Positions 1 to 64,000 of a stretch of 64,000 nt of DNA are shown here, piece by piece. Origin of the DNA: Botryllus schlosseri (taxonomy: Eukaryota); NCBI GenBank assembly GCA_051294905.1, contig CM119380.1:12338001-12402000 (forward strand). The letters are read 5' to 3'. The notes under the pieces are model-generated. The model saw only the letters and a list, made by a program, of their open reading frames with translations, made no database searches and was not told the origin of the DNA. The position numbers and the translations under genes are program-made. Each line of letters starts with the position of its first letter. Position 1 is the stretch's first letter.

Positions 1-191
1 CCGGCCCTGTGGCGAATAGTGAATGTCAGAAGAATGCAGTTATCTATGAGCCATAAAAATTGAGGAATGGTGGTGATCAGCGTATGAAAGACTAGTAATA
101 GGCAAAATGCAAAGGAATGAAATCAAGAACAAATAAAAGCATGCATTACGACGCGAGCGCGCGGCTGGTTCCGCCCGAGGACGGTCTTCCG

Positions 192-2561
192 TCAGGCTGA
201 TGTGGACTGCAGCGCCTCGTGGAGGAGTGTATGATGTAGTGAGCTGCAACCATCGAATTTGTACCTATAACGCGATCTGCAAGTGCGGGGTTTATGCCCG
301 TAGCTCAAGCAATTTGTGCAAATCGACCTTTCTTCCACGTACGTTTTTCGAGCGATCGGAGTCTTTTCCCTGAAGACATCACATCTGTAGAGCGGATGGT
401 CGTTGTCGCAGAGGGTACATGGCAGTGAGGTACTTTTTTCTGCCGCAAGTCGTCCACGGTCGTTTAAATCGGAAGAATCGACGCACGTTGCATGTACATT
501 AACGCGGTTTCGGTTCGACGGCATACTGTACACAAGTCGGGCGAGAGGAGTTCTTGCCGCATCTGCTTCACATTGCACGAAATCGACGAATTCTTCGAAT
601 GTCGGCTCAATGCCTTTTCTCAGTGTTCCGTGGTGCTTACCCATGAACCGTCGTAGAAAGGGAACAGGATAACGACCCAATATCTGTTCGAGGACGCCAA
701 TCGCGTTGACTTGTATCGTTGCATTACATTGTGCGAAGACGTAGCTGGCCGCCCGAAGCTGATCGGATGCCGCTATAAGAGCCCGAGCATTATCGGTATC
801 AATCGGTTTTCTCTTAGTTAGTTGCTCAATGAAAGCGGGAACAACGTATGAATCGCGACCATAATTAGTGAATAGGATTTTGCGAGCGTGTATGTACGCC
901 TGCTCGCTTTGGTGGCTGGCGCGGCATCCCGCGAGAGCGGCTTTTGCTTCGCCAGTACAGTACGATATGAGTTTGCTCAGTTTAATTCTAGCAGGATGCC
1001 TTTCGCTCGAGCCGACATCCTGGGGCTGGAAAGAATTATCGAATTCGTTCATAAAGCGGTGGTAATCTAACGGGTTGCCATCGAAGGGGGATATTGAAAT
1101 TGTTTGTAGGTCGAGGCTACGTTTCATGGAACCTAGCATATTGTTCAGTGGATTTACACAATTCATTTGATTATAAGGTGAGGCCGAAATGTAGGGGCTA
1201 GGATTATCTGGTTGGCGAAAGCCAGTGACATTGGGAGGTCTAGCATAGATGGATGGGACACAGTGTAGTTCATCATGATCCCGTAAAGGGATTCTGCGGT
1301 CTACGGGCCTAGCCGGCCCAGTAGGGACATCCGCACTGACAGGACGATGCATTTGGGGATATGAAATTTGTTCTCGACTACCAGCTCGGCCGCCGAGATT
1401 GGGTTCGAAAGGGTTGGCGATTAAAGGTTCATTACGATTAGCGGCAGGGGCCGGACTTGGACCAAGGTTTTCGGGACATACTGGTCTGGCAGATAGCGTA
1501 GTTATCATGGATTGGGTTTCCGGCGGCTCGATCGTGGGTCTGCGAGACCCACTCCCTCGGGCGGTCGAAGCATTCCACGTAACGAAACTCTGGCCGAAGG
1601 TTGCGGGCACACGCACATGTAAAGGTTCGGTACTCACGGGGTCGTTTTCCGCGGGGGGCGTGTCTAGGTCTCGCGGGGCGAGAGAGCCACTGTAGGACGA
1701 ACGTATATTGGTAAGTTTCAGTTCTGCGGTAGCTTGAATAAGTTTCCTCTTTTCTTCAAACTCGGCTTTTATTCTCGCTTCTTCAAGCTTGTGTCTTGCT
1801 TGTCTCTCCTCTGCTTCGAGTTTCACTTCCTCGATCTTGAGTTCGGCATTGACGCGGTCTCTCGCGACGGAGCTTCTTGAGCTGGAGACCACGCTACTTA
1901 ACGTTCGTCTACTTCGAGCTGGACTGAAAAGGTTATTGAGGTCGGCACTTGTCGCAGAGCTCACGTGGTCTTCCTGGTATTCTTCGTAAACGCGTCTGGC
2001 TTCGCGTTGACCTTGGGTGATGACTTGGTCCAGCCTGTCTATTCGGTGAAGGCTTGGACTGTCCATGTTTTGCGTTTGCACTGCTCGTTTCAGTCTCCTC
2101 AAGGTGTCTTTCAGTTTAAAGGTTAGTTCGTCTAGCGCACACTTACACTTGACGACATGCATGGGCGATGGTGCATTTTCGATGGAGATGTGGAAAGCGT
2201 TCATAGCCGCGTCGTATTCGGCGTTGGAATCTTGTATAACTCTGTCAACATAAGGCTGACTTAGCACCGTATTGGAATGCTGCTGGCTGAGCACCTCTGC
2301 TTTGGCTGCTGGCATCGTCGGCTGCGTATCGACGGGCTGCTGGCTGAGCACCTCTGCTTCGGCTGCTGGCAGTGATGTATTGAAATGCTGCTGGCTGAGC
2401 ACCTGTGCGTCGGCTGCTGGCATCGTCGGCTGCGTATCGACGGGCTGCTGGCTGAGCACCTCTGCTTCGGCTGCTGGCAGTGATGTATTGAAATCCTGCT
2501 GGCTGAGCACCTCTGCTCCGGCTGCTGGCAGTGATGTATCCATATCGACGTCAGTCGGCAC
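192..2561 (-). CDS. BEL/Pao LTR-retrotransposon Gag-like protein (DUF1759-like capsid region + C-terminal Zn knuckles)
   Basis: 789-aa ORF. ISPFDGNPLDYHRFMNEF motif, coiled-coil region, CTLCDNDHPLYRC, CTNCLSYGHKPRTC and ..GCSSLHHTLLH knuckles typical of BEL/Pao gag. Confidence 0.9.
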   Translation of the reverse strand: MPTDVDMDTSLPAAGAEVLSQQDFNTSLPAAEAEVLSQQPVDTQPTMPAADAQVLSQQHFNTSLPAAEAEVLSQQPVDTQPTMPAAKAEVLSQQHSNTVLSQPYVDRVIQDSNAEYDAAMNAFHISIENAPSPMHVVKCKCALDELTFKLKDTLRRLKRAVQTQNMDSPSLHRIDRLDQVITQGQREARRVYEEYQEDHVSSATSADLNNLFSPARSRRTLSSVVSSSRSSVARDRVNAELKIEEVKLEAEERQARHKLEEARIKAEFEEKRKLIQATAELKLTNIRSSYSGSLAPRDLDTPPAENDPVSTEPLHVRVPATFGQSFVTWNASTARGSGSRRPTIEPPETQSMITTLSARPVCPENLGPSPAPAANRNEPLIANPFEPNLGGRAGSREQISYPQMHRPVSADVPTGPARPVDRRIPLRDHDELHCVPSIYARPPNVTGFRQPDNPSPYISASPYNQMNCVNPLNNMLGSMKRSLDLQTISISPFDGNPLDYHRFMNEFDNSFQPQDVGSSERHPARIKLSKLISYCTGEAKAALAGCRASHQSEQAYIHARKILFTNYGRDSYVVPAFIEQLTKRKPIDTDNARALIAASDQLRAASYVFAQCNATIQVNAIGVLEQILGRYPVPFLRRFMGKHHGTLRKGIEPTFEEFVDFVQCEADAARTPLARLVYSMPSNRNRVNVHATCVDSSDLNDRGRLAAEKSTSLPCTLCDNDHPLYRCDVFREKTPIARKTYVEERSICTNCLSYGHKPRTCRSRYRYKFDGCSSLHHTLLHEALQSTSA
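2280..2545 (-). repeat. Coding tandem repeat in gag N-terminus (alternating 51- and 57-nt units)
   Basis: Units (H/D)FNTSLPAAEAEVLSQQ and PVDTQPTMPAAxAxVLSQQ, about 5 units. Confidence 0.95.
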
Positions 2562-2654
2562 TCGTATATTTTACCTCTTATGTCGCGTAGGATCAGTTCT
2601 CGATAGAACTGGACTGGAATATTTGTTGCAAGTAACGACCGATATCTAACTGAC

Positions 2655-2930
2655 TGTTAAAGAGTCCAGACACAGTGGGTTTCCGTAGCTTGTATTGCGA
2701 GTAGGATTAACTAACTGGTCTATAACGTATCGTTAAAATATACGCTGGCAATTACTCTAAATTGAAGATATTACGTTAATGCAATGCTACACGAAATGCG
2801 ACACAAAATCCCTGTTTACTGTACGACGTCTGTCTCTGAAAAGGGCGAAAACGTGGTCGTCGCTTCTCTCGAGTTATGAGTTAAGTAGAGCATGACAGAG
2901 CCACTCACGCTGAGAGAATCCACCGTGACA
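2655..2930 (-). mobile_element. Putative 5' LTR of the BEL/Pao element
   Basis: Minus strand reads TGTCACGG...CTCTTTAACA just upstream of gag. No PBS found and no second LTR in the window. Confidence 0.35.
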
Positions 2931-3901
2931 GGCGTAGTATATGATTTCTGCAGCATTCGGAATTTTTGTGGTCAAATATAATAAAAGAGAGTTTGGTTAG
3001 GTAAGAATAGCCTACCAATGCTTTACGACTAGATCTCTTCCCTGTAAACCCTTACCCACGACGACCACCTTACCGCAACGTCAACGGCGGCTTCAAAAAA
3101 CTCAAAATCAACCCCACCTGAACTAATAACTCCCTTCGGTCAAAAAAACACAGACTTAACTTGCGCACCACCTGAAAGACCTTCGCGTACCACTAGTGGT
3201 ACGCGTACCGCAGGTTGGGAACCACTGCTGTAAAGGTCTGTTAGTTGAGTAACCCTTAGATCAGTTGTTCGTAACCGATGTTCCATTGAACTCTATTCGT
3301 TCTATGAGTCAATCTCGGGGGTTCCCTGGAGGACAGGACACACACTCAACAATACATATGATTTGACATGATGATATGGTCGTATTGGCCATCATTGAGG
3401 GGATTAGGCCCAATCATTAGTCAGATTGTGACTATAGTGGTAGTACATCGTGTGCAGTGGCGTACACAAGGGAGGTTGGGTTTCCAAATCGAAATCCAGT
3501 CCTTCATTTCCAATTTTATATCTAATATTTACAAGGTCATTTGTAATTCGTTTTGAACGAACAATGCGATGACACTCCCAAGGTGAAGGTTCTCATTTCT
3601 GAACCGTTATCTGAATGGGAACAGTAGAAGTAGGACTGACTGTCAATAAGTCTGCAATAATGTTGTTGTTTTGTGTGAAAATTACATTTTATTTGGTCTC
3701 GTTTTTCTACCACTCAGTTCATTTTGTGCACCAGTAATGTATTAAATATGTACAGCTTGCACATTACCGTGAGTGTTCCGTGGGTTAGTAAAAGTTAAGA
3801 ACCCACTGGTATAGACGATAACTACATGACCATCTCTGCGGGCATGGCTGCTTTTCGCCCCTGACGCCGCCACCACTTACTGGAAATCTTTCCCTTCTCA
3901 G

Positions 3902-6900
3902 CAAGCCAAAACGAGCTGTAAAAACTCCAAGATGTGGGCTTGGCTGCTGTTCTCGCATTCGTTCGGCGTCTGGTTCGGATGCCTGCTCGACTATTCCCGG
4001 TGGTACCATTCGAAGGCGTCCATCCTGCGGTACGGTCTCAACGTCTTAAGACTTCTCGAGCGAATGAAATGCATCTCGCTGCCGGACAAAACCTCGTACC
4101 GCATCCTGATGCACTTATGCTGCCTGCACAACTAACCGGTGCTGGCGATGAAGGTATTTCAGTTTTTGAGAGACTCGGGCACGCAGTTCAGCGCGGTCAC
4201 GTACGGTCTTTACAACAAGGCGTTGTTGGAGTTCGCGTGGCCTTCCACGGATAGAGACGGGTGAGTTTTCTTATGACTCGGAACTGTTGATGACGGCCGG
4301 AGTTGCCGTTTAGCCATCGTCATATGGCCAAATTCTTGAAATCAGGCTGTATTTTTAAACATTTGGACATGAAAAATAGTGTGTATCGACCAAACTATAT
4401 TTGCCCACAAAATAACTCTGGCTCGTATCCTTTTTATGGTGGTGACCCAATTTCCTGTTCAATAATTTTCCACGGACCTTTAAATTTGGTAAGGTGCTTA
4501 CCGACATAAAGGAAAAAACGCGACAACCTGCACCTAGAGAAGTGGCGGGCAACATACGGCCCGGGGACAGTTTTCCGTCTTACATGATAATGTAGCCCGT
4601 GGCCCAAGTCTTCCGAGATACTTGCTTACATAGGTCACATATTAGTGAATGTATGTTATTAGACACAATTACACAGGTATGCGCACCGCGCAGCGAGCGT
4701 AGGCGTAAGTTCAGCGAAGCGAGAAGACTTGCATTAATGCATTACCGGCATTTACGATGTACTCAACCCTAATGTCATTTGTGGTAACATGGTGTTTGTC
4801 GAATGCAATGGTCATTTACACTAAGCCGATATTTCTTATTTTTGATTCCTTAACCGTCGACTTGTAGCACACTTCTAGGCTTTTGTAAGACACCGCATAT
4901 GCCAGAGGTCACCAACATAAAAGTGTTCGCGGGCCACTTTCAAATTTCGTAGAGGCCGCGGGCTGCATGAATTCAATATCGAGATAAAATATGCCACACA
5001 GTTGAACAACCATGCTATCTCGTCACCTACTAAATCCTAATGAATTGATATCTTGGTAAATTTGTGGTACCGGGCTTATCAAACGCCTTGAAATCTTAAT
5101 TAAGGATTGCACCGTGTGTTGATTGATCAGAGAGAAGCAGGCGTGGTGAAACCTGCATGACAATGCTGTTCTCAAATCCACATTGTCTTCGTCATTATCG
5201 TTACATTGCTGTCGTTAAAATATATTGATTATATACGATTTTTTCCTTGTATATGTGGATAAATGGGTGAATAATGTATCGATTGAGTAATCCGGCCCAC
5301 CAAGTAGGCTACTTAATTTTCCTATATCCGGCCCGCCGACTGAAGAAGTTGCCCGCCCCTGACCTAGAGAGACTTTCCGCCAGCCAGCATGTCAGCAACC
5401 TATTCAAGGCCAATTTGTGAAGCTGATTACCTGATACATATACCAATGAGAGAGTCGGACTGCGTGTTTGTGGTGAAACCCTCTGCCATGTGTGCGATGG
5501 AATTAGTTGATCAGAAGCGGGCACTCAATGCTTGTTTGAAAGAAGACATCATAGCACGTAATTTTTCCAACTAAGTGTACGTTGTTGACCCTATAAGGAA
5601 GTAACCAAAACTTGTCCATTTTTACAACAAGGTTATCTTGTCTTCTTGATTATATACACGCTCGGTTGCCCTACTCTGGTCTAACTTCGTGCCGTAGTTG
5701 GTTATGCGTTGAAATTCTGCGTCCAACGATGTATTACTTGTAGGTTTCGCGTCCTGTTGAAGTCGTATTTTACATTTTTGAGAAGTGAAGCAAAATTTTT
5801 CGGGAAACCCTGTCGGTGCTGGCCGGTTTAAACGACGCGTCATTCTTAGGTACATGCTCTGGCGGAAACTTGAAAATGTGTTTTACGCCACCGTTATTTT
5901 GCGACGTTTGGTACGGAAGAAGAACGGATCGGTTTCGGAGCAGTCCGACCTGCGTAGCGACTCGTCGAGCATGAAAAGCTTGGAGCAACCACAGCGGAAC
6001 GTTGTCGATACCAAGTCCAGCGATCAGTTTGAAGAGTACAAGGATCTGGCGACGCCGCTGTCCGAGGCGCTTCCACAGCCTGGTAATTCGTAGTTTTGAA
6101 GATATCGATGTGCTGTTTTAGTTTGTCATCTGTTGGTATTTGAAGAGCTTCTTGCAGGTACAAACCTTTAATATACAATTGAATGGTATATTCATAATGA
6201 AATAAACCCGAATATTTTCGACTGATACTCGTCAGGGGTAAATTATCTGCAACTGGTAGAGAATCGGAAAGAACTTTGTATATCAACAATCGTATCACAA
6301 AATATGATGTCTTCTGCATGAAATTTCAAATAATTTAGGTGAAGATATCTCTGAAGATCTCGCCAAATGTCATGCCAGTGACGTCATATTTGGTGGTACG
6401 ATTGTTGATATACAATGTTCTTTCCAATTCTCTACTACTAATTGCTGACGATTGCCCCTGACGAATGTCAGCTGAAAATATTCGGACTCATTTCAATACG
6501 AATATACTTCTAATTAAGACAAACAAAGTTCATTATCACGGACCGTCTAATTGTAACGATGAAAGAGTCGAACAATATAATCCGTACCTTATTACCTTTT
6601 ATCAGAGCTTATCGGGCAAGGTGACGGCCCACGTGTGGACTCTGCCTCGAAAAATACAGAAGACGGGGCTGTCGAGTCCAACCCGGACACAGTGAGCGAC
6701 GTGTCGGAGATTAGCGGCGTCGAGAACGTGCCAGTTGAAGAGGATGCTCCTAAAATGCCAAGAAGTCATAGCAACAGCATCGTAAGGGCGCTGGTTGCGA
6801 ACGACGGTAAAGGTGAGTGGGATAGTAGCAAAAGACTGGCTCGAACACGATTAGAATGTGCGACCTCCTCAACTGTTTTGTGACTGTGGATTATTTTACG

Positions 6901-9900
6901 TCTTGTTGATGTTCCGTGACCCACCTTGTGACATTTCCTGCTCATGGTGTAGCAAACAAAGCCATCGGCCCATTAAAAACTTTCTGCGAATTTTGGGAAG
7001 CTGGTGACTAAAATAGACGGCCATCACTGTCGCCTGGTCTAGTTGGAAGCCGACACAAATCTTGTAGATAAGGAACGGTTAAAAGTACCGACTTTATACC
7101 ATGTAAGCTCTGAGGTCGTGACTTATTCCTTGAAAATGACTGTTCTAATCAATGGGGTCCGACTTTAACCCCCATTGTATGTAAACTGCAAGTATCATAA
7201 TAGTAAGTGTCCTAATAGTGAGCGTCATAACAATGAGGCATTCAAAGTAGAGTGTCATATTAGCAGGTTATTCAAAATAACCCAGCCTAACCCTAACCTG
7301 ACACCTATCTCCGACACATGCTAAACTGAGCCTTAATGGAACCCTAACCTCGTCTCTAATGCAATATAACCTGAACTTATCCCTGATCCTAACCCGAAGC
7401 CAAAAGAAACTCGCTATATCACCGAGATGCTCTGGCTGTAGCCACCATCTCGCTGTTTCGTGTATTCTTTACGTCGGTCGTGTCGATGAGCTATCCCATT
7501 TTTTCAAACATCCAGATGAAAATGGAGGCGGAGACGCGACCTCGAAAAGGTCTCAAAATTTCTCGTCGTGAGTCAAAGAAATCTCTCGTGAAGCTGGTGA
7601 TCGAACGCAAGGACATTACGGACCTGGCTCTTGACCCGTTATCGCCCCCGGCGCACCCTGAAGTCAACGTGCAGGAACTCGTTCATGCCAACGGTAAGTG
7701 GATATAGTTCAGTTCAAGTAGATGATTGATACAAGGCAGGAATGTGTCTTTTACATCTGCTGTATCAAGGCGTGATTCAATATCGTCACATCTGAAGGCT
7801 GTTCCGGGTTTTGAGTGTAAATCCCCAGTTTTTGTATGCTTATCGTTCTATCTGTATCATGTGAAAATTTTTAAATAAGTTTTCTGTTCGAGTGGGAGCC
7901 CAGTTCGCAAAAGTCATCGATCTGAGTCCTGTACTAATTTGACCAATACTCTTTGGTCGAATAGGGCACTGCTCAAGTACAATATTTATCTACTGTTGGC
8001 TTGTGGAATCCAGTCGAAAACTGCATTATACCGATATTTCCAGAAGAAATACTCAATACCGCGATTGTGTTTGTCAAAACGCTTGCAAGGAACGTTGAAA
8101 ACAGTAAAATTTCTCTCCTATCGCCTATGAATAAAATAGACGAAGCTGCGAAAGGCTGTTCGAAGGCCTATTTGAACGGATTGAAACGTATCATATTGCA
8201 ACTTCCAATGATCCCTGCCGTGTCGTAATGGATTTCAGAATTGTAAAAATCGCTTTTCTCGTTCTATTCAGAAGTCAAAAAGAAAGAGCCAATTCTGAAA
8301 GAAGAATCTGTTTCATATAAGGTCGGCAGCGGGATTTCCGTGGAAAAATGCATCTCCCTCGACGATATGTCTCCCTACAAGGTTGGTATCGATTGTTTCT
8401 GTCTTCCAAGCAGATTCGCGGCCCTTGCTTTTTACCCCACGCTGATATATTGTACCTAATCGATTTTGATTACGGAATATTTGTATTTTGTTAACCTACT
8501 CGTACCACTGTCTTACGGGTAGTTCTGAAACTCATTTTTCTGTGTGTGTTGTTCCAAAAAATTTCCACCACATATTTTCCAACCATGTCTTTGTAAATAG
8601 AGTATGAGTCTCGAATGCTGAATTAAAACTTGTGTGTGAATTGCTCAATTGTAATGCTTTGGCGACCGTCAATTTGTGCCTGTAAATTGACTTGGAAGTG
8701 TTTGATTTAGGGGTACATTAATGTATGAATGGGCCCATGTAGACCTGTTTTAACGTTTTCCTGTTACTTTAATATCAGGAGTCTCATTGTAACTTACAGG
8801 AGGAACGAAAATTAAATCAACCAGACAGTCTGACCAGCACACCTTCGAATTCCGCCAAGAAGCGACCCGGGTATTTGACAAGGTATTGAACGGATTCAGA
8901 ATGATTGTAATTGAAACTGAATGAATTGAATATTGAATGATTCGGCCTTGCAATGTTTAAATCAGAATTTTCAATTATGTATCAATTCCTTTTGATTACC
9001 CACTGCGTATGCCCTTGGTGATTTATGAATTATGATGGCGGGCATCCTGCAATTTACTAACCATATATCTCAGGTTGGCATAGTTCAATGTTAGTTTCTA
9101 GCCGACGGTTCGGACAATATTGCTTTGAACAGCTTCTTTGAGGTTCAGAACTTCAATATACAATTGAATAGTATATTCATATTGAAATGAACCCGAATAT
9201 TTTCGGCTGACACTCGTCAAGGGTAATCGTCAGCAACTAGTAGAGAATTCGGTGCCATATGCCATATGATGAAAGTTATGTTTGAGTTCGCACTGTACGA
9301 AATTTCTACTAACCACTAAAGGTAACTGCCTTAAATTCTAAAGTGACGAACCAATTTCTATGAACTATGTGCCGTTCAATTTGGAAATCATTTTGAAATC
9401 ATCTTGTATACTAAACATAGCATTAGATTCGTGGCATTCGTAATGCATCATACCATAGCGTTGTAGCGTATAACACTGCCGGACAAGTGTCGTATTTTGG
9501 ATCATGCAAATCTGCAATTAAGCATAAAAATGGCTCGATCAATTTACATGTCTTAGATTTGTAATTGGAAATTTTCCGTCACATCAATCTCAGGTCGTTT
9601 TCTTTCGCACCCGGCTCCACGCTATCCGAAAGCGTCATCAGCTCGGGGTCGAAGCTGAACAGCTTGTTGAAGGCGACCACGTTCGGCGTCGCGAGCAAAG
9701 CAAAAAAGCTCGCCACCAATCTCGCGAAAGACTTCAACGAAACGGTCCAGACCAACCTCTCCTACTATACTCCTGAAAAGGTTTGTTATTAGATTGTAAA
9801 GCAGGGGTGGTTAGTCAATAAAGCATTACTGTTCTTCGCAGTACTCAAGCAGGGTTGTAACCGTGTCACCAGGTTCCGAGTCACAAATCAATCTTACTGT

Positions 9901-12900
9901 TATAGTTTTGACTTGATTCGAGTCATTTTAAATTCACCAGTGAGTCAAGTCCGAGGCAATGAATACTGGGTTGAGTCTGAGTCGTAGTGTTGTGACTCGA
10001 GTCCAATTCATTGTGTTCACTGTTCAGTTTTGAGATCAATACAGTTCAGCCTACTTTTTTCAACTCTGCTCGAGTGATATAGATAGAATGGATCGCACTC
10101 ATAATATAGTAATTTTCCTCAGTCCTAACAGTTTCTGGGCCTATTTTCCAAGAATGAGGACTGATAGACGAACTACCAATAATGTGATGACTTGACTACC
10201 GTATTAGTTACAATTGAATGTCTGTCTTGGCCGTTCGTGAGTCGAATCATGACTCATTCATAACAAGCCTGCTCGAAAGGCTATATTTTTGACTACTTTC
10301 ATTAGTACTTGAACAGATTTTTCTTTTGGAAAAAGTTAGCACCACTGCGCTATACGTCAGAAATAGTCATTGAAATGACATGAAATAACACGGTAAAGGA
10401 ATATAATTCAAAGACCGCACATCTTTGTAGAGTCATGAGCCATTTTGTCGTAATCGTGAAGATGTTCAAGTGATTTCGAAAGTAGCCGATGTGATGATAT
10501 GCTAAGTTTTACTACCCTCCAAGCAAATCTACATTTTCAAACTGCTTATTCGGGTGCATTACAGACTTTTCATGTTCTCCATTCAAGTAGTGTTGACTTG
10601 TCTTGGAAATTGCTATTTCCGATTATAGGCTAATTGAGTAAAAATGAAAACTCACCACTTGGTACAACTTGACAAGCATTTGTTATTCTGTTTTAATTGG
10701 ATTACAGTCCGTTCCATTACCCCGTCGTTTTAAGCAACTCCTTCATGCCTATTTTCAGTTCAAAGGCTCGCTGGGCTCGATTTCCGAAATCGGGCAAGAC
10801 AACTCAAGGTCTAGACGCGACGATAACGATTACAGCGGAAGTCAATCCAGTCTGCAGAGTTACAACGAGAAGACAAGTTCAAGAAGTACAGGTACACTAT
10901 GTTGGAAGAATCTCCCCTATTTTTAGTGATTAGCCTACAGCCTACATGAACGACAGCATTATTTACTTATGAATGTGAGATCAGACAAGGGCATGGTCTT
11001 GGTATCATTGGCCTGCTATTTTTGTTTCAAGTGAATTAAAGTACGACGCAATACATTACTGCATAACACAAACGCAGTATAGGCTGTGGCGTCGCAAGTA
11101 ATGAATGAAATTTACTTTTAAGCCAGCCGTTTTCAGGTACAAGAAGTGGCCCTACTTCTCAGAAGTTGAATTACTGTGAAAACGTGTGTCTTAATCAATA
11201 TTACTGAATTAGCGAAAATTCGGAAATAAAATATTTGAAGTTTGAATTCAAATGAAATGGAAGAATGATTCAAGTTCAATACACATCAAATCAGAGCTCA
11301 TCCTTGTACGCAAGAGAATGGCAAATGTCTGTACCACAGCTTGACTCGTTTCACATTATACAGCTCTCCTGTGGAATTTGATTAGAATTAGATTGAATGA
11401 TTGTGACTTCTCACGGTGGGCTTTACTATGACAACGTCTCTCGCATAATCGAATCTCTCTCTTTCCAGCGTCATCACGTATGAACCCATCAAATTTCAGA
11501 ACGCTGAATTCGGCGCGGCCGACTCTGGCCATGTCTTCGACGTCTCTCAACTCGAAAGCCGTCGTGGAGATGGAGGTGTCGATGAGCAGCTGTTCGAAAT
11601 GCACGCGATGCAAATGTCTGGTTTACGACGAGGAAATCATGGCCGGCTGGATGGCCGACGAGTCGAACCTCAATACTCAGTGAGATGCTTTGATGGCGAA
11701 TATAGCGGTTGGCTTCGTATTTGTGGATGCAGTGTGGTCTGGCTACCATATAACTATGTCCATTTTATTCGGGCTGTTTGGTAGTTTAGGCTTGTTTTAG
11801 AAATCGATTCTTACACTGAAAATGTCCACATTTGAACCAAAGTCCGCCAGCTGAGTAGCTCTGCGATTTTGCGTATGTGGGTTTTCAGTGCAATAAAGTA
11901 ATGAAAAATAATTGCTCCTGTGAGTGGTATCCCGCTTTGATATACATAATACAAGGCTATGATAGTAGCGACAACCTTGTACTTTCGAGACATGTGTGCT
12001 TTTTAAGTATGGTGAGATGCAGTTGAATACCATTATTCCAGATAAATCCTAGCAAATATTTTGGTCATTGACAATTTTGGCATTGGTAACAGCATTTCCA
12101 TTTTTTGCAGCTGCCCCTTTTGCAATCGACTCTTTGTACCGCAATTGAACGTTTGTCTAATGGTAAGATTTTCTTTTTTCAAAAATAGTTATCATTTTTA
12201 TATTTATTTTATGTTGCCTTAGGACTGCAGGAATCGTACCGACGTGGTTTCAGAAGATTCGATTTCCCATCACGAGTTATCTGTACCCGACAGGAGAAGC
12301 GTTATTTCAAATAATCGCGATGTATGTCGTTTTTCAAAGTGCCGTCATAATTTTTAGAACTTGTTTGAATGCATCGCTAATATGACACCCTGGATGGGTC
12401 TTACTGGATGCTGTCGTCCGTACTTTCAGAGCTTTCAAGAACTGGACCCTGTCTCGGTGCCGTATCTGAGCCCGCTCGTTCTGCGTAAGGAGCTGGAGAG
12501 TCTGCTCGAAAACGAAGGAATGGCCATTCTCGGAGAGCCCGAATTTGTAGACAATCATCCGATCGTGTATTGGAATTTCGTAAGTCGGCAGTTTTGTTGT
12601 TGATGGCCCGTTTTGAAGATTGCAATAGTCATGAAGTTTGATCGCTTGATTTTTGAACCTGCAATCCCTGTTCTGGTTTGTGTTTTATGTATGCCGGGGC
12701 TTGTAATATTTTAATGAATGTACATGCTCGTGTTTTCTGCTTGCTCCAACGCTCACACGAGTTCCTACATTTCTTTATCGCCGTCATTTGCAGGTATGGT
12801 ATTTCCGGCGGCTCGATCTACAAAGCAATCTCTACAACCTCATCTTGGATTCCAAGCACGTGAACAATGCCGCGAGACCCGGCCGGGAGCAATCCAACAA

Positions 12901-15372
12901 ATATACCGACAGGGTCTCGATAACCACCATGTGGGACAATGTCAGCATTCATGATCCGAAGCTGAAGGCTCCGTTGTACTCGGCGTATTTGCAATGTGAG
13001 TGACGCTCTACTCTAGCGTACAATAGAATAGCATATTCTAATTTCATATTGGAATGAACGCGAATGTTTGTGGCTGAAACTCGTCAGGGTTAAGCGTCAG
13101 CAACGTACCACATCACACATTTGATACAGTCCTATAAAATTCTGGTGCATCAAAATGACCTGTGCATCAGCAACAGTGTTATAAGAACAAATCCATCAAA
13201 ACCTGGGTTTCAAGCAAAATAAATATTATAATGGAAATGTACTTCAAATCAGTGTAATATCTACTGTATGAGTGGGGTGTGTGTCATGACCTCCAGCAAT
13301 CCCCCGAGACTGGCTGTGCGAAGCCAGGTTAAGAGACCTAGAAATTTTATATTTCAATATTTTCATTTTTGTTGTCCCGAAACGTCGTATTGTAGAGTTC
13401 AGTGTTTCGTAAACACGAAAATAGTTTTACCTCTGGTTATCCTGCCCAATTTAATTATCACACTTTACTAGCTGTGGATGTCCATTTCCACTATACTGTG
13501 ATGTGCTGCACAATTAAATGAACGTACTCGCGTTCTTTTTCATTAGTAGCCGCTATCCGGCTAAAACAAATCCATGACAACCGGACTCAAATTGCAGATG
13601 CGAAAAGTACGCTTTCCGAGACTGGAGCCCGTTCTGTTCTGTATTTTAGGAACCTGAGCTTTGTTGATATCCAATTTAATTGTTCTGTCGAAATGGTGGC
13701 TAAATTGCAAAAAGTCGTCAAACTTTAGAAGATAACTCAGACTGATATTGTTATGCGGCTGTACATCGATAGCAACGTAATGCCAGGAATCCGAGCTTTC
13801 CAGCGATATCTGAACGAGCCTTGTGGGGCTCTTGGCTCGATTATAATGACTCTTCTACAAATGGTGCCTACTCAGCAATTCCAGTTTTCAAATAATACTA
13901 TAATCCCCATAGCAACTATACAGCATTATTGGTGTATTTATGATCCTGGTGTGTGTGTGAGACAATATTTCGACACAACAACACTGTCTGAATGGCTTCC
14001 GATTCCATTTTTCCACTACAATTCTGACATCGGAATGCGTTTTCAGCCCAATCGCGACCGTCTGCCGTCGAGTGCGATTATCCTGCGGAACTGTTCGATG
14101 CAATCCGAAACAGCGTCATGACTGACGACGTCAAGACTCCGATTCTGACGTTGCTGAACGAATATTCTAACAGCACGCGATTGCCGAGGCGGGGCGTGTA
14201 TCGCGAAATCCTATTCTTCATCATTGTGGCGCTCGGGAAAGATTCAATTGACATTGGTGAGTGTAGGCCCTTATTACTGTGAACTGTTATAAATTGTTAC
14301 TAGTTGTCAGTTAATCATTTATCGAATTAGCGTATAATTCGTCTTCTGTGATGTTTCCGAGTTCTTGGCTGAAAGTAATCTGTCCTACAAACTTTTGTGC
14401 TTCGTCTGCTTCTAATTCCCATTCCTTGTTTTACTGCTTGGGCTTATTTCCCCATCGTATTGAAATAATGTACATGACTACGCCATTCAGTTGTAAACGT
14501 GCTGCATATCACCAGTCAATTTTAGGCAGGGATATCTAGAACTTCTCTAGTACTTCTAAATATCCCTGGTTGTAGGGGATTTCGTGTAGTTGGTGTCAGT
14601 GTGTTGACAAAATATTAATGATTGAATCTCGCGTGTATATCTTATCTGGATTACAAGAAATTTAATAACGTACCATTTCCCCTGGACCCCCCAAAATTCA
14701 GCCTCAAATTGGGCATTGTGACAGAGTTTCGCTTTGTGACACAACAATGCTGTCTGGCAAACGAAACTGCAGCTCAGGAGCAAGAGCATGGGCAGAATAA
14801 AATTTATATTTTCGTAATCAGTACAACAACAGCTTTCCATTGACACCCGTTTTATCAAATTTAACGCTCGGCAAGCCAGTCAAAATGGCCGTAATTGCCT
14901 TTGGTCAAATGGAAAGTATGATGGGAACCCAAATGCAGCGAGCTGTAATATCTCGCTGTGTTCACACCATAGGACACCATGGTACATTGGTCGCGTAGAT
15001 GCATATTGCAAGTTAGGAGGAGGCCATTTCCTATTGACTTCTAAAAATCTGTCATACTGTAACCAAACCTGCTTTTTTTGAACTTGAGTCCTTTTCACAT
15101 CTTTTAATTTATACTTCCAATTGAATTAGACCTGGCAGAGCTTTGAAATCGCAATCGCTAATTGCAATTGAGTTGAAATTTATGACGTTACTCCACTGAC
15201 TTCTTTGCTCTCTGACCATACAGAGGCATACGATCAAGCCTACAAGAACGCTTACGATGAACTCACAGTCAGCGAATTGGAGATGACCGCGAATTGCGAT
15301 AAACCGCCGAGTCATCATGCCAGCGACTGCAGGACATTGTTCGGCGAACTGGACCTGCCCGGTATCCGATGA
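3902..15372 (+). CDS. DENND4: DENND4 / CRAG family Rab GEF, 3' half (5' exons lie left of the window); carries a nonsense codon
   Basis: Exons 3902-4260, 5850-6082, 6606-6812, 7516(or 7550)-7693, 8272-8385, 8825-8882, 9594-9780, 10759-10891, 11469-11679, 12111-12162, 12223-12321, 12430-12579, 12794-12995, 14047-14256, 15224-15372 (TGA). Hallmark motifs: [51 protein letters not shown]. Confidence 0.9.
6206..6239 (-). ncRNA. Minimal type-I hammerhead ribozyme-like motif
   Basis: ACCC-CUGACGA-GUAUCAGUC-GAAAAUAUUC-GGGU: core, 4-bp stem I, palindromic AAUAUU stem III. Stem II is only 1 bp. Confidence 0.5.
6454..6487 (+). ncRNA. Minimal hammerhead-like motif (right-arm copy)
   Basis: GCCC-CUGACGA-AUGUCAGCU-GAAAAUAUUC-GGAC; one mismatch in stem I. 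Confidence 0.4.
9191..9224 (-). ncRNA. Degenerate hammerhead-like motif (same family)
   Basis: ACCC-UUGACGA-GUGUCAGCC-GAAAAUAUUC-GGGU (C3->U). Confidence 0.35.
9850..10271. mobile_element. MITE rich in GACTC/GAGTC motifs
   Basis: Internally highly similar to 23130-23672; imperfect TIRs CAGGGTTGTAAC / TAACAAGCCTG. Confidence 0.7.
14527..14568. mobile_element. Ultra-short hAT-like TIR element (42 bp)
   Basis: CAGGGATATCTA...AATATCCCTG; flanks attttagg/gttgtagg (6/8). Same TIR as 20621-20651. Confidence 0.55.
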
Positions 15373-16367
15373 ACGGCCGGCGATGTCCGTTGGAATTAAC
15401 GTGCACTTAACTTGATTCGTCGTACGGTGCTTGATCTGATTTAGTATCCATTCTATTTTGACGGTAGCGTTTTGTTGGCTTATGCACACCTTTGTCATTA
15501 TGAACTTGACAATGCCTGTGGCCGGTTTGTTGGTTTCTGGTGTTATTATACCTGCAGATTAGGAGTCAGGGTACTATGAGTGATTTAGCGTTAATTGTTT
15601 TGACAGAAGGTCACAACCTGAAACAAGTGAACCAATCATGATATTTAGTATCTATGACGAATAGCTTGTAATGGACAGCTTCACTCTGTCACATTTTGAC
15701 ATTGTTCAAGTGATTTTGGCTCTTGAGGTACAATCATGAAAATTTACTCCCAAGCTCTCAAAATTAACAATGTCCGAAAGTGAACGTTGGGAAGCCTATT
15801 TTACTCGACTGGTGGCATCAATATATAATCATTCAAAGCCTATTGTGATGTGGTACTAAAATTATTCGCTCCAACAACACAATCAACATGGTTAGCAAAG
15901 TACTTGGATACCTCCCAAAAGTAGACGTACTCAGATACTGACTCGCCACATCTACTTCTAAATAAGTCTTCCTGTCAATACCTCATAGTGTTAATTTTAT
16001 GACTTGGTTCATTAATATCGTCTTCTGTAGTTCATGGCTGATGAAATAGATCAGCTCGCTCTATTATGACAAAAGGCGATAAAATATTTGATACAATCAA
16101 CAACTCCGAACTCTGATCAGCCTGACGCTGTCAACTAACATGCAGCTGTGTACGCATTATGTAACAACACTCACGCTGAACAAGATTTTTTATTGTCATT
16201 AAATGCTAATATTCAGTGTTACTTGGAAACGCAAATTAATATAAGCAATTTCATGTCTATTACAGTATACATTCCAAACTACACTGACACTACCTGCATG
16301 ATTATAAGCATATTTATCAGTTACATCGCTACTCACACGTCCACAAAGAAATGAATGGCTATGATAT

Positions 16368-16741
16368 ATTTACAGTCCTAAGTTATTGGTTTAATTAACA
16401 AGATTTGTTTTCCTTGAATTGGAAGATGATACTTGTACAGAGTGAGTAAATTGGGATGCTAACTGATGAATAATTCGTTGAGTCTATTAGTATTTGGTTG
16501 AAGCTGTAGAGCGTGCACCACACACAAGATTATAGTATATTGATCGGTTACAACGCTACTCAGACCGAGTTATGTAATGAAAGCGATTGATAAATTTACA
16601 GTCCTAAATTATTGGGTGAACAAGATTTATTTTCCGGTATGAACTGGAAGATGAAATTTGTATGGAGAAAGTAAATCAGGATGCTAACTGATGAATTAAT
16701 TCATCGAGTCCATTATTTGGGTGAAGCCGTACAACGTGCAC
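16368..16741. repeat. Diverged direct duplication (~150-bp units, ~225-bp period)
   Basis: atttacagtcctaaa...cgtgcac at 16368-16518 and 16594-16741. Confidence 0.85.
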
Positions 16742-17340
16742 GCTGTAATGGAGCTGTGCTGATATCTGAATTTATTAACTACGATAGCTCTCTTCGAAAT
16801 AGAAGTAACTTAATCCTATTTTTCAACGAAAAGTCTGCCGCCGACGTCAGCCAATGATCGCGTATCTTCTCAGTGGCGTTTTGAGTCGAGCACCCACCAG
16901 GCATCTCGATCACATTTTTGATCTGTAAAACGGCATTTCTTAAAAGATGAAGGACTGACTGCTCACTACACCACGACTTGTAAGCTAGTGATGAGTTGCT
17001 GCTACCCTGAAATTTGAATACATTGACTCTTGTTGATCAGCAACCATCTTCATAGAGATAGCGTTCGATTTTGAAAGAAGTTGTCAGTCTATACCAGGGG
17101 GTTGCCAGACATAGGCGCCGAGTTACGGGGTGGCGCAGCCACCCCATGACACATTTATGGGGTGGCGGCCACCCCATACAATTAGATTAAACGCCCGCCG
17201 TCTGCGATTCTAAATCATCAGCACTGTCAATTAGCGAGTCCGTGATAGCGCGTTAATGCCAACTATCTAGCAATAACCGATACGCGCGCGAATAATTGAA
17301 TACGCAACTTCGTCGGCGACGACGAACTAGTGCTTATAAC

Positions 17341-18526
17341 CAGTGTTGCCACTCTAGGTTCCCGAAAAAACACAAGATTATGTCGTGAAAAAACACTAGA
17401 TTGGCGAAAAAAACACTAGATTAGTAAATTGCAGGGAAAATTTGCCCTTGCCAAGTAATCATGATGACCAAGGTACAAATCTACAGGTAAGAAGTGTTCC
17501 ACTCATGAATTCAATACATATGAATGATATACTGCATGATTATTCAACGAAAATCAATGAAACAAATTCAACAGCGCAAAAAAAAATCAAATTTGTCGCT
17601 TTCGAATTGTGCGGCATCATAAAAATTATCTTTCGATTGTACACCATCTATCAAACATAAATATCTTTTGTGGGGCATCTTGCTCGCTACCGCACATCTT
17701 CAAAAAACAATGGGGAGGTTTCCGTGTGCAGCATACTTCAATCCCACGATCGAATGCAGTGGAATGTGGCAATGCCAAGAGATTCGTCATGAGCTCTCCC
17801 AGTAAATGGAATTTTGATTCACCGAATCCATTGTACACAGATTTCAATTTTTGCAAACATTCTGTGTGAGAGCACTGACTGATAAACTGCAGCTCATTTT
17901 GCGATCTTGCCACAGTTCAAGTTCATCATATAATATCACAGCTAGGGAAATTGCGCATAGCTAGAGGAATTATTGATTTTACTATTCTTCTTCTTCTTAC
18001 TATTCTTCGGCCTGCTTACATTTTTCAATATTTATTAATGACGCGAGACTCGAATTGAACAATGCTTAATTAGCACTCCATCAATGCAGCTGGCGGGATG
18101 ATCCACGGGAATCCCGAAAAATCGTAATAAAACTGTCCGTCTGCCTCGGCAAATGTAAATCTTGCCCGAATATGCAGACTGAGTTCAACAAGAAACGACA
18201 GAGCATCAGAGCGAAATCGCTCTACATTTTTTCAGAGACTTTCGCTCATAAGTACGGATTCACAGCGCACCCTGTTACGTAATAATTGCGTGTTACTGCA
18301 CCACCACATAGAATTGTTGAAAACAAACACAGCCAGAGGTACCAAATCGCCTCATTAGCGATAAATTTAGCGTATAATTAAGTCGTCTAACGTTAGAATA
18401 TTCATCATTCGCATAATTGCAGAAAAACACTAGATTAGCAAAATTTGGCGAAAAAAAACACTAGAACACTAGGACGACCGAAAAAACACTAGATCTAGTG
18501 TTAAAACACTAGGAGTGGCACCACTG
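17341..18526. mobile_element. Non-autonomous hAT element with a transposase dimerisation-domain remnant
   Basis: TIR CAGTGTTGCCACTC / GAGTGGCACCACTG, perfect 8-bp TSD cttataac, subterminal aaaacactaga repeats, minus-strand LLALPHSTA remnant. Confidence 0.9.
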
Positions 18527-18639
18527 CTTATAACGCTTGCGCTGAGAAACACCATCTTCTCTCTCGACCAGAGGAGCGAATTCACGTTCTCTTCTCTTAG
18601 TTAGATAGTATTTGCGCCCATATTCGTTTACAAAATAAT

Positions 18640-18790
18640 TCTCGAGTTAGCTCCATGATAGTGTATTTAATTGGAGGATTGGAGCGCGAAATAGGACAGT
18701 GTGTTTGTGTATGCATGCGAATTGAAAGTCATTCCTGCGCAAAGTGCGCATGTTCATTACTTTAACAAAGCTTTGCATCCCCTTCAAGCG
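18640..18790 (-). repeat. Dispersed repeat shared with ~63205-63278
   Basis: Both copies translate as VMNMRT..RNDFQFA.IHKHTVLFR. Confidence 0.8.
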
Positions 18791-19899
18791 TGAGGTTGTC
18801 ATAACAACTGGGCAAAATAGCCCCAGTACCACGGTAACTAAATTAATTTTTGAAAATTGCACTTATTTGTGGTGTCATCACCCTTTTGCGTTGATCAAGA
18901 AGATGCAACATGCAATGTTTACAGTTGTCACATGGCATCAATTTCTAAAACTAAGTGACCCTCAACCAAATCTACTTCATGTAACGAATTTCTTGACCGC
19001 TTTTCAGAAATTCATTTCTACTTCCACTTGAAGTACTTTGGACATGTCCTGGAAGTAATTAGTGCTACTTGTACTGGAGTATAAATTAAGGCATTACTTC
19101 TACTCGGTTCCCAACAATGACCACGTTGACCACGTCTGGGTATAGGATGACCGATCTTGTCACTGCGTTTGAGCTGCTCTTAGAGTTATATGATAGTTAC
19201 TTCCCTTAGTTCGCTAAATATCGCACATATGTGACATCAACTATTTATCAAAATCGAGTGTGATTTGCCAAATCCACTTCAATCGCAGTTGCGAAGTAGT
19301 GCTGATAAAAATCGGCATTGTATAAGGCAACAATAAAGTGCACTGATTTGCTCAGTCTTTACGGCAGGTTCTCCCAAAAGATACTTCCGATGTGTTCAGC
19401 GACATTTGTTTTATAGCAGCATGCCAGCACCCAAACCAGCAGACAGTATATCCTGATCCTTGCGGGTCCCGGCTGCTTCAGCCATATCTTCCATCCAAAA
19501 TCAGGCTCCACAACAGACAAATAGTACTGCTTGAACTAACAAATACTCTTACCAGAATATAAGCCAATCGCTTTACTTCAAATGCATAAATTTAAGTACA
19601 TATATGATCAGCCAGGTTGGAATCCCGGTACGTTTAGCGCAATATCTTTGGTGTGCCAAGACGGTTCTCAGCGTCACACCTGTGTGCAGTCAGTAGAATC
19701 TTTGGTGTGCACGAGACACCGATTCCATATTGGATGATCAGAGTTGAGTACCGTAATACGACTACGTTACCGATGGATTTCTGCGTAATTCTGACGATAT
19801 CATTCTATGTGCTTTGTACAGGATTGACATCTAGCATAGGTAAATCTCTGATGACTTCTACAACAAATTGCCGAAACGTTTACAACCAGAAATCAACAG

Positions 19900-20340
19900 T
19901 ACACTATGCGATATTTAGCACTGAAGCAGGTGCGCGAGAAAGTAGCTTGCTAACCAATTTGTTGTTGCTATGCGTATCTAGTCACGTGATCGAAGTCCTG
20001 CAAAAGGCCTATTACTGATTGGCCGCGCGCGGGCGCGCGTTTGTAATCATAATTCATGTCTGTCTTTCGTGTTCTAGAATTGTGCCGTGTTACTGCTCAC
20101 AGTGCTCAGTCCAGTGACGAATGCCGGGAGCGCGGCAATCAATGACATAATTTCGCAATCGTCGTGAGACGAATCTCGCTAATTGGTCGCGGCCCGCGAA
20201 ACACTGATAATACGAGTTGTTGAATTGCAACTGAATATTAGCGTCAGAATGGTCATTTCAAAAGGAGGGGGTTTCGGCACCCCCTGGCTACGCGCCTGCC
20301 GCCACCCCATGCAAAAATAAAAGTCGGCGCCTATGAGACC
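19900..20340. repeat. Dispersed repeat; inverted copy at ~61358-61780
   Basis: cagaatggtcatttcaa...aaaagtcggcgcctatg matches the reverse complement of 61358-61450, and similarity continues. A cataggcgccg end also occurs at ~17110. Confidence 0.8.
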
Positions 20341-20493
20341 TGTTCCATGTTCGAACCGCATATACAGCAAAGTATCGTTTTAAAGATCCACAAAACAGAA
20401 TATAAAAATCACAAATTTATTCACTCACAACGAAGCGGTGATCAAATAATAACTATTGTGTGGTGAATCTCCATCTGGGGCAACGTGATGCAT

Positions 20494-23400
20494 TTAGCCT
20501 GAAATAACGTCAAAGCAGTGCAGAGCACCCCCTTTAAGTGGGCGGGTAAAAACTAAACGATGTTACGGCCGGGCATTATTCCTTGAAAAAATTAAAACCA
20601 CTTTAGTAATTGGGCCATATCAGGGATATCTAAAACTTTTAGATATCCCTGGCCATATTCCTAGTGATTTCAATCAAATGAGCTCCGCCTTTAGGTGATT
20701 CCAGTTGATGGGAAGGTGTTTCTGGTGTCACGTGTGCGCCATCGTTCGCCCGGATTTGAACAGGATCTGCGCTACCACGATTTTAATTGTGAAGTTCATT
20801 GTTACACACTATTCACCATTGCCATATATGATGTTCACTCAAGCTCGGTTCGAGAGTTCAATTGCACAGATATCACCTTGTGTTTAGCTGCACTCGGATA
20901 GATTTTACCAATTATTCCATTTATTGTAGGGTTACCATATTTTGGAAATCTGAAAAGTGGACACTTTTTCAGAATTTTCAGATTTACAAAATCGGAGGAG
21001 AATTCTCAAAAAATGGTAAATTTTTCCCACTCTCACTCAGCACCCAAAATACAGTTTTTACCTTCACAATGTCAGGTGGTTGACTGAAAAAGGTCAACTC
21101 TCTCGCTCAGCACCCAAAATACAGTTTTGGTTGACTAAAAAAAAAGTTCAACTTTCCACTCAGCTTCCGAAATATACGCCGGAGCGTCACTTCAGTGCTG
21201 GGCAGAGGTGGTCAGTAACGAAGTACTTCTACTTTTTGAAATACTTGAAGTCGATTTTGCCTACTCACACTACTTTTTAAGTAGTTATGATTCTAGACTA
21301 CTTCTACTTCTACTTAAGTAGAAATTTCAGCGTTACTTCTACTTCTACTTGAGTAGCAACGGTGAATAGGCTACTTTGACCATCTCTGGTGCTGGGTGCT
21401 GATTTACGGCATCTCGGTCGAATTTTGCTTGAGATATGACCAAAATTCTTAAAAAAGGGGGCAAAATCTCAAAAAAAGAAGACAAAAGGGCGTCCTCCAC
21501 GGACACTTTCAAAAACGTCAAAAAAGAGGACAAATCCTCTTAAAAGAGAGCGAATGGTAACCCTAATTTATCGTAAGGCAAAAACGATGTCAATACAATA
21601 CGCTAGCAAATCGTCTAAATGTGATCTAATGCATTGTTTATTTGTTTTGAAATCAAGTTAAAAAAAACGCTGGGGAAAATACATGTGCATTTGTGCAATC
21701 GTTAGAGAGCCGCAATCAATGGCTCCAAGGTGGGTGTCTGATTCCATAGACTACTTCAAGTCGCTTCGACACCTTCCTATCTTTTCATTGTATCGCATTT
21801 TGTGGTGTATTGAACTGATAAAAATTGCTAATAAACCAATGATGATGATCATGAAAGTGCCACATTTTGGCTACCCCTGGCTTATACTTTTTCTATACCC
21901 TGTCTTTATTACTATGGTAGTCACCGAGTTAATAACTCACTGCATAAAATCTCAAGCTCAGCCCCAAGGCCTCTTGCAATCTTTTTGACTCCTCTCATTT
22001 TCGCTTCATTCAACATATGCTTCTCATATCCGTATGCCAGCGTCAGTTTCTTTGAAGCTTTCACAAGACGATTAATATCGCCGAGTGGAGCACAAAATTC
22101 AATTTCGCATCTGAGAGATCCAACCTGTGGTGGGAGACAGACTTCAAGATGTTCGATTGACATGAGATTTGTAGATTATTACCTTCTTTGCCTGACCAGC
22201 GTCAAGTACACTTTGTATGTCAAAGTCATTAGAAATGTAGAACACCCACTGAATATCGACATGAACATCAAACCCAGAGATCTCATTCCTGTGCCGCAAA
22301 ATGTCTTCGTATTCCCCAGTGGAAATCTTTCCATCTACGGCAATACTCAGGAACGCAACCTTCAACGAAAAAAATTTAAGTATCGAGAATTCGATGCGAA
22401 ATGGAAACTGACCTGATATTTTTCGACTGATTCTCTGATCAAAGACCAATCGATGTTTTCCTCTAGTGTGCAATCAAGCAATAGCTCGCTCATCTGAACG
22501 GGATATTAGTTGGAGAGACGGAGGCTTTGACTATAATTGCGATCCCGATTCACACCAAGAGACTACAAGTCAACAAAACTGACCTTTTTTATACTTGTCC
22601 CTGATACCTGTCGTAAATCATCTTGTGTCACGTAAAGAAGGTCATCCGGTATCTGGACGGATTTTGGTACAAATAGTTTTGAAAAGTATACCAAACGAGC
22701 GAGCCAATAGACTTCGTCGAAAGCGAATTTCGATTCCTGTAAATACAAACAAAATAAGTTTTTTTTACGTGATAATCAACAAATTCTCATACGTTTGGTC
22801 CACATTTCGATATCAGAAGTACAAAATTTGACAGTGAATATTTAAATTTATTTAACATCACAAATGATACGCAAGCGTATTTGAATTGTTATCGGTTAGG
22901 ATAAAAATGCTTCTGATGTTTCACCTTTATGTGGAAACGTCCTTTGAACTGATTTTTACCATCATCTATTTTGATGAGGTGATCCGTCTTCGTCAGTTTG
23001 ATGTGACGGGACATGAAAGGTTCCGCTGAAGGACTTGACTTCGGCAGAGCTCGCGTTAATCGAATGACCTGCATCAGAAGACCATGGTCAGGATTGGCGG
23101 CGTGGGGGCACGTTGCATATTTATTTTCGTAGGGTTTCAACCAAGTCGCAAGGATCCGAGTTTAATTCACATGTCAATCTCACTTTTGTAGTTTTGACTC
23201 GAGTCAAGTCAAGTCAAGTTATTTTCAATTCACCACCGAGTCAAGTTCGAGTCCAAGTCAGTGAGTAGAGGGTCGAGTCCGAGTCATTATGGTCACTGTT
23301 CAGTTTTCATTTCAAACCGGTTCAACCCACTTTTTTAAAACTGGACTCGAGTGATATAGAATGGATCGCATTCATAATAGAGTAATTTTCCTCAGTCTTA

Positions 23401-26400
23401 ACAGTTTCTGGTACTATTTTCCAAGTATCAGGTCTGTTAGACGAAATACCAATAATTCGGGGACTGTACTATTTTTCGAAGTTACAATGAAATGTCTATC
23501 TTCGCCGACCTAGTCTCGAGTCGTATGACTTGCTTAGAGTCATGCACAATGACTCGAGTACAAGTCGAGTCAATACACGAATTGACTCGAGTCGAGTCAT
23601 TATACGCATTTGAAAAAATCACTCGAGTCAAGTCGTGTCACCAAAACATCGTGACTCGAGTCATTATAACCCTGTATTTTCGTTCTCTCTCACTCTCCTT
23701 TCATCGCCGCAGTTGTGGCAGACACATCAAACTCACTTTCCAGTCCAAATGCCGCGATTCATCAGCACGAATGCCGAGAAACGAACCAAACGCTTCTGCT
23801 GAGAATTTGTTCTCTTGCATATCTAGATGGTCAATCTGAAATCAAAACATTGTCAGTGTCTCGACGGTGATCTACTGGCACGTATATAGGGAAGTCATTG
23901 TTATGTGATGTTGGGTGCTTTTTAGGTTTTAGCGATTATACTTTGAACACACGTAAGATATGTGTATGTGTTGTGTGTATGAGGCTGTGAATTGATGCAA
24001 TACATGACTGCAGCGTCATTCACTGCTGATATATGCTATGTAGGTATTCGAATATAAGATGGCTCCAGGGAGTAACTTTCTAAGAGCACTGTGGGTCCCA
24101 GAAGACATTCGTCTTGGGTGAAAGTGCGATCATTGCTGGAAAAGATGCGTGACGAACTATACGAAGATGGAAAGTCAATGTAAAAGTAGATCTCCGGTTT
24201 ATCATTATTGTTATTATTTCTCAAATTTCTTATTTGATTCACCACATTTACTGACGTCTACCCCCTATTGGAGTCTGTCTATGAGATTTAAGGGAAGTAT
24301 AGTTACCAATTTTACATGACAATTGCCAAAGACATCTATGTATCCAATATACGCGTATGAAGTGACATTCAAGTCAGGTTAGGTTAAGACTCACTTGAAC
24401 TTGACCCTCCAAACATTTTGTGATAGTCGACAAAATGTCATCGTCGATATTGCAGAAACTCAAATCCAAATATTTAAGGCGACCAATCCTATTTATCAGC
24501 GTTCCAATGGCGTGAGCTTTATCACGACTCAAGTCAATATCGGATACATCGATTGCAGAAAGCTGTTTCGATAGGTCGTCGTTGTCCGATTCAAAAATTG
24601 CGGAGTATAAGTCCATGCGAACAAAGTTATCCTTTGCCTTCTCGAGTTGTGAAAGAATTGATCGGGACAGAATTTCTTGTTTCTTCTCTGGATCGGGTAC
24701 TGTGACGTAAAACACAAAATCAGCAAATTGAATTGATGTTGACCCAAGTACGCTAATGAACGATAATAAACCTTGTTTGCGATATGTTGCGAACTGCAAC
24801 CAAACAATGTTCAGGTGATTGTTTGCTAAACCAATTCACATGATAGAGTCGACCAGTTTCTCAGCTCACTTGTCAGCTATAGGCTAACAGATAATTAGCT
24901 AGGATTGGGTGCATTCGAATCCGAGCTGAACATCGATCGATTGCAGATTCTATTGGTCGAGTAGCAAGTAGCAAGAGTCTTTTATTTTATTTACGTATAT
25001 ATTAAACTGTATATGCCAATCCACTGTGACGTCACTAAAAGCGATTCATGGCGGCATGGCTTACAAAACAATACTTTGTTGCGCCGATAGCAGACGATAT
25101 ATATAAACGTACGACCTTGATAGCTTTCACACCCCATTTAACGTCCACTTGTATGAATATTACTATATTAATTACACGAGCTTTCGGAGCTCTGCTCCTT
25201 CATCAGGTGTTAAAGCGATGACACCTGTGATGAAGGAGCAGAGCTCCGAAAGCTCGTGTAACTAATAAAGTTATATTCATACAAGTGGACGTTAAATAGG
25301 GTGTGAATGCTATCAAGGTCTTATGTTTACAAAACAATAAAATATTGCTTTGAACCAGGACCCCGTTTTAAACGAGTTTGTTTTAAATTGATATTTGCTT
25401 TAAATTCAAACTTAACCGCGACCAGTGCCAAATGACAAACTGCATGCTAGATTTTTGATGTTGTATTTTATCAAGTTGGGGGTTATGTCGCCTGGTTCTA
25501 AAGACAAAAAGACTCATATTATGAGGGTTAAAGTTGTTGTTGTTACTACTTCAGACTAATTTCTAATTCGCGCCATCTAAAAGATCTTTTCCTCAAAAAC
25601 TGTTAAAATAGAAGGTAATTAGTATCAAAATACGCTAAAATACTTCAAGTAGACAAAAGTAAATTGTTACTGACCACCTCCGACGGCAAGCTATAGCCTA
25701 TATCAGTAGACGCGTTGCTCCAAAAATTAATGCACTGGGAGAGATATTAACTGACCTCTGTGAAACTCGTTCTGTGGTTTCGAAAAGACGATTCCGGTAA
25801 CGAATCTCCGAATCACAGACCAGCGGCCCACGTGGAGATTTTCGTCGTTGATGCGAGAGAACTCAGCCAAATCTCTTCCTGCCACAGAACTGGCTGTTAG
25901 AAATTCTCGAAAACTTTGACAGCAGAATGAGAAGGTAAAGAAACCATCGATCAAACGACTCAGCCTGTTGTACCCATGCACTTGCGTCATCAAATCTTGA
26001 ACGTCTTCTGCGGAGAGTCCATTTCGCTTCAAGTCCTTTTCCTTGAATACGACTCTTCCTCTGGCCATACCACGATGTGACATCGCTTTCAATTTGTCGA
26101 TTATCGTTAAAATTTGCTCACCATTTCGAATGTTTCCTGCGCTCGGGATAATATGTATTATCCGGCTGTAAAATTCTGTGACTGTAGTGGGGGGAGGCCC
26201 GGTTGTGTCCCTCCCCATCACGATTGCTGTTAGAATCAGGAAAACTGGCACTGAAACTAGATCCAGTATTAGAGGTGACATAGCTTCAATTTTTTTCCAG
26301 AGTGCTTCCCCATTATTTTCGAGTAGAGAATTGAAAAGCCTTCGCGTATTGTCAGTAGTAAAACCGATCAGCGTGATGATTCTCTCGGGTTGAGCCGCGG

Positions 26401-29400
26401 CAGGTAACTCGGAGACCTTGAATTCTCGCGAAGCTATGAAGATCTTAACGCGAGGAAGAATATTGCGAGCCAAGATGCTGTACATGATCGTGCCGGGACT
26501 AGCTTCGTCAAACATTCCTATTTTTTGGACACTGGTATTATCGAAATTCCAGGTGGTTTGATCAAGACCGTCAAAAATAATTATTGCTGCAGATTGATTG
26601 GCGACTAGCCACTCAAAAACCTGATTTTCCTCAGATTCGCTTTCGTAAATACCGCTAAATAGAAATTTAGCCGGTTTGACCAATTTCTCCACTTGGAGAT
26701 CCTTCAGTTTGACATAATGAACCATTTTACGTTTTGGTCGCTCGTGAGTTTTGTCATTCAGAGCGTCGAGCGCTTGTCGGGCTAATCTTTGAGTGAGAAT
26801 CGTTTTCCCAGAACCAGCCGATGCGACGATAGCGGTGACACCGATTTGGCCATTTGTATGAAATTCTTCTCTCTGCCACAGCGATGTCATCAAATCTTTG
26901 ATACTGGTCACTTCATCGTTGTTCCGTCGCTGATGTTCAAACCAGGTTTCGTCTGACAATTGATCTTCTGTATATTTCAAGTCATAATGACCTCTGAAAT
27001 AGTCGCAGCTTCTAATTTCCAGCATCTGGGGGTAAACCGCAAAGTCTGGTTCATGAAGCTCTGCCTTTCTAAAGTCTTCAAGAATAGAAACCGACGTAAT
27101 GCTCCTGGTATTGTCATTAACAATATTGATCATATCTGCATATTTCATTTCTGCAACAAAGAAAAGAAATCTTGTAAATAGGTACACTTCGATGAGCATT
27201 GCACTTTCCCTATTTGCCGAGGAAATGCCAACTCAAAACATTGATCAACTGCGCGAGAATTAGTTTGAAAAACAGATCATTTGCGTGATACATGCCCATG
27301 GCGTTGACTTGAATGACGAATATAGTTCAGGTTCAGCTGAGTAACACATATATGCATTCGAATGAAGAATGAGTTGACCAGTACGTTTTTTGTGGTTAGG
27401 AGGAGTGCCTCTCACTCCGCATCAACAAATAAACTTTATTAATATACCAAGTTTGTATGGGATTGATAATTTAATTCAATTGTAAACCGGTATCCCAAAA
27501 GCACCAGGACCGCAGACGCGGGTAGAAATTGACAGAGAGAGAGAAGAGAAAGAATCAACAACCCCGTTTTTTCTCCTCTATGCTATCCGTTGATGCTGAG
27601 CTCCGAGCAGGATTAGAGTCTGGAGGGTACGGTATACAGTTGTATTTATGTAGAACATTGGTCTGAGGGAGTGAAATCACATGAAAGGGGGCGCGGAGCT
27701 CCGGTCAACAGCATATGTTTTGCGCTCTGCGCGATTTACCTCCAATTCATAGTTATCGCTGTGTATAGTTCGAATTTCATATTTGAGAATTCCTTCACCA
27801 ACAGTCATAACCTTCCATGCCATCAAACTACCCGCTGGGATTGCTAGCATCTTGGTTGCATTTTGCGATATGACGATAAGAGGCGCGCGAAATTTTTCAC
27901 TATCATAAAGGGGGCGTGTCTAAAAAGTAGATTATATAGATTCTTGGTATATGTATATGACATGACTTTGCGCCAAAATAAATAGATTGTTAAAATGTCG
28001 CCCAAACAGAACTGAACACATGAACAGATCATCGCTATAAATGGTCTAATACTATAGTTCACAATCAAAAGGTTTGAATCTGGCCCGCGACCCAAGTTGA
28101 GTTTGACACCTGGTTCCTGTGTACCTGTACACCTATGGAGTCAAATTTCGGAAGCATGAAATGTCTGATTATGATTGGGGAGGTGTAATTATTCAATTCG
28201 ATCAACACATAATCGCATAATGATATATTAAATTGAGAAACTTTCTTATAATAAACTAAGGATTTTCTACTTACACCAGTTCAACCTTATCAAATATACT
28301 CTTTTTGCTATGAAAAGCTCGATAAAAATGAGAAAAATCTCTGACATTAATGCAATAAATTCCATATATCGATGCTTTTAAGGTAATTAGTTAAATAAGT
28401 AATAGTGCAATTCTATCCTTCTTGTAATTGCATTGCAATTGTATCCTTTTGCATACGTCTTATCTCTGCAAGAGTGGGATTTTCAGTGATGGAATAGGTT
28501 GGATGTCAATGATCCCATGAGTGTTTGCTTTTTCAAAGGCCCCTGAATCTTTTTTGTTCGTGGAAGAGTGCGCGACAGCAACCTACTCATTTTGTAAAAT
28601 TTGTGTAAATAAAAACTTGATTAGAAGAATATAAATGTCGACTAATGCGCGAATAATAAGTTAATACAGCTGTAATATTAACAATTGTATCGCAGTCGTG
28701 TGATGTTTTGAAACGATGAAAATATTAATAAACCTGATTGCCTGATTGATAAGGTGGTATAATAACAATGATGAAATACCTCACACTTTTGGGAAAAGAG
28801 GTTGGCGACTTTTATTGAAAATATTTTGGGGGTTTGCGAATAAAGAACGTTACCAACTTTGGAGTTGACTAGAACTGAGAAGTAGTGAAATATCAATAAA
28901 CAGTGACTGTAGAATTTTGAAACTATATATGTTGCAGTACGTGGAATACCCTATCCACGATATAACGAAGCAGAATTGCATGTGTAATGCTATAAATTTG
29001 CAAACCACCTTTGCCTTGATGACTTGCTGTGCGGAAGACCTTTTCGGCAATCTGGTCGCATGTCACCGGATTATCTGTGATACGTGATGGATGATGGACC
29101 TGTTTTATCTCTTCCGTTTCAAGAGCTTGAGTTGATGCCTGTTCGGTTGGTTTATGAATGTTCTGTTGCAATTTCCGTGAAATCTTGTCCCATCGGTTCT
29201 GTCCTCCAGTCCCCGCGGAGCTACTGAAAACTCGATTGAACTGTTCGCCTTCATGCAATGTTGCCGATCCTAAAGTATAATAGTATTACGTATATAGTGG
29301 GCATCATTAGTTTAAATACTGAGAATATTAAGAACGTTATTGATGCGGTTACTTGACACTGTCTATGATACCAGAGTTTTGTTTGTTTGTTTGTTTATTG

Positions 29401-32400
29401 AACAATTTTTTGAGTTTTATCTCCTGTTCAGATTATTCGACACGGTAATGAATGTTGTAATGTTCATAACTTTCATGATTTTGGTACGCTTAACGAACGA
29501 CTTTCATCCATGCATCCATTCGATTCATCATCATCGATATTTTTCCATGCGTCGTCGTCACTGTTTTTGCCGCCGAATTTCGAAGCACGACTTCACTTGA
29601 TTCATCTGGGCTTTTAGTACGACACCACATTCGTAGGGAGGTCAGCGATGAGGAGCCCAGATAAACCCCGACACATAGAAACGTGGCAGACCCGAGACTC
29701 GAACCAACAACCATTGGTGTCGTGATAGTGTCGCGTAGCACACGGTGCCTCATTCGCTTGGCTAAGACACCAGGGTTCCAACGGTCGAATGAGTTTCTTT
29801 CATCTTACGTTTAAAATGGTGAAATCACATTGCAATAATCGCGATATTATATAATAGTTGATATCGAGACGCACCTGGGTGAAAATGAACACCAAGTTGC
29901 CAACAAGCATTGTGATCATCATCTGAAAAAAATAACTTAAGTAACAATAACTATACCAATCTGAAATCTTTCAAAACAGGCAAAATATCATTTATCGCAA
30001 CGAGTTCTCACCACATAACACTTCCAACTCGGTATCGTAATCGGCTGACATCGTTTGAGCCTTTTCTAATTCCTCTTCAAGTAACATTTCCATCTGGCGC
30101 CAATATATCAGCGTCAGCTTCTTTGAATTTTTGACAATAGAAATGACTTCTTCGAATGAAAGACGATATAACCAGTCAACCACACATCTGATGTATTCGA
30201 TCTATCAAGAATGATATATTTTAAATTACGCAAGTGGTAGTGAATATTGCTATTATTACATCCATTTCCTGACAAGCTTCCAAGATACTTTGTACCCCTT
30301 CCACATTTCTAACATGGAACATCCAATGAATATTAACGAGAACTCCTAAACCAGAAATTTCATCCCGATGTTCTAAAATATTCCTGTAATCTTTAGTAGA
30401 TATTTTTCCATCCACAACCATATCCAGCGATTCGACCTTGAACGAAAAGGAATTTGAATACCTCACATGCATTCTGTGAACTGCAAAATCAGACCTGATG
30501 TTTCTTGACATAATCGGCAATCCACGACCAGTCGATGTTTATTTCTCCACTGCAATTAAGTATTAACTTGTCCACCTAAATATGATATTCTTTCATTTGA
30601 CAAGATCACGGTTTCATGATGGTGATGGAACAATGATGACGACAATTTTTGCCATATATATTTTATGCAGTTCTGGCTTGTAGCAAAATTTAGCTCCATA
30701 ATTGTTAAATTTTAAACCCGTTAAATCAATTTTGTTTTAGGAACAACATCATAAGAAAGAAGTTTAAAATTAGCTTGCTTTACTTATTGGTTGAGTCAGC
30801 TTGTGCTGCTAAGCGTTTGTCGTGAATACACGTGCTAATAGAGCGAGATCTTGAACCTATGTTTTCATACAGTGAAAGAATTAACTATGTAACTATATGT
30901 TTGATGCGATGGCATATGGCAATTGCTGTGAACCTGGTGCCAAATTGTCCTTGGACGCCAAAGCTCAAACGTGTAGTTGCGATACAGTGTTTCCCTTTCA
31001 ATCAACCAAATTTAAAATGAATATGACAAAGAGCAGGAATTCACATCTCTCACACAATCTCAGAATGGGACGAAGAGTCGAATTTCTAACCACTCCTGTA
31101 GAGGAAACAACCATACTATTGTGTTTTCCATTGTTCGCATTCAAAGGCAATTGCTAATGTAAATAAATGCTGCCATCTTTATTAACATGATTTAGATTCT
31201 GACAATTCGAATTGGCTTGAGTTCAGTTCAGCAACACTACGAGTATGAGATGATATTTTTTTACATTTGATTGCCATGATTGCCATACTTACAAGGAATA
31301 GAAAGAGCAACAAAGAGCCAAATATCGAAGAAATAACTGCAACATCACGCACTAGGCCGAGGTGGATAGCAGTTTAAGAGACCGCAACTGCAACCGCAAC
31401 TATAGTCGTTCGGCATTGGCATCCTCCTATAGGATAGGCATTGGATCCTCCTATAGGATAGGCATCGTTCGGCATTGGCATCCTCCTATAGATATATCTG
31501 TTCAGTGTTCACATATCGCATTGTGTCTTATCTCATTGTACATTGTGTGTGTCTTGTTCAGATAAAAATATATTCTGACGATTATCTCATCTTATGATTG
31601 GTAAGGTATCGTATTTGGAAGGCAATAAATTAGGTGACCATTAACTATTCTGTATACCAGGCCGATTGTCGATTGTCTTAATATATGATTCCGTATCTGC
31701 CGACTTGTAGCACGGTCCACTTCCAAGCTATTTTAAATGACGCAACTTGCGGGGATCAGGTGGCGGGTATAGGATCCTAGACAAACCTCCAACACTTGGG
31801 TAGGGATTTTGGGGTCGACCTCCCTCGGATTCGAACCCGCAACCCACTGGTGTTGCAGTCGTGAATCATACTACTGCGCTATCTCGTCACTTGACCATTG
31901 ACTGTGATATATACACTAGGGCTCTTCAAAAATGACTTTTTTCCTCAAATCGCACTGGCTACTTGATAAAATTGTTCGGTCACCTAATTTAAGCCTACAC
32001 ACCAAATTTGGTTCAATTCCAACCAGTAGCCGCATTGCTACAGGAGAAGAAATTTTCTATTTATTATATAAAAATAAATAACAAAAAATTAGAAAATTTT
32101 CTGATCACCCCATGAAAGTGTTAGGTTGTCTATAGAAACGATGTTCACCAAATTTGGTTTATTTATAATCCAAATTATCCGACGGCAATAACTCCGCTTC
32201 CACTGGTTCGAATTGAACCTAATTTGGTGAGCATCGTTTCTATAGACAACCTACACTTTCATGGGGGTGAACAGAAATTTTCGAATTTTTTGTTTTATAT
32301 TTTTATATAATAAATAGAAACTTTCTTCTCCTGTAGCAATGCGGCCACTGGTTGGAATTGAACCAAATTTGGTGTGTAGGCTTAAATTAGGTAACCCAAC

Positions 32401-35400
32401 AATTTTATCAAGTAGCCAGTGCGATTTGAGGAAAAAAGTCATTTTTGAAGAGCCCTAATATACACCTACAACTGTTATCGAATACCAAGCAAATGCCGTC
32501 ATCTATATTGGTTATTAAAATCATTCCCAATCACCTTGTGTAGCAAGTTCATCTCAGATATCCGTCGTAGTTCATCATGCGGGATATTGATTTCAATGGT
32601 TTTTGGCTCAAAAAATGTTTCGAAAAACGACGCGATGGTAAATCGGTCATTGTTGGAAAACCATTCGAATACCAGTGTTGCTTTCTGTAAAAGTAGACAT
32701 GCGTGAGTAGTGATTACAACAAGGCAAGTTTTTGCAACATTTGTTTACAAATTCCGACAGCTTTCTAAATACTCAGAAGTTATGTAATATGGTCTTTTAA
32801 GCTTTTTGGAGGAATCTTATATTGCAACTTTCTGCAAGTGTTTTCGAATTTTTCATGCAACTAACTTTTTACTGGAAATATTTGGCACTATATGTAAATA
32901 GATCGCTTGATTATTTCGCTGTCGCTCAAATTTGATATCATTTCTGATTCGACGTACATTCAGGCTCGGCCGCTGAAAATTATTATATTTTCACTAGGTC
33001 AATTTTTTCGGGCTATTGAGTTTTGCTACGGTGTCTTGGATACGGAACGATTCGAGTATCTCATACCCTAATAATTTCAAGGAAATTGTCCATTAATTTA
33101 ACTTTGAGTGCAACTTTTGTGAAAATTAAATGCAACTTTCGACGGATTTGACTGCAACCAAAACTTGTCCCAGTGATGACGCAACACGTATACGGCTCTT
33201 CCGTTGTTCTATGTTTGTATTAGAAGTGGACCAAGTTGTAAATAGTCAAGAGTACGGTGTCCTGAAAGCATTACGGCATTTGTCCGTTGAGGGTGAGATC
33301 TGTTAGTTACGCAATGTTTATGGTCTGTGCTATAAAAAGATATGGAGATGACTTGAAGGTTTTTAATTTATAGCAATTTATTCACCTGTAAAAGAGGAAG
33401 GAACGAATAATATTTATTGGCGAGTGTGATATAGGTATTCTGACTCATCACAGTTCACCATAGAGCGATAACCTTATAGGGTTGCATTTAAAACAAACGC
33501 CGTTTTAAAACAATTTGTTTAAAAGATGTTTTAAACAGTGTTTAAACAAATGCCTTTTTGAGAAGATCAATTTTTTTTCAAACGTAGTCTAATTATACCA
33601 TAATTGTGTATAGACGTCCGAAAAAAACATGAGCCTACGGACGATATGCACCCAAAATAGTCGACGTATAGGATGTCGGGTGGCTGGAACATTCGAAATC
33701 GCCGTCGGTTCAACAGATTTTGCACGTAGATATATATCATTGGTACGGAATGGGTGTTCTGATGATGATGATCGACGACCGTAAAGATGCTGGATAACGA
33801 TGTAGTAGTCCTGGTCAAAGATATTTTTGATCTGTTTATGACAGTGATCTGTATGCTTTTCGTCGAATGAGCCATATTTACCCTATATTTTCAATTGCCA
33901 ATGCTAATCCACTGTGACGTCACAATTAAATGTACGTGACGTCACGGCTAAAAACAAGCAAACAAAACAATAAAAACATGATTTAAACAAAGGCATTGTT
34001 TTAAACATGTTTGTTTTAAATTGATTTTTGTTTTAAATGCAACTCTAGATAACCTGTTTCTATTTTCCCGATGCCTAAATATGTATTTGATGTCTCACGG
34101 CGATATCGAAATGTCCAAAAATCCCCTTTCCACTAATGTTGATTGCATCTCCTCTGTTCGTCAACTCCACGTCATGGTTGGATGTCATCGTGAGTTTGAG
34201 AACCTGAATATTTGTCATATCAAGTTGCTGAAGATTACAGAATTTCGCATAATAATTATTCTTTTCATTTGGTTCAAAATAGAACACAATAGCGATAAAA
34301 TGATAGGACAGGAAGGATTCAAAACGACTCGTTAAATTCAATCCATCAAATCGCAACCTCAACCCGCGATAGTTACAATAGGAGGGTAACTCGGTCAACA
34401 GCTTGCAACTTGCGGGGATCAGGTGGCGGGTATAGGATCCTAGACAAACCTCCAACACTTGGGTAGGGATTTTGGGGTCGACCTCCCTCGGACTCGAACC
34501 CGCAACCCACTGGTATTGCAGTCGTGGATCATACTACTGCGCTATGTCGTCACTTGACCATTGACTGAGATATATACATTTCTCGACGTCGACCTTATCG
34601 TCACCATACAAAATCGTACTGCCATGTCATTAGCCTACTACTTACAAAGCACGAAAATTTGCTCTGCTTATTATATTACAGAAGATATCAGAAAATGAAA
34701 TTTCACCAAGAAAATTCAAAGTCAATTCTAACCTGAATGCGATCTTTCAGATATTTTGCGATGACCTGTAAGCCGTGATCGTCGAAACGGCAATCGCATA
34801 AATTCAAATATTCGAGCTCTGTACTTCTTGCAATCAGTGATCCGATGATATGAGCTTCATCGCGACTTATTGAGATTCCAGACACATCAATCACGGAGAG
34901 ATACTTTGTAGTGTCGTCGTTGTCTGATTCGTAAATCACGGTATATATTGCCATGCGGGTGGAACTATCGTCCGTGGTCTCGAGGTGTGAAAGAAAAGAT
35001 TGGGAAAGAACTTCTTGTTTCTTGCTCTGATCGGACACTATAATGCGACAAACGAGTTCAATTGATGTAATTGCTAAAGTAGAATAGACTGTCTAGCCAA
35101 CATAGTGAAAACCATGCCTCAGTTTTGGAAGCCTATGTGGAAACCTCTATATCCATTGTGCCACCAAATGTGGCGAGTAGGAATATACTTGCCACGCAGC
35201 TTTGGGTCAAAATTATACAACGGGTTATTTAAAAGTTTCCCTTAGGTGCTATTAGTTAGCTGATTGAAGGTTGCTTTTAAATCTACCTACACGCCAAATT
35301 CAGCTCATAGTTCGGACTGGAATTAACAAAACATTGGCAAATTGAAAATAGCAACATCTACAGTGGCTACTTGCAAAATAACATCGTGACTTGTTACATA

Positions 35401-38400
35401 GCATTTGTTATCTTCGGAAGTACCTGCGATCAAGTTTCAATTCAGACATTGCAACATAGGCATAGAACTTATGACTTCTGTTTTCAGGAAATTAACCAAC
35501 TTCACTGGAAAAACATGTTACAGCAGTTGCGGGATAACTAACTATTAAAACGCTTTTGTAGTTCGCAAATTCGGCATGACAACCGTGCAGCGAAAAGAAA
35601 CTTACAATCAGGTAAAATGAAGAAGTAAGTAGGCTACATTCTTCACGTAACGATTAATGCCTGAATATATCTTTTATTGCATTAATTGAATGCATATATT
35701 GATTGAAATCATAACAAAGATTATGGCCCTCATTTCATAGTGCGTTATGATATTCCGTCACCATGTACAAGTTTTTTATTACTCTCTAACGAGCATTACT
35801 GCATGAGGTGACTTAGTGTAAGAAAATATGTGACCTTTATGAAGCCCGTAGGTCGATTTGGAGAAGACTATTCCTGCTACGAATCTTCGAACCACAGACC
35901 GGCGGCTATTGTGGAGATCCTCGTTAGAGAATCGACAGAATACGTCGAATTCCATTTCTGCTACATAACTCGCTGCAAGAAATTCCTGCATACTTTGATG
36001 ACAGAAGAAGAATTTGAAATCGCCTGCCATCAAATGGCGGCTGAGAAGTTTCTTGTTCGGAACTTTCGTCATTAAATCTCGAACTTCCACCCTGGAAAGT
36101 CCAAACCGCTCCAAGTCTGTCTTAACGAATACTACTCTTCCTTTCTCCGTGCCCTGAAATGCCATCGCTTTCAATTTGTTGATTATCCCCAAAATATTAT
36201 CGCGTTCTCGGATGTTTTCTACGCTTTCAAGATTTGATATGATCCGGCTGTACAGTTCTGTGACTGTAGTAGGAGGAGGTCTGCTTGGGTCTCGCCCCAT
36301 CACAATTGCCGTTAGAATCAGGAAGACTGGCACAGATACCAATTGGAGTAAACGCGGTGACATAATTTCAATTTTTGCCCAGAGTCGAGCACCATTATCT
36401 CCGAGTATAAAGATGAATAGACTTCGTGCGTCTTCTAGAGAGAGACCGTTTAGCTCGATGATACCCTTGGGTCGGGCCAATGCCGGCAACTCGGAGACCT
36501 TGAATTCACGCGAAGCAATTACAATTTTAACATGACGCAGAATATTGCGAGCTAGTATGTTGTACATGATCGTTGAGGTGTTAGTTTTGTCATACTTTTT
36601 CATTTTGCGGAGAGTGTTTTGATCAAACTCCCATCTGGCTTGATCAAGACCATCAAAAATTAAAATTGCTTCTGTTTGATTTTTAACCAACCATTCGAAA
36701 GCCTGGTCTTGCTCAGCTTCACTGTTGTAGAGACCGCCAAATAGAAATGTGGATGGTTTGATAGACTTCTCTTCCTGGATATCCTTCAATTCAACATAAT
36801 GGACCATTCTATGTTTGCGAAACAGCTTGTTTTCATTTCCAGAAGAAACATCAAGTGCTTGTCGAGCAATTCTTTTAGTGAGAGTGGTTTTTCCTGAACC
36901 CGCTGATGCGACAATAGCGATAAAGCCAACTTCGTCATCTGCAACTAATGTCGTTTCCGGCCATATAGTCGCCATGAAGTTTTTGACTTCTATCACTTTA
37001 TCTTTGTTTTCTTGTTGTTGCCGAAACCCAACTTTCTCAGTTATTAATTGGTTTTGGGCATCTTCATCTTGAGATCCGCCAACGCTAGAGCTATCTTCTG
37101 TTAATTCCAATCCATGACATCCTTTGTAATAGTTGTTGACGTCAACCTTCAGCATCTGAGGATGAACTACAAAATCAGGCTCATGAAGCTTTTCATCCTC
37201 GAAATCTTCAAGTATGCGGTCTGAGGTCATCTTCATGGTATTTTTATTGACAGTCTTTATCAGATCTTCATCATTGATTTCTGTTACAGAGATATTAGAA
37301 TGCTATAATTAATGAATGCGAACATATTTATCACCTGTTTTATGGCATCTGATGACAGAACGGATTCTATATTGTTTTATTCCAATCTTATTAAGACTGA
37401 GTCAGGATAGCCAGGTGTTATTGATTCTCATTTGGTTTCAACAATGTGGCAAATATGGCGCAACAATTATAGTTTACAATGTAGCAGATTAACGAAGTCA
37501 CGAATATTATAATTGCTATGTGCTTCATAAATAGAATCAACAGTTAACAAACAATTCATCGTCAATTCTACAACCCCGCAACATTCTGAAGCATGACCGC
37601 TAATTCATTGTTTTATTCACAGCCGCACGTTGATTATACTTCTATGGCATATTAGGTGAGTAAGATTACGATGACCATTGTCCAAAAATGAATACACTGT
37701 TGTCCGTAATCATCATTATTGACTAATTGTAGTGATGGAAGCACCACTAAATGATAACGGCCGTGGTAGCGGTGTGGTGCGACTGTAAATATCAAGTCTT
37801 GAATGATATATCGTATGGAGTTATTTTACCTGGGTAAATACATTTTGGAAGAGTTTACAGTCTGCACTACACTCATTAAATGAGTTTGGTAATTCAACCG
37901 TGCTCCATGCAATAGCAGCAAGCTATATTTGAATATGATTAGCAAAATAACTCAACAATGACCTGACATCACAGAACCGTTATGACCTCACCATGACCAT
38001 CGTCTAGGCCAGGGGTGTCAAACATATGGCCCGCAGGCCGCATCCGGCCCGCCCGGAAACTTCATCCGACCCTCGAAGCTATTCTGAGTAGATTGAAACA
38101 TGCGTGTATTATCCAGCACATTTCTAACAAATGTTGAGATTTTTATTAAGAAATACTTCCATTGAATAGCCCTTCAAGATAGCACATGTCGAGTACGTTC
38201 ATAGGCCCCATTGTAACCACCCGACTGCGGTGTTGTGGTTTCTAGTCACCATTAGGAGCAGTCGCTGGCATTGACACCCAATTCCGAGAAGGCAAGAATT
38301 CGTTTCACTGACCAAAAACTAGTTATTCACAGAAGCGAAAGCGCCAAGAACCGTGATATGCAAGTTACATGGAAAATATAATAGAGGTCTAAAGCCTCGA

Positions 38401-41400
38401 GAGAAACCTGAATCGCAATATAATAATATGAAGCAAATTCCAACGTCCGCGTTTATAGTTAAATATTTTGCATTCCTCCCAACGCATACGCAGTGTTGAT
38501 GCCAATATATCACTGAAACGAAGGGAACATAGAAGTATGCCAACTTATATCATCGTTAGAGCCACTGTTTTTTCGGTCTATAACTTTTCAGCCGCGAAAT
38601 CATCGTATTATTGTCAATTCCACTGTTTGCGAATAAAAGTTGCAGCTAGAATAGAACCCCCATGATCCGCAATATAATGTAATATACTATTGTGTAGATA
38701 CGCTGGTTAATGAAGTATTCAAATGAAAAATAAGAGCATGGATTTTGAGGAATTTTGGTGCGGCCCGCGAGTGGTCTGAAGTGCTTAATCCGGCCCGCGA
38801 CATCAGTTGAGTTTGACACCCCTGGCCTAGGCCAACACGGCGTTAGGAGGCGTAAAAGTCTGATCAAAATCCGTCCCACGTTAAGTAAAAGAACGCTCAG
38901 CAGGTGAAAAATTATCCGAATATACTCACTTTCATTTGCAGGACTTCCACCTTGGTTGATAGTGAGCTCATTTATCACGCTGGCAATAACGTTGTTGTCA
39001 ATCTTCTGATCATCTTTGACCGCTGTCGTGGTGCCTAACGTGCAGAACAACGTTGTAAAACGTGAGTATGTTTACAGAGCCAAGCTGCACCCAAATCACC
39101 TTTCCACTGACCTAGTTATTAGATATAAATGTGGGGTGGGTTTTGTGTCATTTTGTGCACAATATGGGCAGTCGGTACCATCACCATAAATGCAGTCAGC
39201 GCACAAAATCCAGATCTATACTTCAAATCCAAATTGTATGGTGTTTTCCCCCGGCGTCATTCCAAAATACTAATCCAAAGAAAAATGAACTCACATGTGT
39301 CGGTAGGGGATTTCTCGCTGAAAAGTTTTTCGGTTGTTCAAGATTTCTGCGCCGTTTCTAGACCGCCAAATTGAATACTAGGAAGTCTGATACAGCATCA
39401 ATTCGGGTCCGTCTCTGCCCCAATGGCGGATATTAATCAAACGCGCGGTATATGCCACCTTCAATAATTTGGACTCGTATAGGTCCATGGCTGTAATCTC
39501 GTGTATGCACGTGGTGCGAATGCTTTGCATCGATAATTGTGAACACAGAGGGGCTTGAAATCAGGAGCATGATAATAAAGGTAAGGCCTTGTGGGTGTTG
39601 CGTTCGAATTACGATAGGTTTGGTGAGTTGAAAGCGAAAGGCTTGTGTATTTCCACCCGTGTACCACCCTTGTTACACGGGTGTGAATGGATGGCATCGA
39701 AACCAGAATCTATCTCTGACTTATACCGAGGTATAAATCGAGTACAACAGCTTAATCCAAATTATGCATGTGTAGGAACGTATGAAGATATGCACGTAGG
39801 AACGTAGAATTTAGGACCGTGATTTAATTCTGACTTAGCTTCTGTTTTCGTATACCACCCTTTTCGGGGGTACGTGCATGGTGCATGTGTATGTCGACTA
39901 TGTAGGCTATGTCGATGAGAAATCACCTCTTTTGAGCATAGGCCTACCAATGTGCAGCGTGCAATGCTATTGTATGTATGCAAAAAGACTTCACGGAAAT
40001 GAGCAAACTGAGACGATGGAAATCACGAAAATGCCACGAAACTTTCATTAAATCCGTCAAATCGAACATTTGACCAATTGACCAAATATAATCAGAAGAT
40101 ATATGCGAAGGGAGGTTTTTGTAGGTTGCGGCATGAAATCTGTTTTATTAGTCTTTCATTATTTCGGAAGTGGTTAATACGAGCGAACTGGGGCAACGTA
40201 AAGGAGAACGTGCATTTTGCGGGTCTTTCATTGCAACACCATGCTCTATTAAACTGAACTTTGTTCGTCATACTGAGAGTGTTCCAAATTGTGATTCGAA
40301 ATCAACGTCTTATCTTGAGGCCGCCTCTTTATCCTATCAAGCCGCTTCGCCTGGTGAATACTTAGAGTCGGCATCGCTGCGAAATAGTCCACATTGTAGA
40401 GATGGCCAACGTGCACAAAGTAGACTGATCCCCTTTTCAGTTCTTTAGGGTGTGAATACATACTCTTTTCGTTAAGAGTATAGGGAATGACTGGGGTGCG
40501 CTGCCGCTGCCTAATTCGTGGGTACCCAACCTTTTCTACACTTCGGCCCCTTAATGGCCCCTTAAGCCTCTTGATAAAGTTAGGAAGGGTTACTATAATT
40601 AATAAAACTGACGTTTAAACAGTAAAAGGTAATCAGAATGATAAACTGCTATAAATACAATCCACAACGTAAATGATACTGTAATAATTAGCTATTACAT
40701 CTTCAGTATAATGTACTGGTTGAGCTTGTTTTTACTCTGAAAATGTCTTAAATGCTGGTTTCGCGATATAAAAGGCAGGTCGCACGTCATACTGAATGTC
40801 CAAGACACTGCGCTGCGTTGTCTTCAGAAGCGAAAGCATGCATTTTCTTTTGTTATAGTTAAGTAGACTTACTAGAGATGATAATTTCCTATTTTTCTAT
40901 GCCCCACCTGAAAATGCCCACAGGTTCGGAGTCCCTGGTCGTAATGCTAATTGACCAAATCTTACTCGAAATTAACTAACTTGAGAAATTTTCAGACCGT
41001 TCAATATTGACTTCCACTTGAAGTGGTTTTGACATGTCTTGGAAATTGATACTTCTATTTTTACTACACGAGTAGCCACGCAGACTATACAGCATATACA
41101 CATGCGGGGTCACCTCTGCATATCAGTCAACAATACGTTGCATAATAGTATGACTAATCTCACATGATTCCATAATAAAATCGCAACACAGTGAGGCTTT
41201 CGAATTGAAAGCGATACAATTTCATTCGTATCAATAACCAACCTTCGGTTTTGTCTTTATCCACGACCGTTGCTCTCCCGGGTGTTTCGTCAGGGGATCG
41301 TCGGCCTTCTAGTTTTATAAAAATACGATATCACTAACGAATCAATCATTTGGTGTCAGCATTACTTACCGAGATCTATACTGTCTTGCACTATGAGTTT

Positions 41401-41592
41401 CATTTTTCCACCATCTTCTACGTCGGCGAATTCCAAACCAACAAAATCGTCAAACTTCTTCACGTAATACTGAATAGTGATTGGGCGGTTTCGAATTTCA
41501 TTTTCGAATACTTTCTCCACCTCAGCCTTGATTTCGGATTTGTCAATCACATCTATGACCTTATTTGTTTTGCAAGTAACGAGCAGCTTCAT
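20494..41592 (-). CDS. Tandem double NLR: PB1/Ubl-like - NACHT - LRR-like - linker - NACHT - LRR-like (~1,836 aa model)
   Basis: Exons 41592-41370, 39034-38930, 37280-35835, 35037-34733, 34203-34099, 32684-32535, 30575-30495, 30436-30260, 30201-30012, 29922-29875, 29269-29009, 27150-25756, 24699-24395, 23068-22925, 22736-22608, 22493-22413, 22359-22183, 22124-21941, 20498-20494. All GT-AG and phase-compatible, total 5511 nt; AATAAA at 20421-20416. The last exon is the least certain. Confidence 0.7.
20621..20651. mobile_element. 31-bp perfect hairpin micro-element (hAT-like TIRs only)
   Basis: CAGGGATATCTAAAA-C-TTTTAGATATCCCTG flanked by duplicated ggccatat. Confidence 0.7.
20927..21565. mobile_element. 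hAT MITE (TAGGGTTACCAT TIR)
   Basis: TIRs; TSD atttattg/atttatcg; contains nested element 21203-21388. Confidence 0.85.
21203..21388. mobile_element. Nested hAT MITE (CAGAGGTGGTCA TIR)
   Basis: Perfect 8-bp TSD gtgctggg; the same left end occurs at 63279. Confidence 0.9.
21683..21850 (+). repeat. SINE/LINE-like 3' end; second copy at ~43400-43567
   Basis: ggtgggtgtctgatt...tgtggtgt.ttgaa...aataaac followed by a short-repeat tail in both copies. Confidence 0.65.
23130..23672. mobile_element. GACTCGAGTC-rich MITE in an NLR intron
   Basis: Homologous to 9850-10271; imperfect TIRs. Confidence 0.7.
24395..24699 (-). CDS. LRR exon, NLR module 2
   Basis: LSAIDVSDIDL..., LKYLDLSFCNIDD; 305 nt, the same size as its paralogous exon 34733-35037. 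Confidence 0.85.
25103..25330. mobile_element. Fold-back (~228 bp) with inverted hammerhead motifs; Penelope-like pseudo-LTR remnant
   Basis: Near-perfect palindrome gaccttgatagc...gctatcaaggtc; AATAAA after the motif in the right arm; sits inside a fragment of the 33477-34047 MITE family. Confidence 0.8.
25174..25210 (-). ncRNA. Minimal type-I hammerhead ribozyme motif
   Basis: ACAC-CUGAUGA-A-GGAGC(AGA)GCUCC-GAAAGCUC/GUGU: full core, 5-bp stem II, 4-bp stem I, palindromic AGCU stem III. Confidence 0.7.
25756..27150 (-). CDS. NACHT exon, module 2
   Basis: Walker A ASAGSGKT, Walker B IIIFDGLDQ, sensor IFIASRE, WHD FSFCCQSFREFLTA. Confidence 0.95.
27490..27930. mobile_element. MITE fragment; family also at ~55450-55660 and 56635-56914
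   Basis: Shared gatggcatggaagg / gatatgacgataag / cgcgaattttt segments in inverted orientation. Confidence 0.6.
29381..29771 (-). mobile_element. tRNA-derived SINE in an NLR linker intron
   Basis: A box TAGCCAAGCG, B box GGTTCGAGTC, AATAAA + (CAAA)n tail, approximate TSD ccagagtt/ccagggtt. Confidence 0.75.
31407..31491. repeat. Minisatellite (cattgg(c)atcctcctatag x3)
   Basis: Visible tandem copies. Confidence 0.85.
31742..31916 (-). mobile_element. tRNA-derived SINE, copy 1
   Basis: A box TAGCGCAGTAG, B box GGTTCGAATCC; nearly identical to 34405-34578. Confidence 0.8.
31917..32457. mobile_element. 541-bp fully palindromic hAT fold-back MITE
   Basis: About 265-bp inverted arms TAGGGCTCTTCAAAAATGAC...; perfect TSD atatacac. 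Confidence 0.95.
33477..34047. mobile_element. MITE with TAGGGTTGCATTTAAAAC TIRs
   Basis: TIRs with tttaaac subterminal repeats; duplicated gataacct flanks. Confidence 0.8.
34405..34578 (-). mobile_element. tRNA-derived SINE, copy 2
   Basis: See 31742-31916. Confidence 0.8.
34733..35037 (-). CDS. LRR exon, NLR module 1
   Basis: LSVIDVSGISI..., LEYLNLCDCRFDD; 305 nt. Confidence 0.85.
35835..37280 (-). CDS. NACHT exon, module 1
   Basis: ASAGSGKTT, ILIFDGLDQ, IVIASRE, FFFCHQSMQEFLAA. Confidence 0.95.
38010..38824. mobile_element. hAT (Charlie-like) MITE
   Basis: TIR CAGGGGTGTCAAAC at both ends; TSD gtctaggc/gcctaggc. Confidence 0.9.
41370..41592 (-). CDS. First coding exon of the NLR: PB1/ubiquitin-like beta-grasp domain
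   Basis: ATG MKLLVTC...ITIQYYVKKFDDFVGLEFADVEDGGKMKLIV; strong phase-1 donor GTAAGT. Confidence 0.65.
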
Positions 41593-43717
41593 AACGTTGA
41601 GTAGTACTATGAAGGAACGTTTACATTGGTGACCCTCGAATGCTGAACGTAGAACTGTGTGTGTAATAAAACGATTTTGTGGCCGCAACTGCTGAGTTCA
41701 GACAATAGAGCCAGTGTCCACAACTATGGCTTAACACAACGCTTCGATTAATCGAATCCAAGTCGAGAGATAATTCGAATTACGTAGTAAGAGTCGATTA
41801 TTTTGAATAACGAATTTATCCGTTCCTGACAAAAAAAAAAGTTTTTTGTTACCGAGAAATATACTTTCAATTCTCTCCTCCTATCGCAGGAGCCTTGAAA
41901 CCTCGATTTATCGTAACGTACCGGACCAGGGTACGATTAATATTGGAAACGACATTTCCGCGAGCAACCCGCAGCATGGTCATTGGTCACAGAGCGTAAT
42001 GAAATTGTAATGGTCAAGAAGTGAAAAATTAATTTTGATGACTTGCAACTGGCACTGATTTCCTTCTGGGCCCGTAAGTCATTCTTATTGTTATGATGTT
42101 GTAAATAACGATACTCCAACAACGTAGGACCAGGCTGTAGCGAATGGATCAGGAGACCGGCCTACAGCCTATAGAAACGTCACACCTCGAAAACCAAACA
42201 TCGAAAATTGTTTGGCACGCGAGTTGGTAATAATTTGAGAGAATTCATAAATTGTTACGGCATTGCACACAAAATATTTCAAAACAATAGCGATGGTGCG
42301 AGCCCCTGAAGATTATCATTCGTGTGAACACGAACATTTTGTAATGTGCCTTGTGAACGCGAACGTGAACACGAACCTAGGATGTGACGTGAACTCATAT
42401 TGTTAATTCCAACTTCACATTTCTGTAAAGTAATATCCTGATATACACGATACCAAGCAATGACTCAGGCCACAATATGTCACAATGTTCATCAAGCATA
42501 GGCCCATACATGCGGACTTTTTAGGCATCACGAAATGTATCATCTGGAACAATCAAATTCTATAATTATTTCCTAAAATCAATGGCATCCGTCTTTTGCC
42601 AACAATTTCGCTGAGGACTTGCAAGGAACAATAAGCTTACGCCTTTACGGTCTTGGCTAAACGGCACAATGTAGTGTGTAGTCTTAAGGCGCAACTGATA
42701 CTGTTTAAATCCATATTACGTTCGAAGTTATAATATGGCATTCCTCTGCTGGGGGAAGGGGCTGCTAGCTCACTCAAGCCACTGCAAAAACTACAACATT
42801 AGGTTTTTGTATCATAGCCAGAGTCACAAGGGGGGCAGGTTGTGCGTCCAACCAATCACTGCTCGAAAGATTCGGTGTTCTACAGATATAAGATATGCGT
42901 AAACGAGAAATTTGAACAGCTTCTTGGAGGTACAAAACTTCAATATACAATTGAATTGTGCGAGAGCGTTCAATGTACTATTTTTAGATGATACACAAAC
43001 TCTTTTTGATGACACAGTCTTGACTGGTGTATTTTGATAAAAGTCGACTCCAAGTCACAGAAGGCCTAAAAAGGCTATAAGCGCCACTGAAAATGCCTTG
43101 AATTAGTAATAATAATAATAATTCTCGTCATCTAACCATCATAAGGCCGACAGGAAAGATCGTCGCTCTATCAAAGTATCAAACATGCAGGTCCTGACTT
43201 GTGGAACAGTATCTCGTCGGCTACCCAACAGTCATCGAGCATGTCCACATTCAAGTCATAATACAAGCAATTTCTACTGAATAAATACTAGTTAGTACTT
43301 CAGTTTACCGGGCCACGACTTGACATATCGATCTCGCCTTCCGTCACATGCCATCTCATTTTATCGCTTGTGTTATTGTGTTATCCTATTTTAATTTTCA
43401 TTCAGTGTGCAATGTGCATGTGCATTGTGCATGTCTGCTCTGTACATTGCCTAGGCTCGGGTGGGTGTCTGATTTCAAAAACTACGTTTCGAAACCTTCC
43501 ATTCTTTTATTGCATCGCAGTCTTGTGGTGTTTTGAATTGAGGAAAATTCTTAATAAACTGAACTGAACACTAGGGCTACAGCGATATTGCTCAGGGTGA
43601 AAGACCGGTTTCTATATACTCTCTACAGATAGTATCTCAAAATCAAGTTCTAGCTAACACACTAGTCGGACGGATTTGGTTTCCATGACAACATAAACAT
43701 ATAAAATCAAGATAGAT

Positions 43718-45878
43718 TAGGGTTGCCATACGTCCGGAATTTCCCGAACATGTCCGGAATTTCACTGTTCAAACTAGCGTCCGGGAGGAATTTCTAAAAT
43801 ATGCCAAATGTCCGGAATTTTGAAGACTTGACGCAGGCTCATAATTTTTTTCGTAAATCAGATTCAAAACAATATTTTTTGGGAATATTTATGTTGATGC
43901 ATGATATTTTTCTTCGCACTGCGCGCGATTTACTATTACATTTATTGAATTTAATATGGTGTCTACCACCCTCGCAAAAACTGAAATAAAATATAAATAA
44001 AAACAACCTTCATCACTGGAATAAGCCTAATTGTAATCGCAATTATAGGAGAACGGTATATTTCTAGATATCGTTAAGGCCGTTTAAATGCTTTATTCAA
44101 AGATAGTGGTTCCAAACGCGGGGGGGGGAGGGTCGTTTGCCTTTATTCTGGGGTTTTCGAATATGTTGAACGTAATCAGATTACAAAATAGCCCGTGAAT
44201 AAGTCTGGGCAAAGGTGCTGACTTCTTTTAGTAATCAGCTCTTCAAATTTTGATCTGGGGGGGGGGCAAAATTATTTCGTAAATTAGCATAAATTATATA
44301 GTATTTTTTGAAAATTTATGCAGCTTTTTCAAAAAAAAAATTCGCGCTCCGCGCCATTTCTCGTAGCCGGATATCTTGATTATTGGGTACTCTTCACCCA
44401 AGAAAAAATACGCAAGATTTATAAAAATGGGCATATCGGCGTTGGCTATTACCGCACCACGTCACACCGAGATATAAAGTTTTGGGAAATTTAACATGCG
44501 ACTCCAAGAGGTGTGCCAGAACGATCGGCAGCGAGAAAACCTTGGCCGAAAAGTACTGCGCTTATGCCGATACATATAAGTTTAATTGTCCTTAGGCGCC
44601 TAAATGACTGGTGCTGAATGTTCCTGTCTTGGCAATCTGAACCTTACAAGACAAATACCATCCCGCACGGAAAAATTATATGTCAGTGAAGAAATACCAA
44701 TTTCAAATCGTGTGCGTGCTATAGTTTAGCGGTACGTTTATGCGATTCAGCATTTTTTAATATTGCGGAGGTCACGAAATAACAATGTAACGAAGTCATA
44801 CCAACGGGTCCGCCAGCCCGAAAATGTTTAATTATTATTAACGGGCGTTACAGTTTCCAAGACACCTCTTTCAGCTCTACCGGCAAATCTGATTACGCGA
44901 GCAGAGAGGACAAGAAATTGATAGCAATATATATGCAATTCTCGATCTTATTGACCGATATTATTATCGATCATTGAAAATTTTCGCGCTTGGCGCGTGC
45001 TCACTAAATAGTACTACTAATTACGTGGTAAAAGCGAACTACGTGATGGAGGGGGGAGAGTCGGTTTATCACGGGAGCCCAAGACCCAAGTTCTTTTGGG
45101 GCCTGACGAAGTGCTGTTTCGTCCCTTCATACAGGTATACGCCCGGATATGTTTAATTATTATTATTATTGAGTGGTCCTACCTTTTCAAACCCACCTCA
45201 TTCCGCTCTACCGGTAAATCTTAATACGTGAGCAGAGAGAGGATTAAAATTGATAGCAATATATATGCAATTCTCGATCATATTGACCCATTCAATCTTA
45301 AATTATACGAATTTTTCACGCTTCGCGCCGTTAGACGAGACAATGTTACTCACACTTAATCTAGCTAGATGATAAGTAGCCGAAATAGCGTAGAGCCTGA
45401 GGGGGTCTGGGGGGCGAAGCCCACCATAAGTCCGGTTATCACCCTATGAGGGGCCCAAGACCAACGTTTGGGGGGGGGGGTGACGAAGTGCTGTTACGGC
45501 CCCGCCTCCACCCACTATCTGTGATCATCTGGGCGGAGAGTAGTATCTATATATAGTAATATATGGAACAACAAATATCATTGACAGAATTCATTCATAT
45601 AGAAACCAGATTCATATAACAAACACCCCCCCCCCCCCGCCCCCCCAGAAGTTGCATCGATGACCCTATAGTGTGTTTATTTGGGCGGGAAGGGGCTGAA
45701 AACATGTGCTTTCGGTCCCGGTTACACAACACACAGCCACATACTCCTGAACCGGATCGTGACCACCTCTGGTCTATGAGCAAAGCTTTGCTAGTGTGAC
45801 GTCATCACTAATTCTGAAGTCCACTAGTGGGCGCTAAAAAGTGTCCGGAATTTGGGTTGCAGAAATATGGTAACCCTA
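43718..45878. mobile_element. hAT non-autonomous element (TAGGGTTGCCATAC TIR), long form
   Basis: TSD agatagat/acatagat; ends shared with 51782-52920; internal direct repeats at ~44870-45000 and ~45205-45330. Confidence 0.85.
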
Positions 45879-46496
45879 ACATAGATCCCTATACGTTCGG
45901 TAGATTTTTTACATTACATATTCTTCATAATCATTTCGTCGATGTCAATAATTGATTGGTTGAATAAGCACAATTCGCTACCACCGACATGTAATGATCC
46001 TGTTGTTGTGGTATGAAAATAAAACATAGGCTAAAACAAGGGAAGCACCTATATATCTGACTTGCACTATTGATATTCCCAAAGAGTGACATAACCAAGA
46101 CTTATTTAGTGTGTCTTCATCTTTACTATACGTCATTGTTTACCGCTCCTCCCCAATTTTGTTCCGCTCCTTCATCCTGTCAACACCTATGCTATGAAAC
46201 TTAATGACAAACAGCAGCTAGCCGCTCCGCAATCTAACGACTCTACACGTATATAAGCTCAATGCATGGTAATCATTAATGTAATGTACGTATTGCATTA
46301 ATTTCAAATTTTCTCCAGCAATCACTATACGGGAAGAATATAATCATATAGTAAAAGATATGGGTGGCCTTACACTTCAGACTGCCGTAGACTTCGCTTT
46401 CACTAAATCGACGCTAGCTTCTGCTCTCCATTGAGGATAGCTATATCGTGTAATTGTAAGCGAAAGTAAATTCAATATAGTGAAGCTTCCTAAGAG

Positions 46497-47461
46497 TAGG
46501 GGAGATGTGGTACCGATGGATCAAAAATTAGAAAATGATCGCTGGCCCCAAAATGTTCAGCCGAAAACAGCAGGTCTTTTGCTGGTTCAGCACTTTGATA
46601 TAAGCTCTACCTATCGCGCACATATACACGAATATCCGTATTTTCAAAAAATATTTATGGACGTTCAAAATTTGTTGTTCGAACGTGCCATCGGTCCCCA
46701 CCCGGTGGGTCCAATGGCACACGACCCGGGGACCTAGGACACATATACCCTAAATGCCTCAGATGTGACAACTGTTCTTGCTCAGTATTATAATCTGAGC
46801 TATAGTAAGCCAAAGAAGAATGTTTGATCGCAACCGTCAAGAAATAGAATATATATTAACTCAAATGTTGTCATAAAATCACGTTTCGATTTAGGCTCGG
46901 ATTTATAAATTTGAGGGTACATACATATTGCCCGAAAATCGACAGTGTGACTTCCAAACACCTCGTTATAGCGATAAAACATCATATGCAATTATTACAT
47001 AAAGATTTTCTGTACGTAGGCATGTTTCATTTGTTTTATGATTAGTATGCTTGATTATTTTGCTTGATTTGGCTATGGTATCATCGGTCCCCACCCTACG
47101 AATTTTATATATGAATCGAAAAAATTCCACTCAAGGAAAATACTGAAAAAAATAATAGGTGCCATTATATAGCCTGATACAAGCCCTGCACTTCACAATA
47201 AAAATGATTGCTGGTTTGTTCGTGTTGAAGGTTACAAAGAAAAATGTATATGTCGATATAAATTTACTTTACACCCCCCAAAACAAAAAACATCTGTGAG
47301 AGACCCCATAGCTCGCGCACGTCGAATTTTTTTGTATGTGAGGAAAGATTTTGCCAGCAAGCAATTGTAGACAAGTTCACGGAGTGTAATCATGGAATTA
47401 TCATAGAGAATTTCCAAAGTATTTTCGGTCCCAGTGATCCATCGGTACCACATCTCCCCTA
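46497..47461. mobile_element. TIR MITE (TAGGGGAGATGTGGTACCGATGGATCA), possibly Tc1/pogo-like
   Basis: 27-bp perfect TIRs beginning and ending in TA. Confidence 0.8.
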
Positions 47462-48387
47462 TATGATCACTTTATTGATCTTAAGCCAATATTTGTAAAG
47501 GTTATTGTTCACGTCTCGAATTGTCCGAGTACAAATAAATCCGCTAGCAATTTATCGTGCAATAACACCGGTCAACACATATTTTAGGCAGACAAAGTAA
47601 GAGTGGTCTTTAGGGTTCCGAAGGGCACTGATTCCGAATATGACCTTGGTTTTTTTTTCAAATTGGCTCTGGTTCTGGAGGGCTATTTTGACTATAATCT
47701 CATATTTTCGCCGTATGGGCTACATAAAAAAACGGCGCAATCGTATAGTAAAGTTTACCCACTAAAGACTGTTTTAAATCCAAATTATAGCAACATCATT
47801 ATATTTTGAGGTATTAAATTTATCATAGTTGGAGACTTTCACGGATATCATGTACATAACTAAACTCCAATCATATATATACGTATCTACCTAACTACAC
47901 AAATAACGTTGCATTAATTAAATCAGTTTTATGACAACTACCTATTGTAAATTCGAAATAATCAGTTTGACCATAATTCATCGAAAAAAATGTTTTTCGC
48001 ATGATTTTCGCTTGTATGCAAGTTAGTGCAGTCACTCGAAACGTTCCAGTAATAGTCTGCCATAAAAAAGTTCATCTCAAACCCCAAGCTCTTTCCTCTG
48101 TTATTTCGATGTCTTGGTGGAACATTCCCCTTGCTCTTCACTCTAACCACCGAGATGATCAGGAAATATACCAAGATGACTGAACATGATATGAACTTTA
48201 ATGCTCATGTGTGCTCAAAGTTTTCCATGTGCAGATTTCAATTCGGGGATCAACAGTTTGTAGTTGGGTGCTTTGTAATATTCCAAAAAGTTTTATTTAC
48301 TAGATCCTAGATGGAATTCCATGCAGTGAGGTCCATCAAAGATACCAGTTTTAAGCATCTCGTTTGATAGGGATACTGGGTAGTAGG

Positions 48388-48902
48388 TAGGGCTGGGCAA
48401 AATGATTCGAGTACTCGAATCTGAATCGAGTATTAATTTTAATGATTCGAGTCGAGTAGTAAAAGACGATTTTTTCGAGTACTGAAATTATACGCTACTC
48501 GCAATTGAAAGTTAATTTACTAACGAGAATTATAGTTTTGATACTATTTTCCACTGAGGAAACCTGGAAACCTTGATTAGCCGCGTTCCAGCATGCGAGA
48601 CATAGTACAAAGCTACGAACGTTACTGGAAATAACACGTTTGCGAAGTCATGATCATCCCACAACATTGTCAACAAGTGCAATGAAACCGGTAGGGTCGA
48701 AAAAATATCAAATTATCTTTGACATGACGGATAACAGGCATTTTATTCTTTGTGTCGGCATAAAAGGTACATACTTGAACTTTGACGTAGTAGAATCTGG
48801 TGTGATGTCATAATGAGTGATACTCGAATACTCGACTCGACTCGAAGCATAATACGTGATTCAGAATCGAATCACTCAGGTACTCGATTTTGCCCAGCCC
48901 TA
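48388..48902. mobile_element. hAT MITE (TAGGGCTGGGCA TIR)
   Basis: Perfect TSD gtagtagg; inverted copy at 54045-54570. Confidence 0.95.
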
Positions 48903-49871
48903 GTAGTAGGTATTCCCACTTTGTTGGCTCAGCAGAAAATTTTCCATATAAATGTCAAAAGATATGAGACAAATATGAGTATTGTAGTTAAGCTTTGCAA
49001 GGAAATATTTGATTAGCTCTATAATCCTCTTTCATCTTGGTAGGATGACCAATTGGTAAAGGAAAAAAAATATAGGCTATTTCTTTCCTGTAAAAGTACA
49101 ATTTTCAGGCTTGAAAGACTGTTTTTTTGACAAACAAAGATCTCGCATCAGACCACGTTAATATTTATTGAATAACTGAGGACGATATGAGGTTTGTTCA
49201 TAGTCAATTACCTATTTATGCGCAGTATAAAAGTTAAAAATCTATGATATCCTTCCTACCAGGTGAAATGGGGGTAAATATTTGGTCTTCTTAGGGGTAT
49301 ACGTATCTTCTAAACTAGAATCAATAGGCAAAACTAATGTGATATTCGCAACCAGCAGCCTTGAGATCCCCAGAAACGACGCTTAGATTTTCTGCCAATT
49401 TTTATCATTTTGTTGACCAGTGTAATCGATCGTACTCGTAAGGAGGTCAAATACGTCCAAGGGGAACTCGGCCTAATGTAGCCAAGACTCTCTGTTCGAC
49501 ACGACGGGTACGGCACGCCGATATGTTATTGTTTGTCGAGAACATTAATGACGATGTGAATTGTCGAGGCCTGTTTCGGTGAAATTACACTACCCTGATC
49601 ACTTGACCAACATTCTATTGTTAAAATTGTGCACTCAGATTGCGTGCTAAGATTGCTGCAATATCTTGTTTGCATATATAATTGGCACTGCGTGCATGTT
49701 TACTAAGCATCAAGTATTTACCGACCTAAATCACATTTTGCTTGCTTTTCATGAAGTGCATCTGATTTTCATTATAGTCATAATAGGTCACAGTGTCGAA
49801 GCACTCTCGCCAAAAATGAAACAACCGGTTATGGCGGTGATGCTGGTAAAACTTGACAAACAAGGACGCAC

Positions 49872-52800
49872 CTTCGGTATATTTTCTTGCTGAGGAAGAC
49901 GGCTAAACCGTATTCGTTAAAGATATGAAACGGCAACCTCGACCTCGCTGTAACGATAGCATAAAATCGTTATATAGTAGTATCGAGCCGTGCGTGCATT
50001 CACCAAGCCTTGCTCTGTTTTTTATTTATTTATTCTTGGTTAATTGCTGTATTTACTAATTATTTACCTTTCTATAGGCGTAATCAGTAACTAGTATCAA
50101 TGGCGTTAGTTTAAGATTGTTGCCAGAAGAAATTGGTAATAATCGTTTCATAAACTGACTTTATTATTAGGCCTACTACTGTTGTATAATTGCTATACGT
50201 AAGTAGCTAAGTACAACGTAAATAGGTTACAGATCGCTAGCGGGTATACGGTATACATATATTCGCACGCGCATATTTTTGTTCGGTTGTTCGTTTGTTA
50301 ATGTATTATCAATTCCGGCTGCAGCTGCTGTTGCGTTATGGAAGCTACAATATCTTCAGTAGAAAGCTGATTTAGCTGGACTAATAACTTGCACAGCACA
50401 CGTACAAATTTTTTTATGCGACTCAGCTATAGACTCTCAGAAGGTTGCAAATCACGACTCTTACTCCTACCGACGGTTCATTCAGGTTGTAATAGCGACT
50501 CCTGCTCCAGAGCTCACGGCTCTAGCACACTTGAAATTGACTATCCAATTCGCAGTTATATAAACAAATACGTACTATGACAGCATCGCAGTTTCTCATG
50601 AAGGCTCTTATGCTTGAGCAAATGAGCAATCTGAATTGATGTAACGCACATGATCGTCAGTCATTGGCGATATTTACGCGTGTAATTGATTTGAAATCCA
50701 ATTCACAACACCTCGACCGTACAAAATCATCACATATTGCCGATGAAACATCTGTTAATCATATAGCTGAGAAAGTACTGTGCCCAAATACTATTATCAT
50801 TATTGAAAGAACGGGAGTGTCGCCTATCGCCGTTTCCGGTCTTGTGCGCCATGCGATATAAAGTTTTTCAACATAATTACAATGACTGTAATAAGGATTA
50901 CTTACGTTCAGGGTATACACTTTCACAGTTAATAGTATAAGTCACGTTGCGTACATATAAAAGCTTGCTTCGTGAATTGATGAACTCGACGACCGATGGC
51001 GATAATCGACAAGGGATCGCCACCCCCATGGCGTTGTGCCCCGATTTTCTGAGGTCACGGAGACGAATATTTCCTACCACTGACTATTACGAAAATGTCA
51101 ATTAACCGGATGCTATCGGAGGCTATTTTCTCGAGAATGAAAGTCCCTTTTTCAAAATAGGAAAAAACGTCATATGAGGAATGCGAATCTGGCAAACTAG
51201 GTATCAGATCAGTTGAAGAGTCATTTTAAAGCGTCACTACTATAACGGAAGTATGGTGCCTGACCACCACTATGAAGATTAAAGGGTCGGTTCTCGGTGG
51301 CATAGTAATCAATAGGATGGGAATTTCTCCTTACAGGTAAACTACCGGTGAGCCGGTAATGCTATGTGTCAACAGTGGACGGACACTCACGTTCGGCTCT
51401 GTATTTTGCGTGATGCGGATTCCTCGTACTGCTACTTGACTACATCGATGGATATAGATGGACATCATTTCAAAAGACCTGCATACGCTGATATTTATAT
51501 TATAGTATAGTATGATAGGCTATAGTATTGATAGAAGAGTGGTTCTCAAACGGTGGTACTAATACCACTAGTCACTGGTGATACTCGACAGGTTTTTAAG
51601 TGGTATTTAGTTGTATTTAGTCTACAATTTGATGCCATTTCAGTAGCTAAAACCACTGCTAATGTATCATGTATGTAGTGGTTACTTCAGATAACTAACG
51701 TTAATAATATTGCGTCAGACCGGATTACCAACAAAGAAGACTGAAACTGGTGGGATTGACTAGCTATAGGCTACTAGGGTATAGGGTTGCCATACGTCCG
51801 GAATTTCCCGGACATGTCCGGAATTTCACTGTTAAACTGCGTCCGGGAAGAATTTCTAAAATATGCCTAAATGTCCGGAATTTTGAAGGCTTGAAGTAAG
51901 CTCATATCTTTTTTTTTTCGTAAATTAACCTAAACAAGACTATTTTTGGGCAGATTTTTGCTACATGAAAGTTTTCTTCGCGCTGCGCGCGATTTAGTAT
52001 CATATATATTGGTTTTAATATGGGGACTACCGCCCTCGCAAAAACTGCGATCAAAAAATAAATAAAAAATAACATTCATTTACAAAAAGAAGTCTAATTG
52101 TAATCGCAATTACAAAGATAGCGGTATTCATAGAGTCGTCGTTATGTCGTTTGGATGCTTTATTCAAAGATGTTGGCTTAAAACCTGGGGGTAGTTTGCA
52201 TTTATTCTGGGGTTCGCGAAGATGTTGAACGTAATTAGCTTCCAAAATTGGCTGTGAGTAAGTCTGGGCAAATGTGCCGACCTTTAATTAGTAATCAGCT
52301 CATCAAATTTTGAGCTGGGTCACGGCACATTTTCAAATAGGAAATGGATTCGCGCCATAAAAGGTTGGCAAACACCGGATGTGCGGTGTTTATAGCTCAG
52401 TGGTGAAGTGTACACCCGCATTAGACTGATAAATAATCTTATCGGCGTGACATTAACATGACTTAACGATGTACAATTACGCCCCTTGCATTTTCGAAGT
52501 CATCATCCTACATCAGCTCTATTCTACCGTTGACTCTGATTATGTGAACGGAGAGAGCATTAAAATTATACAGTAATATATGGAAAAGCCAATATTATTG
52601 ACACAATTCATTCAAATCATTTAACGACCAGATGCATATAGTAAACCCCCAGAAGTTGCATCCAATTCCTTACGATGGGCCCAAGAACAGTGTTTATTTG
52701 GGTGGGATGGGGCTGCAATATGTAACTACTGCCCAGGTTACAACATACAATACACAACCACATACTCCTGAACCGGATCGCGACCACCTCTAGTCGATAG

Positions 52801-55800
52801 ACAAAGCGTTGCTGGTGTGACGTCATATCGATCGACAATGCGCTCTCACCTCATTTTGAAATCCGCTAGTGGGCGCTGAAGAGCGTCCGGAATTTGTAAA
52901 ACAAAAATATGGTAACCCTATACTAGGGACAATATACTAATTAATCAGTATAGTAAGCAGGTTAAAAGTATCCATGCAGAAACGAAACTGCAATCCAGAG
53001 TAGCCTACATAAAGTATCCAATCCATTCACCGCAATAGAATACAGGCGGTATTTTTCGTGGTTTGTGTGAAAATCCTTTCATACGCGGACAGTCCGGCCA
53101 CGTAATCCAGCATGTGAAAAGGTCACCTTGATCCGAACGAAGCAGAAAGTTAATCTAGCTAGATCCCTGTCTTGGCAGCGGAGTGTGAACAAATGATCTC
53201 GGTCTTGATGATACTCTCGACCACGGAAGAGCAATATATATATATATATATAAGGCCCATGGGTCGGACTCGGGCCGCGACGGAATTTTGAGCGGCCCGT
53301 AGACAGTCCTCGGCCTTACATGACCATGTGGTCCGCGGCAACAGTCTGCCACAATCACCCACTACTTGCATACTACGTCAAATTATAATAGCTGTCACAG
53401 ACAGGGCCGTAACAGCCGCACCCCAAACCCATAATGTGTGGGCGACCTCGAAAGGGGTCCAAAATTATTTCGCAAATACACATAAATTAGAGAGTATTTT
53501 TAGTGGAATTATTAAACTTCATTTAACGGCCATTACCACGCCACGACACCCTCAGACTTATGAACTTCTGACCAACATGTGACTCTGCGAAATGCGATGT
53601 CAAAAACAAAGGCGGCGAGAAAACCTCGGGTGAAGATTGATTTATTCACAAAATTCAGTAATGAATTTGAAAATATCTTCGTGCACTGCGTGATCATGAA
53701 ATACACAGGCACCATACACATACTGTGTGAATTGATGGCAGTGAAGTCGTGTCTTCAAGTTAGTAGGCGATAAATTTGGAGTCTGGAGGGGCGATAACCC
53801 CGGACGTTTGGTTAATTAATTACTCTATGAGAGCCCAAGACAAATTGGGGGCTGACGAAGTGCTTTTTCGGTCCTGCTGACACAGTCACACTATCCATCA
53901 CTCGAAACTATGGCAGTGTTGGGATCACTCGAGTCATGACTTGACTCTAGTAAACTTTTTCGTATGACTTGACTTGACTCGAGTTACTTTGCAAAAATGA
54001 CTTGACTTGACTCGGCGCTTCAGAAATGTGGATTGACTCGTGACTAGGGCTGGGCAAAATCGAGTACCTGTGTGATTCGATTCTGAATCACGTAATATGC
54101 TTCGAGTCGAGTCGAGTAATCGAGTATCACTCGTTATGAGGTCATAAAAGAATGTAATACGTCAAAGTTCAAATATGTACCCATTGTACCGTTTATGCCC
54201 CCACAAGGAATATAATGCCTTTTATCCATCTCATAAATGATAATTTGGTGTTTTTTCGACCATACCGATTTCGTTCCACTTGGTGACAATGCTGTGGGAT
54301 AATCATGACTTCGGAAATGTGCTACGTCCAGTAACCTTCGTAGCTTCGTACCATATGTTTCGTATGCTACGATATCGCCAATCAACGTTTCAAGGCTTCA
54401 CCAGTGAAAATTAGTATCGAAACTATAATTATCGTTGATAAATTAACTTTCCGTGGCGAGAAGCTTATAATTTCAGTACTCGAAAAAATCGTATTTTACT
54501 ACTCGACTCGAATCATTAAAATTAATACTCGATTCAGATTCGAGTACTCGAATCATTGTGCCCAGCCCTACTCGTGACTCGTAGCAAAATTTACGAGTCA
54601 ATTTCAAGTCATCAAGTAAACGGTGTCGATTAAATCGCTGTATCTTGTTTATGTTCGGATTATTCGCGATACGCTGGCGTGACTTCTGAGAGAAACCAGT
54701 CATACACTGATTGTACCTTTCACTGATCCCCCTTGTTACATCACAAATAAATTGACCGAAAACGAAATGACTACAGCATACGTTCATGTGCTAGCAGTAG
54801 AATAATCTAATAGCAACGTATATGTTTCTTGGACGGCTCTGTGCTTACATCGCGCAGTGCCCACCTTAACCAATCATCCCCTTGTATGATTTGATTCGAA
54901 CGATTATTGTTTATGCGTTTATATTCTCACGGATGTGTAGATGGGTAGTGTATTATGCGATATCAATTTGTTTCAACTTCTCGACGCTTCGTATTCGATC
55001 CTCTATTTTGGCTCACGTATTTTATTAGCTGCTCTACGTTTGTGTGAGCCATACAACGGCTCTTTGTATATATATTTGACTTTATACTTGGTATTTAATT
55101 CAAGTTATATGACCAATACGTATGTCTTACACACATCCAGCAAAATGTAATGACTTTGAATCATCACTCATACTTCGAAAATTCAATTTGACCTGAATTG
55201 TGACTTGACTCGTGACCTGACTTGACTTGATTCGACTTGATTGGAGTCACCTCCAAAAAGCGAGTGACTTGACTTGACTCGAGTCACCTTGGAAAATCGA
55301 TTGACTTGACTTGAATCGAGTCGAAATGTGCAATGACTCGAAATGACTCGTGACTCGAAGGTAGTGACTTGATCCCAACACTGAACTATGGTACCCCAGA
55401 TGATGATAACTGAGAAATAGGCCTACACCAATATGATATATGCACCAGCCAGTGGTTCTCAAAATTTTTACAACACGCTCCCTTTATGATAGTGAAAAAA
55501 ATTCGCGCCCACTTATCGTGATATCACAAAATAATAAAAAGTGTAAACAGAATGCTAGCAACCCCAACGGTTAGTTTGATGGCATGGAAGGTTTTGGCTG
55601 TTGACGATAGAGTTCTCGAAAATGAAATTCGGACTACACTCAGAGCAATAACCAGAATACAGAGGTGAATCACTTTAGGGACTTTCAGAAATTTTCTGCC
55701 AAGTTTGATATCTCGTCAGCACCCTTTACAATTTACTCCGAGAAGATGCCCTGTGATTTACAGCTTGAGGTAATTGATCTGTGACCCTGCCCTGAAAGAG

Positions 55801-58800
55801 AGCGTCCAATCTGAAAGCACTGAATGAAGCCAAGCTGGGCAATCTGAAAATGATGGCTATCAAACTATTGTTTAGTTCGGGTCTACATTTGCGAGCAAAC
55901 ATTTTCGACCATGAACATTAACTACAAGACAATCTAACTCAGGGGTGGGCAAACTTTTGAGCTCGCGAGCCGCATTCAATATCTGAATCCATTCGTGGGT
56001 CGAACTATATAAAATTGGGCTTACGAACCAAAACGCGATATTGGTATTTGATTTTATAATGAGAACAAGGAGATAATATATATGCTTATTTAAAAGAATC
56101 TAAACATTGCTTTGATGATATCGTACACGCGTCAGAAACAGTGGCGAGATTTCATATAGGCTGGTCGACCTCAATAACCAATTTGTCAAAACTATAGAGA
56201 TGAAAGTAGGTTGTCCCGATTCTTAGAACAGGATTGAAATTCAAATCTGTGAGCAGCGATCCGTTCATAGATTTGCTAATTCCACTTTTGGATCAGTTCC
56301 AGGACACACAATGCTGACAGCATCATAACCATGTTAGCTTCAAACACGCTTCTACTATGTGTAGATAAAATATAAATACCCTAATTCTGCGCATACACAG
56401 AATGAATCTACCTAAGGCATCGCGAGTCGTTTTTTAAAAGCACACCACTAAAATAATAAAAATTGGATTGGCCAATCTGAAATCACACTAGTGATCCGAA
56501 TTATGTCAATCTCGTTTAGGATTTATGTGATGTTGTTTAGCAGTTGAAACCTTTTAACCTGCGGGGGCCTTGAGATCGGGATGTCGCGCCAGAAATGAAT
56601 GAGAAAAATGATATAGGAAGTATTCACCTTAGTACAGTGGTTCTCAAACTTAAGACACGCCACCCCACCCCTTATGATGGTAAAAGAGTTCGCGCCCCCC
56701 TTATCGTCATATCTCAAAACGCAACCGATGCTAGCAAACCTAACGGATAGTTATATTGCATGGAAGGATACGACTGTGGATGACAGATTTTTAAATACGA
56801 AGTTCAGACTAAAATATAGAGTAAAATTTTTTTCAGTTGAGCTCAGCTTTGCGCCCATCTTCAGACGCTTTCACACCCCTCCAAGGGGATGCGCCCCCAG
56901 TTTGAGAGCCACTGCCTTAGAATTATCATGGTGAAATATACTAAGAAAAATTTAATCAAGTCCCAGCATTATTTCGATTTTTAGTACGCATTTTATCAAT
57001 ATTTTTAAGAATTTTATTTGAACTCTCGCGGGACGCTCAGAACGGTGTGGAGGGCCGCATGCGGCCCGCGGGCCGTAGTTTGCCCACCCCTGATCTGACT
57101 GATGTTCACGTGTAGTCTTTACTAATCGACAAATGTCGGTACATCAGACAATACATGCAACCAGAGTTCAAAGAACTTGTGGACAACGTTGATAAAACCA
57201 CAGATGACTCATTGACTTCAACAGCTTTCAAGTATATTACGTTGATAAATTCATTGAATACTGATTTTGGTCTTTATGTTTTATGCTTCAAGTTAAATAC
57301 AATTTATTCCTATTATAGATGGATATATATGCGATTATTGTATCGCTAAGGAAATCCGGCCTGTCAAGTAGCCTACTTTATTTTCCCATATCAGACTCAC
57401 AAAATGACCGCCCCTGTCCAGCCAAGACTCAGAATCGACTATAATTGAGCGTGGACACGATCTCTGACGTGTTGTGAGAATAATGTCATTTCCTGGATAA
57501 AGAAAGCTTGTGACGAAGAAACAGTTGCATATATTATTAAATTAAAATGTGTTTTTATGCGGACAATGGGTGTTATGGTATAGCAATAACGCAAATAACT
57601 ATACCGGCAAATATGAGTAAAATAAATCATTCGAAAAGTAAGTGGTGCGTGATGTAGTTTCAAAAAATATCATGGACGTCAGTTTACACAAAGGCCGCGA
57701 GTAGATTTAAGCTAACGTGCTGGTCATTATATAGTAATCAGCACGGCAATACAAAATATGCTTAACATACAGCAATTAATCAGAACGTATTAGCAATTGT
57801 GATAGAGCGGAATGCTAATATTGTATGCGGCCGTTTGCAGGCTTTAGCCTAGGGGTGCGCGAGTATTCGGAACCGGTAATTTCGTCCCTGGGTGTTTCCA
57901 AGCTAGGAGACAGCAAGACATATAACTTTCCTGGCGACATGCGACTCCGCGAAGTGCACTGCTAAAATGATCGACGGCGATAAAATCTTGCTATTAAATA
58001 ACCGCCACATGTCGGCCGAAACGTTCGCTATTGATATGTCCCGACGTCAAAATGACTGGCGCCGAATAGCCCTGTGAGTATATAGTAGATCGGTGAAAAG
58101 GTTATAATACAGTGGTTCTCATCCGCTGTTGTACGGAACACTAGGGATTCCAGGAGCCAATCTCAAATGTTCCGCGGAGGCCAAGACAGACACTCAACTC
58201 ATACATTGATTTGTGATGAGGCGCCCGTCTTGGACATATTTAGAAGCGGGCAATTAGGCCCGATCAATGGTTGTAACTGTTGCGATGGTATGCCGTGTGC
58301 AGTGGCATGTTCAGGAGACGTTGAGATTCGAAATCTTAACCGCGACCTTCTGAAATTACAAATCGATCTTCAATAAAGCTCATTTGCAATTAAGCAAGTG
58401 GTATCACGCGATTGCGTTTAGACCGAACATTACGGTGACACTTTCCACGGTGAAACCTCACACCTTTGAACTGGTATCTGAATCGGAACAGCAGAAGCCA
58501 CACTGATTTACAATACATATTCATAATAATGTTTTCGCTTAGGGTGAAAAATACATTTAAATAGGTTCGTTTTTTAACACTCTGTTGATGTACAGTTTAT
58601 TTCGTGTACCAGTAATCTATTAGATGACTATTTATAGTTGTACATTGTTTCAGATTTTTGTTTTTATGATTCAGAGAAAATTTGGAGCTCCGCGAAGCCT
58701 TGCAGAATAGCGTAAGTATTCCGCTCAACATTATAGGTTAAGAACCACTGGATTATGTATGGAGTATACGAGATTTCAATGTCTGATCAATGATAGACTG

Positions 58801-61800
58801 AGAGTTAATTTCTCGCAAGCGAACCCATGTCTTTTAATGTAAAACATTGTGATTCGGTAAATTCTTTACGTACATACTTATTACCACATGGATTTGCAAC
58901 CCGAGATTTGACCGTCCGATCATGATCATTAGTTTCACGTATACCTCCTCCTGTGCCGTGTTAAAGGGTAATATGACATCAGCAAACATTATTGAAGCAT
59001 CATTATTAGCACTTCGATTTGAAAAACCAGATTCGTATGTCTTACTTATAGTTTATTGGAAATTGACCCATGTTGGCACAATCCAACCGTGTATTGTGCA
59101 GATGTAAGGAAATAGATTACTAATGCAATCGTTTACAATAATCAAAACTAACAACTGGTACAATTTTACAAATCAATCGTTTGTAACAACTAAGGCTAAC
59201 GATGAAACAACAATTTCGGTATTGATACGTTGAACACCGGGTTCAATGCTTCATCGTCCGAATTAGTGACGAATAACTGAAACGCATACACAGTGTCAGT
59301 ATATCGCCCGGTTGATTAATGCTTGATCCCTTTCGCACTATCCAACGCGCGCACTGTAAAATATTAGATGATCTACACAAAACTCTCCTCGTCACATAAA
59401 AAACTTGGGCGATGTTTGCTAGACACATCCTATTCAACTAGATTTGTGTTATATGCAAAACGCATAATATCAAAGAACTCGAAAACGTACACCGAAATGT
59501 GGTAAATATGTTTTGTGGTCATGTTCAATATAGTAATTTTTATACGAAAATTTGTCATTTCTCTGTACCAAGATATTTATTCCCGCAATGCCCAAGCCAC
59601 CAATGTCTTGCTCGGTAATATGAATTTGAGCTGTAAGTGAGTCGCTTTTGACGGACGTGCAAGTACAGCAGCTCTGATTTATCGAGCACAAGGGACAATA
59701 GCATCAATCCGTTATTAAATTCGTATCGAACACTGGACTAATGTAATTTAGTTATTGGTCGAGAAAACACCATCAAGTTTTTTTTTGTGGGATGCATTGG
59801 AAAAATTTATTGCGCTGAGCTCGATACAAAATCTGTACATTTGGAAATACAAATACACTATATTTCGATGGGGCCAACACTGCATGCTTTTCTATGTTGG
59901 ATTGTGAGATGCGTAGATTAATCAGACAGAAAATCGACCTTGGTGATGTCTTTATAGGACAATGTAATCATCGACATAACCTATACCGCAACAATACCTT
60001 ACTTATGTAATATTAATTCATGGCATGATTGAATTCCCAGCGATTTACCCGCGAGTAGATAACAACGGTTCTGATATATCGGATGCAAGATCCCAGAACA
60101 ACACTGATTTTTCAACATAGCACACATATTATCCGAAGATATCGCTCATTCCAATTGATCTATTCATAAAGCACGAACAAACGACCGACATAAAGAATAG
60201 TTTGTTTTGTTGTTATTTATACGATATTCCACTCAACAGAATACAATCGACGTTTTAATGTGCCATGATATTGATTTGAACCACGCCAAATTCCAGCTAC
60301 GTTTTACCAACTTGTAGATTATGATATCAATGTTGACCAGCACCGCTTCATCGTGTGGATCTTTTTTCAGCGTCATAGATACCCTTTATAAGAAGCTCAG
60401 TAATCAAAATTACTTACACGGAGGTTTATGAAATAGGTGTTTGAGTAACTCTTCGTTCCCGTCAGATCCTTTGATTTTGAAAAAAAACAGGCTAAATGGT
60501 AGAATGGTAAACCAAGGTAATGGTCAAATTACCAGCTTGAAATTACAAATCGAAATAGTTGTCATATATGAGTTGTGAGCGAACCAAATAGGAAAAATTT
60601 ACATTCCCTTCTACAATACATCGTCGATTTCTATTTCATCATGATGACAGAACCATAGTTGTCGCAATAACTAATTCACTTTACTCTATATTCTCATGCT
60701 ACAAATCCGCAGATTGTTTGTTTATATTTCGCAAACTTTCCGTTACACATTGTAATCGTGCAATTTCAGGCTTAAACATGTCCTACTTATTTCTATCCGA
60801 TGTATCTGAATATTCAAATAACCCAGCAATGGAATTAGTACTTTGCATACTTCAAATATTCGCGGCAATTTTCCCAAAAGTTGCGTGTTGCTGTACCATG
60901 GGTCTATATCAGACGAGGGCATTATGTGGCCGCGACGCTATTCTGACCGACCGTCGATAAGTACCTTGGAATGTAGACTACAAAATATATTTATTGATAT
61001 TTATGTTCATGTGTGGACAAAAGCTACCGTTGAAACTATATTTACCATATGTCTCTTTTTAAGAGGAATTGTTCTCATTTTTTTAAATAAATTGAAAGTA
61101 TCCTCTTTTTTGGGAATTTGTCCTCTTTTCTAGAAAAGACTTTACACACCCGACAAGTTGGTATTATTGTTGCAAAATCAAGTCACCCGTAATAATTTCA
61201 AGTTCAGTTACAATATCTAAGAAATTGTGAGCCAATTCGTAAATTCGAACTGCATGGTGACTTGACAGCCGACAACTCATGCCAATTGAATATTGGTCAG
61301 GCTATCCCTGGCATAGATAGCATCGTATCATATCCTTGATGGGCTAAATGAGTCAGTGCATAGGCGCCGACTTTTATTTTTGCATGGGGTGGCGGCAGGC
61401 ACGTAGCCTGGGGGACGTCGAACACCCCACCCCTTGAAATGACCATTCTGACTCTAATACTCAGTTGCAATTCAACAAGTCGTATTACCAGTGTTACGCG
61501 GGGCCGCGACCGATTAGCGAGATTCGTTTGTACACGCATATCGCATCGCACAATGCAACGCGACGCGGTCTCCCGCTGAGATGATTGCGAAATTAGGTCA
61601 TTGATTGCTGCGAAATCGGCATTCGTCGCTGGACTGAGCAGGTACACAGCGCGACAATTCTGGAACAGGAAAAACGGACAAGAATGATAATTTCAAAGGC
61701 ACGCGGCCAATCAATAATTAATTACTTAGTATTGAGTAGCTCGCATCGTGACAATGGGTTTCTGATTAAAACATCGATTTTGACTGCATTGCTGCATTTC

Positions 61801-63177
61801 CCAATTTACGTTCGCAGGGCATAATTGGATTAATGTTATGGGCGCTGGAATAAATTCCAACGAGCAAGCACACACAATAAAACACTGTTCAACTTTGCGC
61901 TGCGAGAATATTTATCACAAAAATGGTTCACAAAATATTTTAAACGCGGCTTGCGGCCCTCATCGATGCAAATAATGCACTTTAATTTGTTGAAGGTGGA
62001 CGTATATTTGATCGTCAAATCGCGATGGGAGATGGTGCTTCTCAGAGCGCGCGATCAAATCTACGTTTCTAACGATGAGATCGAATTTGTACATCTAATA
62101 TTGATCGTTAGTTTGCTGAAATCAGCATCAGTGAGCTGTGCGAAATACATAGTAGTGATCAATTTTATCGGACTGTACAATCGGTCGGCAAAGTTGCGCT
62201 GATAACGAAATTGCAAACATGCCGCAAACCCGCAATAATTACAAATACAGGGTGCGATAGTCATACCTAAAAAAATACCCAGATTCGGCAATGGCAACGA
62301 GCACAATTTGTTCAGACGCGGGCATAAGTTTTATTCAAAAAGATACTTAAACACAAACAATATTACACTCAGAGATAGTTACTGTTTGACGGTAGCAGGC
62401 CTGCATGCGGACGCGCTAAATCAAACCACCGCCGATAGTGCACATGAGATATCGATGACCCATTTCGCATACAAGTGATTCTTGCTAATTTGCAGTACGC
62501 AGCATCGATAATACGAATTAGTGAATTGGCATTTCAGAAGGACGGGATTTCTAGTTATAAACGAAAAACTCCCTGGCTACGCTCTTGGGGTTTTATGCGG
62601 ACAACCCGCTGGTTAATATCAGCCCGGGGTATACGGCCTACGTAGGCCCCGATCAGCCAGTCGAATTTGATCGTAAAATGGTGCGCCTTTAATTATCCAC
62701 GTGTTATTGCAGTAAGAGCAATATGGGCGCATGCCGTGACCTTATCAATAGAAATACATATCCCGATATCCGAAAGGTTTGAAATTCGATCCGCGATACG
62801 GTTGCGCTTGATACAGTCCATCCAGCAATAACGTTTATTGGAACATAGAAGGTTCCGGTTCAAACTAATCGAATAAATTCAGAATTTGCGCCACCGAGAA
62901 TCTCGTGTTGCATCATTTTTTGACAACATAATTCAACACTGTGCACTGCACAATGCGCAGTATTAATAACAAATCAAACACTGTCAAGTGACACCGAGCG
63001 AATACGAGTGTGTAATGCAGACAAGCATTAGTAGCCTACAGATGATAGCAAACGAGAAAGCGCGCATCTAATCGGTAATTCCTCAACTTGCGTACAGCAC
63101 AATGTTGTTCCAATTCTGACATCCCGACAATTGTTTGCTCATTATACCGACGTTTGAGCTATATATTGTGGCATTTC
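49872..63177 (-). CDS. Divergent integrin alpha-like gene or pseudogene, thigh/calf exons only
   Basis: Candidate exons 63177-63092 (IYSSNVGIMSKQLSGCQNWNNIVLY), 62198-~62070 (NFADRLYSPIKL), ~59660-59490, ~59275-59225 (FVTNSDDEA), ~59100-59045, 58950-58878, 51478-51391 (SQVAVRGI), 51083-50906 (LRKSG..LLYVRNV..NC), 50751-50678, ~50515-50440, 49947-49872. These resemble alphaV-type thigh/calf motifs by eye, and several junctions are in phase. No TM or GFFKR found. Confidence 0.5.
51782..52920. mobile_element. hAT element, short form of 43718-45878
   Basis: Same TIRs and ~400-bp ends; tactaggg duplicated in the flanks. Confidence 0.85.
53914..55383. mobile_element. hAT MITE with GACTT/GACTC subterminal arrays
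   Basis: TIR CAGTGTTGGGATCA; perfect TSD aactatgg; hosts 54045-54570. Confidence 0.95.
54045..54570. mobile_element. Nested hAT MITE
   Basis: Perfect TSD ctcgtgac; copy of 48388-48902. Confidence 0.95.
55940..57092. mobile_element. hAT MITE (CAGGGGTGGGCAAAC TIR)
   Basis: TSD atctaact/atctgact; hosts 56635-56914. Confidence 0.9.
56635..56914. mobile_element. Nested hAT MITE (CAGTGGTTCTCAAAC TIR)
   Basis: TSD ccttagta/ccttagaa. Confidence 0.85.
58110..58750. mobile_element. hAT-like MITE (CAGTGGTTCT TIR)
   Basis: TIRs present; TSD not recognisable. Confidence 0.65.
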
Positions 63178-63278
63178 CTGATAAAAGATGGCAAAGCCTT
63201 AGTTAGAGTAATGAATATGCGCACTCCGAGCAGGAATGACTTTCAATTCGCAGGCATACACAAACACACTGTCCTATT

Positions 63279-63400
63279 CAGAGGTGGTCAGTAACGAAGT
63301 ACTTCTACTTTTTCGAATTACTCAAGTAGTTTTCCTGTACTTCTGGTACTTACTCAAGTAGATCTTATTTCGCTACTTTGAGTTTGTCAAGTAGAAGTAG
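63279..63400. mobile_element. Left end of a CAGAGGTGGTCAGTAACGAAG MITE
   Basis: Same end as 21203; right end not resolved. Confidence 0.7.
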
Positions 63401-64000
63401 TTCAATCTTCCAATCAGGAAGATAGCCTGAGAAATTGCGGGGCTGTTTTCACGGAGTATCAACATTTAATTTTCATAAAAGTTGAGTAAAGCCAAGAATT
63501 TTCGTCCCGCTTCTCGCGCAGTGGATACGGAGTGACCAGGATGATTTCACGAAAGTATCATTGCCACATTGTCGCCCTTCGCCCATATGAAATAATTCAT
63601 CACAGTATATATGGCTCATCATAACCTTTGAAAGTGATGTTTCGCAATCTAGCATTTAATTGTCATATCGTCATCTAACATGTCCATGGCGTTTCCTAAT
63701 CTGGAAATGTGAACTCTGACTTTTTTTGAGTTTTAGAGCTGTTTCAGCATACCTCCTTTAAAACTTTCTGGACTAAAGACTTGAAATACATGTTCCACTT
63801 TTAGAAGTAGTATCTATATTTCACTTTTAATTCCCAGTATCTTATATTTTGAGTTATAATTAATATCAGTTATTTTGTCATGATAACATACATGTTGAAG
63901 AATAAAAGCAAGTGTAGTTATGCCTTTAATTTACGGAAATAAAGCTACACAATATGGCATTTTTGCGGTCCACCATATTTTTTATTAACGTTTACTAATC

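Follow-up and report, generated by a model that had tools for sequence, protein, structure and literature searches.

Pairs of NLR proteins are central to plant and mammalian innate immunity, and each partner known from animals has a gene of its own. In the paired NLRs NAIP-NLRC4 of mammals and RGA4/RGA5 and RRS1/RPS4 of plants, diverged partners encoded by separate genes cooperate as separate chains. Two nucleotide-binding domains per chain have been described in plants for the Arabidopsis TNTNL class, which includes RPP2A (PMC2175511), and for wheat WTN1, a working immune receptor with tandem NB-ARC domains (bioRxiv 10.1101/2024.08.30.610185). For animals, we found no NLR with two NACHT domains described in the literature that we searched. 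The original prediction made for the DNA described here called the double-NACHT form an unrecognized architecture; this holds as far as animal descriptions in the literature are concerned, but the plant tandem NB-ARC NLRs and automatically predicted teleost models are precedents.

Here we describe, from a sea-squirt-like genome, two diverged neighboring NLR copies whose mRNA is spliced in frame and encodes one long double-NACHT polypeptide, a result that is supported at the level of the mRNA. The locus, which extends on the minus strand from ~41592 to ~20400, is probably a single transcription unit and a fused double-NACHT NLR gene. Positions are those of the window, the whole 64,000-nucleotide stretch of DNA that was analyzed.

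Two NACHT units on the minus strand

Two long minus-strand open reading frames matched Pfam NACHT, one at 35779-37236 (E=1e-20) and the other at 25727-27199 (E=2.3e-20), with 52% identity between them over 489 aa. They belong to two paralogous NACHT units that align colinearly at a protein identity of ~50% and have a common exon order: a NACHT exon, exons of 305, 81, and 177 nt, and a last coding exon. The borders of the 305-, 81-, and 177-nt exons are all AG/GT in both units. A minimal model of 14 exons gave an open frame of 1,625 aa with the P-loop and Walker B motif intact in both units; the 1,836-aa model proposed originally was not reproduced. No annotated protein of the locus was present in the two protein libraries searched. 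All exons given below lie on the minus strand, and their borders were read from the genomic sequence except where joints in RNA are named. The RNA joints come from transcript contigs of runs X3 and X4, which belong to two independent studies and represent different alleles, and the mapping spanned the inter-unit junction region from the 81-nt exon of unit 1 to the NACHT-2 exon (25756).

The predicted exon 1 of unit 1 (41370-41592, 223 nt) starts with an ATG at 41592, ends at a phase-1 donor (G/GTAAGT), and would encode a 74-aa N-terminal region. The NACHT-1 exon (35835-37280, 1446 nt, phase 1 to 1) contains the pre-NACHT region, the P-loop GSGKT, the Walker B motif DGLD, and a putative winged helix. 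By sequence comparison, the 305-nt exon that follows (34733-35037) resembles HD2, with one or two putative RI-type LRR motifs at its end. The donor junction of the 81-nt exon (30495-30575) was found in both X3 and X4 as 30495>30436 (the joint is listed at 30433/30492 and was read with the cut at +3), and both junctions of the 177-nt exon (30260-30436) lie inside one X4 contig (record 10). The last coding exon of unit 1 (30012-30201, 190 nt) ends at a G/GTGAG donor, and its joint 30012>29922 is present in X3 and X4.

Unit 2 follows the same plan. Its NACHT-2 exon (25756-27150, 1395 nt, phase 1 to 1), supported by the Pfam match given above and by contig ends, again carries intact GSGKT and DGLD motifs. 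It is followed by an HD2-like 305-nt exon with putative LRR motifs (24395-24699), by 81-nt (22413-22493) and 177-nt (22183-22359) exons predicted from homology to the unit 1 exons and their AG/GT borders, and by a last large coding exon of 184 nt (21941-22124) that ends at a conserved A/GTGAGT donor. If the intron after 21941 were retained, the frame would stop at 21921. A terminal exon predicted from the DNA sequence would begin at 20494-20498 with GC TAA, the stop codon occupying 20496-20494, and an AATAAA lies beyond that stop at 20421. No start (ATG) exon of unit 2 was found in the sequence, in agreement with the original prediction; the first in-frame ATG is at 27148, 2 nt inside the NACHT-2 exon. 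No homolog of the unit 2 terminal exon was found downstream of unit 1.

On sequence and structure comparisons, both units are bona fide NACHT modules. They scored 74.6 and 73.5 bits against the Pfam NACHT cut-off of 26.7, the GSGKT and DGLD motifs occur in both, and the closest solved structures were NLRP7, NLRP3, and NOD2 for NACHT-1 and NLRP3 and NLRP1 for NACHT-2. The NOD2_WH model scored 23.4 bits in unit 1, where the cut-off is 23.1, and 21.5 bits, below it, in unit 2. No HD2 Pfam match was obtained in the exons of the window; the 305-nt exon aligns directly behind the NACHT domain of Styela relatives and overlaps the Pfam NLRC4_HD2 stretch of XP_039264287.1 (P0015). Of the two NACHT+LRR units with matching exons claimed originally, both NACHT domains and the 305-, 81-, and 177-nt sizes stood, whereas the LRR part was weakly supported: the best score, obtained with LRR_6 for a single motif that closes the 305-nt exon, was 19.3 bits, below the Pfam cut-off of 23.4. 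The sizes of the 81- and 177-nt exons are compatible with repeats of 27-29 aa, and the last 149 aa had no detectable relative. The putative LRR region is both weak and short.

Searches with the exon 1 product gave no Pfam match at E<=1 and no ESM Atlas lead, and its AlphaFold2 single-sequence model, made with no alignment, was unusable (pLDDT 44.7). No recognized N-terminal effector domain (CARD, PYD, death domain, or BIR) was found in either unit, and at the corresponding place unit 2 has only the linker.

Exons that link the two units

Between the units lie two symmetric exons. The first (29875-29922, 48 nt, phase 1 to 1) encodes DDDHNACWQLGVHFHP, and the joints on both sides of it are present in X3 and X4. 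The second (29009-29269, 261 nt, phase 1 to 1) encodes 87 polar residues, and its joint 29875>29269 is likewise present in both contig sets. The donor at 30012, the 48- and 261-nt exons, and the phase-1 chain into the acceptor at 27150 were read from the DNA as originally described, including the lack of any in-frame Met or stop codon in the 261-nt exon.

Neither exon resembles other parts of the locus. No homology was found to the region upstream of unit 1, to the unit 2 terminal exon, or to the rest of the window, the 48-nt exon has no second copy within the window, and there were no matches in Pfam, in the ESM Atlas, or among the relatives. No compact fold was predicted for the 261-nt exon product (pTM 0.24). 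The residues W-Q-L-G encoded by the 48-nt exon were considered as a RHIM-like motif, and this reading was rejected; such an N-terminal motif occurred in 0 of 18 relatives, and it is regarded as a four-residue coincidence until shown otherwise. The in-frame codon usage of the 261-nt exon scored higher than that of every stop-free intron window. Among 1,350 intron windows, each 104 codons long, only 11 were stop-free.

The donor that leads into the linker is itself shared. Its unit 2 counterpart, A/GTGAGT at 21941, matches the unit 1 G/GTGAG donor, and because it is kept in unit 2 this type of donor is characteristic of the family and did not arise here by chance. An in-frame TAA (29994-29992) lies 20 nt past the unit 1 donor, and retention of the 89-nt intron (29923-30011) would end unit 1 at a stop. 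The possibility that unit 1 ends at this TAA at 29992, raised by a unit 2 stop that lies equally far after "..LC", was rejected; what the units share is the GTGAG-type donor, an indel distinguishes their tails, and the RNA uses the donor.

Transcripts across the junction

The joints 30012>29922 and 29875>29269 occur in both the X3 and X4 contigs. The joint 29009>27150 is present in an X4 contig and is represented in X3 by a 12-nt loose end that matches the start of the NACHT-2 exon. All of the linking joints are GT..AG. A single X4 contig of 1,177 nt comprises the 81-, 177-, and 190-nt exons of unit 1, both linker exons, and 443 nt of NACHT-2; contig pieces stop exactly at 25756 and 27150, the borders of the NACHT-2 exon, and the bin depths of the X3 and X4 contigs are fully explained by exons. 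The splicing path 30012->29922->29269->27150, which had been predicted from the DNA, was recovered at all three junctions in RNA contigs from the two studies. The contrary outcome named at that time, in which unit 1 ends near 29990 and unit 2 starts at 29269 or 27148, was not seen: depth arithmetic on the X3 and X4 contigs left no cover of the stop-containing tail (29923-30011), and there was no contig cover just upstream of the 29269 acceptor or, in X4, upstream of 27150.

Tandem genes in animals commonly give read-through transcripts, which lends some credit to a rather unlikely alternative, namely, that these are two separate tandem NLR genes and that the joined RNA is a conjoined, cis-spliced by-product of read-through. 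The unit 1 protein would then stop either close to 29992 or past the 261-nt exon, and unit 2 would start at Met 27148, the ATG just inside the NACHT-2 exon. An X3 contig of low depth (2.4 versus 15) at 28825-29012 is unspliced past the 29009 donor, and polyadenylation of this form at the AATAAA at 28816 would yield a protein of unit 1 only, as such an arrangement of genes would allow. Logan contigs also drop rare variants, such that they show presence rather than prove the absence of other isoforms, and minor unit-1-only or unit-2-only mRNAs could escape them. Typical conjoined transcripts, however, are minor forms beside two independent genes, and here, in both runs, no other contig at the locus is as deep as the joined one (15 and 14.6 versus 2-7), which is also the sole form assembled in the two data sets. 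As in conjoined transcripts, one RNA is spliced across neighboring paralogs on the same strand, but no independent 3' end of unit 1 or 5' exon of unit 2 was found, nor was a terminal-exon homolog after unit 1. Besides the missing cover of the tail and of the acceptor-upstream sequence, no indexed (Logan) RNA run was listed with the 89-nt intron, in an index that lacks the 2026 raw-read runs. The linker exons are in frame and stop-free, and from the stop-free rate and the length of both exons as multiples of three, the chance of a read-through staying open is ~1 in 1,000.

Tunicates use spliced-leader trans-splicing, ascidians also have operons, and the nearest named relatives of the NACHT exons come from the ascidian Styela clava. 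An operon-like pre-mRNA, from which unit 2 would mainly be freed by spliced-leader trans-splicing at 29922, 29269, or 27150 and of which the cis-spliced form would be only an alternative product, would give two proteins and would fit this background; behind a leader joined at 27150, Met 27148 would supply the first AUG. We consider it quite improbable. No leader-like sequence occurred among the loose ends listed at the acceptors (there were 126 further loose ends beyond these), and the units are separated by ~2.8 kb with two cis-spliced coding exons, whereas ascidian operons have nearly no intergenic spacer. Such an arrangement would also leave the open, in-frame linker unexplained.

Divergence and maintenance of the two units

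The raw bulk RNA runs X8 and X12 had no reads on any exon and covered only repeats; expression of the locus is therefore low or restricted. Very low expression in these two runs, together with the short, degenerate LRR-like tail, could be taken to mean that the joined mRNA makes no working protein and that the fusion is decaying, with one unit becoming a pseudogene. The coding sequence makes this very improbable. Open frames, Walker A and B motifs, and the exon plan are kept in both units at 50% identity, and dN/dS between the units is ~0.34. In the X4 allele, 5 of 8 changes are synonymous; the 261-nt linking exon has 2 synonymous changes and 1 nonsynonymous change. The 305-nt exons of the two units have diverged to 53% identity, and the duplication predates the split from the source of relative P0002, with both 1.4-kb NACHT exons still open. 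Two contigs from another species (L001 and L002) contain single NACHT exons within short genomic contigs and are uninformative on architecture.

Proposed origin and significance

A NACHT-type NLR gene may have been duplicated in tandem long ago, and the two copies may then have become the single fused gene. In this scheme, the upstream copy has kept the family G/GTGAG donor at its last coding exon, and this donor now joins the symmetric 48- and 261-nt exons, both unique and in phase 1, through which the frame continues to the phase-1 acceptor of the NACHT exon downstream, while the equivalent donor of unit 2 is predicted to join a short terminal exon with an immediate stop. The product of the model, ~1,625 aa in length, would begin with the 74-aa N-terminal region and continue through NACHT-1, its HD2-like region, and its short LRR-like tail to a polar, nonglobular linker of ~103 aa at residues 808-910; NACHT-2, with an HD2-like region and a short LRR-like tail of its own, would complete the chain. 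Such a protein could act as a covalently tethered NLR pair, in which diverged sensor/ATPase modules are held at 1:1 and use one common N-terminal signaling end. An activated module might pass the signal to its neighbor in the chain by side-by-side stacking of the NACHT domains, as sensor and helper NLRs do between chains. We tentatively suggest that the locus may encode a chordate NLR formed when an old pair of sensor/helper-like NLRs was welded into one chain, which selection then kept, with both ATPases active and a single N-terminal signaling end.

If this is true, no double-NACHT receptor with transcript support would have been known from an animal before, and plant tandem NB-ARC NLRs such as WTN1 would have an independent counterpart. 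In a close invertebrate relative of the vertebrates, a naturally occurring pair on a single chain would demonstrate that simple exon rewiring can capture tandem NLR duplicates into one protein, and it would offer a fixed 1:1 system for asking how one NACHT module activates its neighbor. It would also serve as a warning for annotation, as "run-on" NLR gene models from tandem arrays may in some cases be genuine.

Comparison with known systems

The plant TNTNL and WTN1 proteins and this locus each have one polypeptide with two STAND NTPase modules that arose within an NLR family. The plant proteins have NB-ARC domains and a TIR or CC N terminus. Here the modules are NACHT, no TIR or CC match was found, and NB-ARC scored 18.3 bits (E=0.0015), below the cut-off of 23.5 and over residues 96-127 only. 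The locus is for these reasons an analog of the plant proteins and not a member of their class, and because the NB-ARC match reached only this subthreshold E value, the origins of the two double forms are independent. The layouts also differ, since in the TNTNL class an LRR follows the second unit only, whereas here each unit would have an HD2 region and an LRR-like tail, with a 103-aa linker between the units.

Among animals, a similar head-to-tail doubling of an NLR is seen in teleost NLR-C models from Betta splendens (XP_055369645.1, P0115) and Prochilodus (KAI4874121.1, P0119), each with two NACHT, two HD2, and two WH domains. KAI4874121.1 also has two FISNA and two LRR stretches, and XP_055369645.1 has two PRY and two SPRY domains. 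The teleost models belong to a different NLR subfamily, with ~25% identity to the NACHT described here, and they are automatic predictions in dense tandem arrays, whereas at this locus the joining splice sites were seen in RNA. The nearest named relatives of both NACHT exons are NLR-like proteins of Styela clava (XP_039264287.1, P0015; XP_039262306.1, P0016), at ~34% identity, and they have in common with this locus the region of the 305-nt exon and, as it appears, the NACHT + HD2 layout. The Styela clava relatives checked, including models of 1,552-1,992 aa, have one NACHT each, and this locus has two. NAIP-NLRC4, RGA4/RGA5, and RRS1/RPS4 provide the functional model that we propose for the two halves, with the difference that here the pair is spliced into one frame.

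Two NACHT units and a proposed single exon chain

Only two long NACHT reading frames were found in the window, at 35779-37236 and 25727-27199 of the minus strand (Pfam NACHT, E=1e-20 and 2.3e-20, respectively). They share 52% identity across 489 aa, each has a weak Pfam match to the NOD2-type winged helix, and the closest solved structures to both are NLRP3, NLRP1, NLRP7, and NOD2. A tblastn search with the final model recovered no third unit or stray fragments in the whole window. Units 1 and 2 align colinearly (733 versus 714 aa, 50% identity), and both 1.4-kb NACHT exons are open with intact ATP-binding motifs (GSGKT and DGLD). Among named proteins, the best matches (~34% identity) came from the ascidian Styela clava and are uncharacterized or NLR-like; all Styela relatives checked, including models of 1,552 to 1,992 aa, have one NACHT each. 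In the phylogeny, NACHT-1 paired with a NACHT exon on a Logan contig from a run that is apparently of another species (support, 97/95), with NACHT-2 as sister to both (98/94); the duplication is therefore old.

Exon borders were read off the sequence and assembled into a minimal model, entirely on the minus strand. Exon 1 (41592-41370; 223 nt) is followed in unit 1 by the NACHT-1 exon (37280-35835; 1446 nt), exons of 305 nt (35037-34733), 81 nt (30575-30495), and 177 nt (30436-30260), and a last coding exon of 190 nt (30201-30012). Linking exons of 48 nt (29922-29875) and 261 nt (29269-29009) lead to the NACHT-2 exon (27150-25756; 1395 nt), after which unit 2 continues with exons of 305 nt (24699-24395), 81 nt (22493-22413), and 177 nt (22359-22183), a last large exon of 184 nt (22124-21941), and a 5-nt terminal exon reading GC TAA (20498-20494). 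Every intron has GT..AG ends, and 1,625 codons can be read without a stop. The original prediction is borne out for the 30012 donor, for the linking exons (48 and 261 nt) with their phase 1 chain, and for the 305-, 81-, and 177-nt exons of both units; its length of 1,836 aa exceeds the minimal model, and the extra exons that it implies are unconfirmed. The unit 1 introns between the LRR-like exons (30437-30494 and 30202-30259) are exactly 58 nt each and RNA confirmed, and their unit 2 counterparts measure 53 nt (22412-22360) and 58 nt (22182-22125).

Left unspliced, unit 1 would read ..LCGENSLR before a stop at 29992, and unit 2 would read ..LCSELLTR before a stop at 21921. A conserved C terminus, as in two separate genes, was considered and rejected, as what both units keep is a G|GTGAG-type donor right after ..LC. 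The unit 2 donor can reach the acceptor at 20499/20498, giving an immediate stop with an AATAAA 73 nt further on; the nearest AATAAA past the unit 1 donor lies ~600 nt off, at 29399.

In the predicted NACHT-plus-LRR units, the LRR part is plausible, with all LRR scores below the Pfam cutoff. In Styela relatives, the 305-nt exon aligns to the region that directly follows the NACHT module; this region overlaps the Pfam NLRC4_HD2 stretch in the NLR-like S. clava protein XP_039264287.1. The exon itself ends with one or two RI-type LRR motifs. The final 149 aa of each unit (81-, 177-, and 190/184-nt exons) are plausibly LRR, judging from exon sizes that fit 27- to 29-aa repeats; no relative of this stretch was detected. 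Exon 1 had no Pfam or Atlas match and an unusable single-sequence AlphaFold2 model, and no counterpart of it was found for unit 2 in the window.

RNA across the junction

Four RNA runs were placed on 25700-31000: X3 and X4, which are Logan contig sets from different studies, and the raw-read bulk runs X8 and X12. Since cover in X3 and X4 is limited to exons and repeats, with spliced joints, both are transcriptomes, and since eight exonic positions of X4, but none of X3, depart from the reference, they represent different alleles. The joints 30012>29922 and 29875>29269 are present in both, and 29009>27150 is present in X4; the X3 contig stops 12 nt into this last joint, and these 12 letters are identical to the start of the NACHT-2 exon. 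Every joint is CT..AC on the plus strand, i.e., GT..AG on the minus strand. The predicted path 30012->29922->29269->27150 was thus recovered in full. A single 1,177-nt X4 contig (30552-30492, 30433-30260, 30201-30012, the 48-nt exon, 29268-29009, and 27150-26708) links the last three exons of unit 1 with NACHT-2. Bin depths agree almost exactly with exon lengths, as in X3 for 29948-30124 (expected, 113/177 x 15 = 9.6; observed, 9.55) and 29771-29947 (48/177 x 15 = 4.1; 4.14) and in X4 for 27116-27292 (35/177 x 14.6 = 2.9; 2.88).

The contrary case named with the original prediction was that unit 1 ends near 29990, and the stop-containing intron 29923-30011 has no leftover depth in X3 or X4. 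When this 89-nt intron was used by itself as an index query, none of the indexed Logan RNA runs was listed for it; the 2026 raw-read runs lie outside the index. Leftover depth is also absent upstream of the 29269 acceptor in X3 and X4 and upstream of the 27150 acceptor in X4, where a start at the upstream ATG 27199 is therefore ruled out. Release of unit 2 through spliced-leader trans-splicing is improbable. Only one hint of a different form was seen: in X3, a contig of low depth (2.4 versus 15; minus strand) continues without splicing over 29012-28825, beyond the 261-nt exon's donor. The frame there meets a stop at 28923 after 28 further codons, with an AATAAA at 28816; the contig may be pre-mRNA or a minor isoform ending unit 1 after a 28-codon tail.

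It is also possible, though unlikely, that there are two genes and that the joined RNA is a conjoined by-product. A contig crossing two genes is by itself no proof of one transcript; the X4 crossing runs via spliced, canonical, in-frame junctions in unique sequence, two of them just 48 nt apart.

Several repeats lie in or near the gene. The intron between the linking exons holds a short element (29645-29725, minus strand) whose B box is tRNA-like (GGTTCGAGTC) and which is covered at hundreds to thousands in all four RNA runs with many variant letters. ARAGORN called no tRNA there, and the element has the look of a SINE family derived from a tRNA. The exon 1/NACHT-1 intron contains a MITE-like element (38004-38830) whose 20-nt terminal inverted repeats (CTAGGCCAGGGGTGTCAAAC) match perfectly, and a related terminus with a flank highly covered in RNA runs occurs in the intron before NACHT-2 (28068-28118). 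In this second intron, pieces at 28684-28740 and 27650-28000 have very high RNA depth, and their reads extend into unrelated sequence; both pieces belong to dispersed repeats that are expressed elsewhere, and neither is an exon of this gene. No Rfam family reached gathering scores on either strand of 20000-42000, and no hammerhead ribozyme was called at 25103-25330, although minimal hammerheads could score below this threshold. At the window edge, a 789-aa open frame (192-2561, minus strand) weakly matches DUF1759 (24.1 bits versus a cutoff of 25.4), a domain typical of the Gag-like proteins that BEL/Pao retroelements encode, and is probably a transposon remnant.

The linker frame

The linking exons are now set by RNA, independently of the open-frame search behind the original prediction. 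Both have lengths divisible by three and no stops in the frame passed on by unit 1. Only 11 of 1,350 104-codon windows in introns of this locus are stop-free and one in nine length combinations preserves the frame, so a meaningless read-through would be open about once in a thousand. In-frame codon usage of the linker (0.09 per codon; domain exons are higher, at 0.13 to 0.25) exceeds that of its other two frames and of all 11 stop-free intron windows. Five of the eight exonic changes in the X4 allele are synonymous, including two of three in the linker, although these numbers are small, and dN/dS between the units is ~0.34, with dS near saturation. Together with the old duplication, these measures point in the same direction, suggesting a frame kept by more than chance. 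X8 and X12 have no reads on any exon within 25700-31000, and the gene is therefore weakly or narrowly expressed; that the fusion is untranslated or decaying nevertheless seems very improbable.

The linker is rich in polar residues, occurs once in the window, and has no relatives that we could find; AlphaFold2 gives three isolated helices (pTM, 0.24) without a compact fold. Its 48-nt exon (29875-29922, minus strand) encodes ..NACWQLGVHF.., in which W-Q-L-G recalls the RHIM core (I/V)-Q-(I/V/L)-G. No N-terminal motif of this kind was found in 18 relatives, so the likeness is only a lead.

A probable fused NLR pair and its parallels

At the level of spliced RNA, the joints in X3 and X4 and the open 1,625-codon frame support the predicted fused NLR, and we consider it probable that the locus is one gene in a single reading frame across both units, with the 5' half presumably on the same molecules as the junction and the protein presumably made. 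An old tandem pair may have turned into one gene, whose product could function like a sensor/helper NLR pair kept within one chain. The flexible ~103-aa linker would allow the NACHT modules to sit side by side as neighboring protomers, with stoichiometry locked at 1:1 and the N-terminal end for downstream signaling on unit 1 only.

The architecture had been described as unrecognized, and a full-text literature search indeed found no description of an animal receptor with two NACHT domains. Among the best 150 matches in 1.8 billion representative proteins, those with several NACHT stretches were teleost gene models. For example, Betta splendens XP_055369645.1 and a model from Prochilodus have two NACHT, HD2, and WH matches each, with FISNA, LRR, and PRY/SPRY parts, and a 6,252-aa Mugil model has 13 matched stretches. 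All such models were predicted automatically and lie in tandem arrays. In plants, two nucleotide-binding domains in one chain are already established, in the Arabidopsis TIR-NBS-TIR-NBS-LRR class that includes RPP2A (PMC2175511) and in wheat WTN1, whose tandem NB-ARC domains form part of a protein that acts, once activated, as a calcium-permeable channel (bioRxiv 10.1101/2024.08.30.610185). Given these plant NLRs and the teleost double-unit models, the double-NACHT locus of Botryllus schlosseri is not a new category.
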